From: Candidatus Moraniibacteriota bacterium | Lineage (GTDB): Bacteria > Patescibacteriota > Minisyncoccia > Moranbacterales > UBA2206 | Reading direction: 5' to 3' | Length of the DNA: 64,000 nt | Assembly (NCBI GenBank): GCA_030645735.1 | Contig: JAUSNP010000005.1 | Coordinates: 72,151 to 136,150 of the forward strand | In this document: piece by piece, positions 1 to 64,000 of the stretch | How the letters are laid out: each line of letters opens with the position of its first letter | How positions within the stretch are numbered: the first letter of the stretch is position 1 | Notes under the pieces: generated by a model | Databases searched by the model: none | Told to the model about the DNA's origin: nothing | Seen by the model: the letters and a program-made list of their open reading frames with translations, nothing else | Position numbers and translations under genes: made by a program

Positions 1-128
1 AGATCCCAAACTCCTTGCGTTAGCACAACCTTGTAGCCAGCTTCTTTGAGATTAGTTGCGATTTTTCCGATATCTTCTGTTGGTATAAGTCTGCCACTCC
101 CCAAAATACTTGTTATTTCAATGCTCAT
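1..128 (-). CDS. Partial CDS, N-terminal part of a cytidylyltransferase-like nucleotidyltransferase (gene continues beyond the window start)
   Basis: Reverse-complement translation starts MSIEITSILGSGRLIPTEDIGKIATNLKEAGYKVVLTQGVWDL, resembling the N-terminus of RfaE-domain-II/TagD-type cytidylyltransferases just before the HxGH motif. There is no stop codon inside the window. Confidence 0.45.
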   Translation of the reverse strand, partial: MSIEITSILGSGRLIPTEDIGKIATNLKEAGYKVVLTQGVWD

Positions 129-200
129 AAGGGCTTATAGTTATTATTTTTTTGTATAGCTATATTATCATTTTGATAGGATGTTGGCAATCAGTGAATT

Positions 201-245
201 TTGTGAAAACAAAAGGGCGGACAAGCTGATGCAGCTTGTCCGCCC
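201..245 (-). terminator. Rho-independent terminator downstream of the NUDIX gene
   Basis: Perfect hairpin GGGCGGACAAGCTG...CAGCTTGTCCGCCC (215-245) followed on the minus strand by a T-rich run. Confidence 0.5.
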
Positions 246-260
246 TGTCGGGCTACTTTT

Positions 261-764
261 TTAGCCCAAGGCGTGCTGGAGAGCGGTCTCCAGATCAATG
301 ACTGTTTCGAAGTCGGGTAATTCCCCAATTCGAATCCAGCGATGGTCATCATGCTCCCAGTCGAGCTTTATTGTGGGTTTCTTCCTCAGTTCGACCAGGA
401 CTGGAACCTTGATCCAGGTCTTTCCGGATTTTTTGTCGACGAATTCATAATGCTCGCGAATTTTGATTTCCGCGATTAGTCCTTGTAGCTGTTCTTCAGG
501 GATGCCTATTTCGGCGATGAGTTCCTCAAAGACTTTTTCTTGGATGAGTCCTTCGTTATCCAAGAAGCCAGCACTACCACTCCACTGGCCTTGATAGTTG
601 GACACCTTCTGGCTTCGTCGTAGAATCAAAAACTCATCGCCAACTTTGACGAAGATCAGTACAACTGGTGCACTGTTTGAAGTTGAATAATCGATTCGAC
701 CATCAGGGAATGCTGGTAATGTTTCCCGAAATCCCTTTATGATTTCCGCAATAGATATTCTCAA
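261..764 (-). CDS. NUDIX hydrolase
   Basis: 167 aa with a Nudix-box-like segment (GFLDNEGLIQEKVFEELIAEIGI, pattern Gx5Ex7REUxEExGU). Confidence 0.7.
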   Translation of the reverse strand: MRISIAEIIKGFRETLPAFPDGRIDYSTSNSAPVVLIFVKVGDEFLILRRSQKVSNYQGQWSGSAGFLDNEGLIQEKVFEELIAEIGIPEEQLQGLIAEIKIREHYEFVDKKSGKTWIKVPVLVELRKKPTIKLDWEHDDHRWIRIGELPDFETVIDLETALQHALG

Positions 765-989
765 CGCTTCACCCTCCTGTTTTTTTAGTTGTATAGGAAC
801 TAATGATCTTTTATTTTAGATAAATATAATAGCAAAAAGATTGCTTGAAGTCAAACGGATGGAATGATTGATTTTTAGTGTATTTATGGCATTAAAACCC
901 ACAATATTCAAGTTTTTCAATAAGTTTGGAAGGTTTTACGTCCTTATTTTTATATGGTAATATGGTTATATAAATAAAAGTTTGAAATT

Positions 990-1466
990 ATGATTTCACT
1001 TATAGCCGCCATCGGGAAAAACAATGCAATTGGCCGCAACAATCAGTTGCTTTGGAACATTCCGGAGGACATGAAACATTTCAAGGAAACCACCACTGGT
1101 CACACGGTGATTATGGGCGATCGAACCTATTCCTCAATTGGCAGACCATTGCCGAATCGAAAAAACATCGTGGTGAGTTTGGATGATAATTTTTCAGCGG
1201 AGGGTTGCGAGGTCAGTCATGATCTTTTCAAAACTCTGGACGAATATAAAAATAGTGAAGAAGAAGTTTTCGTGATTGGCGGGGGAATGATTTATAAACT
1301 TTCACTGCCTTTGGTGGATAAATTGTATCTGACAATTGTGGATGACGCGCCAGAAGACGCGGACACATTCTTTCCGGATTATGCTGAATTCAATCAAATT
1401 GTGAAAGAGGAAAATGTTGACAATGGACAGTATAAATTTAAATTTTTGGAATTAACGAGAAAATAA
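990..1466 (+). CDS. folA: Dihydrofolate reductase
   Basis: MISLIAAIGKNNAIGRNNQLLWNIPEDMKHFKETTTGHTVIMGDRTYSSIG is a classic DHFR N-terminus; 158 aa. Confidence 0.9.
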   Translation: MISLIAAIGKNNAIGRNNQLLWNIPEDMKHFKETTTGHTVIMGDRTYSSIGRPLPNRKNIVVSLDDNFSAEGCEVSHDLFKTLDEYKNSEEEVFVIGGGMIYKLSLPLVDKLYLTIVDDAPEDADTFFPDYAEFNQIVKEENVDNGQYKFKFLELTRK

Positions 1467-1468
1467 AA

Positions 1469-2158
1469 ATGAAGAAAGGCAAGTTGATTGTGATTGATGG
1501 AACCGATGGGAGTGGCAAAGCGACGCAGACAAAGTTGTTGGTAGCACATCTGCGAAAAAATAAAGTCAAAGTTAAATCAATTGATTTTCCGAGATACTAT
1601 CATAATTTTTTTGGGAAATTCATCGGAGAGTGTTTAGCAGGCGGACATGGAGATTTTTTGACAGTCAATCCGCGCATAGCCTCAGTGCTTTATGCGGCTG
1701 ATCGATTCGAATCGAGCAAGGATATCAAAAAATGGATTGATGCGGGCTATGTTGTTATTGCCGATCGTTATACTAGTTCCAATCAAATCCATCAGGGCGG
1801 AAAAATAAAAGATGAAAAAGAACGAATAGAATTTCTGGCATGGTTGGAAAAAATGGAATTTGAAGTTTTTGGAATTTCCAAACCTGACGCAATTGTCTAT
1901 TTGGATGTGCCGATTGAAGTTTCGCAAGAGCTTCTGAAAGAAAAAGGCAATAGTCACAAAAAAAGATATTTGAAAGGTAGAAAAGATGCAGCTGAAAATG
2001 ATTTGAAACACTTGCGAAATGCCAAGGATAACGCAATCAAGCTGATACGAAAAAATAATAATTGGAAGAGAATAAATTGTATTAAAAATAAAAAATTGAT
2101 GTCGATAGAAGAGGTCGGGGAAATTGTTTGGAATAAAATAGAAAAGATAATAAAATGA
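1469..2158 (+). CDS. tmk: Thymidylate (dTMP) kinase
   Basis: P-loop IVIDGTDGSGKATQ; 229 aa; lies between folA and dut. Confidence 0.9.
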   Translation: MKKGKLIVIDGTDGSGKATQTKLLVAHLRKNKVKVKSIDFPRYYHNFFGKFIGECLAGGHGDFLTVNPRIASVLYAADRFESSKDIKKWIDAGYVVIADRYTSSNQIHQGGKIKDEKERIEFLAWLEKMEFEVFGISKPDAIVYLDVPIEVSQELLKEKGNSHKKRYLKGRKDAAENDLKHLRNAKDNAIKLIRKNNNWKRINCIKNKKLMSIEEVGEIVWNKIEKIIK

Positions 2159-2577
2159 CAATACAAATTAAGAAATTAGAAGTTGATGCTAGACTTCCTC
2201 AATATGCGCTTGCTGGCGATGCTGGCATGGATATTTTTTCTTTGGAAAATTTAGAATTGCACCCGATGGAAAGGATAACTTGTAGAACTGGAATTGCTAT
2301 GCAAATCCCAAATGGATATGTGGGCTTGATTTGGGATAAGAGTGGAATTGCCGTTAATGGTGGAATAAAAGTTTTAGGTGGCGTTATTGATAGTGGATAT
2401 CGTGGCGAAGTTAAAGTGGGTTTGATAAATTTATCACAAGAGATATATAACATAAAAAAGGGAGATAAAATTGCGCAAATGCTTATTCAGAAAGTAGAAA
2501 ATTCAGACATAATTGAAGTGGTTGAATTAGATGAGACTGAGCGAGGTGCTAGTGGATTTGGGAGCACTGGAATTTAA
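2155..2577 (+). CDS. dut: dUTP diphosphatase
   Basis: 140 aa with AGDAGMDIF, GLIWDKSGIA and GYRGEV dUTPase motifs; start overlaps the tmk stop by 4 nt. Confidence 0.9.
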   Translation: MTIQIKKLEVDARLPQYALAGDAGMDIFSLENLELHPMERITCRTGIAMQIPNGYVGLIWDKSGIAVNGGIKVLGGVIDSGYRGEVKVGLINLSQEIYNIKKGDKIAQMLIQKVENSDIIEVVELDETERGASGFGSTGI

Positions 2578-2614
2578 AAAGTAATTTTATTGTAAATCAT
2601 AAAAATTAGATATT

Positions 2615-4105
2615 ATGACAAAATATATTCCAGTCATCGGCATGGAAATCCATGTTGAATTGAAGACAAAATCAAAAATGTTTTGCAGTTGCAAGAACGG
2701 CTTGGGCATGGAGACTGAACCGAACGTGAACATTTGCCCAGTGTGTACCGCGCAACCCGGAACATTGCCGGTGGCCAATGAAGAGGCTATCAAATTTGTG
2801 CAGATGGCTGGCTTGGCCTTGAATTGCCAGATTGCAGAAATTTCCAAATTTGATCGCAAGAACTATTTCTATCCAGACATTCCCAAGGGCTATCAGATCT
2901 CACAATATGATCAGCCTTTGTGTGGCTTGGGTCACATAGATATAATAACCAATGACCAAGAAACAATAACCAAAAAAATAGGAATTACACGCATTCACAT
3001 GGAAGAAGACACGGGCAAATTGGTGCATCCAAAAGGCGCCGATCATTCTTTGATTGATTTCAATCGGGCGGGGGTGCCTTTGATGGAGTTGGTGACTGAG
3101 CCGGATATTGAGACGGGTAAAGAAGCAAGATTGTTCTGCCAGAAGTTGCAGCAGATTTTTCGTTATTTGGAAATTTCTGAGGCTGACATGGAAAAAGGTC
3201 ATATGCGTTGCGAGGTGAACATTTCTTTGCACAAAGAAGGTGAAGAAAAATTGAGCGGCACCAAAGCGGAAATCAAGAATCTAAATTCTTTTCGCGTGGT
3301 GGAGCGTGCTGTTGATTATGAAATCAAGCGTCAGACTGAAATTTTGGAAAAAGGTGAAAAGGTCGTGCAGGAAACTATGGGTTGGGATGAAGCACGAGGC
3401 ATCACTGTGTCACAACGCAAGAAGGAATCAGCACATGACTATCGCTATTTCCCAGAGCCGGACATCCCGCCAATGCGATTTGCAACTGATTATGTAGAAA
3501 ATTTGCGCCGTCACTTGCCAGAACTGCCAGACGCCAAAGCGAAAAGATTTGTGGAAGAATATGGTTTGTCACGGGAAAATGTAGAGGTGATCGTGAGTGA
3601 CAAAAGTCTGGCCGAATATTTTGAGCAGGTTGTTTCTGAAATTGATGAAAAGATGCAATGCCAAGAGGTGATAGCTGACAAGGAAAAATGCACCAAGCTG
3701 GCAGCTAACTATATGGTTAGTGAATTGCAAAAGCATTTGGTGAAAAATGGTGAAACAATCGCGGATGTCAAAATCAGCGCAGAAAATTATGCAGAACTTA
3801 TTGGATTTGTGGCAGATGGAAAAATCAATTCCAGCGCGGCGCAAACTGTTTTGGAAGAGATGTATGCGACAGGTGGCGATCCATCACAAATCATTGAAGC
3901 CAAAGGTTTGTTGCAGGTTAGTGACGAAGGAGTTTTGGAAACAGTGGTGGATGAGGTTTTGGCCAAGAACCAAAAATCAGTGGAGGATTTCAAGGCCGGC
4001 AAACAAAACGCTTTGCAGTTTTTGATGGGCCAAGTGATGGCGGCTTCAAAGGGCAAGGCTAATCCAGCGATGGTGATTGAAATGTTGAAGAAAAAATTAG
4101 GCTAG
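2615..4105 (+). CDS. gatB: Asp/Glu-tRNA amidotransferase subunit B
   Basis: MTKYIPVIGMEIHVELKTKSKMFCSC...NVNICPVCTAQPGTLP N-terminus and a C-terminal GatB/YqeY-type domain; 496 aa. Confidence 0.9.
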   Translation: MTKYIPVIGMEIHVELKTKSKMFCSCKNGLGMETEPNVNICPVCTAQPGTLPVANEEAIKFVQMAGLALNCQIAEISKFDRKNYFYPDIPKGYQISQYDQPLCGLGHIDIITNDQETITKKIGITRIHMEEDTGKLVHPKGADHSLIDFNRAGVPLMELVTEPDIETGKEARLFCQKLQQIFRYLEISEADMEKGHMRCEVNISLHKEGEEKLSGTKAEIKNLNSFRVVERAVDYEIKRQTEILEKGEKVVQETMGWDEARGITVSQRKKESAHDYRYFPEPDIPPMRFATDYVENLRRHLPELPDAKAKRFVEEYGLSRENVEVIVSDKSLAEYFEQVVSEIDEKMQCQEVIADKEKCTKLAANYMVSELQKHLVKNGETIADVKISAENYAELIGFVADGKINSSAAQTVLEEMYATGGDPSQIIEAKGLLQVSDEGVLETVVDEVLAKNQKSVEDFKAGKQNALQFLMGQVMAASKGKANPAMVIEMLKKKLG

Positions 4106-4131
4106 TAAAATTAATTACTAATTTAAAAAAT

Positions 4132-4431
4132 ATGGTTAATATGTTAGAAAGAACTGTTGTTCCAGATAATAAGCTTAAAAAAGCACCAGAAAAACCAAAA
4201 GGACTGGAAGCTGTTTCAGATAAATTAGCTAAATATGTTGGCGGTGGCGGATTTTCTTTTACGCCTGAGGAAATAAGGGCTAGACTTGAGGCGGGCAAGC
4301 CAGTTAATGCTGATGAAATAGCTGAGCGTATTACAAATGAAATTCAAGAAAGAAATAGACGAGAAGCGATAAGAAGCCTGCGTGAAACTCTGGGTAAATT
4401 GCCAGACAGCACACTTGATAAAACAAATTAG
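4132..4431 (+). CDS. Hypothetical protein
   Basis: 99-aa ORF with coding-like composition; no recognisable motif. Confidence 0.35.
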   Translation: MVNMLERTVVPDNKLKKAPEKPKGLEAVSDKLAKYVGGGGFSFTPEEIRARLEAGKPVNADEIAERITNEIQERNRREAIRSLRETLGKLPDSTLDKTN

Positions 4432-4587
4432 ATTTACTTTATTGCCAATTTTTTGAAATAGGTGTATATTAGATATAATATGAAAAATTTTGAACTCAAA
4501 AAAGAAGAATTCAAAATAAGTGATTTGAAGAATCGCCCGTAGGGGTGATTTTTTTTGGCTCTTTAACTCAACTAGTGAGGTGGACAT

Positions 4588-4815
4588 ATGGCCAGCGTGG
4601 AATTACCAAAATTTTTGGCACAATGTAATTGCGGTAGGGTTTTAATGAGGGACGCTCCTCGTTATGACGATCCATACTGGACATTGCATCCAGTGGATAT
4701 TGCCCCTACTGATTTGTTGGCAGAAAATTGTCCTGTTTGTGGCGGAGACGAGAGGAGGCCAATGGGCAATTATTACTACAAGAGATCGGGAGTGCATCAG
4801 CAGGCAATGGCATGA
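4588..4815 (+). CDS. Small zinc-ribbon protein (CxC...CPVCGG)
   Basis: 75 aa with Cys pairs CNCG and CPVCGG; SD-like GAGGTGG 6 nt upstream; preceded by a leader ORF and hairpin (see findings). Confidence 0.5.
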   Translation: MASVELPKFLAQCNCGRVLMRDAPRYDDPYWTLHPVDIAPTDLLAENCPVCGGDERRPMGNYYYKRSGVHQQAMA

Positions 4816-4871
4816 TTGTTTTGAGCAACGCTCAGCAATCAAAAAGGGATCGAGATTTTCTCGGTCCCTGA

Positions 4872-5795
4872 TTATTTTATAAACTTTGTCACTGCTTTTT
4901 GTATATCAGAATATTTGGTCAGCCAGAGAATTTTTTTGTCTTTTTGAAACCAAGTCATTTGGCGCTTGGCATAATCTTTTTCGGCCAGATAGACGCGTTC
5001 ATATAATTCTTCCAGAGTTATTTCTTCTCGCAGATATTTAGGAATCCAAAAATATCCCAAGCCAAAGCTTTGAATTTTTTTCCAACTCAATCCAACTTTG
5101 TGCAATTTTTGCACCTCTTCAAGCATGCCATCTTTCCATCTTTGATCAAGACGTTTTTTGATTTTGGCGTGCAGTTTTTCTTTGCCAGGGTTGATGCCGA
5201 TTTTCAAGGACGCATAACGTGGAACGTGGAGCGTGGAACGATTGTCTGGAACTCGGCCAACGGCTTGGCAGATTTCGATGGCACGAATGAGGCGCACTTT
5301 GTTTTTGGCATCGATGTTTTCAGCACGGCGAGTATCTAGTTTTTTGAGTTTGGTGAATAATTCTTCAGTCGATTTTGTTTCTAAATCTTTGCGTAGCTCC
5401 CAGTTTGGCGCAACCTCTGGATAAACAATATTATCAACCACTGCATCAATCCAAAAGCCAGTGCCACCGCACAAGATGGGCAGCTTTCCGCGTTTCAAAA
5501 TGTCTGCAATAGCCTTGTCAGCTTTCTTCTTGAACTGTGCCACGCTGAAATTGGTTCTCGGACTAACAACATCGATCATGTGATGATCTATGCCTTCTGA
5601 TAAAAACGTTCCACGTTCCACGTTCCACGTTCCAGGAATTTTTCCCGTGCCCACATCCATGCCGCGATAAATCTGGCGTGAATCTACTGAGACCACCTCA
5701 CCGTCAAATTTTTTGGCAAGCTCAATAGCCACCGCTGATTTGCCGGCTGAGGTTGGGCCTAATATTACGATAACTTTATTTAATTTATCTTTCAT
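4872..5795 (-). CDS. miaA: tRNA dimethylallyltransferase
   Basis: P-loop GPTSAGKSAVAIELAKKF...VSVDSRQIYRGMDVGTGK; 307 aa; adjacent to miaB. Confidence 0.9.
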   Translation of the reverse strand: MKDKLNKVIVILGPTSAGKSAVAIELAKKFDGEVVSVDSRQIYRGMDVGTGKIPGTWNVERGTFLSEGIDHHMIDVVSPRTNFSVAQFKKKADKAIADILKRGKLPILCGGTGFWIDAVVDNIVYPEVAPNWELRKDLETKSTEELFTKLKKLDTRRAENIDAKNKVRLIRAIEICQAVGRVPDNRSTLHVPRYASLKIGINPGKEKLHAKIKKRLDQRWKDGMLEEVQKLHKVGLSWKKIQSFGLGYFWIPKYLREEITLEELYERVYLAEKDYAKRQMTWFQKDKKILWLTKYSDIQKAVTKFIK

Positions 5796-5803
5796 ATACC
5801 CTT

Positions 5804-5904
5804 TGTCATTCCGGCCTTGACCCGGAATCTACTTACCGTAATTGCGAATTTAAATTTATCTCATGAATTATTGAGAAGGTCCCGGGTCAAGCCCGGGATG
5901 ACAG
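5804..5904. repeat. Miniature inverted-repeat element (TGTCATTSC-TIR family), copy 1, in the miaA-miaB spacer
   Basis: Left arm tgtcattccggccttgacccggaatc and right arm ggtcccgggtcaagcccgggatgaca are mutual reverse complements (one mismatch), and each arm is itself a hairpin. The same termini recur at 22708, 34004 (half copy) and 56685. Confidence 0.55.
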
Positions 5905-5911
5905 ATATTTT

Positions 5912-7279
5912 TTAAATTACTTTACCTTCGAGATTCCATATTTTGATGCTAGTTATTTTCACTTTCACAAACTGGCCAACTAAATTATCTTTATTGGATG
6001 AAATCTTAATATTTTTTCCAGTTCTAGTCTTGCCAAAATAAATTATTAGTTTTGATTCGTTGTTGATTTGTTTGTCATTCGCGAGTTGCTTTTTTTCAAT
6101 TAAAACTTCTTGCACGGTGTTGAGATATTTTTTGTTGTTGGCGAAAGTGGTCTTTTTCAAAATTTCATTCAGGAAGGCTTCACGTTTTTCTTTTTCAGCA
6201 TCTGAAACATTGTCTTTCATAGTCCAAGCTACGGTGCCAGGGCGGGGTGAATATTGGCCAAAGAACACCATGTCGAATTTGGCTTTTTCCATAATCTCAG
6301 CCGAGCACAAAAATTGTTTTTTGGTTTCGCCAGGGAAACCAACAATGATGTCAGAGGTCAAGGCAAAAGGCACGCCAGGTTTGTATTTTTTGAAAGCAGC
6401 TTTGATTTTGCGTACCAAATTCATATAATGTTTGGCAGTGTATTTGCGATTCATTTTTTGGATGACTTCATCTGAGCCAGACTGAACAGGCAGATGCACA
6501 GCTTCGCAAACTTTTTTGGATCTGGCAACAACTTCAATCAATTCATCCGACATATCCTTTGGGTGGGAAGACACAAATTGAATCCAAAACTTCCCTGGAA
6601 TCGCATCAATCTTTTTTAGCAACTGAGCAAAATTAATTTCTTGCGCTCCACGTTTTGCGTTCCACGTTCCACGATATGAATTTACATTCTGACCAAGCAG
6701 AGTGATAGATCTATAGCCAAGTTTAATCAGGCTTTTTATTTCATCAATTATTTCTTCGGCTGGTCGGGAAGTTTCGCGACCGCGAGCATAGGGGACGACG
6801 CAGTAGGAGCAGAAGTTGTTGCAGCCAGTCATGATGGGAACCTGCGCAGAGAATCTGGTTGTGTATTTTGGTTGTATTTTTAGATATTGATTCAAGCCAT
6901 CGTCAAAAGTAGTTTGTAGTTTGTAGTTTGTAGTTGGTAGAATTTTTTCAATTTCGCTTGGAAAGTTTTTGATTTCACAAAACAAATCAACATTGCCCTT
7001 GAGTCGTCTTTGCACGTCTTTGCGATTGGCAATACAGCCTGTCAGCACGATTAGCGGTCTACATTCCACGTTTTGTATTCCATGTTTCCTGAGGTTGTGA
7101 ATCAGGCTGTAGGCTCGGTTTTCAGCCGCCTGACGTACTCCACAAGTGTTGAAAATGACCAAGGAGGCCTCTGTCATGTCGGAAGCCGTCTGATAGCCCT
7201 TCTCGTCCAAAAAGCCCGCAATTCGCTCAGAATCCGAGATATTCATTTGACAGCCGAAGGTTTTAATGTAATATTTCAT
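5912..7279 (-). CDS. miaB: tRNA-i6A37 methylthiotransferase (radical SAM MTTase)
   Basis: MKYYIKTFGCQMNISDSE N-terminus, radical-SAM CNNFCSYC motif and a TRAM C-terminus; 455 aa. Confidence 0.9.
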   Translation of the reverse strand: MKYYIKTFGCQMNISDSERIAGFLDEKGYQTASDMTEASLVIFNTCGVRQAAENRAYSLIHNLRKHGIQNVECRPLIVLTGCIANRKDVQRRLKGNVDLFCEIKNFPSEIEKILPTTNYKLQTTFDDGLNQYLKIQPKYTTRFSAQVPIMTGCNNFCSYCVVPYARGRETSRPAEEIIDEIKSLIKLGYRSITLLGQNVNSYRGTWNAKRGAQEINFAQLLKKIDAIPGKFWIQFVSSHPKDMSDELIEVVARSKKVCEAVHLPVQSGSDEVIQKMNRKYTAKHYMNLVRKIKAAFKKYKPGVPFALTSDIIVGFPGETKKQFLCSAEIMEKAKFDMVFFGQYSPRPGTVAWTMKDNVSDAEKEKREAFLNEILKKTTFANNKKYLNTVQEVLIEKKQLANDKQINNESKLIIYFGKTRTGKNIKISSNKDNLVGQFVKVKITSIKIWNLEGKVI

Positions 7280-7350
7280 TGGTAGTTCTTAGAAGCTAGG
7301 TATTTATTAGAATACCTTAAGATAACTATGAAATCAAGGAGGAATGCAGA

Positions 7351-7644
7351 GTGAGAGCTATTAGGAGAACCATTCTGGCGAGTATCATGTGGCAGAGTGA
7401 CAACGGGAAAGATGTTGCTAGCATGTCGCCGTTCGAAAAAGCTCGCATACTGGCATTGAATTCAAAAAATGTCGGAGCATGCAATTCGGCTATTTGGTGG
7501 CTCATGAAAAAGGGCTATGTGAGTAAGGAATTTTCGATTACGGCAAAGGGCAGGGCAAAGAGGCATGAGATAGGCTTCAAAATGGGAAGGGAATTATCTC
7601 TAAAAAGCGAGAGGCAATCTCATATCCTGTCTCGTCCACGATGA
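7351..7644 (+). CDS. Hypothetical protein (possible winged-helix); GTG start
   Basis: Strong SD AAGGAGGAATGCAGA immediately before GTG; GC content above neighbouring genes; 97 aa. Confidence 0.45.
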   Translation: MRAIRRTILASIMWQSDNGKDVASMSPFEKARILALNSKNVGACNSAIWWLMKKGYVSKEFSITAKGRAKRHEIGFKMGRELSLKSERQSHILSRPR

Positions 7645-7669
7645 ATTTTTATGAAGTATTGTTTTGAAA

Positions 7670-7706
7670 GGGCCAGCGGAAAACCGCCGGCCCTTGATTC
7701 TTTTTT
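7670..7706. terminator. Bidirectional intrinsic terminator between the 7351 ORF and thrS
   Basis: GGGCCAGCGG-aaaa-CCGCCGGCCC hairpin followed by TTTTTT. Confidence 0.5.
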
Positions 7707-7710
7707 AAAT

Positions 7711-9444
7711 TTATTTTTTGTCTTTTATTTCTAGTGTAATTTTTTCCACAAACTCATCCACACTCATCACAGTTTGATCTTTGGTGCTTCGCGGTCGCAT
7801 GGCTACAGTTTGAGATTCCATTTCTTTTTCACCGACTACGAGCATGTATGGAATTTTTTGTTTTTCGGCGTTTCTGATTCTCTTGCCCAAACCTTCAGCA
7901 GTAGCATCCACTTCAGCACGTACACCAGCGGCAATTAATTTTTCTTTTACTTCAATGGCATAGGCGCCAAATTTTTCTTCTGAAACTGGAATAATCATCG
8001 CTTGAACAGGGGAAAGCCAAGTTGGCAAATCTCCACCCGTGTGTTCAATGAAGATCCCAATAAATCTTTCTAGGGAACCAAAGATTGCAGCGTGTATCAT
8101 GACCGGAATTTGTTTACTGCCATCTTGAGATACATATTCAAGCTCAAATCTTTGCGGCAGTTGGAAGTCGAGTTGAATTGTAGCTAGTTGCCATCTTCTG
8201 CCTAGCGCGTCTTTCATGTCGATATCAATCTTGGGACCATAGAAAGCACCGTCGCCTTCTTTTAATTTATATTGAATATTTTCTTTTGCTAAGGCTTCCT
8301 TTAGATCTGATTCAGCTTTGTTCCAGGTCGGAATTTCTCCCATGAAATTTTCCGGTCGAGTTGAAAGATAAAATTCAGGTTCGATTTCAAAAACTGCATA
8401 ATATTCCTTTACCATTTTTAGCAAAGTCATAATTTCTTCTTCAATCTGACTTTCCATGGCGAAAATATGTGCGTCATCTTGTGTGATTGAGCGCACACGC
8501 AGAAGGCCATTGAGCTGGCCGGATTTTTCATTGCGCATAACTCGTCCAATTTCTGTGTAACGAATAGGCAGCTCTTTGTAGGATCTTTGCTTAGTCTGAT
8601 AAATTCTGATATTGAATGGGCAGTCCATTGGTTTCAAACAATATGTTTCCTCTTCGACATCAAAATAGAACATATCATCCTTATAATGATCCCAATGGCC
8701 GGAAGTTTTCCATAAGATACTTTTAGCTAGTTGTGGAGTTTGAATTTCTAAATTGCCATATTTTTTGCGGATTGATTTTCCAAATTTTTCTAGTTCATTC
8801 CAAATCAACATGCCTTTGGGATGCCAAAAGGCTGAGCCTGGAGCTTCAGGATGAAATGAAAACAGATCAAGTTCACGACCAAGTTTTTTGTGGTCTCTTT
8901 TTTCCGCCTCTTCAATCATGTGCAAATATTCTTTCAAATCGTTTTTGCTTTCAAAAGCCACGCCATAGACGCGTTGCATCTGATTGTTTTTTTCATCTGC
9001 TCGCCAGTACGCACCAGAAATCTTTGTTAGTTTGAAAGCATCAATTTTGATTTCACCAGTTGAATCAAGATGCGGTCCAGAACAGAGGTCAACAAAATGT
9101 CCAGATTTGTAGATTGAAATTTTTTCACCGGCCTCAGCCAATTCATTTAGCAATTCGAGTTTGTAGTCTTGTCTAAGTTTGGCGAAATCACTTTTGGCTT
9201 CCGAAGCTGAAATTTCAGCACGTTCAAATGGGTGATTGGCCTTGATGATGGCCTTCATTTTGTTTTCCAAAATTTCCAAATCTTCCGGAATCAAAGTTCT
9301 TGGCAAATCAAAGTCATAGTAGAAGCCATTTTCAATAGCTGGGCCTGTGCCAAATTTGGCTTCGGGAAACATTTCCAAAACGGCGGCCGCCAAAACATGG
9401 GCAGCGGAGTGGCGAAGAATTTCTAGTTTGTTTTGCTCGTTCAT
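7711..9444 (-). CDS. thrS: Threonine--tRNA ligase
   Basis: Class II aaRS core with HAAIFGSLERFIGIFIEH and an anticodon-binding C-terminus; 577 aa. Confidence 0.9.
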   Translation of the reverse strand: MNEQNKLEILRHSAAHVLAAAVLEMFPEAKFGTGPAIENGFYYDFDLPRTLIPEDLEILENKMKAIIKANHPFERAEISASEAKSDFAKLRQDYKLELLNELAEAGEKISIYKSGHFVDLCSGPHLDSTGEIKIDAFKLTKISGAYWRADEKNNQMQRVYGVAFESKNDLKEYLHMIEEAEKRDHKKLGRELDLFSFHPEAPGSAFWHPKGMLIWNELEKFGKSIRKKYGNLEIQTPQLAKSILWKTSGHWDHYKDDMFYFDVEEETYCLKPMDCPFNIRIYQTKQRSYKELPIRYTEIGRVMRNEKSGQLNGLLRVRSITQDDAHIFAMESQIEEEIMTLLKMVKEYYAVFEIEPEFYLSTRPENFMGEIPTWNKAESDLKEALAKENIQYKLKEGDGAFYGPKIDIDMKDALGRRWQLATIQLDFQLPQRFELEYVSQDGSKQIPVMIHAAIFGSLERFIGIFIEHTGGDLPTWLSPVQAMIIPVSEEKFGAYAIEVKEKLIAAGVRAEVDATAEGLGKRIRNAEKQKIPYMLVVGEKEMESQTVAMRPRSTKDQTVMSVDEFVEKITLEIKDKK

Positions 9445-9731
9445 AGTGTTGTAAAAATAAAATTATTTAAATATGACTGATCCGCCAGTGGGCGGATTTA
9501 TTTTTTCTAGCTAAATCAAAGATTTAGAGAAAAAATAAAAATGCCAAAAAATTATCTGATTTCGAGTCCAGTCGTTTGAGAGCGACGGGAGGTTCCACTC
9601 GAATTCCCATAATTTTTGGGCACTTTGTTGACCAGATTCGTCAGGTCCTACGGAGATTCCATGGTTGGTAGCCACTTCACAATCTCATTTGTTTGTAAGA
9701 TTAGTATAGTATAAAACCACTTTTTTTGCAA

Positions 9732-10241
9732 TTATGTGTTTTTCTTTTTCTTAGAATAGAAAAACCAGCCATAAAGAAGCGCCAAGAGGATTAAATTTGG
9801 AATGTATATAATTGGGTTGCCCCAGCTGATGCCATTGACATGAAAATCAGAGATTGGCCATAAAAATGGTGTTGGGAAGAAGGCATTTGAGTGGGATGGA
9901 ATGTCGATGAGAATATGCAGTCCCCATGCGCCAATTTCCCAAAGCGGTTTTTTTCTAATCAACCAGATTATGAAAAAAATTATCAAAAATATAATCAGAC
10001 TGTGAGTCAGATCGTAAAGGGGATTTACATAGAATGGAAGTGAAGCGTGTTCTGGGCGGAAAGATTGCACTGGCATATCTCCAGAAACAATTCCAAATCG
10101 GATCATGATTCTATGAAAAAAAAGAATGCCGAATGAAAAAAGATCTGGCATGATTCCGAAAAAGAAAGCCAGCCAAAAAAGTTTGTGACTTTTCTGTCCA
10201 AACACGCCGCTGCCCCAGAGTCCATGAGAGATTATATCCAT
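9732..10241 (-). CDS. Membrane-bound metal-dependent hydrolase-like protein (YdjM/DUF457-like)
   Basis: 169 aa, multiple TM segments, His-rich loops (HGLWG, HILIDIPSH); family assignment is tentative. Confidence 0.45.
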   Translation of the reverse strand: MDIISHGLWGSGVFGQKSHKLFWLAFFFGIMPDLFSFGILFFHRIMIRFGIVSGDMPVQSFRPEHASLPFYVNPLYDLTHSLIIFLIIFFIIWLIRKKPLWEIGAWGLHILIDIPSHSNAFFPTPFLWPISDFHVNGISWGNPIIYIPNLILLALLYGWFFYSKKKKNT

Positions 10242-10441
10242 AGGATTATTTTAGCATAAAATAGTTAAGCAGTCTTGGGTTTAGGGTTTATATGATCCGC
10301 TTGCATTTTAGTGGTTATGTCTGTTAGAATGCGGGTAGTTTGGTGGTTCGTTGAAAATATAGGCACATATAATATATGCGCTTTCAATATAAAAACTGGC
10401 TTAATTGAGTCAAAAACTTAACACGGAGGCTGGGTCTACTG

Positions 10442-11179
10442 ATGGCTACTACTAAAAAGAAGAATGGGAAAGTGCATAATAAAGGAAATGACATCTCGGA
10501 AGCCTATTATTTTATTATGCATGGGTGTGCTAATCCGGCACAGCTAAAGCCACACGACTGGCTTATTCTTATCGACTATTCTTTGAAGGCCTGTGCTTCT
10601 GTTATGCGTAAGGTGGCAGAAGAAAGGGGTAGTAAAGCAGTTCTTATGAAGGATATTCTAAATTGTTCAGTTGAGGGAGGGGAATATGGCGAAAAAAGAA
10701 TCACTCCTGATGAGGTCATTCGTGGTCTGCCGGGAGCACTGACCGTCAATGACAAGTGGCTTTTTATTCCTGTGCGCACCTTGGAGTCAAGGGAAAAAGA
10801 TGGCAAGTTTTTTGAAAGACGCTTGTTCATTCTCGCTGATTTCGCCCACCTCTTGATTGTGGATGTGGTATTTCGTAAAGAGCCACAGCCGAATCAACGA
10901 GAGGGTATTAAAAAGCCGTTGTTCGACGAGCATGTTCTGGAATGCAAGGTAATGATCGACAAGGAGTGTCTGAGTATGAAAGCAGATGGATTCTTCGAGA
11001 TCATCATGCGTCATCTCGGACATTCCAAGGATAAATTGGGTGAGTACATAATCAAAAATATCCTGGAAGATGCTGTAACTGAGTTAAGGAAAATACGAAG
11101 TAAGACTGAGAAGATTCAGAAAGAGATGCAGCCATTTCTTGATTTGCGGAGGCGGTTGGGAATTTCTGACTGCATCTGA
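10442..11179 (+). CDS. Hypothetical protein
   Basis: 245 aa; SD ACGGAGG upstream; GC higher than flanks; no recognisable motif. Followed by about 590 bp of non-coding sequence. Confidence 0.5.
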   Translation: MATTKKKNGKVHNKGNDISEAYYFIMHGCANPAQLKPHDWLILIDYSLKACASVMRKVAEERGSKAVLMKDILNCSVEGGEYGEKRITPDEVIRGLPGALTVNDKWLFIPVRTLESREKDGKFFERRLFILADFAHLLIVDVVFRKEPQPNQREGIKKPLFDEHVLECKVMIDKECLSMKADGFFEIIMRHLGHSKDKLGEYIIKNILEDAVTELRKIRSKTEKIQKEMQPFLDLRRRLGISDCI

Positions 11180-11735
11180 GTCGACGCTGCAATTAAAGGA
11201 CAGAGGGGTACTGGCAAAGTTATGCTGGCGCCCCTCTTGTATTTGGATTGTTCAGCGTTTTTATTTTTGCAAAATAAAACAAAGTGTCCATTTTCTTTGG
11301 CAGCAAAGGTCGGTTCTAACTTTCTTTTGGCACACAAAAGAAAGTTACAAAGAAAATGTGCCGCCCAGCAAAATTTAAAAATAAATTTTCAGTTTCTTCG
11401 CTAAAATTCCAATAAGTGTTAGAAAGGCTATCTAGTATGTAATTTTTTAACGCTCATGCGCTGAAATTTAGAAACGCACTTCGTTATGGGCGAATCGGTT
11501 TTTTTGAGTTGTTAGCTTAAAAACTTTTACGCACTCGCGGAATACCAAGATACAAATTGAAACTTACGAGCACTAAAAAATGCTGGTCCGGCGCGGGGCA
11601 ACCGGCATTTTTTTGCGAGAAAGTTGAAAATTTGTCTTGGTATGCAGCTGTGCGGCCTTTTTCTTTTTTGCCACTTTTCTTTTGGGAAAAGAAAAATGGC
11701 GAACTGTATTTTTATGAAATAAAAATAACGTGCAC

Positions 11736-11768
11736 TCAAAAAACTCACCCTTACGGATGAGTTTTTTA
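11736..11768 (-). terminator. Intrinsic terminator downstream of dnaE
   Basis: ACTCACCC-ttac-GG(A)TGAGT hairpin flanked by A/T runs on both strands. Confidence 0.5.
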
Positions 11769-11773
11769 TGTTT

Positions 11774-14700
11774 TTAGAAGATAGATATTTTTGCTTCCGG
11801 AATAATATTTTTCAAGTTTGTTTCGAGGTTGTTGGATTGGGTGATGCAATATGGCGTTTCAAGTTTTTGATTGTTGATGGAAAGATAGACTTTGAGGGCG
11901 CCAGCGTCACAGCGGTCGAAATATTGCGAAAGTTTTTTGAGGACATCTTGCTCGGCGTTGCTAGGTAGGGTGATGATCATTTTGGTGGCATCAGCTTTTG
12001 GCTCTGGTGTCTTTTCGTTCAATTTGCGCGTAGCCAAAATGCGGCTGAATTTTTCCACCTCAGCTTGGTTGATGACGGTGACAGTGTCGCACAGGATTTT
12101 GAAATTGCCATCTTTGTCAGAAATTTTTCCACCCACCAGTACGACCTTATCTTCTTCCCAAACTGCGCCAGTAGTGTCGAGAATTTTTGGGAAAACCAAA
12201 ATTTCCATAGCCGCATCCGTGTCTTCAATAGTCACAAACAACATGGTCTTTTGGGTTTTCAAATAGATTTTGTGAATTTTGGAAATAACGCCACCAACGT
12301 TGATATTTTGTCCGACGTGAGAAGAGTTGATATCTCGAATCGGCACACCCATCTGAGCAAAATAATCCTTGTATTCTCGCGCTGGATGATCACTGATATA
12401 GAGCCCCATCAATTCTTTTTCCCAACTCAGACGTTGTTTTTTGGTAGCCGGTTCACATTCAACCATGGCAATTTCTGGTAGGGCAATTTCCGAGGCACCG
12501 AACAGACTGCCTTGTTGTGAATTCTGATTTTTCTGAAAAGTCTTGGAATGGGAGATGATGTTTTCAATGGAAGCCACCACCTGATTTCTTTCAGCGAGTC
12601 CCTCCAGGGCGCCAACTTTGGCTAAAGCTTCAATAGATTTTTTGTTCAAATCTTTGGTTTGCACTCTTTCGACAAAATCAGTCAGAGATTTGAATTTGCC
12701 ACCTCTTTTTCTTTCCTCCACAATTTCATGCGCTACATTGTGGCCGACATTTTTGATAGCATTGAGTCCAAAACGAATGCGTTCTTTTTTGGTTTCTGGA
12801 TCAATAATTACTGCAAATTCTTCAAAACTTTCATTGATATGTGGCGCCATAACCTCAATGCCCATATCACGACACTCAGAAACTTCAATAGCGACACGAT
12901 CGATGTTGTCTTGGTCAGAAGTGAGTAGGGCGGCCATGAATGGCGCTGGAAAATGCGCTTTCAAGTAGGCGGTTTGATAACCAATGAGTCCGTAGCAAGC
13001 CGCATGAGAGCGATTGAATCCATAACCAGCAAATGGCTCAATGTATTCAAAAACTTTTTCACCAATTTTGCGATCCACACCTTGCGTTACACATCCCTCA
13101 ATGAATTTTATTTTCTGTTCGGCAATCAAGGCAAAAATTTTCTTGCCCATAGCCTTGCGCAAAACATCAGCTTCGCCCAAAGAGAAACCAGCCAAATCGC
13201 GCGCAATTTGCATAACCTGTTCTTGATAAACAGCTACGCCGTAAGTTTTTTTGAGAATCGGTTCCAAATTTGGATGCAGATAGGACATTTTTTTCTCACC
13301 ATGTTTTCGGGCGATGAAATCGGGAATCCAATCCATTGGTCCTGGGCGATAGAGAGCTACCATAGCAATGATGTCCTCTAACTCAGTCGGTTTCAAAAGT
13401 TTCAAGTATCTTTTCATACCAGAACTTTCTAGCTGAAAGACGCCAGTAGTTTCAGCTCGTTGCAAAAGTTCAAAGGCTTTGGCATCATCTAGTGGAATGG
13501 TATCAATATCAACTTCGAGACCTTCTAACTTTTTGACAATGCGCAAAGTGTTTTGAATGATGGTGAGATTTTTGAGTCCCAAAAAGTCCATCTTGAGGAG
13601 TCCAATTTTTTCTACAAAACTGGATTTGGTTGAGGATGAATATTGTGTTACTGTCCCGCCATTTTCACCACCCTTGATGATATTCTGCAAGGGAGTGTAT
13701 TCTGTCACAGGATCTTTGGTAATCACTACGCCACACGCATGCATTGAAGCATGACGAATCACGCCTTCTAAACGTTTAGCGCTGTCGATCAATTTTTTGG
13801 CGCTGGGATCCATGCCATAGAAATCTTTGAATTCTTTGGATTCTTCCAAGGCTTCTTCAATAGTAGAAAATTGCGGAATAAGTTTGGCAGTCTTGTCACA
13901 GAAATCATATGGAATGCCCAAAGCGCGGCCAGCATCACGAATGGCGGCGCGGGCGGCCATAGTTCCAAAGGTGATGATTTGGGCCACATGATCATTGCCA
14001 TATTTGCGACGCACATATTGCAAAACTTCATCACGTCGGTCATCAGCAAAGTCCATATCAACATCGGGCATAGAGACTCGTTCCGGATTCAAGAATCTTT
14101 CAAAGAGCAAATCATATTTGATTGGATCGATGTTAGTGATACCAGTCAGATAGGAAACGAAACTGCCAGCGGCACTACCACGGCCTGGGCCAACAATGAT
14201 GCCTTGGCTACGAGCCCAGTTGGTGAAATCTTGTACGATCAAAAAGTATGAGGCATAGCCAGTTTTTTCAATAACACTCATTTCATAATCCATTCGGTCA
14301 CGATGAATTTTGGTCACGTCGTCACCAAAACGTTTGATGAGACCATCCTCACAAAGTTTTTCCAAATAGGTTTGGGCGGTGAAGCCTGCAGGGAAATCGA
14401 AATGGGGGAGTTGCGTTTCGCCAAGCTTGATTTCCAAATTGCACTTGTCGACAATCTCCTGTGTATTGGCAATGGCTTCAGGAATATAGTCAAAATGCTC
14501 AGCCATTTCTTCTGGACTTTTCAAATACAATTCAAAATCCATCAGATTCATACGATCAGCCTCATCAACTTTGCGGTTGGTTTGGATGCACAAAAGAATG
14601 TCTTGAATTTCGGCGTCTTCTTTTTTGATGTAGTGAATGTCATTGGTCGCCACAACTTTGATGTCGAGTTTTTTGCCCAGCTCAATGAGTCCGCGATTGG

Positions 14701-15277
14701 CAACTTCTTGATTGGGATATTTGGGATGATGTTGAATTTCGAAATAGAAATCACCTTTGCCAAAAATGTCTTGATATTCTAGTGCCAATTCTTCGGCCTT
14801 GGCCAAATCACCCATGATGATGTGGGCGGGCACTTCACCTTGCGCGCAAGCAGAAAGACCGATGAGACCTTCGGAATATTTGCGCAAAGTTTGGCGATCG
14901 ATTCTCGGCTTGTAATAGAATCCTTCCAGATGAGCAATAGTGATGAGGCGCATCAAGTTTTTGTAGCCCGCTTCGTTTTTGGCTAGGATGATCAAATGAA
15001 ATCTTTTTTTATCTTCCGCCGTTGGATTCTTGCTGTGCAAATCATTGGCAGTCACATAGAACTCACAGCCAATAATCGGTTTGATGCCACGCTCTTTGGC
15101 TTTGATATAAAACTCAATGGCGCCATAGAGAACCCCATGATCAGTGATGGCCAAAGAATCCATGCCCAACTCCTTGGCATGATCAAGAATTTTGTCAACT
15201 TTGGCCAAGCCGTCGAGAAGGCTGTAATGAGTATGAACATGTAAGTGGGTAAATTTTGTTTTAGTAGATTCAGACAT
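11774..15277 (-). CDS. dnaE: DNA polymerase III alpha subunit
   Basis: 1167 aa; PHP-domain N-terminus HLHVHTHYSLLDG, polymerase core, OB fold. Confidence 0.95.
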   Translation of the reverse strand: MSESTKTKFTHLHVHTHYSLLDGLAKVDKILDHAKELGMDSLAITDHGVLYGAIEFYIKAKERGIKPIIGCEFYVTANDLHSKNPTAEDKKRFHLIILAKNEAGYKNLMRLITIAHLEGFYYKPRIDRQTLRKYSEGLIGLSACAQGEVPAHIIMGDLAKAEELALEYQDIFGKGDFYFEIQHHPKYPNQEVANRGLIELGKKLDIKVVATNDIHYIKKEDAEIQDILLCIQTNRKVDEADRMNLMDFELYLKSPEEMAEHFDYIPEAIANTQEIVDKCNLEIKLGETQLPHFDFPAGFTAQTYLEKLCEDGLIKRFGDDVTKIHRDRMDYEMSVIEKTGYASYFLIVQDFTNWARSQGIIVGPGRGSAAGSFVSYLTGITNIDPIKYDLLFERFLNPERVSMPDVDMDFADDRRDEVLQYVRRKYGNDHVAQIITFGTMAARAAIRDAGRALGIPYDFCDKTAKLIPQFSTIEEALEESKEFKDFYGMDPSAKKLIDSAKRLEGVIRHASMHACGVVITKDPVTEYTPLQNIIKGGENGGTVTQYSSSTKSSFVEKIGLLKMDFLGLKNLTIIQNTLRIVKKLEGLEVDIDTIPLDDAKAFELLQRAETTGVFQLESSGMKRYLKLLKPTELEDIIAMVALYRPGPMDWIPDFIARKHGEKKMSYLHPNLEPILKKTYGVAVYQEQVMQIARDLAGFSLGEADVLRKAMGKKIFALIAEQKIKFIEGCVTQGVDRKIGEKVFEYIEPFAGYGFNRSHAACYGLIGYQTAYLKAHFPAPFMAALLTSDQDNIDRVAIEVSECRDMGIEVMAPHINESFEEFAVIIDPETKKERIRFGLNAIKNVGHNVAHEIVEERKRGGKFKSLTDFVERVQTKDLNKKSIEALAKVGALEGLAERNQVVASIENIISHSKTFQKNQNSQQGSLFGASEIALPEIAMVECEPATKKQRLSWEKELMGLYISDHPAREYKDYFAQMGVPIRDINSSHVGQNINVGGVISKIHKIYLKTQKTMLFVTIEDTDAAMEILVFPKILDTTGAVWEEDKVVLVGGKISDKDGNFKILCDTVTVINQAEVEKFSRILATRKLNEKTPEPKADATKMIITLPSNAEQDVLKKLSQYFDRCDAGALKVYLSINNQKLETPYCITQSNNLETNLKNIIPEAKISIF

Positions 15278-15317
15278 GATATTTTAATGTGTAATTTTTT
15301 TAATTAATTTTTTCTGT

Positions 15318-15438
15318 TAGATAAGTCTAAGGTCTAATATCTAAAGACTAAATGAAGTCTAAAATATTTAAGTCTAATTTCTTTTTACTTTATACTTTAG
15401 ATTTGTTTTAGTCTTTAGTCTTTGAAATTTAGACTTAT
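15318..15438. repeat. Palindromic array of AAGTCTAA/TTAGACTT motifs (locus A)
   Basis: The left half carries aagtctaa-type units and the right half the reverse-complement ttagtctt/ttagactt units around an AT-rich centre. The same architecture and motif recur at 17841 and 62976. Confidence 0.6.
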
Positions 15439-15665
15439 AAAAAATAAAAAAACCACTATTCTAAAAAATAGGGCTTATGCGTCAAAAACTAATAAAAACT
15501 TTTTCATATGATTGTCTCTTCCTTCATAGCCCGGATTGCTCACTGGGTTTTGCAAGGTAGATTGATATGAAACAAGTATAGCATGGTTTGGAAAATAAAA
15601 GAACCCGCTAGAGACACGCATGAAATGTTCTTCATGGGTCTAGCGGGTTCTGGCGGGCAGGAGCA

Positions 15666-16061
15666 TCACGTAGGGATGCATCCTTGAATATTTTTGCGCA
15701 TTTCATTCTCTCCGGGGTGGGTTAAGGATAGGTTTCGCAGCATTTCATGTGGCTGCGTAATTCTTTGACTAACGCCTTTTTGCCAGTCGGCGTATTGTCG
15801 TCTGGCGATGATGTTTAGGGCGGTATAATAAATAAACCGTCCAACGACATATGCGTAATAGTGTATTGTCGGAATGGTGTTACGCATACATTTTGCAACA
15901 ACACGGCGATTGCGCCATGCCATCACGACACCGATAATGCTGCTGATGCCGGCGACTACCCATGCCATAAAAATTGGGTAGTGAACAACAACCACCGGAC
16001 CCATGGTGACTAGCGCCACCACGAAAATCGGAAAAACAGGAAAAGGGTTGGCCTCTTTCAT
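15666..16061 (-). CDS. Hypothetical membrane protein
   Basis: 131 aa with hydrophobic helices; SD AAAGGAGACAGAGAAAC before the ATG; GC elevated; nested hairpin at 15593-15645 downstream. Confidence 0.45.
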   Translation of the reverse strand: MKEANPFPVFPIFVVALVTMGPVVVVHYPIFMAWVVAGISSIIGVVMAWRNRRVVAKCMRNTIPTIHYYAYVVGRFIYYTALNIIARRQYADWQKGVSQRITQPHEMLRNLSLTHPGENEMRKNIQGCIPT

Positions 16062-16297
16062 GTTTCTCTGTCTCCTTTAATTTTAAAAAAACAAATGTGC
16101 GATTGCAATAAATTATTCAGTCGCACGCTCCAATCTGACTTCAATTGTCGCATAAAAATGAATAAAAGTCAATAGATAAAGACCAATTGGAAGATTGTGG
16201 CTTAAATAAGGGTAAAATTAGCAAAAATTCCAAGTAATAATTTCTACTTATAAGATTGCTACTTAAATATTAGATATCAAGGTATAATTTATTTATT

Positions 16298-16984
16298 ATG
16301 ACAAAACAAAACGCATCTTCATTTGATTTAGAGAAAAAACTTTTGACCAAGGGCTATGTTTTTGTTATTGGTACGGATGAGGCAGGACGTGGACCTTTGG
16401 CTGGACCAGTAGTGGCGGCCGCGGCGATTTATCGCGGGGCAAATTTTGAAATTCCAGAGGAAAAAAAGAAGCTGATGGACTTTGTGCGCGATTCAAAAAC
16501 AGTTTCGCACAAAAAGCGTGAAGAACTTTTTGATTTCATCCATGAAAATTTCTATATCGGTGTGGGAATGTGTGATCACAAAACCATTGATGAAATCAAC
16601 ATTTTGGAAGCTAGCTTTTTGTCGATGAAAAAAGCGCTGTCGGATTTGAAAACAAAGTTTCGCCACGAGATGCCAAATTTTGATAACAATATTATTCTAG
16701 TAGACGGCAACAAAAAAATTCCTAACCTGTCGCTCTATCAAGAAGCGGTCATTGGTGGCGACCGAATTTCCAAATCCATCTCAGCGGCGTCAATCATTGC
16801 CAAAGTCATGCGTGACCGCCTGATGCTCGAGATGCACGAGAAATATCCGCAATATGGTTTCGACAAACACAAAGGCTATGGCACCAAACTGCACATGGAC
16901 GCCCTGCAACAATTTGGCCCATGCGAAATCCACCGCCAAACCTTCGAACCTATGCCCAGCCTTGCTAAAAATAGTAAAAGATGA
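16298..16984 (+). CDS. rnhB: Ribonuclease HII
   Basis: VFVIGTDEAGRGPLAGPVVAAAAI catalytic motif; 228 aa. Confidence 0.9.
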   Translation: MTKQNASSFDLEKKLLTKGYVFVIGTDEAGRGPLAGPVVAAAAIYRGANFEIPEEKKKLMDFVRDSKTVSHKKREELFDFIHENFYIGVGMCDHKTIDEINILEASFLSMKKALSDLKTKFRHEMPNFDNNIILVDGNKKIPNLSLYQEAVIGGDRISKSISAASIIAKVMRDRLMLEMHEKYPQYGFDKHKGYGTKLHMDALQQFGPCEIHRQTFEPMPSLAKNSKR

Positions 16985-17035
16985 TAAATTAGTAAGTAAG
17001 TAAATAAAACTTAATCAGAGAATAATAATAACACT

Positions 17036-17236
17036 ATGTCAACACAGAAACAGAGACACACCAAAGGGCGAAGAGACCGAGCGAGAGCTGAATTGAAGCT
17101 CGTTTCAACTAAACTTGTAACTTGCACAAAATGTGGAGCCAAGATCAAAGCTCACATTACTTGTCCGAAATGCGGATTCTACAAGGGCGTAGAAGTTGTA
17201 GATACGATGAAAAAAGTAAAAAAACTCGCTAAGTAA
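17036..17236 (+). CDS. rpmF: 50S ribosomal protein L32
   Basis: 66 aa, basic N-terminus HTKGRRDRARA, zinc ribbon CTKCG...CPKCG. Confidence 0.85.
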   Translation: MSTQKQRHTKGRRDRARAELKLVSTKLVTCTKCGAKIKAHITCPKCGFYKGVEVVDTMKKVKKLAK

Positions 17237-17320
17237 AAGCGAATTTTAAACTAATAAAAACTAATGAGTGCGTTCGTTCTTATTTGCTCAATATTAGTTC
17301 AGAATTTGTGAGTTATATTT

Positions 17321-17827
17321 ATGGCTAATAGACACCTAGCACGTTCCATCGCAATGCAATCTCTTTATGAATGGGATTTCAAGGGCAAGAAGAACGAGAA
17401 TTTAGATGAGATTGTCAAAAAAAATATTGAAGAATTTGCTCCTGGACTTGAGGACAGTTCTTTTGTTTGTCATTTGGTGAAAAACACAGTAGCCAACCAA
17501 GGCAAAATTGATCCATTGATTGAAAAATGCGCGCCAGAATGGCCGTTGGATCAGGTGACAGTGGTGGATCGCAACATTTTGCGTTTGGGAATTTATGAAC
17601 TTTTGTTTGGCAATTATGAAGATGTTCCACCAAAAGTGGCCATCAACGAAGCCATCGAATTGGCCAAATCTTTTGGCGGTGAATCTTCCGGACGATTTGT
17701 GAATGGTGTACTTGGAACTATCTATCGAGAATTGGGCGAGCCGATGAAGAATGATACATCGAAAAAGAATAAACAGGTTGCGGAGGTCAAGTGTGATGGG
17801 GGTGAAGTGGTGGCCGAGGGGGTATAA
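17321..17827 (+). CDS. nusB: Transcription antitermination factor NusB
   Basis: [14 protein letters not shown]...[21 protein letters not shown] is a NusB fold signature; 168 aa. Confidence 0.85.
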
Positions 17828-17840
17828 TTAGTTTTTTTTA

Positions 17841-17968
17841 AATCTAAAGTCTAATTACTAAAGTCTAAATAAAGGCTAAAGTTTGAAAGTATAAAGTTTA
17901 AATAAAAAATATTTTAGACTTTAGACTTTAGAACTTCCTTTGGACTTTAAACTTTAGAATTTAGACTT
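17841..17968. repeat. Palindromic array of AAGTCTAA/TTAGACTT motifs (locus B, nusB-rnc spacer)
   Basis: Left half aatctaaagtctaattactaaagtctaaataaaggctaaag; right half ttagactttagactttagaactt...ggactttaaactttagaatttagactt. Confidence 0.6.
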
Positions 17969-17977
17969 CCAAATTTT

Positions 17978-18667
17978 GTGATTGAGGAATTAGCTGAAAA
18001 AATCGGCGTAAAATTTAATAATATTGAACTTTTGCAACAAGCTTTGACGCATCGTTCCTATTTGAATGAGCATCGAGACTACAAACTTGAGCACAATGAG
18101 CGCTTGGAGTTTCTGGGTGATGCTGTTTTGGAGTTGGTAGTGACCGAATATCTATATGCAAAATTTTCCAATCCAGAAGGTGAGCTGACCAATTGGCGCG
18201 CGTCATTGGTCAATGGTGAAATGTTGGCTAAGATTTCTGGTCGGATTGGTGTGGAAGAATTTTTGTTGATGAGCAAAGGTGAAGCCAAAGACACTGGCAA
18301 GGCGCGGCAATATTTGTTGGCCAACGCTTTCGAAGCTATTATCGGCGCAGTCTATTTGGATCAGAAAGAAAAAGGCTATGATGTTTGCAAAGAATTTATT
18401 TTGAAAAATGTTGTCTCTGAATTGGCTGAAATCATTGAAAACAAATCATATATGGATCCGAAAAGTCTTTTTCAAGAAAAGGCGCAGGAAAAAGTCAGTG
18501 TGACCCCGTCATACAAAGTCATTGAAGAGAGTGGCCCAGACCATGCGCGAAAATTTGTAGTTGGAGTCTATCTTGATCATGAACTGATTGCGTCTGGCGA
18601 AGGCATGTCCAAACAAGAAGCGCAAAGGAATGCGGCTGCTGCTGGGTTGGAGGCGAAAAAATGGTAA
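17978..18667 (+). CDS. rnc: Ribonuclease III (likely GTG start)
   Basis: RNase III signature ERLEFLGDAVLELVV and a C-terminal dsRBD; 229 aa. Confidence 0.9.
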   Translation: MIEELAEKIGVKFNNIELLQQALTHRSYLNEHRDYKLEHNERLEFLGDAVLELVVTEYLYAKFSNPEGELTNWRASLVNGEMLAKISGRIGVEEFLLMSKGEAKDTGKARQYLLANAFEAIIGAVYLDQKEKGYDVCKEFILKNVVSELAEIIENKSYMDPKSLFQEKAQEKVSVTPSYKVIEESGPDHARKFVVGVYLDHELIASGEGMSKQEAQRNAAAAGLEAKKW

Positions 18668-18704
18668 TATAGAATTATATAATATCAATCTGCAAAAATA
18701 AAAA

Positions 18705-21050
18705 ATGTTTCTCAAAAAATTAGAAATTTCAGGATTTAAATCTTTCGCCAACAAGACTTCGTTGGATTTTTCGATTTCTCACGATGGCGTGCGGGGCATC
18801 ACGGCAGTGGTTGGACCAAATGGCTCTGGCAAATCAAACATTGCTGATGCTTTGCGTTGGGTGATGGGTGAGCAGTCGATGAAAAATTTGCGTGGCAAGA
18901 AATCTGACGACATCATTTTTGCTGGTTCTGGAAAGAAAGCCCGTCTCGGTAGTGCGCAAGTAACTTTGTATTTCGACAATGCGGACAAAAAAATTCCTTT
19001 GGAATTTGACGAAGTTTCCATTACACGAAAAATATATCGCAGTGGTGAAGGTGAATATTTGATCAACGGTTCACGGGCACGTTTGCAAGACGTGGTGGAT
19101 ATTTTGGCTAAGGCTGGGATTGGCAAGGAAAGCTATTCAATTATCAATCAAGGTATGGCCGATGCAGTTTTGAATGCCACACCACTTGATCGTCGTTCAA
19201 TCATTGAAGAGGCAGCTGGCGTGAAGCAATATCAAATCAAGAAAGAAAGATCTTTGCGTAAACTGGATTCAACTCGTGAGAATTTGGACAAGGCGCGTAG
19301 TTTGGCCGAAGAAATCAAACCGCATTTGAAGATGCTCAAGCGTCAAGCGGAAAAAGCTTCTCAAAGTGAAGGGGTCATCAAAGAACTGCGGGAAAAACAA
19401 CTCACTTTGTATACCTATTTGTGGAACAATTTCCAACAAGAAAAAAACACTTTTAATCTTGCTAAGGAAGAAATGGGCCGCACGATGATGAATATGCAAC
19501 GTGATGTGGACAAATTGGCGGATGAGCTCAATCGTGAAGCGAAAGTGGATGAGGTGAATGTTGCGTTAGGAGAATTGGAAAAACAGAAAAGTGAAAAAAG
19601 AAATCAGCTCAATCAGCTTGATCGCGATTTGATTGTGACTGAAGGCCGCATTGAAATTGAAAAAGAAAAACAGAAGAACATTGAAATGATTGAGGAAATC
19701 AAGGTGCAAAGTATCCCAGTGGATTTGCACTATGTGCGCAAGGGTATTGAGGATATTCGCGCGGAACAAGAAAAATTGATTGCCCAAATTGAAAACGCTG
19801 AAAGCCTGGATGACTTGCAAGATATCAAAGAATTCGCCCGTTCCATCCAGCAACGATTGTTTGAACTCAAGGCAGATATTGAAAATGGCAAAAAAGATAA
19901 AAATGTTGTAGAGACGCCCCAACGGGACGTCTGTACGGCTAAACCAGTTGTGGTTGCAACGGTTGATTCAACGGCAATTATTGAATTCAAAGAAAAGACT
20001 ATCAAATTGCGTGAAGACATTGCCAAAATTGAAATTGAAATCAAAGACATCGAACAAAAAATTGAAGCCGAAATTCAAGCTGATCGACAGAAGCGACAAA
20101 AATTCTTTGAAGTGGAGAGAAGTTTCCGCGCCAAGCAGGAAGAGTTGAACAAAATGAAAGACCAGTTCAATGATTCCAAGGTGGCTTTGGCGCGTGTGGA
20201 GGTGCATGAAGAGGATTTGCGCGCGGATGTTTTGAAAGAATTGAGCTTGAATGTGGAAGAATTGAAACAAGAAATTTCACAAATTGATCGTGGACAATTG
20301 GAACGAGACATTACTCGGCTCAAGGGTCAGATGGAACAGATTGGTGGCATCGATCCGTTGGTGGTGGAAGAATATGAAGAAACCAACAAGCGTTTCGAAT
20401 TTTTGACCAAAGAGTCTGAGGATTTGGAGAATGCCATCGTGTCATTGCGAGAAATCATCAAGGAAATGGATCAAAAAATCAACGGTGAGTTTTCAGCAAC
20501 TTTTGAAGAAATCAACAAGGAGTTCACAAAATATTTCCGTATCATCTTTGGTGGTGGCAATGCCAGTTTGAAAAAAGTTGAGGTTAGAAAACGATCATAC
20601 AAATCCAAAGATGAAGTTGAAGGTGGTGCCGAAGAAGGTGAGGAGTTGCCAATTGAAACTGAAGAGGAACGACGAGAAAAATCAGATATTGGGATTGACA
20701 TCTCGGCTTCACCTCCGGGCAAGAAAATTAGCAACCTCTCAATGCTTTCTGGTGGCGAAAGATCATTGACTTCGTTGGCCTTGCTCTTTGCTATCATTGC
20801 GCACAATCCACCGCCATTTGCGGTTTTGGATGAAGTTGAAGCTGCTTTGGACGAGGCCAATTCCAAGCGCTTTGGCCGTATCATTCAAGAGCTTTCAGGC
20901 AGCACGCAGTTTGTGACCATCACGCACAATCGTGAAACTATGCGCCAAGCTTCAGTTTTGTATGGCGTGACAATGGGTGATGAAGGAATCTCCAAGCTCT
21001 TGTCAGTTCGTTTGGACCAAGTTGGTCAAGGAGGTCGAATTTTGCAATAA
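18705..21050 (+). CDS. smc: SMC-family chromosome segregation ATPase (unusually short, 781 aa)
   Basis: N-terminal Walker A GPNGSGKSN, long coiled coil, C-terminal LSGGERSLTSLALLFAI...AVLDEVEAALD signature/Walker B; no obvious canonical hinge. Confidence 0.8.
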   Translation: MFLKKLEISGFKSFANKTSLDFSISHDGVRGITAVVGPNGSGKSNIADALRWVMGEQSMKNLRGKKSDDIIFAGSGKKARLGSAQVTLYFDNADKKIPLEFDEVSITRKIYRSGEGEYLINGSRARLQDVVDILAKAGIGKESYSIINQGMADAVLNATPLDRRSIIEEAAGVKQYQIKKERSLRKLDSTRENLDKARSLAEEIKPHLKMLKRQAEKASQSEGVIKELREKQLTLYTYLWNNFQQEKNTFNLAKEEMGRTMMNMQRDVDKLADELNREAKVDEVNVALGELEKQKSEKRNQLNQLDRDLIVTEGRIEIEKEKQKNIEMIEEIKVQSIPVDLHYVRKGIEDIRAEQEKLIAQIENAESLDDLQDIKEFARSIQQRLFELKADIENGKKDKNVVETPQRDVCTAKPVVVATVDSTAIIEFKEKTIKLREDIAKIEIEIKDIEQKIEAEIQADRQKRQKFFEVERSFRAKQEELNKMKDQFNDSKVALARVEVHEEDLRADVLKELSLNVEELKQEISQIDRGQLERDITRLKGQMEQIGGIDPLVVEEYEETNKRFEFLTKESEDLENAIVSLREIIKEMDQKINGEFSATFEEINKEFTKYFRIIFGGGNASLKKVEVRKRSYKSKDEVEGGAEEGEELPIETEEERREKSDIGIDISASPPGKKISNLSMLSGGERSLTSLALLFAIIAHNPPPFAVLDEVEAALDEANSKRFGRIIQELSGSTQFVTITHNRETMRQASVLYGVTMGDEGISKLLSVRLDQVGQGGRILQ

Positions 21051-21158
21051 ATTGGTAATTTGAGGTCAATAATTGACAACTTTAGGAGGATAGTATAAAC
21101 TGGTTAAGTAACTAAAAATAAGCTTTAAATTAGGAATAAAATATTCCCGAATTGAATT

Positions 21159-21533
21159 ATGTTAACTATAAGATTTGCAAGAGTTGGAAAAAGGAATATG
21201 GCTCAATTTAAGATCATGCTACAAGAGCACACAATCGCTCCTGGTGGTCGTCACATTGAGGTTTTGGGTAGTTATAACCCACATTCAAAAGAGGCTGTTT
21301 TGAAAGCAGATCGAATTCAATATTGGGTTTCCAAGGGAGCTCAAATGTCTGATACAGCTTGTAATCTTTTTGTGAAAAAGGGTGTTATTGAAGCAACAAA
21401 AAGACGAGTTAAGGTGCCAGCTAAGAAAGTTGAGGCGGTTGTTGAAGAAGTTAAGGCTGAAGCTGCTCCAGTTGCTGAGGAAGTGAAGACAGAAGCTGCT
21501 CCAGTTGCGACTGAAGAGCCAAAAGCTGAATAG
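21159..21533 (+). CDS. rpsP: 30S ribosomal protein S16 with an Ala/Glu-rich repetitive C-terminal tail
   Basis: MLTIRFARVGKRN...; tail repeats EEVKAEAAPVAEEVKTEAAPVA. Confidence 0.9.
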   Translation: MLTIRFARVGKRNMAQFKIMLQEHTIAPGGRHIEVLGSYNPHSKEAVLKADRIQYWVSKGAQMSDTACNLFVKKGVIEATKRRVKVPAKKVEAVVEEVKAEAAPVAEEVKTEAAPVATEEPKAE

Positions 21534-21539
21534 TTTGAC

Positions 21540-21674
21540 AAAAGACAAATTTCATATAGAATAAATATAATATCCGTAGACAGTAGGCATCCATAAGCCC
21601 TACCGAGGAAGGCCAAAGTGGCTTTTTAGTCTGCGATCAAACGCAGATTTTAATTTTTTAAAGGCACTATCAAT
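21540..21674 (+). promoter_or_regulatory. Candidate structured ribosomal-protein L10 leader (autoregulatory 5' UTR of rplJ-rplL)
   Basis: 135-nt untranslated region with hairpins gcc-aaagt-ggc+TTTTT and tctgcg-atcaaa-cgcaga+TTTT directly before rplJ; position matches known L10-leader regulation in other bacteria. Confidence 0.4.
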
Positions 21675-22190
21675 ATGCAAACTAAAGTACAAAAGGAAGT
21701 TATCATAAAAGATCTAGTTGAAAAATTGAAGGTCTCCAAGGCAGTTGTTTTTTCTGACTACAAAGGATTGAATGTGAAAGACATGACTCAACTTCGTCGC
21801 GATTTGCGAGCTGAGGGTGTGGATTTGCAAGTTTTGAAAAAAACTTTGATGAATCGAGCCTTGAAAGATGCTGGTATTGAAATGGATGCCAAGAAATTGG
21901 AAGGACAAGTGGCCATCGCTGTTTCAAGCAAAGATGAAGTGGCTGCAGCTAAGATTATTGCTAAGCTTGCTAAGATTAATGAAAATTTGAAAATTGTTGG
22001 AGGAATTTTGGGAACCAAAGAATTGTCAGCAGAGGAAGTGAACGCTTTGGCGAAACTTCCAAGCAAGGAAGAATTGTTGTCCAAATTGGTTGGAACTCTT
22101 AATGCTCCAGTTTCAGGATTCGTTAATGTTTTGGCTGGCAATATGAGAGGATTTGTGACTGCCTTGCAGGCAATTGCAGACAAGAAATAA
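21675..22190 (+). CDS. rplJ: 50S ribosomal protein L10
   Basis: 171 aa; L10 N-terminal pattern KDLVEKLKVSKAVVFSDYKGLNVKDMTQLRRDLR. Confidence 0.9.
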   Translation: MQTKVQKEVIIKDLVEKLKVSKAVVFSDYKGLNVKDMTQLRRDLRAEGVDLQVLKKTLMNRALKDAGIEMDAKKLEGQVAIAVSSKDEVAAAKIIAKLAKINENLKIVGGILGTKELSAEEVNALAKLPSKEELLSKLVGTLNAPVSGFVNVLAGNMRGFVTALQAIADKK

Positions 22191-22237
22191 TAAAGAGTTA
22201 ATTAAGTAATTTTTTAATAAATCATTAATCAAAAAAT

Positions 22238-22642
22238 ATGACAGAAGAAAAAAAGGACGTAGTAGTGCCAGAAAAATTCCAAAAGCTTGTTTCTGAAATC
22301 GAAACAATGAGTGTTTTGGACCTAAGTGAGTTGGTGAAAGTTCTAGAAGAAAAATTTGGTGTTAGCGCTGCTGCTCCAATGATGATGGGTGCTGCTCCTG
22401 CTGCTGAGGCTGGTGCTGCTGTAGAAGAAAAATCAGAATTCGATGTTGAAGTGACTGCTTCAGGTGCTTCAAAAATCAACGTAATCAAGGTTGTACGAGA
22501 AGTGACTGGTCTTGGTTTGAAAGAAGCTAAGGATCTAGTTGATGCTGCTCCAAAAGTTATCAAAGAAAAGGTATCAAAGGCTGATGCTGACGCTATGAAG
22601 AAGAAATTGGAAGAAGCTGGTGCAACTGTAACTTTGAAATAG
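22238..22642 (+). CDS. rplL: 50S ribosomal protein L7/L12
   Basis: Ala/Gly hinge and C-terminal domain [24 protein letters not shown]...[11 protein letters not shown]; 134 aa. Confidence 0.92.
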
Positions 22643-22664
22643 TTTTCAAAAAACTTTCAATACA

Positions 22665-22700
22665 AAAAAGAAGCTCGTAATTGAGCTTCTTTTTTTTGTT
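22665..22700 (+). terminator. Intrinsic terminator after rplL
   Basis: AAGAAGCTC-gtaatt-GAGCTTCTT followed by T8. Confidence 0.65.
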
Positions 22701-22707
22701 TTTCTTC

Positions 22708-22807
22708 TGTCATTGCGAGCGACTGAAAGGAGCGCGGCAATCCCATGATTCGTGCATCAGAACTAGAGATTGCCACAGTCGTTCTGCGGAACTCCTTCGC
22801 AATGACA
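22708..22807. repeat. Miniature inverted-repeat element (TGTCATTSC-TIR family), copy 2
   Basis: Termini ctgtcattgcgag...ctccttcgcaatgacaa; internal inverted repeat gcggcaatc...gattgccac. Confidence 0.55.
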
Positions 22808-22826
22808 ATTGTTGTTTAGTTCTTTT

Positions 22827-23885
22827 CTAAAGCAAATGATAAATCAATTTTATAATTGGGAAAATCAGATAATCAACCAGGCTCATTTTATATCTCCGGG
22901 GGTTGTAAATAGATGCTTCTTTTTCCCAGCGTAGAATTATTTTACGCAATTCTGCAACAATGTTCTTTTGTTTGAAGAAGACGCCAGATTCAGCATTGAA
23001 ACTGAAGGATAGGAAATCGATATTTTGTGAACCAACTAGACCTTCCTGATCATCAATTAGCATGATTTTGGCATGATTCATTTCGCGACCAAGAAAAAAC
23101 TTCACACCAAGTTGAGACAGATTGTAAATATGATGTTGATTGGCGCGGTCAACCAGTGGTAAATCGGTTTTTCTAGGTATGATTATTTCAACTTTAACTC
23201 CGCGTCTGACGGCACCATCCAGAAGAGCGGCGAACCAGCGTGGAGGAGTGAAATAAGGGGTGACAATGCGAATGCTTTTTTGAGCTGACAAGATTTTGCG
23301 AGTATAAATTGATTTCAAAGAATACATGCCTAATACTGGCCAATGTTCCAAAAACCAAAATTTTAATTTGCTAGTCAAAGTTTTTTTGCGGAGCATTAGA
23401 ATATGTTTGTTTTTGCCACCCGCCATTTCATATGTATAGGCAAAAGAGGTGACAACAGGTCGAATGACCTTGCCTTTCAATTTCAATTGCAAATCGTTCC
23501 AGGCAGCGAATTTCTTGCCGATGTTGACGCCTCCGACAAAAGCCACATTTTCATCGACAATCAAAATCTTGCGGTGAATGCGTCGCAACCAATCGCTGAA
23601 AAAGACAACTTCAATGCCAGCTGACTGCATAGATTTGATAGATTTTTCACTAAGGTCTGAACTGCCAAAAGCATCTAGCACTAGAATCACCTTGATGCCT
23701 TGTTTGGCTTTTTTTGTGAGTTTGCCAATGAAATCATGACTGCTCGTTGTATCTTCTTGAAAAATATACATTTCCAAAAAGATTGATTTTTTGGCTTGGT
23801 CGATTTCGCTCAGCATAGCATCCCATGCCTTGGTTGAAGTTGTATAAATTTTATATGCCATAGTTTCAATTATATAGCATCTCAC
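22827..23885 (-). CDS. Cardiolipin synthase / phospholipase D family (two HKD motifs); true start probably an internal Met (MAYKIY)
   Basis: HRKILIVDENVAFVGGVNIG and HAKIMLIDDQEGLVGSQNID HKD motifs. Confidence 0.8.
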   Translation of the reverse strand: MRCYIIETMAYKIYTTSTKAWDAMLSEIDQAKKSIFLEMYIFQEDTTSSHDFIGKLTKKAKQGIKVILVLDAFGSSDLSEKSIKSMQSAGIEVVFFSDWLRRIHRKILIVDENVAFVGGVNIGKKFAAWNDLQLKLKGKVIRPVVTSFAYTYEMAGGKNKHILMLRKKTLTSKLKFWFLEHWPVLGMYSLKSIYTRKILSAQKSIRIVTPYFTPPRWFAALLDGAVRRGVKVEIIIPRKTDLPLVDRANQHHIYNLSQLGVKFFLGREMNHAKIMLIDDQEGLVGSQNIDFLSFSFNAESGVFFKQKNIVAELRKIILRWEKEASIYNPRRYKMSLVDYLIFPIIKLIYHLL

Positions 23886-23922
23886 CGTTAGCGCAATTTT
23901 TTAAATAGAGTAGAATGGAAAT

Positions 23923-24531
23923 ATGAATAAAATCGTCCGAATATTTGTCGCCATTTCAATTTTATTGATTATAATTTTATTGCCAATTTTTGTGTTGGTT
24001 TGGCAGGGGGATGTTGTGGTGCAAAAAGTTGCAGCTTTACAAAACAGCGAATCGTCTAAAGCAGATGCTCAAATTTATGCTGAGCATACCCTAGGATTTT
24101 TATTGAACACTGACAATCTGCCAGCGCAAATGACTGAATCAGAGGCAGCCCATATGCAGGATGTGAAAAATTTGTTTGTGGTAGGGGAGTGGATGCTGGT
24201 GATTTCGATAATGATTTTAGTAGGGAGTTATTTTATATTAAAAAATCCGCAAACTTATTGGTGCAGTCTACGAGCCGGATCAGTTTTGACAATTATTATA
24301 ATAATTTTGTTGGGTATTTTTATGTTGTTTGATTTTGAAAATATTTTCATCCACTTTCACCAAATCTTCTTCCCGCAAGGCAACTGGATTTTCCCCTCAA
24401 ATTCATTGATGATTCAGATTTTTCCTGAGAGTTTGTTTGAGTGGTTGGGGATGATGAGCACTTCGGCCAGTTTATTTTTGGCTGGTATTATAGCTATTTT
24501 TTCACAATACAAAATAAAGAAAGGCACATAG
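23923..24531 (+). CDS. Hypothetical polytopic membrane protein
   Basis: 202 aa with several hydrophobic helices. Confidence 0.45.
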   Translation: MNKIVRIFVAISILLIIILLPIFVLVWQGDVVVQKVAALQNSESSKADAQIYAEHTLGFLLNTDNLPAQMTESEAAHMQDVKNLFVVGEWMLVISIMILVGSYFILKNPQTYWCSLRAGSVLTIIIIILLGIFMLFDFENIFIHFHQIFFPQGNWIFPSNSLMIQIFPESLFEWLGMMSTSASLFLAGIIAIFSQYKIKKGT

Positions 24532-24580
24532 CTTGTTAGCTTTGTGCCTTTCGGAGTGTTATAACGATAGCAGGGTGTTT

Positions 24581-25174
24581 TTATGATTTATCCTGCTTCC
24601 AGATTATGACATTGTTATCGTTGAGATGAGCGGCGGCGGTATCGAGTATAGTAGTTGGATTGCCACCGCGGACAGTGATCTTGTTTTGGCCTTCAGTTTT
24701 CGCGAGAAGTGTAGTGGCCAATTCTCGCAAGGCGGGTATATCTTGCGGGTCAATATGTCCCGTACAAGAAATAAGTGCCGTGTCCTTTGGACTGATACTG
24801 AACCAGCTTCGTGGCTTGCTATCAGCAGAAAGACGTACGACCTTGTAGTCATCGCGGATAGCGATGCCATGCGGGCACTTGATGTCGAGATTAGCCCAAA
24901 TGGTTTCCCAGAGCATTTTATAGAAGTTTCCAGTTAAGCGAGGCCCTTCAGACAAACATAGTCCAGTGTAGAGAGCTTTTTCTTTGACGGTGAGCTCTCG
25001 GACGATGACCTCACTACTTTTATCAACTGAATCTGCCGGCGCTGGTGTTGGCTCGAATGAGTCACCACCTCCAGTAAGCATGGCCTCAAAAGCTGACCAA
25101 AACGGCAAGAGCTCTTTGAGCATGCCAAGAAGATCCATAAGAGAAACTCTTTCCTGCGGATTGATGTTGTCCAC
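24581..25174 (-). CDS. Hypothetical protein (GC-elevated island gene; GTG start with strong SD)
   Basis: 197 aa; GAGGAGG 7 nt before GTG; about 50% GC versus about 35-38% in the surrounding core; no known motif. Confidence 0.5.
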   Translation of the reverse strand: MDNINPQERVSLMDLLGMLKELLPFWSAFEAMLTGGGDSFEPTPAPADSVDKSSEVIVRELTVKEKALYTGLCLSEGPRLTGNFYKMLWETIWANLDIKCPHGIAIRDDYKVVRLSADSKPRSWFSISPKDTALISCTGHIDPQDIPALRELATTLLAKTEGQNKITVRGGNPTTILDTAAAHLNDNNVIIWKQDKS

Positions 25175-25222
25175 TTCATTTCCTCCTCGTACTTTTTTTG
25201 AGTTTGTGTTGCTTTGTGAATT

Positions 25223-25438
25223 TCACAGTGATCCTAAAAGAGTATTGATTGCATCTCGTAACTCATCATATCCAAAAAAACGTCCTTTGGATTTGACATC
25301 TCCGATTTCATTGCCCTCCTTGTATATCCTAAATGTTTGGTTGCGGATAGTTTTGAGCGTATCTGCTGGGCCAATAAGTACTCCCAGCTCTAGGTCAATA
25401 GTCATCAAATCATGAACAGTTAATTCTGTCCTTCTCAT
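25223..25438 (-). CDS. Hypothetical small protein (probably starts at the internal ATG, MRRTEL...)
   Basis: SD GGGGGTG 9 nt upstream of the ATG at 25436-25438; co-oriented with and just upstream of the 24581 ORF. Confidence 0.4.
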   Translation of the reverse strand: MRRTELTVHDLMTIDLELGVLIGPADTLKTIRNQTFRIYKEGNEIGDVKSKGRFFGYDELRDAINTLLGSL

Positions 25439-25689
25439 GTGAATTTTCACCCCCAGTTGATTTTTTCATATTGTTAAAGAATTAATAAATTCTAGCAAGG
25501 GTGGGGTGGAAAGTCAATGTTGATTGGAAAAACTAAAAACCTATTCTTTGGGAATGAATCCATACTTTGTTATGGCTATATAGTGGGACGAAGCTAGAAC
25601 TTGCCTTTTTGAATTAGCGCAGTCGTAAGGCTTAGTAGGGTTTTTATGATATAATAAGGCTATATTTATTCAAAAAGATAATTTTTTTT

Positions 25690-26022
25690 ATGTCTAAAAT
25701 AACGGCATTTTTACTCGCGATAGCTCTATCAGTTATTACTGTACTTGCGGACTATTTCATCAAGGAGGCATCATTGAAAACTTCAGTTTGGAGCAAAGCG
25801 CTCTTAGTAGGGAGTTTGATTTATGGGCTGACAGGTCTTGGATGGGTGTTTGTCACGAGACACATGAAACTTTCAACTCTGGGTGTTGTCTACGGAGTAA
25901 GTTGTATAAGTTTATTGGTTCTAGTGAGTGTGTTTACATTTAATGAGAAAATAACTACTATAGAAATTTTTGGAATCATTCTCGGCATGAGTTCTATTAT
26001 AATTTTATATAGATTTGCTTAA
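25690..26022 (+). CDS. Small 4-TM membrane transporter, SMR/DMT-like
   Basis: 110 aa, four hydrophobic helices, EmrE-like size and architecture. Confidence 0.45.
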   Translation: MSKITAFLLAIALSVITVLADYFIKEASLKTSVWSKALLVGSLIYGLTGLGWVFVTRHMKLSTLGVVYGVSCISLLVLVSVFTFNEKITTIEIFGIILGMSSIIILYRFA

Positions 26023-26069
26023 TTTAAAAGCGCCCTTGAGGGGCGCCTTTAAATTTGATTGGGTTGGGG
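26021..26069. repeat. 49-bp direct repeat, copy A (terminator hairpin plus flank)
   Basis: aatttaaaagcgcccttgaggggcgcctttaaatttgattgggttgggg; 48/49 identical to 27544-27592. Confidence 0.7.
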
Positions 26070-26207
26070 CTATGGGACGAAGTTGGAACTTTGTCGTCCT
26101 CAGATTTAGTTATGCGTGAACAACACATTTGCAAAAATGCACAGAGATGGTAATATAATACATTGTTCTTTAATTTATGAATAAACTAATCACGAAGGAG
26201 ATATAGC

Positions 26208-27428
26208 ATGAGCATAAAGGCCATTATAGTGAAAATCCTTCCTGCATTTAAAGGACGGAATTATCGCCTCCATGTTTGGGGACAATTAATCTCATCTTCC
26301 GGCACTTGGCTTCAAAATGTCACCATGGGCTGGTACATTTGGGATCTGACTCATTCGGAGAGTCTAACTGCTTTGATTTTGGCAATGCCACGCTGTGTCA
26401 GCGCATGTCTGACGATATTTGGAGGAATAATTTCAGACAAGTTTGACAAGAGAGCAGTGCTATATGTCACTAATTTTCTGGGCATGGCACAAGCGATGTT
26501 ACTGGGCTATATGGTAATTAATAATGTTTCGCGTATATGGATTGTTATATTACTTTCCATTTGCTTGGGACTAATTAATGCCATTGACGGACCGGCTCGC
26601 CATTCTTTTCTCCCTGAAATTGTTGACCGAACTGAAATAAGACAAACGAGTTCGTTTAATTCCGCCATCGGTCAGTCGTCTCAATTTGTCGGTTCGAGTC
26701 TTGGCGCAGTGCTACTTGGATTAATCGGAACTGGCTGGACATTTGTCTTGAACGGTCTATCATTTATGGCTGTTATAATTATGCTTAGGATGATGAAAAT
26801 CGACAAGAAAACGGAGATTAGGAAAGACCAGAATAACTATTTCAGGATGTTTAAGGAGGGCGTGGCATATGTCGCTCGTCAACCAAAGATTCGCTGGTAT
26901 CTGGTACTTATTGGAAGTCTAAATTTTTTCGGCTTTTCATACCGAGGGATACTTCCTGTCGTAGTTGAGCAAATTTTTCATTCCGGGGCGAAAAATTATG
27001 CAGTGCTTATGGCTTGTGCCGGAATAGGTGCTCTTATCGGATCCACATTGTCCTCAGCAAAATCAAAGATTTCATTGAATTTTTTTGTTGTTTGCGGAAG
27101 CTTGATTGTTGGTTCCGCATTAATCCTGTTTACTTTGACATCTGTTTTTATACTGGGCATGTCGCTTATGTTTGCTGCAGGTTTCGGTTTAACCCTAAGC
27201 TCATCTAGTGTGCGAGGGGAGTGTCAGGAAGTGATGTCATCGGATATGCGAGGCAGAGTCAATGGCTTTGTTATGATGTTTGCGCTCGGTGGCACAGGTC
27301 TTGGAGGCATAGTAACGGGAAAATTAGCAGAGCTATTTGGAAGCCAATTAGCGCTGATAGTAAGCGGCGTTATGCTGATTATTATCGCCATCATTGTTTT
27401 TGTATTAGACAGGCTTTCAAAACATTAA
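26208..27428 (+). CDS. MFS transporter (EntS/macrolide-efflux-like)
   Basis: 406 aa, about 12 TM segments, MFS-type motifs; SD AGGAG upstream; terminator hairpin GTCCTTTCC...GGAAAGGAC at 27470-27498. Confidence 0.8.
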   Translation: MSIKAIIVKILPAFKGRNYRLHVWGQLISSSGTWLQNVTMGWYIWDLTHSESLTALILAMPRCVSACLTIFGGIISDKFDKRAVLYVTNFLGMAQAMLLGYMVINNVSRIWIVILLSICLGLINAIDGPARHSFLPEIVDRTEIRQTSSFNSAIGQSSQFVGSSLGAVLLGLIGTGWTFVLNGLSFMAVIIMLRMMKIDKKTEIRKDQNNYFRMFKEGVAYVARQPKIRWYLVLIGSLNFFGFSYRGILPVVVEQIFHSGAKNYAVLMACAGIGALIGSTLSSAKSKISLNFFVVCGSLIVGSALILFTLTSVFILGMSLMFAAGFGLTLSSSSVRGECQEVMSSDMRGRVNGFVMMFALGGTGLGGIVTGKLAELFGSQLALIVSGVMLIIIAIIVFVLDRLSKH

Positions 27429-27543
27429 TTTTATGTAGTAAAATCAGAAATAAAGCAAAGTCCTTTCCTATTGTATGGGAAAGGACTTTCTTAATTGTCT
27501 GCATCCATATACACCCGTCCGAATCCCTCTCTAAAATAAATCA

Positions 27544-27592
27544 AATTTAAAAGCGCCCTTGAGGGGCGCCTTTAAATTTAATTGGGTTGGGG
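27544..27592. repeat. 49-bp direct repeat, copy B, abutting the tRNA-Gln 3' end
   Basis: Near-identical to 26021-26069; the last bases overlap the acceptor 3' end of the minus-strand tRNA. Confidence 0.7.
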
Positions 27593-27658
27593 AGGAGGGA
27601 TTCGGACCCCCGGATGCATGGACCAAAACCATGTGCCTTACCACTTGGCTACTCCCCA
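27587..27658 (-). tRNA. tRNA-Gln (anticodon UUG inferred)
   Basis: Reverse complement TGGGGAGTAGCCAAGTGGTAAGGCACATGGTTTTGGTCCATGCATCCGGGGGTCCGAATCCCTCCTCCCCA folds as a cloverleaf: 7-bp acceptor, D-loop AAGTGGTAA, anticodon stem CATGG/CCATG with loop UUUUGGU, T-arm GGGGG-UCCGAAU-CCCUC. The T-loop is slightly atypical (C55). Confidence 0.6.
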
Positions 27659-27782
27659 ATGTAATAAAATTCGAAATTCGAACATCGAAATTCGAGACAA
27701 TATCTAATATTAAAATTTTAAATAATTAAACAATTCTGTATCTTTTGAATTTGTTTCGGATTTCTTATTTCGTGCTTTGAAT

Positions 27783-29417
27783 TTACTCCTCAGTCACTAC
27801 TTTCGCTCCCATGATTTCCATGGCGGAGCTTAGGAGTGAATTTTGCTCGCCAGGTGTGTTGTCGGTGGCTTGTTCCTCGGGCATTTTCGGAGCTTCGACA
27901 ATTCCAGCTTCTTTATAGGTGACGATTTTCAGACGAATTTGCAACCCTAAAATTTTACCAAGAACTGACTCGACTGTCAACTTATTGGCATGATCATTCA
28001 ATTTTTCTTTGTAAAAGTCGTATGGCGTAGCTAGGGTAATTTCGTTGCCAACAACTTCAATGGCTTGCCAATTGGAAGCTAAAAGAGCCGCCAAGGAATG
28101 ATTGTGGCTTTTGATTTCAGTTAGGAGTCTTTTCCAATTGCTTTTCACTGTGTGTAGGTCGGTGTCGCCATCTGGCAAGACTTGTTCTGTGATTGGTGTT
28201 TCTTGCGGGACAACAATTTCTGCCTGCATTGGTGCGGACATTTGCGGCGTTTGAATGGTTGGTGCAGTTGCTTGCAAATTGATGTTGCTTTTGGTTTCTT
28301 GGGTTGTGTAGTTCACTGAGTTGGCTGGAAAAGTGTGAGTGGCGCGGATGATGGCAATCTCCAATGGTAACTGTGGCAACATGGAAGCGGCAATTTTGTT
28401 TTGCGCTTCAAGCAAAAGATTCAAGGTCAAGATGATGCTTGGCAATTCCGCTTTCTCAATCTGAGACACCATAGTTTTGATTTGGTCTTGCGTGGCTTCA
28501 TAGGAAAAATTGTTTTTGAGTTCGGGGTTGATTTTCAACAGCATCAATTGTCGCGTGTAATTAATCAAAGATTTAGTGAAAATTTGCAGGTCATAGCCAT
28601 TGTTCAAAAGTTCATTGATTTTGGCAATGGCACTAGTGGCATCTTTGGCCAAAATCATGCCGGCCACTTCAGCGGAAAATTTGCGATCGGTGGTGCCCAA
28701 AATTTCTTCCACTTCTTTAGCGGTGATATTTTTGTCTTCCAAGGCGATGATTTGTCCAAAAAGACTTTCAGCATCGCGCATACCACCTTCAGCTGAAATA
28801 GCAATCATCTCCAATGAATCAGCGTCGATGTTGATTTTTTCTGCCTTGGCGATCAAGGTCAATTTTTCAATGATATTTTCAATGGGCAGACGCGTGAAAT
28901 CAAAGCGCTGACAGCGTGAAAGAATAGTGGCAGGCACTTTGTGAATTTCTGTGGTGGCTAGAATGAAAATCACATGCGCTGGCGGTTCTTCCAAAGTTTT
29001 CAGTAGGGCATTGAAAGCGCCCGTGGAAAGCATGTGGACTTCATCAATAATGTAGACTTTGTATTTCAAAGCGGTCGGTGGTAAACCAATAGTTTCACGC
29101 AATTCACGAATGTTGTCCACACCCGTATTGGAAGCGGCATCAATTTCGATGATGTCGAGTGATTTGTTTTCAGCAATCATTTGGCAGTTGCGACATTTCT
29201 CGCAAGTCACCGCATCTTTGAGATCTGTGCAGTTAACTGTCTTAGCTAGAATTCTGGCGATGGAGGTTTTGCCTGTGCCGCGTGGGCCAGTGAAAAGGTA
29301 GGCTTGGCCAATGCGATTGTTTTTGATGGCATTAGAAAGAGTCTGGACAATATGTTTTTGTCCGATTATTTCCGAAAAATTTTTGGGTCGATATTTTCTA
29401 TATAAAGTCGTAGACAT
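27783..29417 (-). CDS. dnaX: DNA polymerase III subunit gamma/tau
   Basis: YRPKNFSEIIGQKHIVQTLSNAI...GPRGTGKTSIARILAK AAA+ clamp-loader; zinc-module Cys; 544 aa. Confidence 0.9.
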   Translation of the reverse strand: MSTTLYRKYRPKNFSEIIGQKHIVQTLSNAIKNNRIGQAYLFTGPRGTGKTSIARILAKTVNCTDLKDAVTCEKCRNCQMIAENKSLDIIEIDAASNTGVDNIRELRETIGLPPTALKYKVYIIDEVHMLSTGAFNALLKTLEEPPAHVIFILATTEIHKVPATILSRCQRFDFTRLPIENIIEKLTLIAKAEKINIDADSLEMIAISAEGGMRDAESLFGQIIALEDKNITAKEVEEILGTTDRKFSAEVAGMILAKDATSAIAKINELLNNGYDLQIFTKSLINYTRQLMLLKINPELKNNFSYEATQDQIKTMVSQIEKAELPSIILTLNLLLEAQNKIAASMLPQLPLEIAIIRATHTFPANSVNYTTQETKSNINLQATAPTIQTPQMSAPMQAEIVVPQETPITEQVLPDGDTDLHTVKSNWKRLLTEIKSHNHSLAALLASNWQAIEVVGNEITLATPYDFYKEKLNDHANKLTVESVLGKILGLQIRLKIVTYKEAGIVEAPKMPEEQATDNTPGEQNSLLSSAMEIMGAKVVTEE

Positions 29418-29528
29418 AGTAGTTTCTAAGGTTATGAAGCTATTATAGCATTAAAATAAATTGTCCGCCAAAACCAGTTAGAGACGCGATTAATCGCGTC
29501 TCTACAGCGTATTTATAGAAAAATTGGG

Positions 29529-29981
29529 CTATTTTTTGAACACCCAGAATTTGTAACCAACGAAGTTCCACAATAGGCCAGAAGCGCTTCCACAGATAGC
29601 ACCGATGTTGCCCCAAATGATGCCTGAAATAGCCGCGCTGGTTAGCATTGGTTTAATGAAGCTCACCACGAGGGTGGCTGCAGTGACATTGATGAAAGCA
29701 CCTACAATGCTGACACCAATGAATTGATAGAATTTCTTGTCGTTGTTTTCAGTAGATTTGTCTTGGAAGGTCCAATGCTTGTTGATGTAGTAGCTCATGA
29801 TGACCGCAGCAATGAAGGATAACGCTTTGAAAAATGCATAGGGAAGTCCAGAATTCTGTTTAGTGGTGTACATTAGGATGTTGAGGATGGTGAAATCTAC
29901 GCCGGTATTCATCACACCAACTACAAAAAATTTAGCAAATTGTTTGATGAAAGGAAAGCGTGCGAAAAAATTCTTAAACAT
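29529..29981 (-). CDS. GtrA-family membrane protein
   Basis: 150 aa; FAKFFVVGVMNTGVDFTILNIL GtrA-like N-terminus; 4 TM. Confidence 0.65.
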   Translation of the reverse strand: MFKNFFARFPFIKQFAKFFVVGVMNTGVDFTILNILMYTTKQNSGLPYAFFKALSFIAAVIMSYYINKHWTFQDKSTENNDKKFYQFIGVSIVGAFINVTAATLVVSFIKPMLTSAAISGIIWGNIGAICGSASGLLWNFVGYKFWVFKK

Positions 29982-29983
29982 AT

Positions 29984-30727
29984 TTATTCGTTTAGAGGCT
30001 TGTTAAGTTCTTTGCGAAGTTCTTCGATGTCGGGAGCCCATTCATCGATGATAGAAAAATCTTTTTTGGGTTCTTCTTGAATTGGAGTTGCTTCTGGTTC
30101 GTCGACAGTTGGTTTTTTGTCATTGATGATGTCGTCAATGTCGGTGTTTCTTTCTTGCGCTTTCATTGAAGCGAAACTGCGCATAGCACTGCCTTTCTGA
30201 ATTACATTTTCAATGGATGCCCAATCTGAATCGATGTCGCGTGGAGTCACCAAAGTCACTTCATCGCCTGGTTCAACTTTGAAATAGGTGATGGAAGCCA
30301 AAAGTACGCGATAGGGTTTGCCATTAGCGATGATGAAAAAATTGCCATCAGCATCTTGATTCACAATTCCAATTAGACGGGTTCTTTCGATGGGTCCAAT
30401 TTGTTTGTAGATGAATGATCCGTCTGGAGTGATGGTCAATTTCAACATATCACCCTCGATCAATTTTGATTTTGAAGCATAGTTGGCTGGCACGGGATAT
30501 TGCTTGTCATCAGTGCCCAACATAATTTGACCATCGAAAGTTCCTTCGATGACTCGGCCTTCTTCATCATCATCCATCTTTTTCTTGCGGCCAACTTTTT
30601 TCTTGCCTTCCAGTTGCAAAAGCATTGCCTTGGCGGATTGCAAGCTCTTTTCAGAGTTATAAATCATCTCACGCAAAGCTTGAACTTTATCAGAAATATT
30701 TTCTTGTGGATCCCTTTCTTCAGTCAT
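29984..30727 (-). CDS. Hypothetical protein (acidic termini, central beta-rich region)
   Basis: 247-aa ORF immediately upstream of the GtrA-like gene; no motif recognised. Confidence 0.45.
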   Translation of the reverse strand: MTEERDPQENISDKVQALREMIYNSEKSLQSAKAMLLQLEGKKKVGRKKKMDDDEEGRVIEGTFDGQIMLGTDDKQYPVPANYASKSKLIEGDMLKLTITPDGSFIYKQIGPIERTRLIGIVNQDADGNFFIIANGKPYRVLLASITYFKVEPGDEVTLVTPRDIDSDWASIENVIQKGSAMRSFASMKAQERNTDIDDIINDKKPTVDEPEATPIQEEPKKDFSIIDEWAPDIEELRKELNKPLNE

Positions 30728-30866
30728 TTTATTTTTTTTGATTTGTTTTTATTTTATATATAAATTATACAATCATTTTACTAGGCATGCAAGGCTTGCT
30801 CGGGTGTGGATAACATAATATAATAGAATCGTTGAGAAGATGTGGGTTTATATTTTCTAAAAAAAT

Positions 30867-31190
30867 ATGACTAATCAAAATTGTTGGGAATTCAAAAAAT
30901 GCGGACGAGAAATCGATGGCGCCAATGTTGATAAGTATGGAGTTTGTCCAGCCGCGGACAATGTTTCAGCAGATGGATTTTGCGGTGGCAAAAATGGCGG
31001 GCGCGCTTGTGTGTATATTATTGGTACGCTATGCGATGGCATTTGCCAGGTGTCACTGCGCAACAAAGAAAAAAAATGTGAAGAATGTGAATTCCACAGC
31101 CAACTCAAAAAAGAACATCCAGATGAAATGAACATTTTTGCCTATTTGGATTATGTAAACAAAGACAAGAAAAAGTTGAGTGAAAAATAG
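30867..31190 (+). CDS. Cysteine-rich small protein (9 Cys; CWEFKKCG...CEEC)
   Basis: 107 aa; Cys at 6, 11, 27, 39, 48, 56, 60, 71, 74; lysine-rich C-terminus; GTGTGGATAAC motif 50 bp upstream. Confidence 0.5.
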   Translation: MTNQNCWEFKKCGREIDGANVDKYGVCPAADNVSADGFCGGKNGGRACVYIIGTLCDGICQVSLRNKEKKCEECEFHSQLKKEHPDEMNIFAYLDYVNKDKKKLSEK

Positions 31191-31345
31191 TTTCAGCATC
31201 AGCGTTTGAGGCAGGGAATTGAACCCTGTTTTTTTGTTGACAAAGCTCATGGTTTTGCTAGGATTATCGTCAGCAGCAGTACCTTAAACTAGTTTAGCTA
31301 ATAGCTAAATATAATCTAATAAAAGTCAGAAAGGGAGATGCGGTC

Positions 31346-31879
31346 ATGACGAAATACTTGCTAGATAACTATGCATGGTCTTGTTTGGCTTTTGGCTTGA
31401 TTGCTTTTCTGTGCTTGGATGGGTGGATTACTAAATTTATTCATGCTATGAGTGAGCGGTTTCAACAGAAGTATGGTTGGGACAATATGCTGTTGGCAAA
31501 ATACTTAGCCGGAGCGCTTATGTCCATCTGGATTTTTATTGCTTTGGTGGCGACATTGTCGGATTTGCGAACGCTAGTGCTAAACATGTGTGTGGCTGGG
31601 TTGCTTAGTATCCCACCAGCCTCCCTTCTGCTTCTGGGCAAAAAGGCAAGAGGTAACTCATTATCTGCAAAAGTAATGCTTATTATTTTTAAGCAAATCC
31701 TTTGGATAGCTTTGATTGCGGTCGTCAGGATAAACTACATTGAAGAACAGCCACTGCAATGGGTTGCAATCATGGCGTTGGGAGTAATCGCCTTGATTGG
31801 TATTATCTATCTGGTTGCTCCAATCAACAAGAAATGCACGGACAATTTGCCGTGCCGTTATCCGGGAATTTCTGCTTGA
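31346..31879 (+). CDS. Hypothetical membrane protein
   Basis: 177 aa, 4-5 hydrophobic helices; SD GGGAG; GC elevated; GC-rich terminator hairpin at 31906-31950. Confidence 0.5.
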   Translation: MTKYLLDNYAWSCLAFGLIAFLCLDGWITKFIHAMSERFQQKYGWDNMLLAKYLAGALMSIWIFIALVATLSDLRTLVLNMCVAGLLSIPPASLLLLGKKARGNSLSAKVMLIIFKQILWIALIAVVRINYIEEQPLQWVAIMALGVIALIGIIYLVAPINKKCTDNLPCRYPGISA

Positions 31880-32040
31880 CCATGCTCAGGCGCGCGCCAC
31901 CCCAAAGCCCGACCTTGTTTTCACAAGAGGTTGGGCTTTTCTTATTATTTGACGCGCTGATTATTTCTTGTTATTCTGCATCAATGCCAAACTTGGCATA
32001 CAGATTGTTCTTACTAATAATTTTAGATTGAGGGGGTGAG

Positions 32041-32376
32041 ATGGCAGAGACAATAATTAGAACATTTGAAGATCTGGTCAAGCTAATTATGTTGGGCAAT
32101 CCCGATCCAGCAGCTGGAGGGCTTGTGCTATTAGATCGCCAGCTCTGGAATCAACGCTGGGTCAAGTGTTCGATTTATCTGGGCGATGATAGCCCTGATG
32201 TGCTGTTGAGCGATTCTGCTGATAAAAATATTCGCACGACTAGCGAGGGAGGAGTTGAGCTGAGGGTCAATATGCTAGTTGATCAACATAAAAAGTTAAT
32301 CGTGTATAAGGTCGAAGCAGACGGCCGACCCAGAAAGTTCATTTGGGAGATGGACTATAAAAAGAGTAGCAAATAA
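32041..32376 (+). CDS. Hypothetical protein
   Basis: 111 aa; SD GGGGGTGAG; GC elevated. Confidence 0.4.
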   Translation: MAETIIRTFEDLVKLIMLGNPDPAAGGLVLLDRQLWNQRWVKCSIYLGDDSPDVLLSDSADKNIRTTSEGGVELRVNMLVDQHKKLIVYKVEADGRPRKFIWEMDYKKSSK

Positions 32377-32663
32377 ATATTTGCTGCCACCACACGCGGG
32401 GTGCTTCTTTATGAGGCGCCCCTGTTTTTTATGTTTAAAAATAATTTTTTTAGGATTTGAAACCGAAGTGGCAATTTTTGGGTGATTGACACAAATTGCA
32501 TAGTTTTCTAAGATATAAATATCAAGAAGTAATTCAAGTTCTTTAATCCCCACTGTGGGGTTTCGCAAATGCGAAATAACAAAGCCGAAAAGGAGGCGGC
32601 GAAGTCTAGTCTAGTTTTTTTGTGAGAGGTAAAATAAAATAAATCTCAACAAAAAGCGAGGCA

Positions 32664-33110
32664 ATGATGGAACAGATTAAATTGATGAAGCATAAGCTTT
32701 TATCGGCGCTGATGGCAGCACTCGTTCTCTTGTCCGGTGGATTCGTTGCATCTGCAACCGCCGTGCCTAATGGCGTGACGGGATTGGCGACAAATGCCCT
32801 GGTGGTGATGCCCAACACCGAGAAGGGACAAATCGCGGCTACTTCACATGACGCTGGCGTCATCATGTTGCTCATGGCCAAGGCGGGTCCGGCAGATCAG
32901 GAGGGTCTCGACCAGCGGAGTCTGGGGAATGACTCCTGGGGCGACAAGGTGATGGTCAAGGACGGATCGGCGGCCGACTGGGAACATCTCGGCAAAGCGG
33001 GCGGTCAATGGGTGGCCCATGGTTCATCCCGCAGTATCTATAAGGCGATGGCAGTGCAGGTCGGCGATCAGATCAACTACAGCGGCAAGGTCGAGAGCGC
33101 CATCATCTGA
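32664..33110 (+). CDS. Secreted hypothetical protein (signal peptide) of strongly elevated GC
   Basis: Signal-like N-terminus MKHKLLSALMAALVLLSGGFVASATA; about 58% GC; GC-rich terminator (ATAGCCAGA...TCTGGCTAT+T6) at 33149-33197. Confidence 0.55.
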   Translation: MMEQIKLMKHKLLSALMAALVLLSGGFVASATAVPNGVTGLATNALVVMPNTEKGQIAATSHDAGVIMLLMAKAGPADQEGLDQRSLGNDSWGDKVMVKDGSAADWEHLGKAGGQWVAHGSSRSIYKAMAVQVGDQINYSGKVESAII

Positions 33111-33237
33111 TTCCCGGGCGAATCCCTCAACACAAGCTACACTCGTGGCAAACATAGCCAGAGCCCTCATCCGGGGGTTTCTGGCTATCTTTTTTATTTA
33201 AAGAAATTTTAGTGTTCCTAATGGAGCGCTTTTTTAT

Positions 33238-33840
33238 TTGCCCAAAGCTGGGTTTTGGAATAAAATTTTTAGTAGAATACAAAATAAAAATAATTTCAAA
33301 AACAAAAACATGGGCGAGCCTGCTTATAAAAATCTTTTGACTTACAAATATGCCGTGCTTATTTATGATATGAACAAAGAATTCATCGCACGATTTGTTT
33401 CTGGGGCAGAAAACATGAGGCAACGTCAACAGATGGACCAAGCGGCACGCTCATCCAAACAATGCATCGTCGAAGGCGCGATGCAGGGCACGAGTCTCAA
33501 GGGTTATATCAAAATGCTTGGAGTTTCGCGAGGGAGTTGGGAGGAATTGCTGGAGGATTATAAGGATATTGCCAGGCTTGGGAAAATTGAGGTTTGGAAT
33601 TCTGAGGGGTTGAGGAGGGAAAGGGGGTTCAGGGTTTTCGTGAAAGACAACGAACCTCTACCTCCTACACCTCCGCTACCTCCTGACTTCGCTGTGTCGG
33701 TCAACATTATGATTGATCTCATCACAAGGACAAACTTTCTTCTGGATCAACAAAAAAGAGCGCTAGAAGAAAAGTTTTTGAGAGAGGGTGGTTACACTGA
33801 AAATTTGTACAAAAAACGCAGAGAAACGAGAGGGTTTTAG
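33238..33840 (+). CDS. Four-helix-bundle protein (23S rRNA intervening-sequence protein family-like); real start probably MGEPAYK
   Basis: The segment YKYAVLIYDMNKEFIARFVSGAENMRQRQQMDQAARSSKQCIVEGAMQGTSLKGYIKMLGVSRGSWEELL matches the general pattern of the family; terminator at 33862-33888. Confidence 0.45.
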   Translation: MPKAGFWNKIFSRIQNKNNFKNKNMGEPAYKNLLTYKYAVLIYDMNKEFIARFVSGAENMRQRQQMDQAARSSKQCIVEGAMQGTSLKGYIKMLGVSRGSWEELLEDYKDIARLGKIEVWNSEGLRRERGFRVFVKDNEPLPPTPPLPPDFAVSVNIMIDLITRTNFLLDQQKRALEEKFLREGGYTENLYKKRRETRGF

Positions 33841-34003
33841 TTTGTAATATTGAATATCCAGCAGCCTTGTTAGGGCTGTTTTTTTGTCGCTCGACCTGTG
33901 GATAACTCGCCCTTGCCAATGTGGGTGAGTGGAGTAAAATAGGGAGGTAGGTAACTCAAGTGGTACATTGTGGGGATTCACAATTAGATACTACTGAATA
34001 AGC

Positions 34004-34047
34004 GCGAGATTGCCACGTCGTCCGCGGCGGACTCCTCGCAATGACAA
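34004..34047. repeat. Half copy (right arm) of the TGTCATTSC-TIR element family
   Basis: gagattgccacgtcgtccgcggcggactcctcgcaatgaca is about 85% identical to the right arm of copy 2 (22766-22807); no left arm detectable. Confidence 0.45.
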
Positions 34048-34052
34048 TAAAG

Positions 34053-34487
34053 ATGTTCATAGGCGAATACCAACATTTAGTTGACGAGAAAAAAAGATTG
34101 GCGGTGCCAAGCAAGTTTCGAGTCGAGTTGAAAAACAAAGTTGTGGTGACACGCGGACTTGATAAATGTTTGTTTGTCTATCCAATGAAAGCTTGGGAAG
34201 AGTTGGCCAGCAAATTGGGAACCTTGCCAGTCGGAGAAGCTGGCACCCGAAGTTTCACGCGTTTGATGTTGGCTGGAGCAGTGGATGTGGATGTGGACAA
34301 GCAAGGAAGAATTTTGATTCCAGATTATTTGAAAGAATATGCAGGACTGGCGAAAAATGTTGTGATTGCAGGACTGTATAATCGTTTAGAAATTTGGGAT
34401 GAAAAGAAATGGAACGCATACAAGAAAGGTGCTGAGAAAAATTCAGATGAGATTGCGGAACAGTTGGGCAAGTTAGGAGTATATTAG
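34053..34487 (+). CDS. mraZ: Transcriptional regulator MraZ
   Basis: MFIGEYQHLVDEKKRLAVPSKFR and a second SpoVT/AbrB-like repeat; the ORF-track start at 34041 would overlap the repeat element, so the ATG at 34053 is preferred. Confidence 0.85.
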   Translation: MFIGEYQHLVDEKKRLAVPSKFRVELKNKVVVTRGLDKCLFVYPMKAWEELASKLGTLPVGEAGTRSFTRLMLAGAVDVDVDKQGRILIPDYLKEYAGLAKNVVIAGLYNRLEIWDEKKWNAYKKGAEKNSDEIAEQLGKLGVY

Positions 34488-34488
34488 G

Positions 34489-34610
34489 AAATTCAAAATC
34501 CAAAATCTCAAATTCCAAATAAATACAAATATCAAAATCCAAAATGTTTTGAGTTTAGAAAATTGTAATTTTGAATTTATTTGGGATTTGTAATTTATAA
34601 TTTGTAATTT
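34489..34610. repeat. Palindromic array of AAAATCCAAAAT-type motifs (mraZ-rsmH spacer)
   Basis: Left half aaatccaaaat/aaatctcaaattccaaat repeats; right half the reverse-complement attttgaattt/atttgggattt units. The architecture matches the AAGTCTAA arrays with a different unit. Confidence 0.5.
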
Positions 34611-34612
34611 AG

Positions 34613-35551
34613 ATGGTTATTCATAAACCGGTTTTGTTGAAAGAAAGTATAGAACGATTAAATTTGAAATCTGAGTCCATTGCTGTGGACGCCACTCTGG
34701 GGGGAGGCGGACACAGCATTGGCATGTTAAATATAATTGGCAGAAGTGGAAAGCTCGTTGGTATCGATCAGGACACAGTGGCGGTGGAAAATTTCCGACA
34801 GAAAAATTCCGCGGACAATGTGATTTTGGTCAAAGACAATTTCGCTAATCTGAAAAATGTTTTGACAGAATTTGGTCCGCCAGCTGGCGGAGAAAAAGTA
34901 GATGCGATTCTGGCTGACCTAGGATATTCTTCCATGCAATTGGAAGACACAGGGATTGGCATGAGTTTTCTGCAAGATGCGCCATTGGACATGCGCCTTG
35001 ATCGTGATGGTAAGTTGTCTGCTAAGGCGGTAGTCAACACCTATTCACAAGGCGAGTTGAGCAGGCTTATCAAAAATTTTGGCGAAGAAAGATTTGCCAG
35101 TATCATTGCCAAGCGAATTGTGGATGCTCGCAAGAAAAAAGAAATTGAGACGACCACTGATTTGGTGGAAATCATCAACACGGCTATTCCAGAAAAATTC
35201 AAGCACGGCAAACTGCATCCAGCCACTAAAACATTTCAGGCATTGCGCATCGAAGTCAATCATGAATTGGAGGTTCTGGAAAAATTCATTCCGCAAGCAA
35301 TTGAAGCATTGAATCCGGGCGGACGATTGGCCATCATTTCATTTCATTCATTAGAAGACAGAATAGTTAAGGATATATTTCGGACACATGCTAGGGGATG
35401 CATCTGTCCAGCTGATTTTCCGATTTGCCAATGTGGCCAAATGGCGAAGGTCAAAATCATCACTAAAAAACCAGTTGAGCCAAGCGTTGAGGAGATTGCA
35501 GAAAATCCGAGATCACGCAGTGCCAAACTGAGAGTTTGTGAGAAGTTATAA
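34613..35551 (+). CDS. rsmH: 16S rRNA (cytosine1402-N4)-methyltransferase
   Basis: HKPVLLKESIERL...DATLGGGGHS; MraW family; 312 aa. Confidence 0.9.
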   Translation: MVIHKPVLLKESIERLNLKSESIAVDATLGGGGHSIGMLNIIGRSGKLVGIDQDTVAVENFRQKNSADNVILVKDNFANLKNVLTEFGPPAGGEKVDAILADLGYSSMQLEDTGIGMSFLQDAPLDMRLDRDGKLSAKAVVNTYSQGELSRLIKNFGEERFASIIAKRIVDARKKKEIETTTDLVEIINTAIPEKFKHGKLHPATKTFQALRIEVNHELEVLEKFIPQAIEALNPGGRLAIISFHSLEDRIVKDIFRTHARGCICPADFPICQCGQMAKVKIITKKPVEPSVEEIAENPRSRSAKLRVCEKL

Positions 35552-35665
35552 TCCCAGTTAAATAGCCAGCTACGCTGGCCTGTCCACTACGGAGACAGAA
35601 TTTAACGGGATAAAAAACAAACATAAATATAAACAAACAATTTATTGTCAGGGGGCTGAAAATAA

Positions 35666-36094
35666 ATGTCGCGAGTTTTGATTCTAAACAAATCTGCATC
35701 GAGCTTGAAGAACGCTCGCTTGCAACGAAATTCGACCTATAGCAATGGCGCCTTTTGCGCTGTGCGCAGGAGCTTTTCGGAAAAGAGGAAATCTTTCAGT
35801 GCTGGCAGTGCCAATTTGAATTTGGTGTCTTTGGTTTTTGTGATGGTGTTCTGTGTTTGCATCGGTGGTGCGGCCTATCTCTATCAAGTGAATGATATCG
35901 CCACTAAGGGCTATGAAATTCGTGATTTGGAAAATCAGATTCAAGATTTGAGCAAGGAAAGCAAAAAGATGGAAATTCGGGAAGTGGAATTGCGCTCGAT
36001 GTATAATATTGAAAAAGCTTCACAAGACTTGAATCTAGTTAACTCAAATGATGTGACATATGTAGAAATCGACGGGCCAGTAGCTATGCGATAA
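35666..36094 (+). CDS. ftsL: Cell-division protein FtsL-like (single TM plus coiled coil)
   Basis: Sits between rsmH and ftsI; TM segment LVSLVFVMVFCVCIGGAAYL followed by a coiled coil. Confidence 0.55.
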   Translation: MSRVLILNKSASSLKNARLQRNSTYSNGAFCAVRRSFSEKRKSFSAGSANLNLVSLVFVMVFCVCIGGAAYLYQVNDIATKGYEIRDLENQIQDLSKESKKMEIREVELRSMYNIEKASQDLNLVNSNDVTYVEIDGPVAMR

Positions 36095-36096
36095 TG

Positions 36097-36283
36097 GAGC
36101 TAGATTTCTTATCTCACCGCTTATTTTAAAAACTTCTATATTGCTTGCCTGCTAAAATTTTCTAATTTTGGCTGCAAACCCTTCAAAGCTCGTCAGGTTA
36201 TCTCTATAGCCTTCCTCACTTTTCATGGTTTTCGCTCAAAATTATAAAATTCTATCTAGGCATGAGATAAGAAATCTAGCTCT
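36097..36283. mobile_element. 187-bp element with perfect 21-bp terminal inverted repeats filling the ftsL-ftsI spacer
   Basis: ggagctagatttcttatctca (36097-36117) versus tgagataagaaatctagctct (36263-36283); no ORF inside. Confidence 0.6.
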
Positions 36284-36292
36284 CGCATCTTT

Positions 36293-38164
36293 ATGTTTAA
36301 TATACACAAAAAAAATTCAGAGGATATCGCAAACTGGCGGATTTATACATTAGTTTTTGTATTTTTTGCAATCGTAGCGGTTCTCTTTCTTCGTTTTTAT
36401 AGTTTGCAGTTTGTGCAACAGGAACAATACCGTGCTTTGGCGGAAGGACAACATTCTTTTTTTCAAAATCTGATTCCCAAGCGTGGTGAGATTTTCATGA
36501 AAGACAAAAATGGAATCTATCCGGCCGCGGTCAATCGAGAAACAAAGCTGGCCTATGCAGTGCCAAAGGAGATTGAGAATCCAGCTGACGCAGCTTTTGC
36601 GGTGGCGCAAGTTTTGCAGATGGACGCAACTGAGCTCAAAGAAAAGTTTTCCAAAGAAAATGATTCTTATGAACCTTTGAAACACAGATTGAGTGATGAA
36701 GAAATTGCGAGCATCAACAATTTGAAACTGAAAGGATTGCATTTGTCGGATGAAAGTTATCGCTATTATCCTTCCAATGAATTGGCCGCTAATGTGATTG
36801 GGTTTGTGGGCTGGAAAGATGATAAATTAGGCGGTCGCTATGGATTGGAATCATATTTTGATGAAGAGTTGCGAGGCACAGAAGGTTCGCTGTTTCATCA
36901 GCGTGACGCTTCAGGTAGCTGGATTGGCGTGGGGCAGAAAGAAATCACTGCCGCGAGAGATGGAGATACGCTTTTTTTGACCATTGACCATATTGTACAA
37001 TATCAAACGGAAAGAATTATTAAAAGCGCCGTGGAAAAATATGGCGCGGATGGTGGGAACATCACGGTGATGGAGCCAGCTACCGGCAAGATATTGTCTA
37101 TGGCAAGCTTTCCAACTTTCAATCCAAATGATTATGCCAAGACCGAAGATATCAATGCTTTCAGGAATCCAGCTGTGAGTGATGCCTATGAATCTGGTAG
37201 TGTTTTCAAAACTTTCACCATCGCGGCGGGGCTAGATAGTGAAAAGATTGCGCCAGATACAACTTACACCGACACAGGCGCCGTGAGTGAAGCAGGCTAC
37301 ACCATCAAGAATTCTGATTTGAAAGCCAATGGCGTGCAAACTATGACAGAAGTTTTAGAAAAGTCATTGAATACTGGCGTGATTTATGTAGAAAAATTGT
37401 TAGGCAATAAAAATTTTGCGGATTACATCACTAGGTTTGGATTTGGCGAGCGCACGGGCATCGATTTGATTGGCGAGCCCAAAGGCAATCTTAACAATTT
37501 AAAAAATTTGAAAAGTGACATCCAGTTTTTTACAGCTTCATTTGGTCAAGGCATCACGGTTACGCCGATTCAGTTGGCGGTAGCTTATAGTGCCATTGCT
37601 AATGGTGGTACACTGATGAAGCCACAGGTTGTGGAGAAAGTAGTTCATGGGGATGGTCGCGAAGAGATTATTGATGCGCAAGAGGTGCGACGGGTTATTT
37701 CCCAAAAAGCGGCCGCACAAACCTCACAAATTTTGCGCAGTGTGGTGGTGAATGGCCATGGCAAAAGAGCCGGTGTGCCAGGCTTTCTGGTAGGTGGCAA
37801 AACTGGCACAGCGCAAATTGTAGATGCGGAAACGAAAAATTATGCTGAAGGAAAATCTACAGGATCTTTTGGCGGCTTTGCGCCAATCAATGATCCAAAG
37901 TTTACTATTGTAGTCAAACTTGATAATCCAAGGAATGTGGAGTGGGCAGAATCGAGTGCGGCGCCAGCCTTTGGAGAATTAATGAAATTTTTGCTAGAAT
38001 ACTATAATATAGAACCAACCGAAGCGTATACTCAAAAAGATTTAGATGCTTTCAATCAAGCGCACAACTTGATTCAATTTAAGAAAGAAGAGACAGAGGC
38101 TAAAGATGAAGTGGTTGCGCTAAAGCCTGAAGTAGCGGAAATTAAGAAAGATAAAAAGAATTAG
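36293..38164 (+). CDS. ftsI: Penicillin-binding protein 2B/3 (FtsI transpeptidase)
   Basis: N-terminal TM, dimerisation domain, transpeptidase motifs SVFKTF (SxxK), SxN, KTGTA; 623 aa. Confidence 0.9.
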   Translation: MFNIHKKNSEDIANWRIYTLVFVFFAIVAVLFLRFYSLQFVQQEQYRALAEGQHSFFQNLIPKRGEIFMKDKNGIYPAAVNRETKLAYAVPKEIENPADAAFAVAQVLQMDATELKEKFSKENDSYEPLKHRLSDEEIASINNLKLKGLHLSDESYRYYPSNELAANVIGFVGWKDDKLGGRYGLESYFDEELRGTEGSLFHQRDASGSWIGVGQKEITAARDGDTLFLTIDHIVQYQTERIIKSAVEKYGADGGNITVMEPATGKILSMASFPTFNPNDYAKTEDINAFRNPAVSDAYESGSVFKTFTIAAGLDSEKIAPDTTYTDTGAVSEAGYTIKNSDLKANGVQTMTEVLEKSLNTGVIYVEKLLGNKNFADYITRFGFGERTGIDLIGEPKGNLNNLKNLKSDIQFFTASFGQGITVTPIQLAVAYSAIANGGTLMKPQVVEKVVHGDGREEIIDAQEVRRVISQKAAAQTSQILRSVVVNGHGKRAGVPGFLVGGKTGTAQIVDAETKNYAEGKSTGSFGGFAPINDPKFTIVVKLDNPRNVEWAESSAAPAFGELMKFLLEYYNIEPTEAYTQKDLDAFNQAHNLIQFKKEETEAKDEVVALKPEVAEIKKDKKN

Positions 38165-39475
38165 ATGACAAACGAAAAATCTCAAAAAATATTAATTTTA
38201 CAGAAAATCATGCGCTTCATGGCTGTTTCGGTTTTGAAAAAATATAATCCAAAAATCATCAGCATTACTGGCTCAGTCGGCAAAACTTCAACCAAGGAGG
38301 CAATTTCAACTGTTTTGGCGAGCAAATTTCGCGTCAGAAGGACGGAGAAGAATTATAACAATGAAATCGGTTTGCCATTGACCATCATTGGCGCCACCAG
38401 TGGCGAAAGCTCTTTAGTGGGCTGGTTTTTGGTTTTTTTGAAATGGTTGTGGATTATGCTTGCCCCGATTGAATATCCGGAAATTTTAGTTTTGGAAATG
38501 GGCGCTGACCGACCTGGCGACATTCAATATCTGACCAGCTTTATAAAGTCCAACGCGGGTGTCATCACTGACATTTCCTATAGTCACGTGGAATATTTCA
38601 AAGGCATCGAGGGCGTGGCCAGAGAAAAAGGTACCTTGGTCAAAGAATTGGATGAAAAGGGTTTGGCAGTTTTGAATGCGGACAATGAGTTTGTGGCTAA
38701 ACTTGCCAGTCAAATCAAATGCAATGTGATCTCCTTCGGTTTTTCCGAAGAGGCGCAGATGCGCGTTAGCGATGTCTGTTTGGGTTGCGCAGGCCAAGCA
38801 GGTGATTTGAAAGGCCTGAGTTTCAAATTAAATTATAAAGGCACGACTATTCCAGTTCGTCTTAATAATATTTTAGCTAAGCATCAAATTTATGCGGTGT
38901 TAGCGGCGATAGCGGTGGGTGATGGTTTTGGCATCAATCTGGTTGAAGCTGGCGCAGCTTTGGAAAACTTCTCTTTGCCGGTTGGGCGCATGAATTTGCT
39001 CTCTGGCCTCAAAAACACGCATATAATCGATGATACCTACAATTCTTCACCCACCTCAGCTTTGGCAGCCTTGGAGGCCTTGGGCGAAATCAAAGCGACC
39101 AGAAAAATCGCAGTCTTGGGTGATATGTTGGAATTGGGTGAGGAGTCTGAAAATGGGCATAAATCCTTGGGCAAAAAATTTGCGCAAATCAAAGGGAGCA
39201 TTTTTCTGGCCGTCGGCAATCGAATGAAGCAGACTGGCAAGGAATTAGAGAAAAATAATTTTCCAACTAAAAATATTTTTTATTTTGACAGTCCAGATGA
39301 GGCTGGCAAAAAGTTACAAGAAATTATGCAAGCGGGTGATTTGATTCTGGTGAAAGGTTCACAGGGCATGCGTATGGAAAAAGTGGTGGAAGAGGTGATG
39401 GCCGATTCAGCACAAGCCAAAAAACTTTTGTGCCGTCAAACAGAAGCATGGCGCACCACGCCTTTTGTGGGATAA
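38165..39475 (+). CDS. murF: UDP-MurNAc-tripeptide--D-Ala-D-Ala ligase
   Basis: ITGSVGKTSTKE P-loop; Mur ligase middle and C-terminal domains; 436 aa. Confidence 0.88.
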   Translation: MTNEKSQKILILQKIMRFMAVSVLKKYNPKIISITGSVGKTSTKEAISTVLASKFRVRRTEKNYNNEIGLPLTIIGATSGESSLVGWFLVFLKWLWIMLAPIEYPEILVLEMGADRPGDIQYLTSFIKSNAGVITDISYSHVEYFKGIEGVAREKGTLVKELDEKGLAVLNADNEFVAKLASQIKCNVISFGFSEEAQMRVSDVCLGCAGQAGDLKGLSFKLNYKGTTIPVRLNNILAKHQIYAVLAAIAVGDGFGINLVEAGAALENFSLPVGRMNLLSGLKNTHIIDDTYNSSPTSALAALEALGEIKATRKIAVLGDMLELGEESENGHKSLGKKFAQIKGSIFLAVGNRMKQTGKELEKNNFPTKNIFYFDSPDEAGKKLQEIMQAGDLILVKGSQGMRMEKVVEEVMADSAQAKKLLCRQTEAWRTTPFVG

Positions 39476-39567
39476 TTGACGCCTGCGCCCCCACACTAAC
39501 TTTGCATTGGCCTGTGGCCATCACCTTTGGTGATATGCAAGGTTAGTGTGGGGGTGTGGATAACTTT

Positions 39568-39598
39568 TTGACATACAAAATCAAAATGGGTGTATAAT
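39568..39598 (+). promoter_or_regulatory. Sigma70-type promoter (TTGACA-19-TATAAT, TG-extended)
   Basis: ttgaca at 39568 and tgtataat at 39591-39598; preceded by a long imperfect hairpin (39487-39558) and a GTGTGGATAAC box. Confidence 0.45.
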
Positions 39599-39764
39599 AT
39601 AGATAGTAGAAAAGAAAAATAAATACACAATTGAATAGGGGGAAATCAAAGTCGCACTTTGAAAACAAAAGACAGTTTCTTGTGATAGGATATTGTCTTT
39701 TGTTTTTTTACAGAGGTCAAAACAAAAACCAAAACCAACAGCAAAACAACGAGGGAGGAGAAAA

Positions 39765-39929
39765 ATGTCTGGACATAGAATAGACGTAGTTCCCGAGGAA
39801 GTTTTGAGCAGGAAGAAGGCTGCTTTGGCTGCTTTGGAGCATGGCTTAACTGGAGATATCAGTAAAGAAGATCTTCGTAAAGCCAGGCGGGTTTTTATTG
39901 AACAAAATTGTCGTGGTGCGGAACATTGA
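39765..39929 (+). CDS. Hypothetical small protein (54 aa; MSGHRIDVV...)
   Basis: SD GGGAGGAG 6 nt before the ATG; the ORF-track start at 39693 is less likely. Confidence 0.35.
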   Translation: MSGHRIDVVPEEVLSRKKAALAALEHGLTGDISKEDLRKARRVFIEQNCRGAEH

Positions 39930-40116
39930 AATATTCCAGCGCCAAACAGCCCCAGAGAAACTTCATCAACATATTGAATCTAATATGTCGAAATTTCTCC
40001 GGGGCTCTATTTTTTTTGTAATAAATATTTTTAGGCGAAATAAAAAAAGGACCGACGAGCAGAAGTTGCTGTTGTCGATCCTTTCATCTAAAAATGTTCT
40101 TCAACTCGAATTATCC

Positions 40117-40566
40117 TTATCTGAAAATTGGTCTGTCCAGGAAAAAGTTTTTCCCTGGTCTGCCTTTTCTTAGCATGCCTATGCATTGGCCTGGTGCATC
40201 GACGACGATAACCACGAGTTCTTGAATATGGTTTTTACCAATAACCATATACTGGACTCCTGATGCGAGACATTCCCAGAGTTGGCCACTGATGTATACC
40301 CCAGTATTCACGGGGCGGATACCTTCCTGTAACCGAAAGGTCCGGCACTTTAAGTCGTTTTTAGGCAAAAGACCAGCATACATTTCTGGTCGCGTGCCAA
40401 CAAAGTTCAACAAACCAGACCAAGTTAATCGCATGACTCGAGTCATAAGATATCCTTTTGCAAGAGGTTGATAAATAAGAACTACGCCAAATAAAACTGC
40501 CTGCAGTATTGCATCAATTTGCAAAAATGTCAATTTAAAATGCTCACCCTTTGATTTTTTTCTCAA
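40117..40566 (-). CDS. Truncated bacterial sugar transferase (PglC/WbaP-type phosphoglycosyl transferase with the central catalytic region missing); possible pseudogene
   Basis: N-terminal TM followed directly by LNFVGTRPE...IRPVNTG, resembling the C-terminal (M)SxVGPRP...RPGITG motifs, with no KFRTM-type middle region; minus-strand terminator at 40040-40090. Confidence 0.4.
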   Translation of the reverse strand: MRKKSKGEHFKLTFLQIDAILQAVLFGVVLIYQPLAKGYLMTRVMRLTWSGLLNFVGTRPEMYAGLLPKNDLKCRTFRLQEGIRPVNTGVYISGQLWECLASGVQYMVIGKNHIQELVVIVVDAPGQCIGMLRKGRPGKNFFLDRPIFR

Positions 40567-40698
40567 CTCGTGTAAACTAGTTTTAGGCTCAAAGTGTGCC
40601 AGATTAGTGTTGTGTATGGCCTCATCGTCTAGCGGCTAGCCCGCCTCGCATCGACGAGCGGTCGTCTCCGCGAGTCGAGGCGGGGACGCTAAACAATT

Positions 40699-40947
40699 AT
40701 GGCAATATTTATCTATCAATTAATTAGCGAAGATAGAACGAAAACATATATTGGCTTTTCGGATGATTTAGATAGAAGAATTTCTGAACATTTAGCTGGT
40801 AAGGTAAAAACAACAAAGAATTTCGGTGAGTTTAGCCATAGAATTTTAGAGAAAGTTAATGATATCAGGTTAGCTAGAATTGCTGAAAAATATTGGAAAT
40901 CAGCATCTGGCAGGAAAAAATTAAAAGAACAGTTTGATGTAGAATAG
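40699..40947 (+). CDS. GIY-YIG nuclease superfamily small protein
   Basis: IFIYQLISEDRTKTYIGFSDDLDRRISEHLAG: GIY...YIG, conserved Arg and E/H; 82 aa; resembles free-standing UPF0213/Slx1-like GIY-YIG proteins. Confidence 0.7.
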   Translation: MAIFIYQLISEDRTKTYIGFSDDLDRRISEHLAGKVKTTKNFGEFSHRILEKVNDIRLARIAEKYWKSASGRKKLKEQFDVE

Positions 40948-40954
40948 GAAACAT

Positions 40955-41029
40955 GCCGCCATCGTCTAGCCCGGTCAGGACGCCAGGTTCTCATCCTGGA
41001 AATCAGGGGTTCGAATCCCCTTGGCGGTA
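40955..41029 (+). tRNA. tRNA-Glu (anticodon CUC)
   Basis: GCCGCCATCGTCTAGCCCGGTCAGGACGCCAGGTTCTCATCCTGGAAATCAGGGGTTCGAATCCCCTTGGCGGTA: 7-bp acceptor, Glu-type D-arm TCGTCTAG, anticodon loop TTCTCAT, T-loop GGTTCGAATCC. Confidence 0.8.
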
Positions 41030-41053
41030 CTTTTAAAAATAATTTCAAACTTT

Positions 41054-42121
41054 GTGGATGCGAGAAAGGCGTTAGCAGAATTTAAGCAGAAAGTTGATCC
41101 GGAATTGGATGCTTTTTTTGACCGCGTAATTGCAGAAAATGAAAAGGTAGATAGAAACATTACAGATGCCATCAAATATGCCCGCAAGATCACAATGTCA
41201 GGTGGCAAAAGAGCGCGCGCTGCTTTCATTTACTATGGCTATTTGGCGGCTGGTGGAAAAGAAAAAAAGAAAATTATTGAGGCTAGTGTTTGCATTGAAC
41301 TTATTCATTCCTATTTGTTGATGCATGATGATATCATCGATCAAGATGAGTTGCGCCATGGTGTGAAAACCACGCACATTCACTATGCGCAGATGGCAAG
41401 AAGATATTTTAGACACAAGAACGCGGAACATTTTGGGAATTCAATGGCTATCATTATTGGCGATATGCTAAACAGCTTGGGCAATCGGGTTTTGTTTGAA
41501 TCAAAATTTGCCCCAGAATTGATAATCAAAGCTTTGTATCGTATGCAGGACATCGTTTCTTTCACAATTATTGGTGAGACGGAAGATGTGATGATTGAAA
41601 ATCGCGGCCGAGCGACCGAAAAAGAAATCATGCGAATGTATGAAAATAAGACGGCGAAGTACACCATTGAAGGCCCATTGCATTTGGGGGCAATTTTGGC
41701 AGGAGCTGACAACAGGTTTTTGCAAACTTTGAGCGCCTATTCAATCCCAGCTGGCATCGCTTTCCAGATTCAGGATGATATCCTGGGTGTTTTTGGATCA
41801 GTGGGCAAAACTGGCAAGCCAGTTGGTTCAGATGTGCGACAGGGCAAGCAAACTATCTTGGTAGCCAAAGCGCTTGAAAAAGCGGATAAGAAGCAAAAAG
41901 AAATTTTAAAAAGATGCTTGGGCAACAGCAAGCTGACTAAAAAAGACCTAGAAGAATTTAGGCAAGTTATCATAGAAACAGGTTCACTAAAATACGCGCA
42001 AGATTTAGCTAAAAAATTAATTTTGGAAGCTAAAGAAAAAATACAAAAAGTCACTATTGCTGTTGAGGCCAAAGAATTTTTATTAGGCATTGCCGACTAT
42101 ATGCTGAATCGGGAGGTTTAA
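41054..42121 (+). CDS. Polyprenyl diphosphate synthase (trans-isoprenyl diphosphate synthase)
   Basis: First DDxxD LLMHDDIIDQDELRHG and second FQIQDDILG aspartate-rich motifs; start uncertain (the ORF-track TTG start overlaps tRNA-Glu; the GTG at 41054 is used here). Confidence 0.8.
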   Translation: MDARKALAEFKQKVDPELDAFFDRVIAENEKVDRNITDAIKYARKITMSGGKRARAAFIYYGYLAAGGKEKKKIIEASVCIELIHSYLLMHDDIIDQDELRHGVKTTHIHYAQMARRYFRHKNAEHFGNSMAIIIGDMLNSLGNRVLFESKFAPELIIKALYRMQDIVSFTIIGETEDVMIENRGRATEKEIMRMYENKTAKYTIEGPLHLGAILAGADNRFLQTLSAYSIPAGIAFQIQDDILGVFGSVGKTGKPVGSDVRQGKQTILVAKALEKADKKQKEILKRCLGNSKLTKKDLEEFRQVIIETGSLKYAQDLAKKLILEAKEKIQKVTIAVEAKEFLLGIADYMLNREV

Positions 42122-42211
42122 TTATGCATCTATCGTAGAGACGCCTCGTCGGGGCGTCTCTACATTTGTCCGGATTGCCTATTTCCTAATTTCAAGGTAA
42201 AATGCGTATAT

Positions 42212-42928
42212 ATGACTGAAGAAATATTAAACAATATACCAAAGCATTTAGCTATTATACCAGACGGAAATCGTCGTTGGGCCAAGGAAAGAGGATTGCA
42301 ACCTTGGGACGGGCATGAGGCTGGCGCTGAAAATACTGAAAAGCTCATCCGGTTCGCCCTGAAAAAAGGGGTCAGTTGTATGACTATTTGGGGATCATCC
42401 GTTGACAACCTAACAAAGAGACCTTTCCAAGAAAAAAAGGCGCTGTTGGATGTGTATAAAAAATATTTTGAAAGACTTTTGAATGGGACTGACATTGATG
42501 AGAATGAAGTTAGAGTTAACTTTATTGGCCGTTGGGAAGAGCAATTTCCAGATTCTTTGAAAAGCATCATCTATGTCTTGATTGAAAAAACCAAGAAATA
42601 TGAAAAGAAAATATTGAATTTCATGTTGGCTTACAATGGTGATGATGATATGCTGTCGGCCATTGCCAAAATTCACAACAAATATGAAAAAGGCATTGAG
42701 ATAACCGCGGAACTTTTGAAAGAAAATTTGATGACTGCCGAATTGCCAGCTGTGGATTATCTGATTCGCACAGGCGGGGACGCTCATTTAAGCACGGGAT
42801 TTATGATGTGGGACACGGCCAACGCACAACTATACTTCTCTCCAGAAAAATATCCAGATTTCAATGATGAAAAATTGGATGAAGCCTTGAAAGAATATGC
42901 TAATCGACAACGCAGGTTTGGGAAATAA
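42212..42928 (+). CDS. uppS: Undecaprenyl diphosphate synthase
   Basis: HLAIIPDGNRRWAKERG cis-prenyltransferase signature; 238 aa. Confidence 0.9.
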   Translation: MTEEILNNIPKHLAIIPDGNRRWAKERGLQPWDGHEAGAENTEKLIRFALKKGVSCMTIWGSSVDNLTKRPFQEKKALLDVYKKYFERLLNGTDIDENEVRVNFIGRWEEQFPDSLKSIIYVLIEKTKKYEKKILNFMLAYNGDDDMLSAIAKIHNKYEKGIEITAELLKENLMTAELPAVDYLIRTGGDAHLSTGFMMWDTANAQLYFSPEKYPDFNDEKLDEALKEYANRQRRFGK

Positions 42929-42934
42929 ACTTAT

Positions 42935-44038
42935 ATGAATACAATGAAAAAATTAGCTTTAGTCATCTTAATTTTATTGTCTTTGCCAGTTTTTTCCTTT
43001 GGGCAGGAAAAAAAGAAAGCCGTCTATTTCTATTCAGAAACTTGCGCGCACTGCAAAATAGTAAACGACTATTTTCAAGCTAATAATATCTATGACAAAT
43101 ATGATATTCAGAAAATAGAAGCAACTGGCCCATATAATATTGATTATTTGAATAAGTTTTTTGACGCTTTTAATGTTGACGCTGAAAAGCGCGGATTCCC
43201 AGTGATATTTTTTGCTGACAAGATGATTTTCGGCGATCAGCCGATTATCAAAAATTTTGAAACGGAAATCGGAAAAATTGATGCCTCTGAATTTTCAACA
43301 CCGGAAAATATCAAAGCATCATTAATTAATAAAAATGATGGAATTGAAACTGAAAAACCTGTGGCTAGCGTTTCGTTGCCGGTTTTATTTTGGGCGGCAC
43401 TTGTAGATGCAATCAATCCTTGCGCTTTTGCTGTTTTGATTCTGCTGGTGGCGACGGTCATTTCAGCCAAAGGCAAGAAAGAAGGACTTTTGTCAGGATT
43501 GTTATTTTCGCTTTCAGTTTTCATCTCATATTTTTTGATGGGCTTGGGGATTTACAAAGCAATTGGCGCTTTTAATTTGCCACAGATATTTTCTATAGTG
43601 ATTGGTGGCTTGGCTGTTTTGATTGGGCTGGCAAATTTGAAAGATTTTTTCTGGTACGGAAAAGTTTTTGTGATGGAGGTGCCATTCAATTGGCGGCCAA
43701 AAATGCAAGCTATTATAAAAAGAGTGACAAGTCCATTGGGTGCAATGGGAGCCGGATTTTTGGTGAGCTTGTTCCTTTTGCCTTGTACAAGTGGTCCATA
43801 CATCGTTATTTTGGGGCTTTTGGCACAGAAAGAAGACTTGAAGCGGTCAATCTCTCTGCTTGCGATTTATAACTTTATTTTTATTCTGCCAATGATCATA
43901 ATAACCATTGGAATGTATTTTGGAATCAGAGCGAAAAGACTGGAAAATTGGAGACAACAAAACATCCGACTATTGCATTTGATTGCTGGCTCAATAATGT
44001 TGTTCATCGGCGCATATTTGATTTATACTTGGATCTAA
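42935..44038 (+). CDS. Thioredoxin-like domain fused to a DsbD/CcdA-type transmembrane thiol-disulfide transporter
   Basis: N-terminal signal plus CxxC (ETCAHCK); TM domain with AINPCAF and LLPCTSGP motifs typical of CcdA/DsbD; sits beside trxA-trxB. Confidence 0.7.
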   Translation: MNTMKKLALVILILLSLPVFSFGQEKKKAVYFYSETCAHCKIVNDYFQANNIYDKYDIQKIEATGPYNIDYLNKFFDAFNVDAEKRGFPVIFFADKMIFGDQPIIKNFETEIGKIDASEFSTPENIKASLINKNDGIETEKPVASVSLPVLFWAALVDAINPCAFAVLILLVATVISAKGKKEGLLSGLLFSLSVFISYFLMGLGIYKAIGAFNLPQIFSIVIGGLAVLIGLANLKDFFWYGKVFVMEVPFNWRPKMQAIIKRVTSPLGAMGAGFLVSLFLLPCTSGPYIVILGLLAQKEDLKRSISLLAIYNFIFILPMIIITIGMYFGIRAKRLENWRQQNIRLLHLIAGSIMLFIGAYLIYTWI

Positions 44039-44210
44039 AAAATTTAAATTATAATAGTAAAGATTTTTGAATTTATTCGAAACCAAACTCGAATCACAAA
44101 TTTTATAGCTGAAATTTTGCCTCAATCTACACGACCATAGCAAAATTTCAGATAAAATTAGGACTCTCGAACAGTGCTTTCTCATAAATTTAAAAAATCT
44201 TTTCAAAATT

Positions 44211-44525
44211 ATGGCAATGGAATTTACTGATCAAAATTTTGATCAAGAAGTGTTGAAAGCTGACAAACCAACTCTAGTTGATTTTTGGGCGCCATGGTGT
44301 GGGCCATGTCAAATGATGGGACCGATCATTGATCAATTGGCGACTGAAATGGGGGACAAAGCCAAAGTTGGCAAAATCAATGTCGATGAAAATTCAGAAA
44401 TCGCTTCAAAATATGGAGTGATGTCCATTCCATCCATAAAAATTTTCAAGGGTGGGCAAGTCGTAGCGGAGTTTGTGGGTGTGCAAAATTTAGATGGCCT
44501 AAAAGAAGCTTTGAATAAGGCATAA
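44211..44525 (+). CDS. trxA: Thioredoxin
   Basis: WAPWCGPCQM active site; 104 aa. Confidence 0.92.
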   Translation: MAMEFTDQNFDQEVLKADKPTLVDFWAPWCGPCQMMGPIIDQLATEMGDKAKVGKINVDENSEIASKYGVMSIPSIKIFKGGQVVAEFVGVQNLDGLKEALNKA

Positions 44526-44547
44526 AAATTGTTTTGAAAATAAACAC

Positions 44548-44582
44548 GGCAACCCTAAAATTCAGGGTTGTTTTGTTTTTTG
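44548..44582 (+). terminator. Intrinsic terminator after trxA
   Basis: CAACCCTgAAtTCAGGGTTG followed by a T-rich run. Confidence 0.55.
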
Positions 44583-44622
44583 GAGAGTGTTAAAATAGAG
44601 GGGTAGTTAATAAAAATTAAGA

Positions 44623-45564
44623 ATGTTAGATATGGAAACAGAAAACAAGGTTTATGATTTGATTATTGTGGGAGCGGGTGTGGCAGGATTGACAGCGTCA
44701 GTTTATGCTTCGCGCTATAAGCTGAATCATTTGATTTTTGGTGTGGAGCCAGGCGGACAAATCAATGAAATTCACAGCTTGGAAAATTGGCCAGGCATTA
44801 TTGCTATTCCTGGGCGGGATTTCATTGGCAATTTAGTTGCGCAGGTCAATAATTTTGGCGTGCAAATTAAAAATGAATCAATCAGTTCCGTTGTGAAAAA
44901 TGAAGACGGAACTTTTGAGGTGGAAACTGGCAAGGAAAAATATCAAGCCAAAGCAGTCATTATGGCGATGGGTAGTAGTTATAAAAAAATGAACATTCCT
45001 GGGGAAAAAGAATTCACCGGCAAGGGTGTGTCCTATTGCGCCACTTGTGACGCGATGTTTTTCCGCAACAAAGTTGTGAGTGTGATTGGTGGAGGAAATT
45101 CAGCGGTGGTGGTGGCCTTGGAGTTGACGGATTTTGCGAGCAAGGTTTATTTGGTATATCGCGGTGAAAAATTGAAAGCTGATCCGGTCTGGTTGGATAA
45201 ATTAGAAACTAATCCAAAAATTGAAGTTATTCGAGAAACTAATGTCATCGAAATCAAAGGTGAAACCAAAGTGGAGAAATTGATTTTGGACAAGCCCTTG
45301 GCAGATGACAAAACATTTTTGCTGACGGATGGTGTTTTCATTGAAATTGGCAGTGAGCCAGGTGTTGAGTTGGCGCGTAAATTGGGTGTGGAAACTGATG
45401 AACAAAATTTCATCAAAGTCGATGCGAATCAGAGCACAAATGTGCCTGGAGTTTTTGCGGCAGGCGACATCACTACTGGTTCAAACAAATTTCGCCAAGT
45501 CATCACCGCCGCTTCTGAAGGTGCCTTAGCAGCCAATGGTGTATATAAAAAATCAAAATTATAA
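44623..45564 (+). CDS. trxB: Thioredoxin-disulfide reductase
   Basis: FAD site IVGAGVAGLTA, redox CATCD, NADPH site GGGNSA; 313 aa. Confidence 0.9.
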   Translation: MLDMETENKVYDLIIVGAGVAGLTASVYASRYKLNHLIFGVEPGGQINEIHSLENWPGIIAIPGRDFIGNLVAQVNNFGVQIKNESISSVVKNEDGTFEVETGKEKYQAKAVIMAMGSSYKKMNIPGEKEFTGKGVSYCATCDAMFFRNKVVSVIGGGNSAVVVALELTDFASKVYLVYRGEKLKADPVWLDKLETNPKIEVIRETNVIEIKGETKVEKLILDKPLADDKTFLLTDGVFIEIGSEPGVELARKLGVETDEQNFIKVDANQSTNVPGVFAAGDITTGSNKFRQVITAASEGALAANGVYKKSKL

Positions 45565-45568
45565 TTAT

Positions 45569-46693
45569 ATGAAACCAATCGAAATAGCTAAGAAGTTTGG
45601 TGGCAGAATTGAGGTTAATTCTAAAATTAAATTGACCAAAGAAAATTTGGCGATTTTGTATACCCCTGGCGTGGCGGATGTTTGTCGCGCGATTGCTAAA
45701 AATAAAAAACTTTCTCTGCAGTATACGATTCGCAAAAATTGTGTGGCAGTGGTTTCAGATGGTTCAGCGGTGTTGGGCTTGGGCAATATTGGCCCTGAGG
45801 CGGGTTTGCCGGTGATGGAAGGCAAATCATTGCTGTTCAAAGAATTGGCGGGTGTGGATGCCTTTCCAATCGTGCTGGCCACGCAAGATGTGGAAGAAAT
45901 CATTCGAACGGTGAAGCTTTTGGAACCAACTTTTGGTGGCATCAACTTGGAAGACATTTCTGCGCCACGCTGCTTTGAAATTGAGGAACGCTTGAAAAAA
46001 GAAATGAACATTCCCGTGATGCACGATGATCAACACGGCACCGCTATGGTGGTCTTGGCTGGACTCATCAATGCATTGAAAGTTGCTAAAAAAGAAATCA
46101 AGAAAATTAAAATCGTTATTTCTGGCACAGGTGCGGCTGGCACGGCGATTGCCAAGTTGCTTTTGAAATATGGCGCAAAGAATATTGTGATGGTGGACAC
46201 GCAAGGAATCATTTTTCAGGAACGCGCCGGCGGACTCAATCCTGCCAAGATGGAAATTGCCAAGTTGACCAATCCATACAAATTGCAAGGCACAGTCGAA
46301 GAGGCCTTGATTGGTGCGGATGTGTTCATTGGAGTTTCTGCACCCAACATTTTGCAACACATCCACATTGCTAAAATGAATCCAAGGGCGATTGTATTCG
46401 CCATGTCTAACCCAACGCCAGAAATCATGCCAGAAGAAGCCAAGCGAGGCGGCGCGCTTGTTGTAGCTACGGGTCGTTCTGATTATGCCAATCAATTAAA
46501 TAATGTTCTGGCTTTTCCGGGAATTTTTCGTGGAGCACTCGACAACGGGGTGAAAAAAATCACGGACGCGCACAAATTGAAAGTGGCGCAAGCGATTGCT
46601 GGTTTGATTAAAAAGCCAACTGTTGATAGAATAATACCAGAAGCACTTGATCCGCGAGTAGTGAAAGTTGTTTCGAGGGTATTTAAAAAATAA
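45569..46693 (+). CDS. NAD(P)-dependent malic enzyme (MaeB-like, short form)
   Basis: LAILYTPGVADVCRAI and GTGAAGTAIAKLL Rossmann motifs; the ORF-track start at 45536 overlaps trxB, so the ATG at 45569 is preferred. Confidence 0.85.
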   Translation: MKPIEIAKKFGGRIEVNSKIKLTKENLAILYTPGVADVCRAIAKNKKLSLQYTIRKNCVAVVSDGSAVLGLGNIGPEAGLPVMEGKSLLFKELAGVDAFPIVLATQDVEEIIRTVKLLEPTFGGINLEDISAPRCFEIEERLKKEMNIPVMHDDQHGTAMVVLAGLINALKVAKKEIKKIKIVISGTGAAGTAIAKLLLKYGAKNIVMVDTQGIIFQERAGGLNPAKMEIAKLTNPYKLQGTVEEALIGADVFIGVSAPNILQHIHIAKMNPRAIVFAMSNPTPEIMPEEAKRGGALVVATGRSDYANQLNNVLAFPGIFRGALDNGVKKITDAHKLKVAQAIAGLIKKPTVDRIIPEALDPRVVKVVSRVFKK

Positions 46694-46724
46694 AAATAAA
46701 TATTACAAGATATACAACACAAAA

Positions 46725-46808
46725 CATGTAACATGAAACATGAAACAAGGTATTCCCACAAAGTTATCTTAAAAATGTTACATGTTTCATGCTTCATGTT
46801 GCATGAAT
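46725..46808. repeat. Palindromic array of CATGAAACA/TGTTTCATG motifs
   Basis: catgtaacatgaaacatgaaaca ... tgttacatgtttcatgcttcatgttgcatg; the halves are reverse complements. Confidence 0.5.
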
Positions 46809-46812
46809 AATT

Positions 46813-47253
46813 ATGAAAATACACAAACAAACCATTGAAATAAAAAGCACAACTCAAGTAGAGTTTATTGACATCACCGACAAGGTTTCTGAAGTCATCG
46901 ACAATTCCGGCGTGCGCGAAGGGCAAGCCTTGATTTATTCGCCACACACTTCAGCCAGCATTGTGATCAATCACAACGAGTCAATGCTCATTCAAGATTT
47001 TATGCGCGTGCTCTATCGACTAGTCCCAATCACTGATCGCTATTCGCATGATGTGTTTGAGCTCAATCGTTCGCACAAATCAGATGGACGAAGCAATGGA
47101 CATTCACACTGCAAAAGTATGCTGCTGGGAGTCAGCGAAACTGTTCCAATTGAAAGAGGCAAGATGCTGTTAACAGAAAAACAAAATGTATTTCTAGTTG
47201 AAATGGATGGTTCACGGACGCGAGATGTAATTATTCAAGTTATGGGTTTATAA
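46813..47253 (+). CDS. YjbQ/UPF0047 family protein
   Basis: 146 aa with a YjbQ-like pattern (ALIYSPHTSASIVINHNES...). Confidence 0.65.
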   Translation: MKIHKQTIEIKSTTQVEFIDITDKVSEVIDNSGVREGQALIYSPHTSASIVINHNESMLIQDFMRVLYRLVPITDRYSHDVFELNRSHKSDGRSNGHSHCKSMLLGVSETVPIERGKMLLTEKQNVFLVEMDGSRTRDVIIQVMGL

Positions 47254-47258
47254 AAAAA

Positions 47259-47879
47259 ATGAGCAAATTGGTTAATGATTTGATGCAGAACGGATATCTC
47301 AAGAGTGATGCAATCATCGAAGCCTTTGAGCGCGTCAATCGAATTGAGTTTGTGCCAGAAGAACTTGAACTTCAGGCCAATGCAGATGTGGCTTTGCCGA
47401 TTGGCTATGGTCAGACAATTTCCCAGCCGTTAGTAGTGGCTTTTATGCTAGAGCTTTTGGAGCCAAAAAAAGGACAAAAAATTATGGATGTTGGTAGTGG
47501 CTCTGGTTGGACCACTGCTCTGTTGTCGGATATCGTCAAACCAGACGGCAAGGTGATTGCTGTTGAGTTGGTCTCAGAGTTATGCGAGTTTGGCAAAAAC
47601 AATGTGGACAAGTTTGGGTTCGTTAAACAAGGCATTGCGCAGTTTCATAATGTGGATGGCAGTCAGGGTTTTCCAGAACAAGCGCCCTATGATCGAATTA
47701 TGGTTTCTGCTGCGGCGATGGATGAGATTCCGCAAGCATTGAAAGATCAGTTGAAAATCGGTGGCAAGATGGTCATTCCAGTCGGTAGTAGTATAATTTA
47801 TATCGAAAAAGAAGGTGAAGATAAATTTTTCAAAGAAGAATTCCCCGGATTCACTTTTGTGCCACTCATTCTTTGTTAG
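47259..47879 (+). CDS. pcm: Protein-L-isoaspartate O-methyltransferase
   Basis: GYGQTISQPLVVAFMLELL and SAM motif VGSGSGW; 206 aa. Confidence 0.85.
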   Translation: MSKLVNDLMQNGYLKSDAIIEAFERVNRIEFVPEELELQANADVALPIGYGQTISQPLVVAFMLELLEPKKGQKIMDVGSGSGWTTALLSDIVKPDGKVIAVELVSELCEFGKNNVDKFGFVKQGIAQFHNVDGSQGFPEQAPYDRIMVSAAAMDEIPQALKDQLKIGGKMVIPVGSSIIYIEKEGEDKFFKEEFPGFTFVPLILC

Positions 47880-47910
47880 ACGCTAGTGTATAATCCTAAA
47901 TTGATATGTA

Positions 47911-48918
47911 ATGAAAAAAATAAGCATAGCATTAATCATAATTGCAATCACTGTCAGCAGTGGATTTTTTTATCTACGCTCGCAAATTTATTTTTCGCAC
48001 GGCGCGCAAAATCAGAACAGTCTTTTTGAAATCAAGAAGGGGGAGGGCAGCGCGCAGATTGCCACCAATCTTAAGGAAAAAGGGATTATTTCCGGAAAAG
48101 TTTATTTTTGGTTTTATTTAAAAACAAATAATTTACTCGACAAAATTTATCCGGGTGAATATTTGTTGAATGGCGATATGACAATTCCGGAAGTTGCCGC
48201 AATTATCACCAATCCAAAAAAAGTTTTTGAACAAGTTTTGTTCAAAGAAGGTTGGACGGCGGCGCAAATGGCGGAGCAGCTGCAGGCGCACGGTTTTGAT
48301 GGCCAAGCTTTTTTGGAGATTGTGAATAAGCCATCGCAAGATTTGATTTCTCAATTTAGCGTGCTGTCTGACAAACCAAAATTAGCGTCGTTGGAAGGCT
48401 ATCTTTTCCCTGATACCTATTATTTTGCCAAAGAAGCGACGCCGGAAGGAATTGTGAAAAAGATTTTGAATAACACAGAAATAAAATTTGACAGCAATTT
48501 GCGAGCGGAAATCAAAAAACAAAGCAAAACAATTTTTGATGTTTTGATTATGGCCAGTATCGTTGAGCGAGAAGTGAGTACTGATGCTGACCGCGCGCTG
48601 GTGAGTGGGCTCTTTTGGAATCGTCTGAAGATTGGGCAAGCATTGCAAAGTGATGCGACCCTGACATATATTTTTGGTGACAAAGAGGGTGCACACAGTT
48701 TGGCGCAAACCAAAACTGATTCGCCCTACAACACTTATGCCAATCCAGGTTTGCCAATCGGACCAGTTTCCAACCCAGGACTTTCAGCCATCAAAGCCAC
48801 GATTTATCCCAAAGATTCACAATACAACTATTTCTTGAGCGATCCCAAGACTGGCCAAACCATTTTCTCAGCAACTTTTCCCGAGCATGTGGCCAACAAA
48901 AATAAATACGGATTATAA
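47911..48918 (+). CDS. mltG: Endolytic murein transglycosylase MltG (YceG family)
   Basis: N-terminal TM plus YceG domain (GEYLLNGDMTIPEV...EREV...DATLTY); 335 aa. Confidence 0.8.
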   Translation: MKKISIALIIIAITVSSGFFYLRSQIYFSHGAQNQNSLFEIKKGEGSAQIATNLKEKGIISGKVYFWFYLKTNNLLDKIYPGEYLLNGDMTIPEVAAIITNPKKVFEQVLFKEGWTAAQMAEQLQAHGFDGQAFLEIVNKPSQDLISQFSVLSDKPKLASLEGYLFPDTYYFAKEATPEGIVKKILNNTEIKFDSNLRAEIKKQSKTIFDVLIMASIVEREVSTDADRALVSGLFWNRLKIGQALQSDATLTYIFGDKEGAHSLAQTKTDSPYNTYANPGLPIGPVSNPGLSAIKATIYPKDSQYNYFLSDPKTGQTIFSATFPEHVANKNKYGL

Positions 48919-48942
48919 TTTCAGCTGAACAATTTTACATAC

Positions 48943-48982
48943 AAAATCCCCTTCGAAAAGATGGGGATTTTTGGCTTAAAAT
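48943..48982 (+). terminator. Intrinsic terminator after mltG
   Basis: AAAATCCCC-ttcgaaaagat-GGGGATTTT followed by a T run. Confidence 0.55.
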
Positions 48983-49024
48983 AGGAAAAATGCAATACTA
49001 CTAGAGTAGCAGATAAATTTATAC

Positions 49025-49054
49025 TTGCTTTGATATGCGAATCTGTGCTATAAT
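49025..49054 (+). promoter_or_regulatory. Sigma70-type promoter (TTGCTT-18-TATAAT, TG-extended) for the 49155 ORF
   Basis: ttgctt at 49025 and tgctataat at 49046-49054, followed by a small hairpin catcaga-aat-ctgatg. Confidence 0.45.
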
Positions 49055-49154
49055 ATAAAATCATCAGAAATCTGATGTTGAAGTTGTAACTGTAACTTGA
49101 CAATTTATGTGCGGTGAGCTTTTTTGGCTATAAAACCAATGCAGGAGAGGAAAA

Positions 49155-50060
49155 ATGGCGCATGTAACTCGGCAGTTGATAAGAGGTATCAAGTTAGGCG
49201 ATAAACTATCTATAAATCAGCATAACCAAGAAGGTGGTAGTCCATATGCCTTGCCTGATATGTTACGCAAGGCTTATCTGGATGCGGGCTATGGGGATTT
49301 GCCAACCAATCGAGATGAGGCAGTTGATCGGGGGGCAAAAACATGGAATGGAGCGCAGGTAGCCATTAATAAACTGGCTGTTGTAGACGGTGTAATTCAC
49401 GGGAATTTGGTGACTTTACCCTGGATGTACTCCCAGGCGATGAACGATTTGTACAACATGCGTATGCCCAACACTTTGTTGGCTCGCATAAGTCCAAATT
49501 TTCTCCACGTATCGCTCTTGGCGCAGGTTATGTACAAGGGAGCGTTGTGCCTGGTAGGGCAGGTTCGCGGAGATGTCATCGGTAAAGGTGAATTGCAAAC
49601 AGCATTATGTGCTGGGAGCATGAACAAGGCGTGTGCCATTGCCGGTGACGACATGATTATACAGGGACTGGAAGATAATCTGATGCGTGAAATCGGACTC
49701 AATCTCGGCTGTCTCAATATCAAGCCGGGAAAGATTCTCTTTCATGAACCAGAAGTCGGCCGCGTCAATCTGGCCAGTGTGTCAGAAGTATATGACTTCG
49801 AGCATGTAAGGATGGTTTTTCAAGCCCATCATGACTCTATGGTCACTAGTGGCAGCAAGCCGGAATGTGCTAGGCTGGCACTAATACCGGTAGCGACTGA
49901 TCCGTTTAATGTGGTTTGCGACAATGGCGACTCGCGGAGATATGTTGCGAAAGCCATTGAATTTTACGACCCGATAACAAAGGATTTCGGGGTTGCGGAT
50001 TTTCTTTGCCGATATCTCACGCAGGCAGTTATAGATCATCTGATCGAAGCTGACCTGTAG
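49155..50060 (+). CDS. Hypothetical protein (orphan, GC-elevated, own promoter and terminator)
   Basis: 301 aa; SD GGAGAGG; about 50% GC; no recognisable domain; 7 Cys. Confidence 0.5.
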   Translation: MAHVTRQLIRGIKLGDKLSINQHNQEGGSPYALPDMLRKAYLDAGYGDLPTNRDEAVDRGAKTWNGAQVAINKLAVVDGVIHGNLVTLPWMYSQAMNDLYNMRMPNTLLARISPNFLHVSLLAQVMYKGALCLVGQVRGDVIGKGELQTALCAGSMNKACAIAGDDMIIQGLEDNLMREIGLNLGCLNIKPGKILFHEPEVGRVNLASVSEVYDFEHVRMVFQAHHDSMVTSGSKPECARLALIPVATDPFNVVCDNGDSRRYVAKAIEFYDPITKDFGVADFLCRYLTQAVIDHLIEADL

Positions 50061-50083
50061 TGCAGTAGCTATGTTTTCGTGTT

Positions 50084-50130
50084 AATCCTCCTGGTTTACG
50101 GTATTCCGTAAATCAGGAGGATTTTTTTTA
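50084..50130 (+). terminator. Strong nested intrinsic terminator after the 49155 ORF
   Basis: AATCCTCCTG-gtttacggtattccgtaaat-CAGGAGGATT followed by T8. Confidence 0.7.
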
Positions 50131-50202
50131 TTTCAAATTGGATATACTTTATAATTTGAGAAAATAGTGAGCTCGGTTTTTTAAATTTTTTTAATAAAAA
50201 AA

Positions 50203-51066
50203 CTAGCCAAGTATGGCTATAAAAATAACTCCGGCTACCATTATGGCAGAACCAAGCAATCTTTCCTTGAGTCCTTTTTCTTTGAAAATTAGTCCGCCCA
50301 TAAAAACAGTCATAACAACGCCCAGTCTTTTGATGGCGATTACATAGGCAACCAGAGTCATGCTGATAGCAACCATTTGAAGGGATATGGCAACGGCAGT
50401 GAATGAGCCCATAATCGAAATGGTTTTGAAATTTTTGATGAAATATTGTTTGTTTATTTTTTTATAAACAAAAGGCAACAAAAATACAGCCGTGGCCATG
50501 TTGAGAGCGAAAACCCAAAAAAGCGGATAGGAAGCTTTGACTCCAATTTTGTCGATGCTGGAAGTTATGCTCCAGACAAAAGCAACAAAAAGCATCAGGC
50601 GCGGACCTTCATTTTTTAACAAAGCCTTGAATGGCGCCGTCCAATGTTCATGGCGCATTTCAATGTTCAGGACATAAGAGCCGAATGTGATGAGTAGCAC
50701 GCCAAAAAATCCGAAAGCATTGGGAAATTCTCCAGTTATTAGTGGCGATATTCCCAGTAGAAAAAGCGGAGTGAAAGTTGACATCGGCGCCACCAGGGAA
50801 ATGTCGGATTTTTTCAAGGCTCGTGTGGCCGTAGTAGCTGTCACGACGCTAAGAATGCCACCTATGATTAGGAAAATAATAAATTCTTGTTTGATTTCAG
50901 GGAAACCTAAAAAAATAATCACAGGCAAAAGTAATATTGTTGCAACAGAACTGCTTCCCCAAATAAGGGAGTATCCACTCTCTTCAGGATCGCGCAGTTT
51001 GCCTTTGAAAAAAACCTCCCGAAAGGAGACAATGACTGCTGTTGCAAAGGCAAATACGAACCACAT
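50203..51066 (-). CDS. EamA/DMT-family transporter
   Basis: 287 aa, about 10 TM helices, duplicated EamA-like halves. Confidence 0.65.
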   Translation of the reverse strand: MWFVFAFATAVIVSFREVFFKGKLRDPEESGYSLIWGSSSVATILLLPVIIFLGFPEIKQEFIIFLIIGGILSVVTATTATRALKKSDISLVAPMSTFTPLFLLGISPLITGEFPNAFGFFGVLLITFGSYVLNIEMRHEHWTAPFKALLKNEGPRLMLFVAFVWSITSSIDKIGVKASYPLFWVFALNMATAVFLLPFVYKKINKQYFIKNFKTISIMGSFTAVAISLQMVAISMTLVAYVIAIKRLGVVMTVFMGGLIFKEKGLKERLLGSAIMVAGVIFIAILG

Positions 51067-51145
51067 AAATGTTTTTTTAAATACATATTTATATTAAGAC
51101 ACTTCGGTATAATTCACAAGGAATTTTGTTGAATCACGCAAGTCC

Positions 51146-51175
51146 TTGACAAACACATCCATTGTGTGGTAATAT
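51146..51175 (+). promoter_or_regulatory. Sigma70-type promoter (TTGACA-18-TAATAT) upstream of the 51206 gene
   Basis: cttgacaaacacatccattgtgtggtaatat. Confidence 0.4.
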
Positions 51176-51205
51176 GGTTTGAACTAAAAAATATAACATT
51201 TACAT

Positions 51206-52264
51206 ATGAAAAAAGGCAACAAATCAAGCGAAAACACAACAAAAGGCTCAATGCCGAGCTTCTTTGAATTGGCCAATTCTTTGTTGGCAAATTTGCCACA
51301 ACGATCACAAGAAATTGTGAAAAAGCGCTTTGGCTTGGTGGATGGCCGAGCGGAAACTCTGGAAAAAATCGGTCAAGACTATGACATCACTCGTGAGCGA
51401 GTGCGTCAAATTATTGCAGATGCGATCAAGAAGATTTCCAAATATTCTGATATGGAAGCTTTTCGTGAGGCGGAAGAGAAAATAGTTTTTGCAATCAGTC
51501 AAAGAGATGGTATAATAAATGAAGAAAAGTTGATTGAGGATTTGGGTTTCGACCATCCAGGCGAAGCTAACTCAGTTGTATTTTTTGCGGTTTGTTCAAA
51601 CAAGATTATTGAAATTGAAGAAAAAGGATCTTTGAAAAAATCACGCGCTCTTTCCAATGATATTTTGATCAAGGTGGCAGATACGGCTGAAGCAGCCAAA
51701 CATGTTTTGACTGCCGCAGGAACCCCGCTGACTGATGATGAAATCGCACATGAAATTGGCAAGAAAAAAGGTGAATTGAGCAAGAGCGAGATCTTGAATT
51801 TCTTGAGCATTCTTTCAAACATTTCAAAAAATAAATTTGGCAAATGGGGTTTCACCAATTGGATGGAAATCAATCCAAAAGGAACTCGCGAGCGAATTTA
51901 TTTGGTTTTGAAAGAACACAAAAAATCTTTGCATTTCACGGAAATCGCCAAAATTATTGATGATTTGGGAATCAGCAAGAGGAAGTCTCACCCACAAACA
52001 GTCCACAATGAATTGATCAAGGATGATAGATTTGTGTTGATTGGCCGAGGGACTTATGCCTTGCGTGAATGGGGATATTCTCCAGGTGCCATCAAGGATG
52101 TTTTGGAAGATATTTTGAAAAAGAGCGGACGACATATGAGCAAGGATGAGATTCTGGAAGAAGTGGCAAAATTGCGCAAGGTCAAAAAAACAACTGTGAT
52201 GATAAACTTGAATAACAACGCTAAATTTGAAAAACACGGTGACAAATATGCTTGGAAAGCATAA
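51206..52264 (+). CDS. Sigma-70 region-4-like HTH plus HARE-HTH domain protein (putative DNA-binding regulator)
   Basis: N-terminal LPQRSQEIVKKRFGL...TLEKIGQDYDITRERVRQIIADAIKKI (region-4 HTH); C-terminal KSLHFTEIAKIID...RFVLIGRGTYALREWGY, resembling the HARE-HTH seen in RpoE-delta proteins; 352 aa. Confidence 0.55.
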   Translation: MKKGNKSSENTTKGSMPSFFELANSLLANLPQRSQEIVKKRFGLVDGRAETLEKIGQDYDITRERVRQIIADAIKKISKYSDMEAFREAEEKIVFAISQRDGIINEEKLIEDLGFDHPGEANSVVFFAVCSNKIIEIEEKGSLKKSRALSNDILIKVADTAEAAKHVLTAAGTPLTDDEIAHEIGKKKGELSKSEILNFLSILSNISKNKFGKWGFTNWMEINPKGTRERIYLVLKEHKKSLHFTEIAKIIDDLGISKRKSHPQTVHNELIKDDRFVLIGRGTYALREWGYSPGAIKDVLEDILKKSGRHMSKDEILEEVAKLRKVKKTTVMINLNNNAKFEKHGDKYAWKA

Positions 52265-52315
52265 TTGCAATCACCAAATCTTTGTATAAGCACAAAAAAA
52301 TAAAAAAAAGTTAAT

Positions 52316-53569
52316 TTGCAACGACAAATGACTGAACAAATTGAAATCATAAAAAGCATCCTGCAACCACTTGCCCAATTTTGGTGGCTAATATTGCCGG
52401 TACTTTTTTATTATGTCTTTTATCTGATTTGGATGGATTTTGTGATGGATAATTGGTCAGGTAAACAAGAGTGGACAATTATTGAACTTATTCCACCTAA
52501 GGACTTAGAGAAAGGCCCTAAACCGATGGAGTCTGTGTATCATGGCTTGATGGGTTCAGTAAAGAGTTATCATGCAGTAGAGGAATTTGTCTATGGTATG
52601 GATACAGACAAATTCAGTTTTGAGCTGGTTGGTTTGGGCGGAGAAGTCCATTTTTATGTCAGGGTGCAGAAATATCTGCGAGTCTTTTTGGAATCGCAAA
52701 TTTATGCTCAATATCCGGGAATTGAAATTTTAGAAGTGCCAGATTATATGGATAATTTTCCAAAGATTGCGCCGAATCGCGATTGGAAAGTGTGGGGATC
52801 AGATTTGATTTTAGTTGCTGATGATGCGATTCCAATCAGAACTTATGACAAATTTGAAGAAGATATCACCGGCACTATGATTGATCCGTTGGCTGCTTAT
52901 ATCGAGCTCTTTGCTTCTTTGCCACCTGGACAAAATATTCTATTGCAACATATCGTAAAACCTTTACCCGAAGCTTGGATAAAAAAAGAGAGAAAAAAAT
53001 TGATAGATAAATTGGCTGGCCGAACATCCTCTTCATCAAAAAGTGTTTGGCAACATTTTCTGGAAGTGTTTGTTTATATGCCAGCTGGCTTGCTGGGCTT
53101 AGTGGAATTTCCAACAGAGACCAAGAAAGAACAACAGCCCCTAGCCTTCCGTTTGACTCCAGGTGAACAAGAGCAATTGAAAGCCATCGAAGAAAATATG
53201 GGTAAAACCATGTATAAAGTGAAAATACGCTTTGTGTGTATTGGAAAGAAAGAAGGATTCGACATGGCCAATGTTGGCGGATTTTTTGGTGTGATGCGTC
53301 AATTCGGTGATTTAAATTTGAATACTCTCAAACCGGATAAAACCAAAACTTCAGCCTATTTCATCAATATAGAGGCCAGAGGTTTAGCGATGAAGAGAAG
53401 GTTGCTGAATCGTTATCGCAAGAGAAATACGGATGGTAACAATGTGATTCTTTCGTCCTCAGAATTGGCAACTTTGTATCATATTCCCGATATGGGAGTT
53501 ATGACGCCAGCTTTGCCAAGAGTTGAATCTAAAAAGGGCACGGCGCCTTCTAATTTGCCTATCGGGTGA
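52316..53569 (+). CDS. Hypothetical membrane-anchored protein (N-terminal TM, large soluble domain)
   Basis: 417 aa; TM FWWLILPVLFYYVFYLIWM; co-directional with and immediately upstream of the FtsK/HerA-superfamily ATPase gene. Confidence 0.5.
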   Translation: MQRQMTEQIEIIKSILQPLAQFWWLILPVLFYYVFYLIWMDFVMDNWSGKQEWTIIELIPPKDLEKGPKPMESVYHGLMGSVKSYHAVEEFVYGMDTDKFSFELVGLGGEVHFYVRVQKYLRVFLESQIYAQYPGIEILEVPDYMDNFPKIAPNRDWKVWGSDLILVADDAIPIRTYDKFEEDITGTMIDPLAAYIELFASLPPGQNILLQHIVKPLPEAWIKKERKKLIDKLAGRTSSSSKSVWQHFLEVFVYMPAGLLGLVEFPTETKKEQQPLAFRLTPGEQEQLKAIEENMGKTMYKVKIRFVCIGKKEGFDMANVGGFFGVMRQFGDLNLNTLKPDKTKTSAYFINIEARGLAMKRRLLNRYRKRNTDGNNVILSSSELATLYHIPDMGVMTPALPRVESKKGTAPSNLPIG

Positions 53570-53681
53570 TGATATAAATCGCAAATCAATCACGAATCTT
53601 TCCCGAATGATCACGAATGAAATCTGAAAAATTAGAGATTATTAGAGTTTAATTAGTGTAATATTAGAGATTTATAACATC

Positions 53682-55664
53682 ATGCCAGAAATAAATTTTT
53701 TTGCTAAAACTAATTTCAGAAATCAGGAAGTGAGCTTCGGTATCAAGCGCGATGATCGAAGGCGGCACATGTATGTGATTGGAAAGACTGGAATGGGAAA
53801 ATCTAATCTTTTGGAGAATATGGCTATTCAGGATATTCGCAATGGCGAAGGTGTTTGTGTAGTTGATCCGCACGGTGAGTTTGCGGAAAAGATGTTGCAA
53901 GCAGTGCCAGCGGAGCGCATCAACGATGTAGTCTATTTCAATCCGTCGGATGCGGAATTTCCAATCGCTTTCAACATTTTGGAATCAGTGGCGGATGATA
54001 AGAAAAATCTCGTGGCTTCCGGTATGATGGGCGTGTTCAAAAAGATTTGGCCGGATGTGTGGAGCGCTCGAATGGAATATATTTTGAGCAATACAATTTT
54101 GGCACTTTTGGATTTTCCGGGTTCAACTATGCTGGGAGTGAATCGCATGATGTCTGACAAAGATTTTAGAAAACGAGTCTATCCAAAAATCAAAGATCCA
54201 GTGGTAAAATCTTTTTGGCTCAATGAGTTTGACAAGTGGGAGGATAAGTTTCGAAAAGAAGCGGTGGCAGCTATTCAAAACAAAGTCGGACAGTTTTTAT
54301 CTTCTTCAGTCATTCGCCATATTGTGGGGCAACCAAAATCGACCATTGATATGCGTGACATTATGGACAATCAAAAAATCTTGATTGTGAATTTGTCCAA
54401 AGGTCGGATTGGTGAAGACTCGATGCGACTTTTGGGTGGAATGCTGATCACAAAAATTCAGTTGGCAGCTATGAGTCGTGTAGATATGCCAGAGGAAGAC
54501 AGAGTAGATTTTTATTTATATGTGGATGAATTCCAAAACTTTGCCACAGAATCTTTTGCTAACATTTTGTCTGAAGCCAGAAAATATAAATTGAATCTGA
54601 TTTTGGCGCATCAATATATCAATCAGTTGATTTTTGATGGCAATGCCACGGTGCGTGACGCTGTGTTTGGCAATGTGGGAACGATTGTGTCTTTCCGTGT
54701 GGGCGCGGAAGATGCGGAAGCCTTGGAGAAGGAATTTGAGCCAGTTTTCATGATGAATGATATTGTGAATCTTTCTAAATATCACATCTATCTGAAATTG
54801 ATGATTGATGGCGTGGCAGGGGATGCTTTTTCAGCCACAACTTTGCCTCCACTTGATCTGACTGGAACAAGTGGCAATGAAGAAAAAATTATTCGCGTGA
54901 CACGGGAGAAATGTGGCCGGCCAAAAAGTGAGGTGGAGGATCGCATTGCTCGCTGGAGTGGTATGGAAGTTTTCAAAGAAGCACCCGCTGGTGGACAAGA
55001 AGAGGCTGATGATATGGATTCAGAATTGTATGAAGGACCAAGCGTGACAATTGAACCGCCTCCAGCTTCAACCCCAACGCTTATTTTTAGACCAACCAAT
55101 CCGCCGGTTGAGTCACCAGTTATTCGACCAGTAGTGACTCCAGTAGCAAGACCAATCGCTGTGCCTGTCGCTCAAAAGTCAGTAGCTCCGGTAGCAAAGA
55201 CTGTTGTGCAAACAGCAGTGTCTGCCACAATGCAAAAAATTGAATCGGCATTGAGTCAACCATCTGCACCAGCTGAGGTTGCAGTTGAAAAACCAAAGGA
55301 AATGTATTCAACTATTTGCGCGACTTGTGAAGAAATAATTACGGTGCCGTTCAAACCAGATCCCGCCCGTCCAGCTTTTTGTCGAGAGTGCTTGAAAGAG
55401 CATCAGCGCATGATGGCCAGAAAGAAAAATGAATTGGCGGAACAACAAGCTCCAGCAGTGCGAGTGAATCCAATTGTGGCTAAGATTGAACCAGAAAAAA
55501 ACATTGCGCCAGAATCACAGCGAGTGGTGCATGCTCCGCAAGACAAGCCGATGAGCCTGTCTCAAATGTCTCACATTGCTCCCAAAGCTTTCCGTTCACA
55601 AAAGCAAAAGCCAGACCTGGGCGCAATCCGAAGCATCATTCAGGAGGCTAGAACTGAGAAATAG
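53682..55664 (+). CDS. FtsK/HerA/VirD4(TraG)-superfamily P-loop ATPase with a Pro/Val-rich linker and C-terminal CxxC...CxxC zinc ribbon
   Basis: Walker A YVIGKTGMGKSNLLE, Walker B FYLYVDEFQNFA; C-terminus CATCEEIITVPFKPDPARPAFCRECL; 660 aa. Confidence 0.65.
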   Translation: MPEINFFAKTNFRNQEVSFGIKRDDRRRHMYVIGKTGMGKSNLLENMAIQDIRNGEGVCVVDPHGEFAEKMLQAVPAERINDVVYFNPSDAEFPIAFNILESVADDKKNLVASGMMGVFKKIWPDVWSARMEYILSNTILALLDFPGSTMLGVNRMMSDKDFRKRVYPKIKDPVVKSFWLNEFDKWEDKFRKEAVAAIQNKVGQFLSSSVIRHIVGQPKSTIDMRDIMDNQKILIVNLSKGRIGEDSMRLLGGMLITKIQLAAMSRVDMPEEDRVDFYLYVDEFQNFATESFANILSEARKYKLNLILAHQYINQLIFDGNATVRDAVFGNVGTIVSFRVGAEDAEALEKEFEPVFMMNDIVNLSKYHIYLKLMIDGVAGDAFSATTLPPLDLTGTSGNEEKIIRVTREKCGRPKSEVEDRIARWSGMEVFKEAPAGGQEEADDMDSELYEGPSVTIEPPPASTPTLIFRPTNPPVESPVIRPVVTPVARPIAVPVAQKSVAPVAKTVVQTAVSATMQKIESALSQPSAPAEVAVEKPKEMYSTICATCEEIITVPFKPDPARPAFCRECLKEHQRMMARKKNELAEQQAPAVRVNPIVAKIEPEKNIAPESQRVVHAPQDKPMSLSQMSHIAPKAFRSQKQKPDLGAIRSIIQEARTEK

Positions 55665-55893
55665 TAAAAATGTTGCTTGTATAACTCAAAAACCCTGCAC
55701 TGGCAGGGTTTTTGGCTTAAATAGGTCGTATTATCGCCGTGACCTTGACTTTTATATTAAAATGTGCTAGTATTCACAATTAGTACATTAACAACCACCA
55801 CCTATGTGGCAATAAGCAGATTAGGCTCGACCTAGTCTTTTTGTTGCCACAGTTGGGTGGTTAGAAGTTAAAAAGATATTTTAGGAGAGAAAG

Positions 55894-56571
55894 ATGAAAA
55901 AGTTGAGTGTTGTATCTATATTGGCAATGGCTTTGGCTTTGGTGGGAATGATTGCTTCTTCGGCACTTGCCGACGGAGCGGACATTCTTCCCTGGTCATA
56001 TCCGAATGGCCAGGAGGGACAGACTTTTGCCTTCGGTATTTCCCAGAAGATTTCCAATCCACAAATAAGAATCAATGTCGGAGGCGGGAATCGCAAGAGT
56101 GTCTCCGCCGTTACGCTTGATGAGGACAATTGGGCGGAGGTGTCAATCCTTAAAGAGGGTGCGTATAATATTCGCGTCACTGTAAAGGGTGAAGAGCAAC
56201 TCACTCAAAACCTTTCTCGGAGCGTGCATGTGCACATTGAATACCCAGTCAAAGTGGGTAAGGTGTATTTCCGAGATCATTATCGGATGCACCTCGCCAA
56301 TGGCAACATCGGCTACACCTTTATGGTTTATCCGCAGTTCGGCTACGAGATGCCGGATCGCATCGACGCCGAGGTTACTTTTGGCGATGTGATTAAGGAA
56401 GTCTCTTTCAGCTGCGGACAGAACTACATCCGCAACCAGGGGTATTGCGAGACTAACATCGTCGAGCTCACCCCGAGTGAATATGTAGAGGTGTTGGGTG
56501 AAACCTACACCTGTTTAAAAACTGATGAAACGGAAAGCTGTCAAAACATCCGTTTTGTCAATTTCCAATAA
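55894..56571 (+). CDS. Secreted hypothetical protein (signal peptide; 4 C-terminal Cys)
   Basis: MKKLSVVSILAMALALVGMIASSALA signal; SD AGGAGAG; about 50% GC; no known domain. Confidence 0.5.
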   Translation: MKKLSVVSILAMALALVGMIASSALADGADILPWSYPNGQEGQTFAFGISQKISNPQIRINVGGGNRKSVSAVTLDEDNWAEVSILKEGAYNIRVTVKGEEQLTQNLSRSVHVHIEYPVKVGKVYFRDHYRMHLANGNIGYTFMVYPQFGYEMPDRIDAEVTFGDVIKEVSFSCGQNYIRNQGYCETNIVELTPSEYVEVLGETYTCLKTDETESCQNIRFVNFQ

Positions 56572-56684
56572 GTGGCTAAGGAGGGAGCTATGAGCAACTA
56601 TGTTTCGAAGATTCATTCGAAACCTCTAGTTGCTTTTTTTATTTACACAAAAGGCTAAATATAATATGATTACTCTATGATCGC

Positions 56685-56763
56685 TGTCATTCCCGCGTAG
56701 GCGGGAATCTAGGGTAGAAACTTAATGATGCATGACTGGATTCCCGTTTCCACGGGAATGACA
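56685..56763. repeat. Miniature inverted-repeat element (TGTCATTSC-TIR family), copy 4, just upstream of mnmA
   Basis: tgtcattcccgcgtaggcgggaatc ... gattcccgtttccacgggaatgaca; same arm architecture as copy 1. Confidence 0.55.
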
Positions 56764-56772
56764 ATTATACAA

Positions 56773-57924
56773 ATGAAAAAAATGGCAAAAAAACCTAGAG
56801 TAATTGTGGGTATGTCCAGTGGAGTTGATTCTTCGGTGGCAGCGGCGCTTTTGAAAAAACAGGGCTTTGATGTCGTGGGGGTTTTTATGCATTTTTGGAA
56901 AGAACCGACACAAGATAGTTTAATTGAAAACAAATGTTGTTCCTTGGAATCCTTGGAAGATGCGCGCAAAGTGTGTCAGATTTTGGGTATTCCGCTCTAC
57001 ACAGCTAATGCTGAGAAAGAATTCAAGAAAGAAGTGGTGGACTATTTTTTGCAAGAATATGCCGAAGGGAGAACTCCCAATCCATGTGTGGCCTGCAATG
57101 AGCACATCAAGTTTCATGTGTTGATGAAGAAAATGTTGGAAATGGAAGGGGATTACATCGCTTCAGGGCATTATTCAATTAATGAAATGGGCAAGGATGG
57201 AAAATATCATCTGTTCCAGGGCAAGGATGAAGAAAAAGATCAGTCTTATTTTTTGTATAATTTCAATCAAAAGCAATTGGCGAAAATTTTGTTTCCAGTC
57301 GGGAAATATAAGAAGCTGGAGATTCGAAAAATTGCTGAGAAATTGAAGTTGCCAGTTTTCAACAAAGATGATTCACAAGGCTTATGTTTCACGCCGGAAA
57401 AATATCCAGAAAACTTTTTGCGCCGAAATTTGCAATTGAAAAAAGGCAAAATTCAAAACACCGCTGGCAAAGTGGTGGGTGAGCATGATGGTTTGCCACT
57501 CTACACCATTGGCCAAAGACGCGGCATCAATATCGGAGGCGACGGTCCATATTTTGTAGTGGGCAAAGATTTGACCAAAAACATTTTGATTGTGACTAAT
57601 GATGAAAAAGATCCAAATCTGGTTTGCTCGCAAATGCAGGTGGAAAAGGTCAATTGGATTGTTTCCGAACCGAAATTGCCTTTGAAAATATTGGTCAAAA
57701 CCCGATACCGGCATCAGGCGGTTTCTGCTATAATAGAAAGCGTAGAACGTGGAACGCAAAACGTAAAACGTAAAATGCAGGATGCTGGGCGATCCACGAT
57801 CAACGATCCACGATCAACGTATACAGTCGTGTTTGATGAACCGCAGCGGGCAATTTCACCAGGGCAGTCGGCAGTTTTTTATACTAAACAAGGCGAAATG
57901 ATTGGTGGTGGCAGAATAATCTAA
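56773..57924 (+). CDS. mnmA: tRNA-specific 2-thiouridylase
   Basis: PP-loop VIVGMSSGVDSSVAAALL, catalytic Cys, C-terminal VVFDEPQRAISPGQSAVFY; the ORF-track start at 56725 lies inside the repeat element, so the ATG at 56773 is preferred; contains an approximately 19-aa repeat-encoded insertion. Confidence 0.88.
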   Translation: MKKMAKKPRVIVGMSSGVDSSVAAALLKKQGFDVVGVFMHFWKEPTQDSLIENKCCSLESLEDARKVCQILGIPLYTANAEKEFKKEVVDYFLQEYAEGRTPNPCVACNEHIKFHVLMKKMLEMEGDYIASGHYSINEMGKDGKYHLFQGKDEEKDQSYFLYNFNQKQLAKILFPVGKYKKLEIRKIAEKLKLPVFNKDDSQGLCFTPEKYPENFLRRNLQLKKGKIQNTAGKVVGEHDGLPLYTIGQRRGINIGGDGPYFVVGKDLTKNILIVTNDEKDPNLVCSQMQVEKVNWIVSEPKLPLKILVKTRYRHQAVSAIIESVERGTQNVKRKMQDAGRSTINDPRSTYTVVFDEPQRAISPGQSAVFYTKQGEMIGGGRII

Positions 57925-57939
57925 AAATAGAAAACACAA

Positions 57940-58566
57940 ATGGGAATATTATTTAATAGAAAATCAGCAGCAGGCTTTACTACAAATAAGAAATTTTTAG
58001 CAGCTAATGAATTACATAGGAAGGACATTAAAGAAATTAGTCGTAATGTTGGAATTCATAAGATAGCTGGCCAGCATGAGTTCAAGAAAATGCTAACAGA
58101 AAGTCGGCATGGTGGAGTGACGCGAGATGAGATTCATGATAATTTGCAAAAATTGATCGGAGAGGGTTATATCAAAACTACATCTCAGGCCAGAGGAATT
58201 GCCAGTGATTTGGGGTTGAAAGGACGAAGCTTGTTGAAATTTAAAAACCTACATAATTATTTACGCTCAGAAAGAGCGGTTGTGGGAAAGAGTGTTGAAA
58301 TGACAGGCGGAAATAATGAGGCACTCCATAAGGAAGTCGTCAGCAATAATAATCATCCAGCTATAAAAAGTAATTTGGGGCCAATAATTCCAGAAAAAAA
58401 GATTGTGCAACCTTCAGCACCAACAAATTTGCAATTCAAGTCATTTCAGAATCCTTCGGTTGGAATGACGGAGGGTTTTGAGGTTAGCAATGGCAGGCCA
58501 AAAAGTGTTTGGGATATTTTGAATAAATCTAGAGTGCATGAATCAGAGGATGAAACTAATAGTTAA
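57940..58566 (+). CDS. Hypothetical protein
   Basis: 208-aa ORF, AT-rich like the core genome; no motif. Confidence 0.4.
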   Translation: MGILFNRKSAAGFTTNKKFLAANELHRKDIKEISRNVGIHKIAGQHEFKKMLTESRHGGVTRDEIHDNLQKLIGEGYIKTTSQARGIASDLGLKGRSLLKFKNLHNYLRSERAVVGKSVEMTGGNNEALHKEVVSNNNHPAIKSNLGPIIPEKKIVQPSAPTNLQFKSFQNPSVGMTEGFEVSNGRPKSVWDILNKSRVHESEDETNS

Positions 58567-58586
58567 TTTCCATAAATTTTTTTAAT

Positions 58587-58868
58587 ATGCAAGATTATAA
58601 TAATCAAGGCAATCAATCAGAACAAGACAAGCGTCGAAAATTGACTGACATTCAAAGAAATATTATTATGGCGGAAGCGGATTTGAAAAAAGTGACTAAT
58701 GAAAAAATGATGATTGAGTCTGCGATGTCACGCACAAAAAGAGAGATCGATCATCTGAAATTAGGCATGCAGGCAGAGGAACAGAAATTAAAGAAGATTG
58801 AGCAGGATATGATGATGAAACAAGTTGAAATTTCTAAATTGAAAAAGCAATTAAATTCGGTGCAATAA
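58587..58868 (+). CDS. Hypothetical coiled-coil protein
   Basis: 93 aa, heptad-rich (KLKKIEQDMMMKQVEISKLKKQL). Confidence 0.35.
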   Translation: MQDYNNQGNQSEQDKRRKLTDIQRNIIMAEADLKKVTNEKMMIESAMSRTKREIDHLKLGMQAEEQKLKKIEQDMMMKQVEISKLKKQLNSVQ

Positions 58869-58911
58869 TTAATTTTTTTAATACGCCCTAATTTAGTAGG
58901 GTAAAAAATAT

Positions 58912-59127
58912 ATGATATCAAATCTAAGAAAAATCGTCAGCGCTGTTGCTGAACAAAGAGGGCTTAAGGTAGAAAGCTATAAAATGGATGATTTAAAACT
59001 GGCAGAGATGCATTTGGATAAAAGTGGGGATGTTGATGCCGCCATGAATGAATTAAAGGGAATTTTAGATTATAAATGGAAAGAGAAAGCTTTTCCAGAA
59101 ATTGAAGAACAGCTAAAAAAGAAATAA
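58912..59127 (+). CDS. Hypothetical small protein
   Basis: 71-aa ORF directly upstream of alaS. Confidence 0.3.
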   Translation: MISNLRKIVSAVAEQRGLKVESYKMDDLKLAEMHLDKSGDVDAAMNELKGILDYKWKEKAFPEIEEQLKKK

Positions 59128-59134
59128 ATAATTT

Positions 59135-61039
59135 ATGACAGCGCAAGAATTACGTCAGAAGTATTTAGATTTTTTCAAGTCGAAGGGTCACACGATCATT
59201 CCTTCGGCGTCTTTGGTGCCCCGCGAAACTGACACCTCGACGCTTTTCACGACCGCTGGCATGCACCCGTTGGTGCCTTACCTGTTGGGCGAAGAGCATC
59301 CAGGGGGCAAAAAGGTTGCCAATGTCCAAAAATGCGTCCGTACGGGCGACATAGATGATGTTGGGGACAATCGACACCTCACTTTTTTTGAAATGATGGG
59401 GAATTGGAGTTTTGGCGACTATTTCAAAAAAGAAGCCATCGAGTGGAGCTTTGAGTTTTTGACGGGCAAGGAGTGGTTGGGATTGGATCCAAATAGATTG
59501 TACGTCACAACTTTCAAAGGAGAAAACGGAATTCCACGTGATGAAACCGCCGTGCAAGTTTGGTTGGAAACTTTTGCCAAAGCTGGCATGAATGTGGCTG
59601 TGGCTGGCGAAGATGAAATCGTTCGAGACAACGTGCGCATCATTCCATTGGGAACTGATGACAATTTTTGGATTGCTGGCGCGACTGGTCCATGCGGAGG
59701 CGACACGGAAATGTTTTATGATACTCGACCAGAAGAAGGAAAATTGGAAGGCAAGTTTGGTGATCTTGTGGATTCATTTCGTTTGATTGAAATTTGGAAC
59801 GATGTGTTTATGGAATTCAATAAGACTGAGGATGGGCAATATGAAAAACTAGCCAAACCAAATGTTGACACTGGTATGGGCGTGGAACGAACATTGGCAG
59901 TTTTGAATGGCAAAGAGAATGTTTTTGAAACGGAATTGTTTCAACCACTCTTCAGAAAAATCGAAGAACTATCAAAATTAGAATATGGCGACAAGTCTGA
60001 CGTGGAATATATAAAAGATGATAAACAATGCTGGGTTGATGTTAGAAAACAATTCAGAATCGTTGCTGATCATGTTAAGGCCAGCGTTTTCATGTTGGCT
60101 GATGGTGTGACACCACTCAACGTTGGACGCGGATACGTTTTGCGTCGCATTATTCGTCGTGCAGTGCGTTATGGAAAATTGCTTGGCATCGAAAAAAACT
60201 TTACCAAAGAAATTGCGGAAGTGGTGATTGAAATGCACAAAGATTTTTATACTGAACTCGAAGAAAATAAAAAAATTATTTTTGAAGAATTGGAAAAGGA
60301 AGAAAATAAATTTAAAAAAACATTAAATGACGGCCTTAAACAGGTTGATAAATTTATAAATTATATAGAGCAACAAAAGGCAAATAACGCTGAAGTTGAT
60401 TATATAAAAGCTGGGTGGCTTACATTTGATTTATATCAGACTTACGGATTTCCATTAGAATTAATTTTTGAAGAGTTGGATAGTAGAAACATAGATTGCA
60501 ATAAAAGTGCAATTGGTAAGGGTTTTGCAGATGAATTAATACGACATCAAGATCTTTCCCGCACCGCTTCAGCCGGCGCTTTCAAGGGCGGTTTGCAGGG
60601 CACGGGCGAAATGGAAACGAAATATCACACTGCCACTCATCTTTTGCTGGCGGCGTTGCGACAAATCATCGGAGCAGAAACCTATCAAAAAGGCAGCAAC
60701 ATCACGGCGGAACGCATGCGTTTCGATTTCAACTACCCAGAAAAAATGACGCCGGAACTCTTGAAGCAGGTGGAAGATTTGGTGAATGAAAAAATTCAAC
60801 AAAACTTGCCAGTGGAGCTGCAAGAAATGTCCAAAGACGAAGCATTGAAATTGGCCAAAGTTTCTTTCGATCCGGCTAAATATGGTGACATGGTGAAAGT
60901 CTATTCAATCGGTGATTTCAGCACTGAGCTTTGTGGTGGCCCACACGTGCAAAATCTTTCTGAGCTTGGCCACTTCAAAATCACCAAAGAAGAGGCATCT
61001 TCTTCCGGCGTGCGCAGAATTAAGGCAATACTTGAATAG
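59135..61039 (+). CDS. alaS: Alanine--tRNA ligase, short form (catalytic, tRNA-binding and editing domains; no C-Ala domain)
   Basis: MTAQELRQKYLDFFKSKGHTIIPSASLVP; editing-domain HTATHLL...CGGPHV; 634 aa versus about 870 aa for canonical AlaRS. Confidence 0.9.
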   Translation: MTAQELRQKYLDFFKSKGHTIIPSASLVPRETDTSTLFTTAGMHPLVPYLLGEEHPGGKKVANVQKCVRTGDIDDVGDNRHLTFFEMMGNWSFGDYFKKEAIEWSFEFLTGKEWLGLDPNRLYVTTFKGENGIPRDETAVQVWLETFAKAGMNVAVAGEDEIVRDNVRIIPLGTDDNFWIAGATGPCGGDTEMFYDTRPEEGKLEGKFGDLVDSFRLIEIWNDVFMEFNKTEDGQYEKLAKPNVDTGMGVERTLAVLNGKENVFETELFQPLFRKIEELSKLEYGDKSDVEYIKDDKQCWVDVRKQFRIVADHVKASVFMLADGVTPLNVGRGYVLRRIIRRAVRYGKLLGIEKNFTKEIAEVVIEMHKDFYTELEENKKIIFEELEKEENKFKKTLNDGLKQVDKFINYIEQQKANNAEVDYIKAGWLTFDLYQTYGFPLELIFEELDSRNIDCNKSAIGKGFADELIRHQDLSRTASAGAFKGGLQGTGEMETKYHTATHLLLAALRQIIGAETYQKGSNITAERMRFDFNYPEKMTPELLKQVEDLVNEKIQQNLPVELQEMSKDEALKLAKVSFDPAKYGDMVKVYSIGDFSTELCGGPHVQNLSELGHFKITKEEASSSGVRRIKAILE

Positions 61040-61057
61040 ATATTTTTGCAAATTTAA

Positions 61058-61096
61058 AACACCCTCAAACGAGTTTCTCGCTGAGGGTGTTTTTTG
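61058..61096. terminator. Bidirectional intrinsic terminator after alaS
   Basis: ACACCCTCA...TGAGGGTGT hairpin with T runs on both strands. Confidence 0.6.
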
Positions 61097-61119
61097 AAGA
61101 ATAGGTTTGAGATATTGGG

Positions 61120-61551
61120 TTATTTGCCTTGTAGACCCCAACGCATTCCGGTAATGATGGCTATCTCCTCCTGCTGTGAATTAAGGACAGCGCCGTTTAA
61201 GGCAAAGAACTCACTCATTGCGGGATTTTGTTCAAGTTCGACGGTAATGAAAATAGAAATACTAGTATGCTTACCCGTGCCTGATTTTATCTGGCCGATG
61301 CTCTCAATGATGAGTGGCACTGATTCGATTTCAGGCACCGCATTGAGAAGGAGTATGTTGGCTAAACGCAAGCAAAGGAGTTGGTATTGAACCTGTAAAC
61401 ATGGGCTGCTAGGGTCAAGTTCAACGCTTGCCGCAATTGTTCGGGGAAAAGCTGGGTTCGTGAAGATGATAACGATTGGGCTTTTTTGATCCTCAAAAAA
61501 AGTATTGTTGAGCGCTTGCATTATTTCGTGGAGTTGGTTGGAATTCATCAA
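61120..61551 (-). CDS. Hypothetical protein
   Basis: 143-aa ORF; weak support. Confidence 0.35.
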   Translation of the reverse strand: MMNSNQLHEIMQALNNTFFEDQKSPIVIIFTNPAFPRTIAASVELDPSSPCLQVQYQLLCLRLANILLLNAVPEIESVPLIIESIGQIKSGTGKHTSISIFITVELEQNPAMSEFFALNGAVLNSQQEEIAIITGMRWGLQGK

Positions 61552-61640
61552 ATCACCTCAATTGTTTGGGTTAATTGAAATTGGTTGATTGTGGAATGGC
61601 TATTGTAAAAGAATAATAAATTATAGCAATTCGGCTGAAT

Positions 61641-61669
61641 TTGTCAATAACCACCTTTTGTTTTATAAT
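61641..61669 (+). promoter_or_regulatory. Near-consensus sigma70 promoter (TTGTCA-17-TATAAT) upstream of ftsA
   Basis: ttgtcaataaccaccttttgttttataat. Confidence 0.5.
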
Positions 61670-61706
61670 TAACTCAATAAACAAAAATAAAATTCTCTAT
61701 CTAGGA

Positions 61707-62975
61707 ATGTCAATTTTTTCTAAAATTTTAGGTTCACACAGGGGATCTTCGGATTTCATTCTGTCTCTTGATATTGGAACTGAAGTGGTTAAAGCTTTGG
61801 TTTTCAAGATTGATCCAGAGACTGGCAATGGCATTGTGACGGGCGTGGGACGAGCGCGACAAAGATTGGGTGACATGCAAAGTGGTGCAGTGTCTGACAT
61901 TGCGGGCGTGATTGAAAACTCCAAACGCGCGATTGCTTTGGCCAAGCAAATGGCTGGTGCCAAAAAAGTGGAAAAGGCTATCATTGGCATTGCGGGTGAA
62001 CTGGTGAAAGGCACCACGACCACTGTGCATTATGAAAGAATCAAACCAGAAATCAGAATTGATTTGCCGGAATTGAAAAACATCATTCAGAAAGTGCAAT
62101 GGAAAGCATTTGATCGCATTCGTCAACAATTGGCTTGGGAAACTGGTCACAGTGAAATTGAAGTGAAATTGATCAACGCAGCCATAGTGGACGTGCGCAT
62201 CGATGGCTATCGCGTGACCAACCCAGTTGGTTTTCAAGGACGCGATGTTTCCATTTCAGTTTTCAATGCCTATGCGCCGATGGTACATTTGGGTGCCTTG
62301 CAATCCATTGCCGAAGAATTGAAATTGGATTTGTTGAGCATTGCTGCTGAGCCATATGCGGTGGCGCGTTCCATGGGCATTGAAGATGTGTTGGATTTCA
62401 ATGCAGTTTTCATTGACATTGGTGGAGGCACCACTGACATTGCGGTGGTCCGAAATGGTGGATTGGAAGGCACCAAGATGTTTGCGCTGGGTGGCCGCGC
62501 TTTCACCAAACGATTGGCGCAAGAATTGGGCATCACTTTTGAAGAAGCTGAAATTTTGAAAATCAAATATGCTGAAGGACGACTCGGAAGGGATGTATCA
62601 ATCAAAATTGAAAAAATGTTGGAACAAGATTGCAGTGTGTGGTTGTCGGGCGTGGAATTGTCACTGGCTGAATTTGCTGAATCTGATACTTTGCCATCTA
62701 GGTTTTTCTTGTGTGGTGGTGGCTCAGGTTTGCCAGGAGTCAAGAAAGCTTTGATGAATACCAAATGGACGAAAAATTTGCCGTTTGCCAAGATGCCACA
62801 AGTCAGCTTCTTGCAACCAAAAGACGTAGTGAATATAGTTGACAGAACTGGCGAATTGCGCGACCCTCAAGACATCACCCCAATGGGCTTGGCCAATCTA
62901 GCACTTGATTTGGCCGGCGAAGAAAAAGTGATGGCGGGTATTTTGAGGAGGGCGGTCAAGATGATACAGAAATAG
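61707..62975 (+). CDS. ftsA: Actin-like ATPase FtsA (or PilM-like); start at the ATG at 61707 preferred over the ORF-track TTG
   Basis: LSLDIGTEVVKALVF phosphate-1 and IDIGGGTTDIAVV phosphate-2 actin-fold motifs. Confidence 0.75.
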   Translation: MSIFSKILGSHRGSSDFILSLDIGTEVVKALVFKIDPETGNGIVTGVGRARQRLGDMQSGAVSDIAGVIENSKRAIALAKQMAGAKKVEKAIIGIAGELVKGTTTTVHYERIKPEIRIDLPELKNIIQKVQWKAFDRIRQQLAWETGHSEIEVKLINAAIVDVRIDGYRVTNPVGFQGRDVSISVFNAYAPMVHLGALQSIAEELKLDLLSIAAEPYAVARSMGIEDVLDFNAVFIDIGGGTTDIAVVRNGGLEGTKMFALGGRAFTKRLAQELGITFEEAEILKIKYAEGRLGRDVSIKIEKMLEQDCSVWLSGVELSLAEFAESDTLPSRFFLCGGGSGLPGVKKALMNTKWTKNLPFAKMPQVSFLQPKDVVNIVDRTGELRDPQDITPMGLANLALDLAGEEKVMAGILRRAVKMIQK

Positions 62976-63082
62976 TCCGTAAAGTTAAAAGTCTATAAAG
63001 TCCATAAAGTATAACTATGACTTTAATAGACTGCAAATAATAAGACTTTATGAACTTTAAGGACTTTAGACTTTAAACTAAA
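62976..63082. repeat. Palindromic array of AAGTCTAA/TTAGACTT-type motifs (locus C, after ftsA)
   Basis: aaagttaaaagtctataaagtccataaagt ... gactttatgaactttaaggactttagacttt. Confidence 0.55.
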
Positions 63083-63086
63083 ATTT

Positions 63087-64000
63087 ATGCATCAAACGTT
63101 TTACATTGATATAGACGAAGAAATCACTTCCATTGTGGATCGATTGAGAAAATCGAAATCACGGGAGGTGGTGATTGTCGTGCCAAAAAGAGCAATTCTC
63201 ATTCAGAGTATTGTGAATTTGAAATTGCTCAAAAAAGAAGCGGATGATTTGAAAAAAGAAATTATTATTGTGACACAAGATAAATTTGGCAAGATGATTA
63301 TTGAAAAAGCTGGCATTGTGGTGGAGCAACGTTTGGATGATGTAGAGGGCCAAGAAGTTCAAGAATTGGAAATTGATGACAAAAAAATTAAAATTGGATC
63401 TGACGCAGGCGCAGCAGAATCCGCAGACAATCAGCAAAGAAGAAAACGATTGGATAAGATTGGTTCCGATGGCTATTATCAAGCAGAAAATTTAGATGCT
63501 ATTTTGGGACGAGAAGCGGTGATTACGGAACAGGACAATGAGCCAGCCAGAAAAGGCAATGAAAGCGGTGAGCGAATTTTGAATAAAGAGTTGGTGATTG
63601 ATATGGGTGACGATTTGCGTCACCAGCAATCATCTTTCAAAAAAAATATAGCCAAACGAGGAACGTTTGCGCCAATGGATATGATTCGCAATGTAGAAAT
63701 GAGTGAAGATGGTCTGACCCAAGAGGATGAGGAAATAACAAAACCAACAGAAATATTAATCAAAAAATCTCGCCAATCATTCAGACAAGAGGAATTGTCT
63801 GAGTTTGAGGAGGAAGTTGAGGATGACGCGCCAAAAATGCAAAGAGCGGGCAGTTTTTTTGAGCATCAAAAATCAATCAATGCCAATGAGTATAAAAATA
63901 TAAATATTGGCGGCGGTACTTGGAAATATTTCGTGACTTTCGGTATTTTCGCAGCGGTTGTGATTTTTGGCGCAGTGGGCTATTTGTATTTGCCTAAAGC
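63087..64000 (+). CDS. Partial CDS (open to the window end), hypothetical protein with acidic low-complexity regions and a C-terminal TM segment
   Basis: ATG at 63087 with no stop codon through position 64000; ends with the hydrophobic stretch WKYFVTFGIFAAVVIFGAVGYLYL. Confidence 0.4.
   Translation, partial: MHQTFYIDIDEEITSIVDRLRKSKSREVVIVVPKRAILIQSIVNLKLLKKEADDLKKEIIIVTQDKFGKMIIEKAGIVVEQRLDDVEGQEVQELEIDDKKIKIGSDAGAAESADNQQRRKRLDKIGSDGYYQAENLDAILGREAVITEQDNEPARKGNESGERILNKELVIDMGDDLRHQQSSFKKNIAKRGTFAPMDMIRNVEMSEDGLTQEDEEITKPTEILIKKSRQSFRQEELSEFEEEVEDDAPKMQRAGSFFEHQKSINANEYKNINIGGGTWKYFVTFGIFAAVVIFGAVGYLYLPK

Follow-up and report, generated by a model that had tools for sequence, protein, structure and literature searches.

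Five small genes on the forward strand of a Candidatus Moranbacteria (CPR) chromosome lie directly upstream of the promoter of the mraZ/dcw operon, and the question raised by this locus is whether they arrived together as one foreign island or have separate histories. The window, i.e. the whole 64-kb stretch of DNA that was analysed, comes from a MAG (MDO8240910-921). An earlier note had proposed a single composite island, laterally acquired, possibly from a high-G+C donor, carrying host-interaction cargo and ending in insertion debris. Its five co-directional ORFs are present as claimed, and all are annotated by NCBI in the source MAG. The results below favour, with a probability of about 0.7 for the model as a whole, a strain-variable slot extending from hyp247 to the mraZ promoter; the five small genes are a filling of this slot and not one foreign island, and the earlier account is in this sense partly confirmed.

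A strain-variable slot upstream of mraZ

The slot is bordered on one side by hyp247, a conserved hypothetical gene that is divergently transcribed, and on the other by the promoter of the mraZ/dcw operon. In L021, the closest relative having both flanks (identities of 93.6% for DnaX, 91% for RsmH, 88% for hyp247 and 96.5% for MraZ), the gap between hyp247 and mraZ is 142 nt, all five genes are missing, and the 10-bp sequence TGTGGATAAC is present in a single copy. The window contains two copies of TGTGGATAAC as a perfect direct repeat on the forward strand, at 30805-30814 and 33897-33906, and the single copy of L021 aligns to both. Alignments of the left flank from the window, L002, L005 and L021 begin to diverge directly past the left box, and the right box ends 6 nt upstream of the mraZ -35 element. 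The island limits proposed earlier, 30795-33900, should accordingly be replaced by these boxes, and the 3.09-kb segment between them (30815-33896) would be the present filling of an accessory-gene slot that varies among strains.

Four other lineages have differing slot contents of 3.0-8.4 kb, each with TGTGGATAAC at both ends with 0-1 mismatch: 5501 bp in L002/3/4, 8417 bp in L005, 4802 bp in L024 and 3025 bp in L027/28. In all occupied versions of the slot that were seen, two direct copies of TGTGGATAA(C) mark the ends. The gene types found in these other fillings include SOD, a CDF transporter, an acetyltransferase, Fic with HTH_17, AntA and a C39 peptidase. That the interval is accessory DNA, as had been suggested, is therefore borne out both by its absence from L021 and by the quite different gene sets of other relatives. 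Both ORF1 and ORF5, the outermost genes of the window filling, are missing from the slots of L024 and L027, and L005 lacks ORF5, so neither of them is a universal anchor. Whether L021 lost its filling or was never filled is judged by parsimony over no more than a handful of contigs.

In sequence, the boxes are a perfect match to the DnaA box TTATCCACA / TGTGGATAA. Perfect boxes occur three times in the 64 kb against 0.47 expected; the third lies at 39555 and, like the right slot box, is just upstream of a -35 element. The promoter that follows the right box, that of mraZ, is conserved (TTGCCA at 33913-33918 and TAAAAT at 33935-33940). A putative ORF1 promoter recognised by reading (-35 TTGCTC at 30796-30801, -10 TATAAT at 30819-30824) has the left box in its spacer. 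GC skew gives no replication origin in this window. We infer that the box may be a promoter-proximal protein-binding site.

The boxes could alternatively be att cores (attL and attR here, attB in L021) recognised by a site-specific recombinase whose gene lies elsewhere, which would make the slot a cassette-exchange site of integron- or island-like character, with precise integration and excision and no recombinase in cis. Identical 10-bp direct repeats lying exactly at the breakpoints, one copy in the empty site and the use of the same box pair by five different fillings agree with this, as do the mobile-element cargo of some fillings (HTH_17/Xis-like and Fic in L024, AntA in L027) and a large serine recombinase adjoining dnaX in L005. 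However, all slots examined are without an internal recombinase, no boxes separate the individual genes inside the slots, and the box at 39555, which precedes a promoter, has no partner even though an indel of 1.3 kb comes after it. Since the box is a perfect DnaA box, conserved with constant spacing to the mraZ -35 element, it points to a regulatory site, and the att reading is considered unlikely. Unlikely too is the proposal that the boxes are true recombination sites forming a dedicated Moranbacteria cassette-exchange slot directly upstream of the mraZ/dcw promoter. If this were true, the slot would be served by a recombinase encoded elsewhere or by a DnaA-box-dependent mechanism, and small genes for envelope and stress functions would be precisely swapped in and out, among them the secreted ORF4, whose mature domain would be exchangeable.

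In the strain-variable slot model, turnover may have followed three routes, namely deletions or insertions that break at the repeated box, homologous replacement bringing in alleles from more distant lineages, and small insertions such as ORF3 and a half repeat element. Recombination near the slot is indicated by MraZ, which is 100% identical in L002 and L005 (dS 0.39), against a dS of >2 for DnaX. No recombinase, transposase or tRNA gene is found within the slot, so the mechanism for precise gain or loss is not visible. Repeats of 10 bp located 3 kb apart are a weak substrate for spontaneous deletion.

The locus shares with integration hot spots and genomic islets its conserved core flanks, strain-variable gene content, an empty site in a close relative, direct repeats at both ends that occur once in the empty site, and mobile-element cargo in some fillings. 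As expected for an integrase-borne island, TGTGGATAAC is found at 30805 and 33897 and once at the L021 junction, but no recombinase match was obtained for any of the five ORFs, and the nearest tRNA genes lie at 27583 and 40955. The slot differs from islets in having no integrase, transposase or tRNA target, in a filling that is mostly compositionally native, and in a repeat that is a perfect DnaA-box sequence and also part of promoter regions. Overall, the locus belongs to a familiar class of accessory-gene hot spots and is ordinary apart from some curious details.

Composition and ancestry of the five genes

The 35 host genes used for comparison have a GC content of 0.415±0.027 (range 0.359-0.478). 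The shift in GC reported for the five ORFs applies to ORF4 only: after correction for amino acid content, its codon usage is foreign (z=5.4-6.7), while ORF1, ORF2, ORF3 and ORF5 have host codon usage (|z| ≤1.4; 0.6 for ORF3). Likewise, Shine-Dalgarno sequences precede ORF2, ORF3 and ORF4, but ORF1 and ORF5 have A-rich leaders in which none is recognisable by reading. Promoter-like sites precede ORF2, ORF3 and ORF4, and separate terminators follow ORF1, ORF3, ORF4 and ORF5, with that of ORF2 identified by reading. The five genes would be separate transcription units and not one system.

ORF4 (32664-33110, forward strand) encodes a protein of 148 aa, or 147 from the second ATG, that is predicted to be Sec-secreted. 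Its description as GC-rich and unlike the host is correct, with a GC content of 0.570 (0.60 in the mature part) against 41.5±2.7%, and a GC3 of 0.685 (z=5.9 for GC and 5.4 for GC3); the values at the three codon positions, 0.60/0.43/0.685, fit the reading frame. The high-GC stretch runs from about 32700 to 33190 with a local GC of 58-64%, and at its right end stands the G+C-rich terminator already noted after this gene, a forward-strand hairpin (AGCCAGA...TCTGGCT) with a T-run at 33156-33196. A terminator occupies the equivalent place in L018, which represents the nearest strain and carries the only other known allele of ORF4.

The upstream part of ORF4 is conserved between the two strains. 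Its promoter (TTGACA-17-TAAGAT, 32486-32514) and a hairpin-rich leader of ~140 nt, together covering 32486-32663 of the forward strand, fall within a blastn match of 82% identity between 32475-32746 of the window and 616-893 of L018, which extends to the start of the signal peptide; in pairwise alignment the core of the leader is near-identical by eye. The leader has a fold z of -2.8 and no match in Rfam. Both alleles share the predicted signal peptide, which spans about residues 1-32 and would be cleaved after A-T-A. The mature parts are homologous (E=7e-6) and ~38% identical, although they differ in length and composition; the whole alleles share 40% amino acid identity with a dS of 1.37, and the internal indels of the coding alignment are multiples of 3. 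Among 1.84 billion representatives a single true homologue (P0165) was found, and the family has two members only in 15 billion proteins. The host-like allele of L018 is a homologue of the GC-rich part of ORF4, so any donor must have carried the same rare gene family; no donor homologue for a high-G+C transfer was found. In ORF4, the promoter, leader and signal peptide may be native, and a divergent allele of higher G+C content may have replaced the mature domain.

A local G+C content that climbs abruptly to 58-64% in a genome of 41%, with almost no homologues, could also be the mark of an assembly chimera or contamination. Against this, the same sequence is found in the 142.6-kb contig of the NCBI MAG and in the independently assembled Logan contig L001, and the ORF is unbroken across both composition boundaries. 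The homology to the L018 allele with in-frame indels and the matching position of the terminator end also speak against an artefact, which is regarded as extremely improbable.

Variable secreted or surface genes with a conserved 5' region are exemplified by mycoplasma variable lipoprotein genes and by conserved-leader bacteriocin precursors. ORF4 resembles both in its conserved promoter, leader and signal peptide joined to a divergent mature part. It differs from them in lacking a lipobox, tandem repeats, silent cassettes, an invertible element and any dedicated transporter or peptidase in the window, and in being known from two alleles only.

The depth of divergence from L018 varies along the filling, with dS values of 0.40 for ORF5, 0.25 for the neighbouring MraZ, 1.34 for ORF2 and 1.37 for ORF4. 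ORF1 occupies the equivalent position in two outgroup lineages (L002 and L005), with a divergence resembling that of flanking core genes. ORF5 is 97.7% identical in L018 and 93% in L002/3/4, adjoins mraZ in three other contigs (93-98% identity), and has a dN/dS of 0.036 between the window and L018 and of 0.037 in a second comparison; such strong purifying selection (dN/dS ≈0.04) means that ORF5 is not insertion debris, as it had been called.

The half copy of a palindromic TGTCATTGCGAG... repeat that was taken for the island end lies beyond the right boundary, at 34008-34046 (no strand assigned), where the aligned sequences of L018, L002 and L005 have a gap of 29 columns. It was inserted in this strain only, within the mraZ leader, where it overlaps an upstream candidate ATG; a full copy is located at 22708-22807. 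The underlying TGTCATTSC motif is indeed over-represented in the window, with 7 matches against 1.7 expected.

A single acquired island would account for the absence of the whole interval from L021, for the foreign composition of ORF4, and for the presence of two envelope proteins (ORF2 and ORF4) and two near-orphans (ORF3 and ORF4). A foreign codon usage is borne out for the mature coding part of ORF4, but the remaining four genes have a native composition. The conserved place of ORF1 in the outgroups, the synteny of ORF5 with mraZ in L018 and L002/3/4, the recurrence of the ORF2-ORF4-ORF5 order in L018, the homology of the GC-rich part of ORF4 to a host-like allele and the position of the half element also oppose it. 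Judged on synteny and composition, the single-island reading is already largely refuted, and we consider it very improbable.

Predicted products of the slot genes

ORF1 (30867-31190, forward strand, 107 aa) is a two-CW domain protein. The earlier note did not recognise its family, but it matches NCBIfam NF045718 (E=6e-24; 84.2 bits against a cut-off of 35) over positions 1-80 of the 80-position profile. The nine cysteines (residues 6, 12, 27, 39, 48, 56, 60, 71 and 74) and the Lys-rich tail are as described. A search found 1096 homologues, mostly stand-alone proteins of ~100 aa like ORF1. The conserved positions are C6, W7, C12, C27, C48, C56, C71 and C74; all seven family-conserved cysteines (7/7) are present, six of them being invariant and one occurring in 62 of 63 aligned sequences. 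Along with these cysteines and the stand-alone form, ORF1 has the N-terminal NCWEFKKCGRE motif of the family, and it departs from it in two extra cysteines (39 and 60), the Lys-rich tail and the second of the two Cys-Trp sites, where C6-W7 is followed by C48-V49. Judging from the alignment, the name-giving second CW is not a general feature of this family branch, since tryptophan occupies that site in 7 of 63 members, mostly tandem-domain Asgard forms, and the cysteine is invariant; the HMM match still stands.

The AF2 model of ORF1 is confident (pLDDT 89), with no structure match in the PDB. No signal peptide or transmembrane segment is seen on reading the sequence, and the gene is followed by a terminator at 31208-31239. 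In the six genomic contexts tabulated with Pfam annotations the neighbours vary, and no radical-SAM or peptidase gene, a check advised earlier, adjoins ORF1. A RiPP precursor, which would show a leader/core architecture and a neighbouring maturase (radical SAM, cyclase or peptidase), was considered as a candidate and rejected. The lack of a signal peptide, the conservation of the whole 80-aa domain across phyla with a confident fold, and the absence of a radical-SAM or peptidase neighbour in those six contexts argue against the RiPP-like or secreted peptide suggested before. We infer that ORF1 may be a cytoplasmic Cys-rich protein with a metal- or Fe-S-binding role, possibly in redox sensing; no literature on the two-CW family was found under that name and no solved structure is similar, so metal binding is a putative property.

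ORF2 (31346-31879, forward strand, 177 aa) is a predicted membrane protein with about five hydrophobic, candidate transmembrane segments counted by reading, and a C-terminal NKKC-x5-C motif. It is provided with a promoter (31237-31264), the Shine-Dalgarno sequence AAGGGAG and a terminator hairpin (31904-31949), and has no family match in Pfam, NCBIfam, PHROGs or PADLOC; its L018 homologue is of equal length and 53% identical, with a dN/dS of 0.25. ORF3 (32041-32376, forward strand, 111 aa), with a promoter at 31993-32021, the Shine-Dalgarno sequence GAGGGGGTGAG and a terminator at 32398-32432, is a soluble ORFan that hits only itself among 5.8 billion proteins. ORF3 is missing from L018, where the homologues of ORF2 and ORF4 are adjacent.

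ORF2 and ORF4 could work as a pair whose members diversify together between strains. ORF4 would then be an effector that is secreted, a bacteriocin-like toxin or a ligand at the surface, and ORF2 its small multi-pass membrane protein serving as immunity factor or receptor; this concerns function only and is compatible with the slot model. Both genes occur in the same order in the window and L018, their amino acid identities are 53% and 40% against 97-98% in the flanks, the variable part of ORF4 is the mature one, and ORF2 is under purifying selection. However, two alleles only are known, the genes form transcription units of their own and are separated by ORF3 in the window, neither matches toxin, immunity or defence families, structure prediction failed for ORF4 (pLDDT 34), and positive selection cannot be shown because dS is saturated. 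Such a pairing is at present rather doubtful.

ORF5 (33310-33840, forward strand; 176 aa from the ATG, or 200 aa from an upstream TTG) is a predicted four-helix-bundle protein of the Avd / 23S-rRNA-IVS type, as had been proposed. It consists of the bundle, a Pro-rich linker and a TIGR04258 suffix domain, and a terminator follows at 33860-33887. The suffix (residues 153-198) scores 51.8 bits against a cut-off of 40 (E=5.5e-14), and NCBI names the protein likewise. The bundle scores below the curated cut-offs of TIGR02436 (20.8 against 24, E=3.4e-4) and PF05635 (21.1 against 33.8, E=3.6e-4), and a weak match to PDB 2GSC (E=0.066) includes the signature motif AARS..-IVEGA...-Y..ML..SRGS.EEL; ORF5 is probably a distant member of TIGR02436/PF05635. 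PF05635 and Avd are regarded as homologous (PMC10053308). Unlike the genes of that superfamily, ORF5 is a single-copy gene fixed beside mraZ in part of the clade, with no associated rRNA, RT or TR/VR: the window contains no rRNA, and ORF5 lies between ORF4 and the mraZ promoter and not in a 23S intervening sequence. A diversity-generating retroelement was rejected, there being no neighbouring reverse transcriptase or template/variable repeat pair; the 64 kb contain no repeat of ORF4 or any neighbour, and no stop-free reading-frame segment with a Y-x-D-D motif was found.

Significance for CPR genomes

The genomes of CPR bacteria are tiny, and an attached life on hosts is assumed for these organisms; for this reason where and how their few accessory genes vary is of interest. 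Two components of the slot deserve to be flagged. One is the two-CW domain, which has seven cysteines, is widespread but uncharacterised, and has a confidently predicted fold for which no relative has been solved. The other is ORF4, whose mature domain, compositionally foreign, is attached to native signals for expression and export. Neither finding overturns current ideas. The locus itself is a clean and well-bounded example, having the same core flanks, the same 10-bp boxes, at least six different fillings and one empty site, and it could serve the study of gene turnover in uncultured lineages straight from metagenomes.

A strain-variable slot between hyp247 and mraZ

Between the conserved hypothetical gene hyp247 on the left flank and the mraZ/dcw operon on the right, the window carries five small plus-strand genes, ORF1 (30867-31190, 107 aa), ORF2 (31346-31879, 177 aa), ORF3 (32041-32376, 111 aa), ORF4 (32664-33110, 148 aa) and ORF5 (33310-33840, 176 aa). 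All five are included in the NCBI annotation (MDO8240913-917) of the 142.6-kb Candidatus Moranbacteria MAG contig to which the window belongs, and L001, a contig from an independent Logan assembly, is identical in sequence. An earlier note, made from the sequence alone, described five co-directional ORFs, one of them GC-rich (ORF4), which is largely right; its interpretation of one foreign composite island is only partly so. The locus is a strain-variable accessory slot.

Intrinsic terminators were found 3' of ORF1, ORF3, ORF4 and ORF5, and another was recognised 3' of ORF2 by reading the sequence. ORF2, ORF3 and ORF4 are each preceded by a promoter-like site, and therefore the five genes represent five separate transcription units rather than an operon. 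Shine-Dalgarno sequences, attributed by the earlier note to all five, are present at ORF2, ORF3 and ORF4 and lacking at ORF1 and ORF5.

Related loci were gathered through the two-CW protein (the family of ORF1) and through the clusters of hyp247 and MraZ. All relatives found share a common layout, DnaX-GtrA-hyp247 on the minus strand, a gap, and MraZ-RsmH-FtsL-PBP on the plus strand, with varying gap content. Measured between the copies of a 10-bp direct repeat, TGTGGATAAC (the box), the slot of the window spans 3092 bp. The 5501-bp slot of contigs L002, L003 and L004 contains genes for acylphosphatase, two-CW protein, CDF transporter, acetyltransferase, 121-aa and 137-aa proteins, HAD, a TPR-like protein of 261 aa and an ORF5 homologue. 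The slot of L005 (8417 bp) encodes SOD, two-CW protein, acetyltransferase, hydrolases and small ORFs; that of L024 (4802 bp) SOD, a 221-aa protein, CDF, HTH_17, Fic, a 201-aa protein, DUF3892 and a 44-aa protein; and that of L027 and L028 (3025 bp) a ClpP-like protein, a C39-like peptidase and AntA. In L021 the slot is empty (box-to-box distance 0), with a single box and 142 nt from hyp247 to mraZ.

L021 is the closest relative of the window having both flanks (DnaX 93.6%, RsmH 91%, dS 0.4-0.76). The slot is filled in L018, the nearest strain, which is closer than L021 at the right flank (dS 0.25-0.40), and in all outgroups (L002, L005, L024 and L027; DnaX or hyp247 75-80% identical, dS saturated where measured, in L002 and L005). 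The occupied slot is therefore the ancestral state. The empty site of L021 is most simply read as a precise loss between two boxes; repeated site-specific gain is also possible.

The MraZ proteins of L002 (11154-11588) and L005 (15808-16242) are 100% identical with dS of 0.39, while DnaX and hyp247 of the same contigs are merely 76-78% identical with dS above 2, which suggests recent cross-lineage recombination at the mraZ end of the slot. Immediately after the two-CW gene of a groundwater lineage (L014-L017, 5001-8866) come a resolvase-type recombinase and a series of small ORFs resembling a mobile element, and in L005 a large serine recombinase adjoins dnaX; these recombinases hint at mobile DNA landing near this gene neighbourhood.

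Boundary boxes and other repeats

In blastn comparisons, window segments 30738-30814 and 33897-35631 align to overlapping positions of L021, having in common the 10 nt TGTGGATAAC, of which L021 has one copy and the window two (30805-30814 and 33897-33906). Every occupied slot has a box at both ends, with 0-1 mismatch. The left-flank alignment of the window, L002, L005 and L021 breaks right after the box; on the right side the window, L018, L002 and L005 share a conserved arrangement of terminator, box immediately 3' of it and mraZ promoter, and the same box, along with the terminator tail and promoter sequence, is discernible in L024 and L027. The box pair and the alignment breakpoints thus define the true unit as 30805-33906, near but not equal to the 30795-33900 proposed earlier.

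Three copies of a perfect DnaA-box sequence, TGTGGATAA, are present in the window (0.47 expected), all of them on the plus strand. The box at 33897 precedes the mraZ -35 element by 6 nt, the one at 39555 precedes a TTGACA -35 element by 3 nt, and the one at 30805 is within the spacer of a putative ORF1 promoter, as judged by reading the sequence. A replication origin, considered because DnaA boxes occur where gene orientation switches, is ruled out by a GC skew that is positive throughout the window. The box is probably a promoter-proximal protein-binding site that doubles as a recombination breakpoint. Less likely, it could be an att core, with a recombinase acting in trans; however, a recombinase was found in none of the slots, and the individual genes within them are not separated by boxes. 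A search for internal repeats marking sub-cassettes revealed none beyond terminator tails.

The third perfect TGTGGATAAC box (within 39530-39600) follows murE, its -35 element being part of a TTGACA...TATAAT promoter, and shares an extended form, GGGTGTGGATAAC, with the left slot box. From this promoter to tRNA-Glu (39594-40955) the window is about 1.3 kb longer than L021, and the additional sequence includes an 82-aa ORF (40699-40947) that appears GIY-YIG-like by eye; L027 and L029 have a gene with a Pfam GIY-YIG match and other genes at the same place. This segment may be a second variable slot beside a box. Downstream of the mraZ -10 element, AAGTGGTACATTGTGGGG (33955-33980) contains two GTGG[GT] repeats at a distance of 10 nt, which the window shares with L018, L002 and L005. 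These repeats resemble those of published MraZ operators, and the sequence is probably the autoregulatory site of the mraZ operon.

The TGTCATTSC motif pointed out earlier is genuine and over-represented in the window, forming the ends of palindromic elements of about 100 nt at 22708-22807 and 56685-56763. The half copy at about 34008-34046, previously thought to end the island, resembles by eye the right arm of the 22708 element, blastn giving only a 13-nt exact core; at this point L018, L002 and L005 show a gap of 29 columns in the alignment. Its position between the mraZ promoter and the mraZ start makes it a separate small insertion. Further palindromic elements occur at 5804-5830 and 20440-20448; the elements are intergenic, end in TGTCATTGC or TGTCATTCC, fall into two types (...TGTCATTGCGAG...CTCGCAATGACA and TGTCATTCCCGC...GGGAATGACA) and resemble small hairpin (REP/MITE-like) repeats. 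A literature search on the element returned nothing relevant. Other repeats include two 98% identical copies of a 49-nt palindromic sequence (AATTTAAAAGCGCCCTTGAGGGGCGCCTTTAAATT) at 26021-26069 and 27544-27592, flanking a 1.5-kb segment with a 406-aa gene (26208-27428), the second copy abutting tRNA-Gln; short arrays of the heptamer CGTTCCA and its complement, intergenic or at gene ends (5211-5240, 5593-5637, 6644-6674 and 57741-57820); and a 60-nt inverted repeat pair, 75% complementary and TAGACT/AGTCTA-rich, just downstream of a dnaE-like gene (15308-15451).

Composition and alleles of ORF2, ORF3 and ORF4

Host reference values, obtained from 35 long window genes, are 0.415±0.027 for GC and 0.419±0.043 for GC3. 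Each ORF was recoded with host codon usage, thereby removing the effect of amino acid composition. The GC shift noted earlier across the five genes is confined to ORF4, as codon usage of ORF1, ORF2, ORF3 and ORF5 is native (|z| ≤1.4). For ORF4, GC is 0.570 against 0.494 expected (z=5.9) and GC3 is 0.685 against 0.48 (z=5.4), rising to 0.60 and 0.72, respectively, in the mature part; GC by codon position (0.60/0.43/0.685) is consistent with the annotated frame. About half of the GC excess reflects a Gly/Ala-rich protein and the other half is a true synonymous-site anomaly. The high-GC stretch, from about 32700 to 33190, begins within the signal peptide and stops at the terminator.

A word-indexed search of 5.8 billion proteins revealed no relatives of ORF3 or ORF4, and a full HMMER scan of 1.84 billion representatives yielded one true homologue of ORF4, P0165 (128 aa), encoded on L018. 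The order in L018 is ORF2 homologue, ORF4 homologue, a 116-aa signal/anchor protein, ORF5 and MraZ; ORF3 is an insertion specific to the window strain, between ORF2 and ORF4. Protein identity between the two strains is 53% for ORF2 and 40% for ORF4, compared to 97-98% for the flanks, and dS values of 1.34 and 1.37, far above the 0.40 and 0.25 of the flanks, indicate that the ORF2 and ORF4 alleles are much older than the surrounding DNA. This pattern points to allelic replacement by recombination rather than solely rapid divergence in situ. For ORF2, a dN/dS of 0.25 indicates purifying selection.

The promoter, leader of about 140 nt and signal peptide of ORF4 are conserved in L018 (82% over 32475-32746 by blastn), the leader core being near-identical in the alignment. 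This conservation is at the background similarity of the two strains and hence not special; together with the lack of an Rfam match, it led to rejection of a riboswitch or other known RNA. Significant similarity extends to the mature parts (E=7e-6), where internal indels are in frame, and codon usage of the L018 allele is ordinary (z=1.6). The latter, with the conserved 5' region, argues that ORF4 of the window is a mosaic of native expression and export signals and a presumably imported mature domain, whose source would have been of higher G+C and carried the same rare gene family. The predicted structure of ORF4 (pLDDT 34) is unusable. ORF2 and ORF4, with two alleles only, are possibly paired as membrane partner and secreted effector; a 20-nt leader pattern, searched in JGI metagenomes for further ORF4 alleles, retrieved only the already known contig. 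A phage, plasmid or defence origin was rejected: PHROGs and PADLOC gave no matches, and neither ORF1 nor ORF4 matched plasmids. The IMG/VR 'hits' of ORF3 and ORF4 are brief chance alignments that run antisense to the long ORFs present there or out of frame with them.

The genes ORF5 and ORF1

ORF5 contains the TIGR04258 suffix domain above cut-off, with the bundle proper just below the TIGR02436 and PF05635 cut-offs, and aligns through the family signature motif to 2GSC, a pentameric four-helix-bundle protein. The family of 2GSC and the DGR protein Avd are regarded as homologues (PMC10053308). A DGR, with an Avd-like ORF5 beside a hypervariable secreted protein, was rejected, as the 64 kb contain no template repeat and no RT-like ORF; reverse transcriptase, template repeat and rRNA are all absent near ORF5, and so the gene belongs neither to a DGR nor to an IVS in this setting. 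The gene occupies the same place just before the mraZ promoter in L018 (97.7% identity) and in L002, L003 and L004 (93%), and is missing from L005, L021, L024 and L027. Its dN/dS of 0.036-0.037, with dS similar to that of mraZ, argues for a constrained functional gene, contrary to the suggestion of insertion debris.

The family of ORF1, unrecognised in the earlier note, is the two-CW domain NF045718 of NCBIfam, matched across the full model (E=6e-24). Among 1096 homologues (E ≤0.001), the best 120 are for the most part stand-alone and about 100 aa long, with Nitrospirae, Omnitrophota, Deltaproteobacteria and unclassified bacteria as their sources; Asgard archaea have tandem forms of about 186 aa. 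A search of GTDB genomes for close relatives retrieved only distant matches (51-56%) from other phyla. Within Moranbacteria, the window, L002 and L005 all carry this gene at the left slot end. It has diverged to a similar degree as the flanks (dN 0.23, dS saturated), consistent with vertical inheritance and with losses in L021, L024 and L027.

Across 63 aligned sequences no variation is seen at C6, W7, C12, C27, C48, C71 and C74; 62 of them have C56 and only seven the second 'W'. The confident AlphaFold2 model (pLDDT 89) has a loop-rich N-terminal part of 60 residues followed by three helices, for which neither profile search nor Foldseek found a relative of solved structure. The neighbours of two-CW genes vary by lineage and, in all lineages examined, include no radical-SAM enzyme or peptidase, and no signal peptide is seen on reading the sequence; on these grounds the RiPP-like or secreted peptide envisaged earlier was rejected. 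Given the seven conserved cysteines, a loop-rich fold of the metal-stabilised kind and the occurrence in groundwater and sediment lineages, taken to be mostly anaerobic, ORF1 could tentatively be seen as a small cytoplasmic metal-binding protein that most likely holds zinc or an Fe-S cluster and perhaps senses redox state. Literature searches for the two-CW domain and CWEF returned nothing relevant.

The locus is thus an accessory slot of a familiar kind, the points of interest of which are the DnaA-box-like direct repeats at its boundaries, the secreted-protein gene ORF4, apparently a mosaic, and a representative of a cysteine-rich family that is widespread but unstudied.

Follow-up and report, generated by a model that had tools for sequence, protein, structure and literature searches.

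A single-copy, lineage-specific long hairpin in the ftsL-ftsI spacer of a Moranbacteria genome that may have formed in place

Long double-stranded stems between the cistrons of one operon are known as intercistronic RNase III processing sites or as REP-type mRNA stabilisers, as in the T7 early mRNA and in malE-malF. Short inverted-ended elements between genes may also be MITEs; those of the Correia type, with ERIC, RUP, and bcr1 as similar bacterial examples, occur in tens to hundreds of copies and are accompanied by target-site duplications (TA for Correia). The Correia repeat-enclosed elements of Neisseria are noncoding, about 100 to 190 bp long, bounded by terminal inverted repeats, and located between genes; they are co-transcribed, and RNase III can bind or cleave the RNA hairpins that they form (PMC2649163). 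Template switching has been documented to make perfect stems in a single event, and in such quasipalindrome hairpins an outgroup has one arm, while the other is the exact reverse complement of nearby sequence (Monttinen and Loytynoja, 2022; PMC8794818). Here, we compare with these systems a long hairpin located between ftsL and ftsI in a 64-kb stretch of DNA from Moranbacteria, which belong to the candidate phyla radiation (CPR; Patescibacteria); the whole stretch is referred to as the window.

As judged by Pfam matches, the genes around the hairpin run in the order mraZ (positions 34041 to 34487; Pfam MraZ), rsmH (34613 to 35551; Pfam RsmH/MraW), an ftsL-like gene (35666 to 36094, forward strand), ftsI (36293 to 38164, forward strand), and murF (38165 to 39475; Pfam Mur ligase). 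The ftsL-like gene encodes 142 aa with a weak DivIC/FtsL-like match and carries the NCBI name "hypothetical protein Q7T51_03010," and the ftsI product, which has PBP dimerisation and transpeptidase domains, is identical to NCBI MDO8240921.1. The original prediction had set the element inside an otherwise tightly packed dcw operon. That description does not fit, as the mraZ-rsmH and rsmH-ftsL spacers measure 125 and 114 nt, each also with hairpins, and ftsI-murF is the sole abutting junction. Directly upstream of mraZ, between terminator-like hairpins, lies a 200-aa ORF (33238 to 33840) with a weak match to the 23S rRNA intervening-sequence protein family (four-helix bundle). Further along the window, a 660-aa TraG/TrwB/VirD4-like coupling-protein ATPase (53682 to 55664; HerA/DUF87 plus a treble-clef zinc finger) is encoded amid housekeeping genes.

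The inverted repeat between ftsL and ftsI is real and far beyond chance. Matches to its 21-mer were found in the window only at 36096 to 36116 (forward strand, 0 mismatches) and 36263 to 36283 (reverse strand, 1 mismatch); the number expected from 100 shuffles was 0, with no comparable match in any of them. The hairpin-forming element spans 36096 to 36283 on the forward strand, that is, 188 nt of the 198-nt spacer, so that the repeat predicted at 36097 to 36283 (187 bp) was confirmed with its start and length corrected. A repeat search returned two arms (36097 to 36116 and 36263 to 36282, forward-strand coordinates) of 20 nt, 100% complementary and with 146 nt between them. They had been described as perfect over 21 bp, but the outermost pair, G36096:T36283, is a mismatch in DNA and would wobble as G:U in RNA. 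In ftsL, the TAA stop occupies 36092 to 36094, and the ftsI ATG begins at 36293; the element therefore starts 1 nt past the stop and ends 9 nt ahead of the ATG, and the distances given earlier for a start at 36097 (2 nt and 9 nt) were right. The entire element, ends included, is an imperfect palindrome laid out as the outer 20 bp, a 29-nt segment confined to the left side (36117 to 36145, an asymmetric internal loop), and an inner imperfect palindrome of approximately 117 nt (36146 to 36262), whose arms agree at about 68%, with indels, and whose apex lies near 36203.

When folded as RNA, the forward strand gives one long imperfect hairpin of -61.2 kcal/mol (z -9.1), consistent with the proposal of an RNA stem of about 190 nt, which would form in the operon transcript. 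The reverse strand as RNA yielded -71.4 kcal/mol (z -8.7) and the element as DNA -38.5 kcal/mol (z -8.2), and an asymmetry of 2 versus 4 G:U wobble pairs between the strands was uninformative on which of them is the RNA. In the minimum free energy structure, the stem is prolonged outward by pairing of ATGCGA (36086 to 36091), the final two sense codons of ftsL (Met-Arg), with TCGCAT (36283 to 36288), which ends 4 nt before the ftsI ATG; the ftsL stop is left in a 5-nt bulge, TAATG (36092 to 36096). The chance of an extension of this type, estimated from random flank pairs, was 0.006 to 0.017. The right-side copy of the left sequence can be counted either as 20/20 exact or, with the ftsL codons included, as 26/26 with one 5-nt gap. 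Rfam covariance models gave no match at the element at the gathering score, and under a permissive threshold only a spurious match (E = 3.1) at 35747 to 35845, outside the element, was returned.

The element is AT-rich, small, and devoid of coding capacity (as predicted, it holds no ORF, just unsupported frames of 21 to 42 aa), and its 20-bp ends are perfect against 68% identity of its inner arms. These features speak for a MITE or a foreign palindromic insert, in which the whole 188 nt, or just the inner 117-nt palindrome, would have transposed, with the terminal repeats as transposase binding sites. However, no second copy was found within the 64-kb window, even with sensitive blastn. The 20-mer arm had 0 exact matches in the GTDB representative genomes (one per species); exact matching in the JGI metagenomes returned two one-armed matches inside unrelated ORFs (encoding 493-aa and 1,325-aa proteins), IMG/VR gave three 18-mer matches, all one-armed, and blastn against phages and plasmids gave no match. 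Of the source genome, the search covered these 64 kb, and the large public collections were scanned by exact 18- to 28-mers, so that a low-copy or diverged family may have escaped it. In addition, neither a 2- to 10-nt direct repeat at the element ends, with offsets of 0 to 2 tried (flanks ...GCGATAAT / CGCATCTTT...), nor a transposase among the 60 window ORFs scanned was detected. The two metagenome matches, on L018 (3083 to 3108) and L019 (3085 to 3106), have a 23-nt stretch identical to the arm; both encode DEIRNLAL, and we set them aside as a coding coincidence in unrelated proteins.

A genuine MITE/REP-like family of the clade is represented by the multicopy palindromes TGTCATTSC...GSAATGACA, which have conserved 9-nt ends, a variable interior, and a length of about 80 to 100 nt. 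At least three copies lie in the window (5804 to 5903, 22708 to 22807, and 56685 to 56763). In L002, the relative nearest to the window over this operon (84 to 97% protein identity), another copy (L002 positions 5873 to 5973, the TGTCATTCC element) takes up the whole ftsI-murF spacer, at a junction where the window is without any spacer. Members of this family are, like the ftsL-ftsI element, hairpin-forming inserts in intergenic spacers, and the copy in the L002 dcw operon shows that such insertions happen in the clade, which counts in favor of a MITE. Nevertheless, the family termini are absent from 36096 to 36283, and the ftsL-ftsI element shares neither ends nor interior with it.

The spacers of relatives bear on both the mobility and the age of the element. 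In 13 distinct relatives, the ftsL-ftsI spacer measures 4 to 57 nt, compared with 198 nt in the window, and the hairpin is present in none: 4 nt in L002, 6 nt in L034, 11 nt in L033, 13 to 17 nt in L030/L031, L032, and L037, 44 nt in L003, 48 nt in L027, 49 nt in L004, 53 nt in L023 and L006, 54 nt in L005, 55 nt in L024, and 57 nt in L035. Five of the longer spacers were folded and proved unstructured (z +0.5 to +1.0). Since none of the 13 spacers has the hairpin, the element is not a conserved regulatory stem, the alternative raised together with the original prediction. That alternative was to be recognized by the absence of any other copy together with an identical spacer in all relatives; no other copy of the terminal repeat was found in the sequences searched, and the relatives do not keep an identical spacer. 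The idea of a recent insertion holds as regards a lineage-specific gain (4 nt in the closest relative and 6 to 57 nt in the 12 others) and is not supported as regards a mobile element.

The most informative relative is L023 (JGI Ga0334722_10063928), a sister Moranbacteria contig from a sample other than that of the window, with an FtsI 81 to 83% identical to the window FtsI; over the opening 100 nt, the two ftsI genes agree at 92%. The L023 spacer is 53 nt long, begins GGGAGCTAGATTTTATATCTTACCGTTTAT, and is identical at 25/29 positions to window 36096 to 36124, the left arm plus 8 nt (L023 positions 65 to 93 against element positions 1 to 29, 86%), indicating that the left arm is native spacer sequence common to both and that the first 8 nt of the left-only segment are homologous as well. 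The right arm and the inner palindrome are absent from the L023 spacer, and the right arm occurs in no relative. The L023 spacer aligned better than shuffles with the outgroup spacers of L006 (p 0.003) and L035 (p 0.02), values that are nominally significant only, L023 being the sole relative with a left-arm homologue. Alignments of its tail with the 29-nt segment of the window (p 0.12) and with the rest of the window spacer, including the hairpin apex (p 0.66), were not significant.

Because the L023 spacer has a typical length (44 to 57 nt in other relatives) and aligns with the outgroups, it looks ancestral and not like a deletion product. The simplest reading of these sequences is that the L023 spacer represents the ancestral type, that the left "TIR" is native, and that the right arm arose later as an inverted copy of it that includes the end of ftsL. 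A regulatory hairpin already present in the common lineage of the window and L023, its base kept perfect by selection, and lost by deletion in L023 and L002, would also leave L023 with the left 29 nt; the two inner arms differ more from each other than the window does from L023, which hints at age, and long palindromes are prone to deletion. We nonetheless consider this improbable, given the clade-typical length of the L023 spacer and its alignment with outgroup spacers over its full length, the lack of the hairpin in all 13 relatives and of structure in the five folded, and the 4-nt spacer of the closest relative.

The comparison with L023 also weighs on transposition. A clean empty site with both ends foreign would be expected for a MITE, but here the left arm plus 8 nt is native and the repeat enters the ftsL codons. 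The inverted ends, the small size, and the lack of coding capacity agree with a MITE. A demonstrable mobile element is not supported, and an origin of the element by transposition is, in our estimation, unlikely, even though local sequence does not explain the inner palindrome. Compared with Correia, ERIC, RUP, and bcr1, the ftsL-ftsI element is single copy in the searches made, has no duplication, and has one native arm.

We give a probability of roughly 55% to the reading that the element is a single-copy, lineage-specific long hairpin born in place and not a transposed MITE. In the ancestor, ftsL and ftsI would have been separated by some 50 nt of ordinary spacer without structure, beginning GGAGCTAGATTT, to which about 145 nt would have been added in the window lineage. 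The added sequence would end in an exact reverse-complement copy of the first 20 nt of the spacer and of the last two ftsL codons, produced by inverted duplication or a template switch during replication, which may have built outward from an inner palindrome of greater age. Such a switch has as its signature a new arm that exactly reverse-complements adjacent, preexisting sequence, and from this, together with the presence of one arm and the absence of the other in L023, we infer such an origin for the hairpin.

A single four-point switch does not explain the whole change, since it accounts for neither the inner 117-nt palindrome nor the 29-nt segment found on one side. Five nucleotides are missing from the copied ftsL end, which calls for a second event. 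Moreover, sensitive blastn found no source for the inner palindrome in local sequence, and its arms look older than the split between the window and L023; taken together with the 5-nt gap, this points to more than one event. Foreign palindromic DNA may have been inserted first. The element thus resembles the hairpins of Monttinen and Loytynoja (PMC8794818) in having one arm in the outgroup and the other as an exact reverse complement of nearby sequence, but at 188 nt it is far larger than the 2- to 10-bp RNA helices of that paper, a single four-point switch leaves its inner palindrome (about 117 nt) and the 5-nt gap of the copied sequence unexplained, and its setting is an mRNA spacer instead of an RNA gene. 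Hairpins born in place between cistrons are a kind of thing already known, and the ftsL-ftsI case is a fresh example.

A chimeric inverted join made during assembly or amplification would produce an inverted copy as well. In another assembly of SRR13727526, two contigs break at the hairpin apex, one ending at 36199 and the other starting at 36175, and they overlap by just 25 nt, as such an artefact might leave them; coverage, a population variant, or the behavior of the assembler may lie behind the break. Both halves are, however, 100% identical to the window and the overlap is consistent; a chimeric fold-back would not show the imperfect pairing and the one-sided 29 nt of this palindrome, and L023, which comes from another sample, bears out the left arm. 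We regard an artefact as very improbable.

Hairpins are frequent in the intergenic regions of the window, many of which carry strong and unique ones, as seen by folding all spacers with few shuffles and hence rough z-scores. At three other junctions, the ftsI-murF spacer described above among them, the hairpins differ between the window and L002. Immediately after the murF stop, the window has a near-perfect hairpin (39488 to 39554; 20-bp arms, 28 pairs in the fold) that L002 lacks, the flanking TGTGGATAACTTTTTGACATAC following almost directly past its murF stop; this hairpin is another lineage-specific gain. In the rsmH-ftsL spacer, L002 (approximately 3460 to 3530) bears one hairpin more than the window (35552 to 35665), about 55 nt long and of sequence CCCTGTTAAAT...ATTTAACAGGG. 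The stems of this extra hairpin are similar to the conserved hairpin next to it, TCCCAGTTAAAT...ATTTAACGGGA, and hairpins may have been duplicated locally. Intergenic inverted repeats built of tandem motifs (AACGTGG, GTCTAAAG, AAATYCAAAAT, and AACATGW) are found at 5216 to 5631, 15308 to 15451, 17835 to 17933, 34489 to 34610, and 46723 to 46800 of the window; one of them fills the mraZ-rsmH spacer, where L002 has a similar structure. The ftsL-ftsI hairpin seems to belong to a large set of intergenic hairpins, each of them unique, that are gained and lost within the clade, and the process seems to be general.

A consensus scan revealed no promoter- or terminator-like site in the ftsL-ftsI spacer, so the hairpin is probably co-transcribed within an mraZ-rsmH-ftsL-ftsI-murF mRNA. 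A promoter seen by eye (TTTTCA-17-TATAAA) was discarded because the invariant final T is missing. Attenuation of ftsI expression, an idea already put forward, would have the extended stem, with its GC-rich base AUGCGA/UCGCAU, act with the following CUUUAUGUUU as a partial terminator between ftsL and ftsI, and there are indeed 5 to 6 U in the 8 nt directly after the extended stem. Such a role is doubtful: the terminator scan was negative at the hairpin and the U-rich tract is interrupted, whereas the genuine terminators of this genome are compact GC-rich stems with runs of at least 6 U. The tract is, furthermore, the conserved start of ftsI (MFNI), present also in relatives without the hairpin, and the consensus scan found no promoter-like site downstream of the hairpin from which ftsI and murF could be served.

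The effects that the hairpin may have at the RNA level are predicted from its fold and position. In the nearest relatives, the ftsI start lies 4 to 17 nt past the ftsL stop, suggesting translational coupling. Folding of the window transcript would shrink the 198-nt gap to a few nucleotides, the ftsL stop lying in the bulge where the helix begins and the ftsI AUG 4 to 9 nt past its base. A ribosome finishing ftsL might then melt the base of the helix and expose the ftsI start, so that coupling would survive, and even be enforced, and the insertion would be tolerated as nearly neutral. A larger reading, which joins such a "spatial splice," where the ribosome terminating at UAA melts or steps across the base and reinitiates at the ftsI AUG, to birth and death of template-switch hairpins as a force shaping Moranbacteria spacers, is a speculation to which we assign a small likelihood. 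As for initiation itself, ftsI is among the 56 of 69 predicted genes of the window that lack a Shine-Dalgarno sequence (no GGAG, GAGG, or AGGA upstream of the start), and upstream regions are A/T-rich, which suggests that initiation is mostly independent of Shine-Dalgarno. A split Shine-Dalgarno, in which the hairpin would bring the GGAG at 36096 near the AUG, was rejected, since this GGAG is paired in the stem, most genes have no Shine-Dalgarno, and relatives have the GGAG about 45 nt from the AUG and no structure.

The perfect 20-bp helix is also a candidate RNase III site, at which the upstream and downstream halves of the transcript would be separated. Its uninterrupted double-stranded length reaches the approximately 20 bp or more that the enzyme needs, and the window encodes an RNase III (rnc; 17978 to 18667, forward strand; Ribonuclease_3 and dsrm domains), making cleavage plausible. 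In this, the locus would be analogous to the Correia elements of Neisseria (PMC2649163). It also resembles the T7 early mRNA and malE-malF, with an extended duplex separating two cistrons of the same operon and an RNase III gene at hand, but the ftsL-ftsI stem is not conserved and its cleavage is a prediction.

The locus advises caution against calling any short inverted-ended element a MITE, since one "terminal repeat" here is the locus's own sequence. It also offers a testable case of how a tightly coupled operon tolerates an insertion of 190 nt. If the origin in place is true, the hairpin would be unusual in size and cleanness as a case of a perfect RNA stem, of 20 to 26 bp, arising by inverted duplication within an essential operon, and it would suggest that hairpins turn over fast in the spacers of reduced CPR genomes.

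Follow-up and report, generated by a model that had tools for sequence, protein, structure and literature searches.

The locus analyzed here lies in a 64-kb stretch of DNA (hereafter referred to as the window) and is positioned directly upstream of a gene for a polyprenyl synthase. The leader and the 5′ part of a native tRNA-Glu gene are followed at this site by a GC-rich palindrome, a few further bases of native tRNA sequence, a gene for a small GIY-YIG protein, and a second, complete tRNA-Glu (Table 1). The insert measures about 340 nt, and the nuclease gene is its sole ORF; no paralogue of this ORF is present within the 64-kb window. The features listed in a preliminary description of this DNA are all present, at about the positions assigned to them there; the intact tRNA-Glu, for example, was recovered by ARAGORN (40955-41030) and by Rfam (tRNA, 61.9 bits, 40955-41029). 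The leader of the native gene is homologous to those preceding the uninterrupted tRNA-Glu genes of the related loci L121, L123 and L124, and to both leader copies of locus L001, and it carries about 24 additional nt ahead of the tRNA start; the L122 contig begins too close to its tRNA to show this region. The segment probably carries the promoter of the native gene. A scan of the plus strand with a sigma-70 consensus called no site, and a terminator scan of the same strand yielded nothing useful. Upstream of the leader, the 1.07 kb that separate it from murF, including a 149-aa ORF on the minus strand, found no match in Pfam, in PHROGs, or among the loci that we fetched.

Table 1. Features of the tRNA-Glu locus, in coordinates of the window.
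Feature	Position	Strand	Basis or remarks
Leader of the native tRNA-Glu gene, putative promoter	40550-40617	+	Aligned with leaders at clean loci; holds the conserved TTGATTTTTT...AACTCGTGTAAACTAGTTTTAGGCTCAAA
Remnant of native tRNA-Glu(CTC), nt 1-22 (acceptor 5′ strand, D arm to G22)	40618-40639	+	
GC-rich imperfect palindrome of 45 nt, between D-arm nt 22 and 23	40640-40684	.	
Native tRNA-Glu nt 23-27 (GACGC), last remnant bases kept	40685-40689	+	Alignment to clean tRNAs
Left junction and short 5′ untranslated spacer TAAACAATT; native tRNA homology ends	40690-40698	+	
Stand-alone gene for an 82-aa GIY-YIG nuclease, including the stop codon	40699-40947	+	Pfam PF01541
Spacer of 7 nt (gaaacat) between ORF stop and tRNA	40948-40954	+	
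Intact tRNA-Glu(CTC) of the other isodecoder type	40955-41030	+	ARAGORN; Rfam

The orthologous site was found in four relatives, L121, L122, L123 and L124, whose polyprenyl synthases share 85, 79, 76, and 76% identity, respectively, with that encoded in the window. Each of them carries a single clean tRNA-Glu(CTC) directly upstream of the synthase gene, while the GIY-YIG ORF, the palindrome and the tRNA fragment are all missing; in L124, the gene order is PBP-MurF-tRNA-Glu-synthase. These empty sites belong to relatives at 76-85% polyprenyl-synthase identity and not to strains, and no strain-level presence or absence with near-identical flanks was found. Since a clean, single tRNA-Glu occupies the same site in all four relatives, the fragment in the window is a remnant of the native gene; its nt 1-22 agree in 22 of 22 positions with the native tRNA-Glu that L123 carries at the orthologous site, and in 20 of 22 with that of L001. 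The preliminary description had correctly recognized it as the 5′ piece of a tRNA-Glu, with the proviso that it extends over 40618-40639 and not only 40618-40635, but had taken it for a copy of the adjacent tRNA, with which it agrees in just 13 of 22 positions (one exact 11-mer; BLAST E-value of about 1 within the window). A simple target duplication does not account for this arrangement, since the fragment stems from the 5′ end of the native gene, whereas the complete tRNA beside it represents a different isodecoder. The latter is characterized by the acceptor stem GCCGCCA/TGGCGGT and the D loop AGCCCGGTCAG, and its nearest kin are the cassette-linked tRNAs of L079 (92%) and L051 (91%), not the native type of the empty sites. 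Immediately past its 3′ end, homology to the native flank restarts. The alignments thus show an insertion and replacement event at the native tRNA-Glu site, by which the ORF and a different tRNA-Glu isodecoder were placed there; the intact tRNA-Glu(CTC) appears to have taken over the function of the disrupted native gene, having apparently either arrived together with the ORF or been recombined beside it. The window is hence a mosaic of a native fragment, an ORF closest to that of L001, and a tRNA closest to that of L079. A simple insertion at position 22|23 carrying along only nt 1-22 can be dismissed, since the whole intact tRNA, including the 3′ acceptor strand and the T arm, is non-native. 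This tRNA cannot have been made by a simple insertion at either 22|23 or 27|28, and additional recombination steps therefore have to be assumed.

The same architecture recurs widely. On about 100 independent contigs of CPR bacteria (Patescibacteria) from many studies, a GIY-YIG ORF of about 80 codons lies between an intact tRNA and a partial tRNA of the same kind, and these partial copies are broken by GC-rich palindromes; the layout was also found in three other contexts and in syntenic ones. A DNA-pattern scan of GTDB species genomes returned 26 true loci, nearly all of them labelled Patescibacteria. A protein-based scan of metagenomes, which is unbiased as to the hairpin, returned 80 loci, and 66 of these possess an ARAGORN-predicted tRNA on the same strand at a distance of 150 nt or less. 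We inspected 10 of the remaining 14 and detected tRNA-derived remnants or palindromes in eight (L059, L080, L082, L099, L102, L109, L112 and L118), a double hairpin with a tRNA 3′ remnant downstream in L094, and only an upstream match to the right arm of the palindrome in L098. ORFs that are at least about 50% identical to that of the window are linked to tRNA-Glu without exception, and more distant subfamilies reside with Gly-CCC, Gly-TCC/GCC, Arg, Lys, Pro, or Leu tRNAs. The protein subfamilies follow the identity of the tRNA with which they are associated (Glu, Gly, Arg, Lys, Pro, Leu). Some of the distant subfamilies exhibit a mirrored layout, in which the intact tRNA is followed by the ORF and a 3′ tRNA remnant with palindromes in its T loop. 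Nt 1-22 of the fragment are identical to the neighboring tRNA in 18 of 28 fragment/clean-tRNA pairs, despite acceptor stems that differ between lineages, and in L001 the cassette and two cargo genes are enclosed by 151-nt direct repeats. Together with the mosaicism of the window, we take these patterns as signs of what seems to be ongoing exchange. The genes fmt or murF are found upstream repeatedly, across fairly divergent cassettes, which is compatible both with long vertical residence and with repeated homing. A resolvase gene is present near L010, where it is unrelated in position to the cassette. Neither the protein profile nor the palindrome pattern retrieved a copy from the viral contigs of IMG/VR, a result that speaks against the reading as a mobile cassette. 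As far as we found in the searchable literature on GIY-YIG proteins, tRNA genes, CPR bacteria, UPF0213 proteins and palindromic tRNA insertions, this cassette system has not been described before.

Viewed at the window only, one might think of a one-off chance rearrangement that left a decaying tRNA pseudogene next to an unrelated GIY-YIG ORF, given that the fragment resembles the adjacent tRNA so poorly and that an exact 11-mer is expected about once in the window. An identical architecture on about 100 independent contigs, a fragment that matches the native tRNA of a relative at every position, and a conservation of the palindrome far above the neutral expectation leave this explanation with hardly any credibility. 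The preliminary description had proposed either a mobile insertion resembling a homing endonuclease or a tRNA-Glu remnant from a past rearrangement. The empty sites in four relatives and the recurrence of the layout elsewhere support the former, and the latter is also partly true in that the fragment is the 5′ end of the native gene, so that each holds in part. It had named a gene conserved at the same position throughout the lineage, with no tRNA fragments elsewhere, as the outcome that would refute its proposal. Neither half of this was found: the site is empty in relatives, and the layout occurs in dozens of lineages and contexts. We therefore regard the ORF as an insertion that resembles a homing endonuclease, and what is left of tRNA-Glu upstream of it as a remnant of that gene.

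The 82-aa protein matches the GIY-YIG family of Pfam (PF01541) over residues 4-74 with 50.6 bits (cut-off 22.6; E = 2.5e-13). The catalytic residues Y6, Y17, R27, and E63 do not vary among 20 cassette homologues, of which at least 90% also keep H31; in a set of 14 sequences, H31 is invariant as well. The AlphaFold2 model (pLDDT 89.7) displays the order strand-strand-helix-strand-helix-helix of the GIY-YIG core fold. Its best matches in a Foldseek search are the UPF0213 protein BH0048 (1zg2), the catalytic domain of I-TevI (1mk0; TM 0.63, rmsd 2.8), UvrC and Slx1, with E-values that all exceed 0.01 because the domain is so small; sequence searches likewise led to 1zg2 (E = 1e-4), Slx1 and 1ywl. 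Matches to homing endonucleases in PHROGs and NCBIfam are weak and sub-threshold, e.g., 25.7 for the NCBIfam model of group I intron endonucleases, whose cut-off is 56. A search with the single sequence returned 423 clusters at 50% identity, and the 150 family representatives among the matches listed range from 47 to 186 aa. A C-terminal motif, EKYWKSxxGRKKLK, is conserved and specific to the cassette ORF family. The ORF is under purifying selection (dN/dS of 0.125 against L001, and 0.13-0.23 across comparisons), and its catalytic residues are kept; occasional copies have decayed (L012, L077 and L080). The protein is a predicted nuclease, with tRNA-Glu gene DNA as its putative target. The gene ends 7 nt before the tRNA, and not 8 nt as first given for what had correctly been noted as an 82-aa GIY-YIG ORF preceding it; in related cassettes, the gap between the end of the ORF and the tRNA measures 2-47 nt, or the two overlap by 11-18 nt. 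Classical homing enzymes possess a linker and a separate DNA-binding domain, and neither is present in a protein of 82 aa that is GIY-YIG domain from residue 4 to 74. Since the protein consists of the catalytic domain alone and lacks a DNA-binding domain that could confer specificity, the choice of tRNA-Glu is left unaccounted for, a point that counts against homing.

These properties raise the question of whether the ORF might be a domesticated housekeeping gene, encoding a UPF0213-like cell protein that functions, e.g., in repair or RNA processing and is co-transcribed with tRNA-Glu by chance; the upstream pseudo-tRNA and hairpin would then form a regulatory leader of the ORF. The low dN/dS values and intact active-site residues, the tight, operon-like coupling to the tRNA, the location of the hairpin 10-25 nt ahead of the start codon in most tRNA-Glu cassettes, the recurrence of fmt and murF as neighbors over long evolutionary distances, and the UPF0213 proteins as nearest solved structures would all be in line with such a role. 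We nevertheless consider it distinctly improbable. The gene is missing at the orthologous site of four close relatives, its insertion destroyed the native tRNA gene, and pseudogenised copies exist (L012, L077, L080). The presumed leader, moreover, contains the hairpin in either orientation and at varying positions, and it is dispensed with where the ORF lies behind the tRNA, be it in the mirrored layouts or behind a clean tRNA with no hairpin leader (L026, L036, L040). Several cassettes on different tRNAs can also be present in one contig or genome (L058, L059).

The palindrome of 45 nt is bounded by 9-bp perfect terminal inverted repeats, CCCGCCTCG and CGAGGCGGG (40640-40648 pairing with 40676-40684), and its inner stem is imperfect; the 18-bp stem reported initially is therefore not borne out. 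Nor does the hairpin simply follow the fragment as had been assumed: since tRNA-derived sequence (GACGC, nt 23-27) resumes behind it, it constitutes an insertion into the D arm at position 22|23. The bases GACRC are kept past the palindrome in all cassettes of the 22|23 type that we examined. As DNA, the 45-mer folds with -15.2 kcal/mol on either strand (z = -2.45); as RNA, the surrounding 101-nt region folds with a z-score of -2.33. The region has a G+C content of about 60%, compared with 41% across the window. It is present in a single copy in the 64-kb window; at least 10 other lineages carry the 45-mer with 0-1 mismatch, inserted at either of two D-arm positions and in either orientation. 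Palindromes of 45, 38, and 31 nt (0-1 mismatch) are common to lineages whose ORFs have diverged from a dS of 0.85 up to saturation, where they occupy sites 22|23 and 12|13 in both orientations, and identical 45-mers occur in lineages with ORFs that are only 57-83% identical; the palindrome is thus the most conserved part of the module. Its insertion sites are 10|11, 12|13, 15|16, and 22|23. Some copies are nested, others form tandem series of up to four, and still others stand alone in full-length tRNAs. Nearly all copies lie within tRNA-derived DNA, and only a few solitary ones reside outside tRNAs (L030 at 630; L036 at 144/3164). Non-Glu subfamilies contain other hairpin sequences (the GCGAGGCTCGC type) and two-hairpin units. 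An origin of the hairpin arms from the local tRNA flank by snap-back was rejected, because changes in nt 23-28 are not mirrored in the arms. Likewise, an apparent resemblance of the hairpin to a microRNA family of Rfam is meaningless (25 bits at best, against a cut-off of 100).

Could the hairpin act as RNA? It might be a tRNA intron that is excised by an RNase III-type or other endonuclease and sealed by a ligase, or mark a split tRNA, with the GIY-YIG protein as its homing or processing enzyme. Full-length tRNA-Glu genes whose acceptor stems pair and which contain nothing but the hairpin (L001 5615-5732, L036b, L040b) would agree with this, as would hairpins at D-arm, anticodon-loop, and T-loop positions, where introns are also found in archaeal tRNAs. 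Insertions are, furthermore, numerous in the rRNA genes of CPR bacteria (PMC11270868). In the window and at most other loci, however, the hairpin sits in a truncated fragment that could never become a tRNA, some copies lack the 5′ acceptor strand altogether (L026, L039, L082), and a clean tRNA is available nearby at most loci (none was seen in the examined stretch of L014, L024 and L059). The sense strand is without wobble bias, 59 G.U standing against 67 A.C mismatches. The palindrome can lie either way round, its position within the D arm varies, and copies may be nested or lined up in tandem arrays (as many as four); it therefore acts as DNA and not as an orientation-specific RNA. A search of positions 39500-42000 against Rfam at a permissive threshold (E up to 10) reported the tRNA only, and no intron or ribozyme. 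We consequently judge an RNA-level intervening sequence to be very unlikely. Neither group I, group II nor bulge-helix-bulge introns fit the interval between the tRNA parts, which is occupied in its entirety by the ORF; a group I intron in particular would have no room for a ribozyme and no Rfam match, and would lack a 3′ exon, because the next tRNA behind the remnant is complete in itself. An integrase-type island or prophage was likewise rejected: no recombinase is encoded, the insert comprises only about 340 nt, and the tRNA is repeated at its 5′ end, whereas such islands repeat the 3′ part.

The properties of the palindrome suggest another explanation, namely a transposable element centered on the palindrome itself. 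In this scheme, the GIY-YIG protein would serve the element as a nuclease that recognizes its structure; copies accompanied by an ORF would be autonomous and solo palindromes in tRNAs non-autonomous, and the tRNA fragments would be collateral damage of repeated cutting and repair. Such an element would account for 45-mers that stay identical in lineages with ORFs of 57-83% identity, for their placement in both orientations, at four D-arm sites, nested and in tandem, for full-length tRNAs with a palindrome and no ORF (L001b, L036b, L040b), and for the solitary copies outside tRNAs in L030 and L036. By sequence and fold, the protein is near to UPF0213 and to Slx1, a branched-DNA nuclease. We know of no GIY-YIG protein that acts as the transposase of palindromic elements of this kind, which counts against the proposal. 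Mobile GC-rich palindromes have a precedent in AT-rich mitochondrial genomes (PMC4478555). With terminal inverted repeats and many near-identical copies in both orientations, the palindromes do resemble miniature palindromic elements, but no target-site duplication is visible at the tRNA-Glu-type palindromes, and a single copy in the 64-kb window, with copies almost all in tRNA-derived DNA, is not the dispersal within a genome that is expected of such elements. Since the non-Glu subfamilies use other hairpins, the palindrome co-varies with the cassette subfamily and does not behave as one free element. We therefore hold a palindrome-centered transposable element to be conceivable, yet unlikely.

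In our view, the window probably contains one member of a selfish family of homing-type "mobile ORF" cassettes that is spread across the CPR and resides in tRNA genes; the homing mechanism, the expression of the ORF, and the role of the palindrome are inferred. According to this model, the nuclease would break or nick the DNA of a tRNA-Glu gene, and repair by recombination would use a cassette-bearing copy as the template, with the conserved tRNA sequence providing homology. Repair would thereby copy the ORF, along with part or all of the tRNA, into the broken gene, amounting to an intron-less homing of a mobile ORF, and the displaced piece of the old gene would stay behind as the remnant. Since the cassette would bring along or recreate an intact tRNA, its insertion can be tolerated. 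Transcription of the ORF would probably start from the native tRNA promoter, with RNase P severing the downstream tRNA. The palindrome would be a cis element that works at the DNA level and travels with the cassettes; most likely, it would destroy the target of the nuclease in the leftover copy and break up the direct repeat, or, alternatively, it might be a site recognized by the nuclease itself. Because the intact tRNA beside the ORF keeps the presumed target sequence, the palindrome alone cannot explain self-immunity.

A bolder reading, which we put forward with considerable reserve, is that the miniature GIY-YIG protein and the palindrome form an undescribed two-part mobile system, consisting of a palindrome-guided nuclease and a tRNA addiction, with subfamilies that have co-evolved with the type of hairpin and the species of tRNA. 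An 80-aa nuclease without a DNA-binding domain might then find its place through the palindrome, by recognizing either the structure of this DNA or a site in it to which the protein binds as a dimer. The tRNA gene of the host would be disabled by palindrome insertion and truncation, and a replacement tRNA would be supplied. As a consequence of this exchange, a host that lost the cassette would lose its tRNA-Glu and hence be addicted to it.

The closest parallel to the cassettes is provided by the mobile ORFs of fungal mitochondria, which carry in a replacement end of a gene and leave the native end as a remnant, e.g., in the atp6, atp9, cox2, and nad3 hybrids of Glomus and the atp6 hybrid of Allomyces macrogynus (PMC3630166). 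There, too, a free-standing endonuclease ORF (LAGLIDADG, or GIY-YIG in atp9) enters a host gene together with a replacement part, the displaced native part adjoins the ORF, close relatives differ in its presence, and the inserted part often stems from another lineage. The window shows this combination, with an ORF in a host gene, a replacement tRNA, and nt 1-27 of the native gene kept, and the mirrored form with a 3′ remnant exists elsewhere. However, the host gene is a bacterial tRNA gene and not a protein gene, the nuclease is a bare catalytic domain of about 80 aa, the remnant is regularly split by a conserved GC-rich palindrome, and in the window the entire tRNA is non-native, not one end only. 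Intron-less homing by GIY-YIG enzymes is represented by SegB of phage T4, whose gene lies in a tRNA gene cluster (PMC2330249). As in the cassettes, seg genes are located outside introns and adjoin tRNA genes, and they are thought to spread by cutting the ORF-less allele, followed by copying during repair; presence and absence at a fixed site among relatives, as seen for classical homing enzymes, was found here in the form of four empty sites. Seg proteins comprise about 200 aa or more and possess DNA-binding domains. In contrast to the cassettes with their 82-aa protein, seg genes reside between genes, leave the target unsplit and are not accompanied by a palindrome.

With regard to the protein, UPF0213/YhbQ and the Slx1 domain provide the best matches in sequence and fold and share its size class and single-domain structure, whereas the C-terminal motif belongs to the cassette family only. 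To our knowledge, the function of bacterial UPF0213 proteins has not been established, and we found no report in the literature that ties UPF0213-type proteins to tRNA genes, tRNA fragments, or palindromes. The palindromes recall the GC clusters of yeast mitochondria, which are mobile GC-rich palindromes in an AT-rich genome (PMC4478555); the double-hairpin elements of Allomyces and the hairpin elements of sponges are mobile organelle elements of the same kind. Shared traits are a hairpin DNA of about 30-80 nt in an AT-rich genome, a sporadic occurrence, high conservation, and merged or nested forms, to which the two-hairpin units of the non-Glu cassettes can be added. The organelle elements are scattered over spacers, whereas those of the cassettes are nearly confined to tRNA-derived DNA by the nuclease gene and show no target-site duplication. 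In CPR bacteria themselves, GIY-YIG ORFs outside recognisable introns have been reported among rRNA-gene insertions (PMC11270868), and these resemble the cassettes in that a GIY-YIG ORF interrupts a gene for a structural RNA, that no group I or II intron is involved, and that the group of organisms is the same. They differ in that the host genes encode rRNA, in that the authors considered the insertions sparse and not connected with homing, and in that the study describes no tRNA genes, partial duplications, or palindromes (PMC11270868).

The cassettes have practical consequences for genome annotation: palindrome-bearing tRNAs are mis-called by tRNA finders, gene callers stretch the ORF into the hairpin (e.g., P0002 with 108 aa), and assemblies break at cassette loci. 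If our interpretation is correct, a homing-type gene needs no intron to occupy an essential RNA gene, because it carries or recreates an intact copy of that gene, and a conserved mobile palindrome would be tied to a nuclease gene, a connection that has long been suspected for the mitochondrial GC clusters. It would also raise the question of how a catalytic domain of 80 aa attains specificity for a tRNA gene, the answer to which could yield compact programmable or structure-guided nucleases. The tRNA genes of CPR bacteria would then harbor selfish nuclease cassettes of very small size, which form a large and, as far as we found, undescribed family, and these cassettes appear to drive the replacement of tRNA isodecoders and local rearrangement in genomes with a minimal set of tRNAs.

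The preliminary description, read from the sequence, had placed a GIY-YIG ORF, a tRNA fragment and a hairpin beside a tRNA-Glu gene, and in substance this was correct, as judged by the sequence itself, ARAGORN, Rfam and the Pfam family PF01541. The layout differs in its details. The fragment had been taken for a duplicate of the 5' end of the adjacent tRNA-Glu, but only 13 of its 22 positions match that tRNA. The hairpin, which was said to come after the fragment, sits inside tRNA-derived sequence; since this sequence picks up again past the hairpin, the latter has been inserted into the D arm, between nt 22 and 23, and its supposed 18-bp stem is a 9-bp stem with a further, imperfect stem inside it. 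The G+C content of the window is 41%, and the ORF product is 100% identical to an annotated protein of a Candidatus Moranbacteria metagenome-assembled genome.

Components of the tRNA-Glu/GIY-YIG locus, in window coordinates
Feature	Position	Strand	Evidence
Native tRNA-Glu 5' fragment, GGCCTCATCGTCTAGCGGCTAG	40618-40639	+	
GC-rich imperfect palindrome, 45 nt; 9-bp perfect terminal repeats CCCGCCTCG / CGAGGCGGG	40640-40684		
GACGC, resumed tRNA-derived nt 23-27	40685-40689	+	
Spacer, 9 nt	40690-40698	+	
ORF, 82 codons, GIY-YIG domain	40699-40947	+	PF01541, E=2.5e-13
Spacer, 7 nt	40948-40954	+	
tRNA-Glu(CTC), intact	40955-41030	+	ARAGORN; Rfam 61.9 bits

Using the downstream polyprenyl synthase as a query, we selected four close homologues (85, 79, 76, and 76% identical) and examined the contigs that encode them, L121-L124. 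In all four relatives, one clean tRNA-Glu(CTC), reading GGCCTCATCGTCTA[A/G]CGG[T/C]TAGGAC...TTGAGGCTA, lies immediately 5' of the synthase gene, and the GIY-YIG ORF, the palindrome and the fragment are absent from this synthase-linked site. A leader of the window type precedes the clean tRNA in L121, L123, and L124, the three contigs covered by the leader comparison; that of L122 starts just 44 nt before the tRNA. The simplest order is found in L124: PBP, MurF, tRNA-Glu, synthase. Because the orthologous site is empty in four relatives, we regard the window ORF as an insertion. Over all its 22 nt the fragment matches nt 1-22 of the L123 tRNA, and GACGC corresponds to nt 23-27 of that tRNA; the break in the native tRNA-Glu gene therefore lies after nt 27. 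The intact tRNA 3' of the ORF has an acceptor stem, a D loop and a T stem that all differ from the native ones; its closest relatives are the cassette-linked tRNAs of the comparison contigs L079 (92%) and L051 (91%), and homology to the native downstream flank restarts directly at its 3' end. The ORF is nearest to that of another such contig, L001 (82% nucleotide identity). The locus is thus a three-part mosaic of a native remnant with an L001-like palindrome, an L001-nearest ORF, and a foreign or relocated tRNA-Glu.

Several observations concern the surroundings of the locus. The 1.07-kb stretch from murF to the tRNA-Glu leader (39476-40549) holds no recognisable gene, and a 149-aa minus-strand ORF (40117-40566) gave zero matches in Pfam or PHROGs. 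This spacer varies in the relatives, from almost none in L124 to 1.1 kb with two small ORFs in L123, and is a second variable spot next to the cassette. The mechanical ORF of the polyprenyl synthase (41021-42121; 366 aa) begins at a TTG within the tRNA; its database homologues of 355 aa fit a GVG-type start at GTG 41054, and the gene therefore does not truly overlap the tRNA. Two of the four empty-site contigs (L121, L122) end ~50-220 nt upstream of the tRNA-Glu, and the protein P0002 (108 aa) is an ORF call stretched into the hairpin; cassette loci seem to disturb assembly and gene calling alike.

Homologues of the ORF with 83, 62, and 56% identity, in differing genomic contexts, show the same order as the window: first a tRNA-Glu 5' fragment that a GC hairpin interrupts between nt 22 and 23, then an ORF of ~80 aa, and lastly an intact tRNA-Glu. 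Two further lineages share it. Scanning one-genome-per-species bacterial and archaeal genomes with a DNA pattern across the D arm/hairpin junction yielded 30 loci, 26 of them true matches, nearly all labelled Patescibacteria. A protein-based scan of metagenome contigs, which carries no bias as to the hairpin, gave 80 loci, of which 66 have a same-strand ARAGORN tRNA at most 150 nt away. We inspected 10 of the remaining 14 and found tRNA remnants or palindromes in eight; in L094, the contig end cuts the upstream side, and the downstream side has a tRNA 3' remnant as well as a double hairpin; L098 has only an upstream match to the right arm of the palindrome (its downstream side is cut). A full-library search with a single protein query returned 423 clusters at 50% identity, with sizes of 47-186 aa among the 150 listed. 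On this comparative evidence, we consider the window locus a member of a family, not a one-off; recurrence of the arrangement in ~100 independent contigs excludes chance. Two different mini GIY-YIG ORFs occur in one contig in L058 (beside tRNA-Glu and tRNA-Lys) and in L059 (each beside a tRNA-Glu copy); therefore, several cassettes can share one genome.

All ORFs at least ~50% identical to that of the window are attached to tRNA-Glu (CTC or TTC), more distant ones adjoin non-Glu tRNAs, and the neighbour-joining protein tree groups by tRNA type. In a tRNA-Gly(CCC) subfamily, the hairpins lie within the anticodon loop of the upstream 5' fragment. In a mirrored layout, the intact tRNA (Gly-TCC/GCC, Arg, Lys, Pro, or Leu) comes first and the ORF second; they are followed by a 3' remnant of the same tRNA, with a double hairpin in its T loop that belongs to another sequence type, GCGAGGCTCGC. 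The general rule is a mini GIY-YIG ORF flanked on one side by an intact tRNA and on the other by an incomplete copy of a tRNA of that kind, broken up by GC-rich palindromes. Mirrored examples (Gly-TCC, Pro, Arg, Lys) are L103, L107, L100, L086, and L115, as well as L096, L110, and L114; the double GC hairpin in the T loop of the 3' remnant reads CCGCCC..GGGCGAGGCTCGC..GCGGC, in the first five ~250 nt past the ORF start. In the mirrored layout, the T-arm copy encodes the C-terminal 'GFPP' of the ORF, and a further variant carries hairpins with repeated CCCGCTC on their flanks directly past the tRNA 3' end. L046 and L051 contain near-identical cassettes that carry apparently the same tRNA-Glu gene (~2254-2329 in each), but one copy has the anticodon CTC and the other TTC; these observations, with CTC and TTC hosts mixed all through the Glu clade, suggest that the anticodon was switched by point mutation or that there was movement between the two tRNA-Glu genes.

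The palindrome occurs in versions of 31, 38, and 45 nt that differ through insertions at the centre; longer ones have copies nested within them, and up to four copies stand in tandem (L026). That of the window is the reverse complement of the L004 copy with one mismatch. The same 45-mer (0-1 mismatch) is present in at least 10 lineages whose ORFs share just 57-83% identity and whose synonymous divergence ranges from 0.85 up to saturation. It is found in both orientations and at two sites (between nt 22 and 23 and between nt 12 and 13), as are the 38- and 31-mers; other copies lie between nt 10 and 11 and between nt 15 and 16. Terminal-stem mismatches on the sense strand show no excess of G.U over A.C (59 vs 67). 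Solo palindromes reside between D-arm nt 22 and 23 of full-length, ORF-less tRNA-Glu genes (L001 5615-5732, L016 6116-6233), and L036 (4292-4420) and L040 (6866-7000) have further palindrome-bearing genes of this kind; ARAGORN mis-calls such genes as shorter tRNAs beginning within the palindrome. Conservation, both orientations, several sites, the lack of a G.U excess and the solo copies speak for an element that acts at the DNA level and against an RNA structure tied to one orientation. A tRNA intron is contradicted by the truncated tRNA context of the hairpin, by the two orientations and tandem arrays, and by the lack of an Rfam intron match. Outside tRNA-derived DNA the palindrome is rare, and the 64-kb window has one copy only; it is either mobile itself or a strongly constrained cis site. 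'Graveyards' of tRNA-Glu debris (L014 150-520, L026 4330-4480, L082 downstream of the ORF) also have GC hairpins within the anticodon and T loops, some copies being without the 5' acceptor strand. A different GC-rich palindromic repeat family (TGGATTCCCGCCTCCGCGGGAATGACAAG and variants) is dispersed in AT-rich intergenic DNA of L036 (3300-3700 and 4540-4580); CPR genomes may contain several kinds of small palindromic repeats.

In 18 of 28 fragment/clean-tRNA pairs, nt 1-22 of the fragment equal those of the adjacent intact tRNA, although acceptor stems vary among lineages; this indicates recent duplication or gene conversion. In the remaining pairs, including the window, fragment and tRNA stem from different tRNA-Glu genes, the combinations in L002 and L038 being reciprocal. 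In L001, a 151-nt direct repeat (leader, nt 1-22, and palindrome start) flanks the cassette and two cargo genes, and the native site is a full-length tRNA bearing the palindrome.

Across 20 cassette ORFs, Y6, Y17, G19, R27, and E63 are invariant, H31 nearly so, and the family-specific C-terminal motif is EKYWKSxxGRKKLK. Among solved structures, the closest in sequence are UPF0213 proteins (1zg2, E=1e-4; 1ywl) and Slx1; the match to I-TevI is weaker. The confident AlphaFold2 model (pLDDT 89.7) has a GIY-YIG core, matching 1zg2, the I-TevI catalytic domain (TM 0.63), UvrC, and Slx1, and no second domain in the predicted protein. Many ORFs extend into the downstream tRNA, ending at the TAG of D-arm nt 20-22. 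The dN/dS of the ORF is 0.125 against L001 and 0.13-0.23 in other pairs (0.07 for a neighbouring housekeeping gene); the protein is therefore kept by selection. Decayed copies were found in L012, L077, and L080. That the mini GIY-YIG ORF is a housekeeping gene is contradicted by the empty sites, by such pseudogenes, by mirrored layouts and the hairpin-less layouts in L026, L036, and L040, and by multiple cassettes per contig.

Our literature search turned up no account of GIY-YIG cassettes in tRNA genes; since it lacked many subscription papers, an earlier description is possible. Of known elements, the mORF of fungal mitochondria comes closest: it brings a replacement gene end while the native end stays as a remnant (PMC3630166). 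Further precedents are T4 SegB within a tRNA cluster (PMC2330249), the mobile GC-rich palindromes known from mitochondria (PMC4478555), and non-intron insertions with GIY-YIG ORFs in the rRNA genes of CPR bacteria (PMC11270868). The palindrome might destroy the target in the remnant and split the direct repeat, might be the recognition site of the predicted nuclease, or might be a hitch-hiking mobile element; we consider the first two more likely than a role at the RNA level. The best-supported reading is that the family represents a selfish 'mobile ORF', a putative intron-less homing cassette with a predicted nuclease, resident in tRNA genes.
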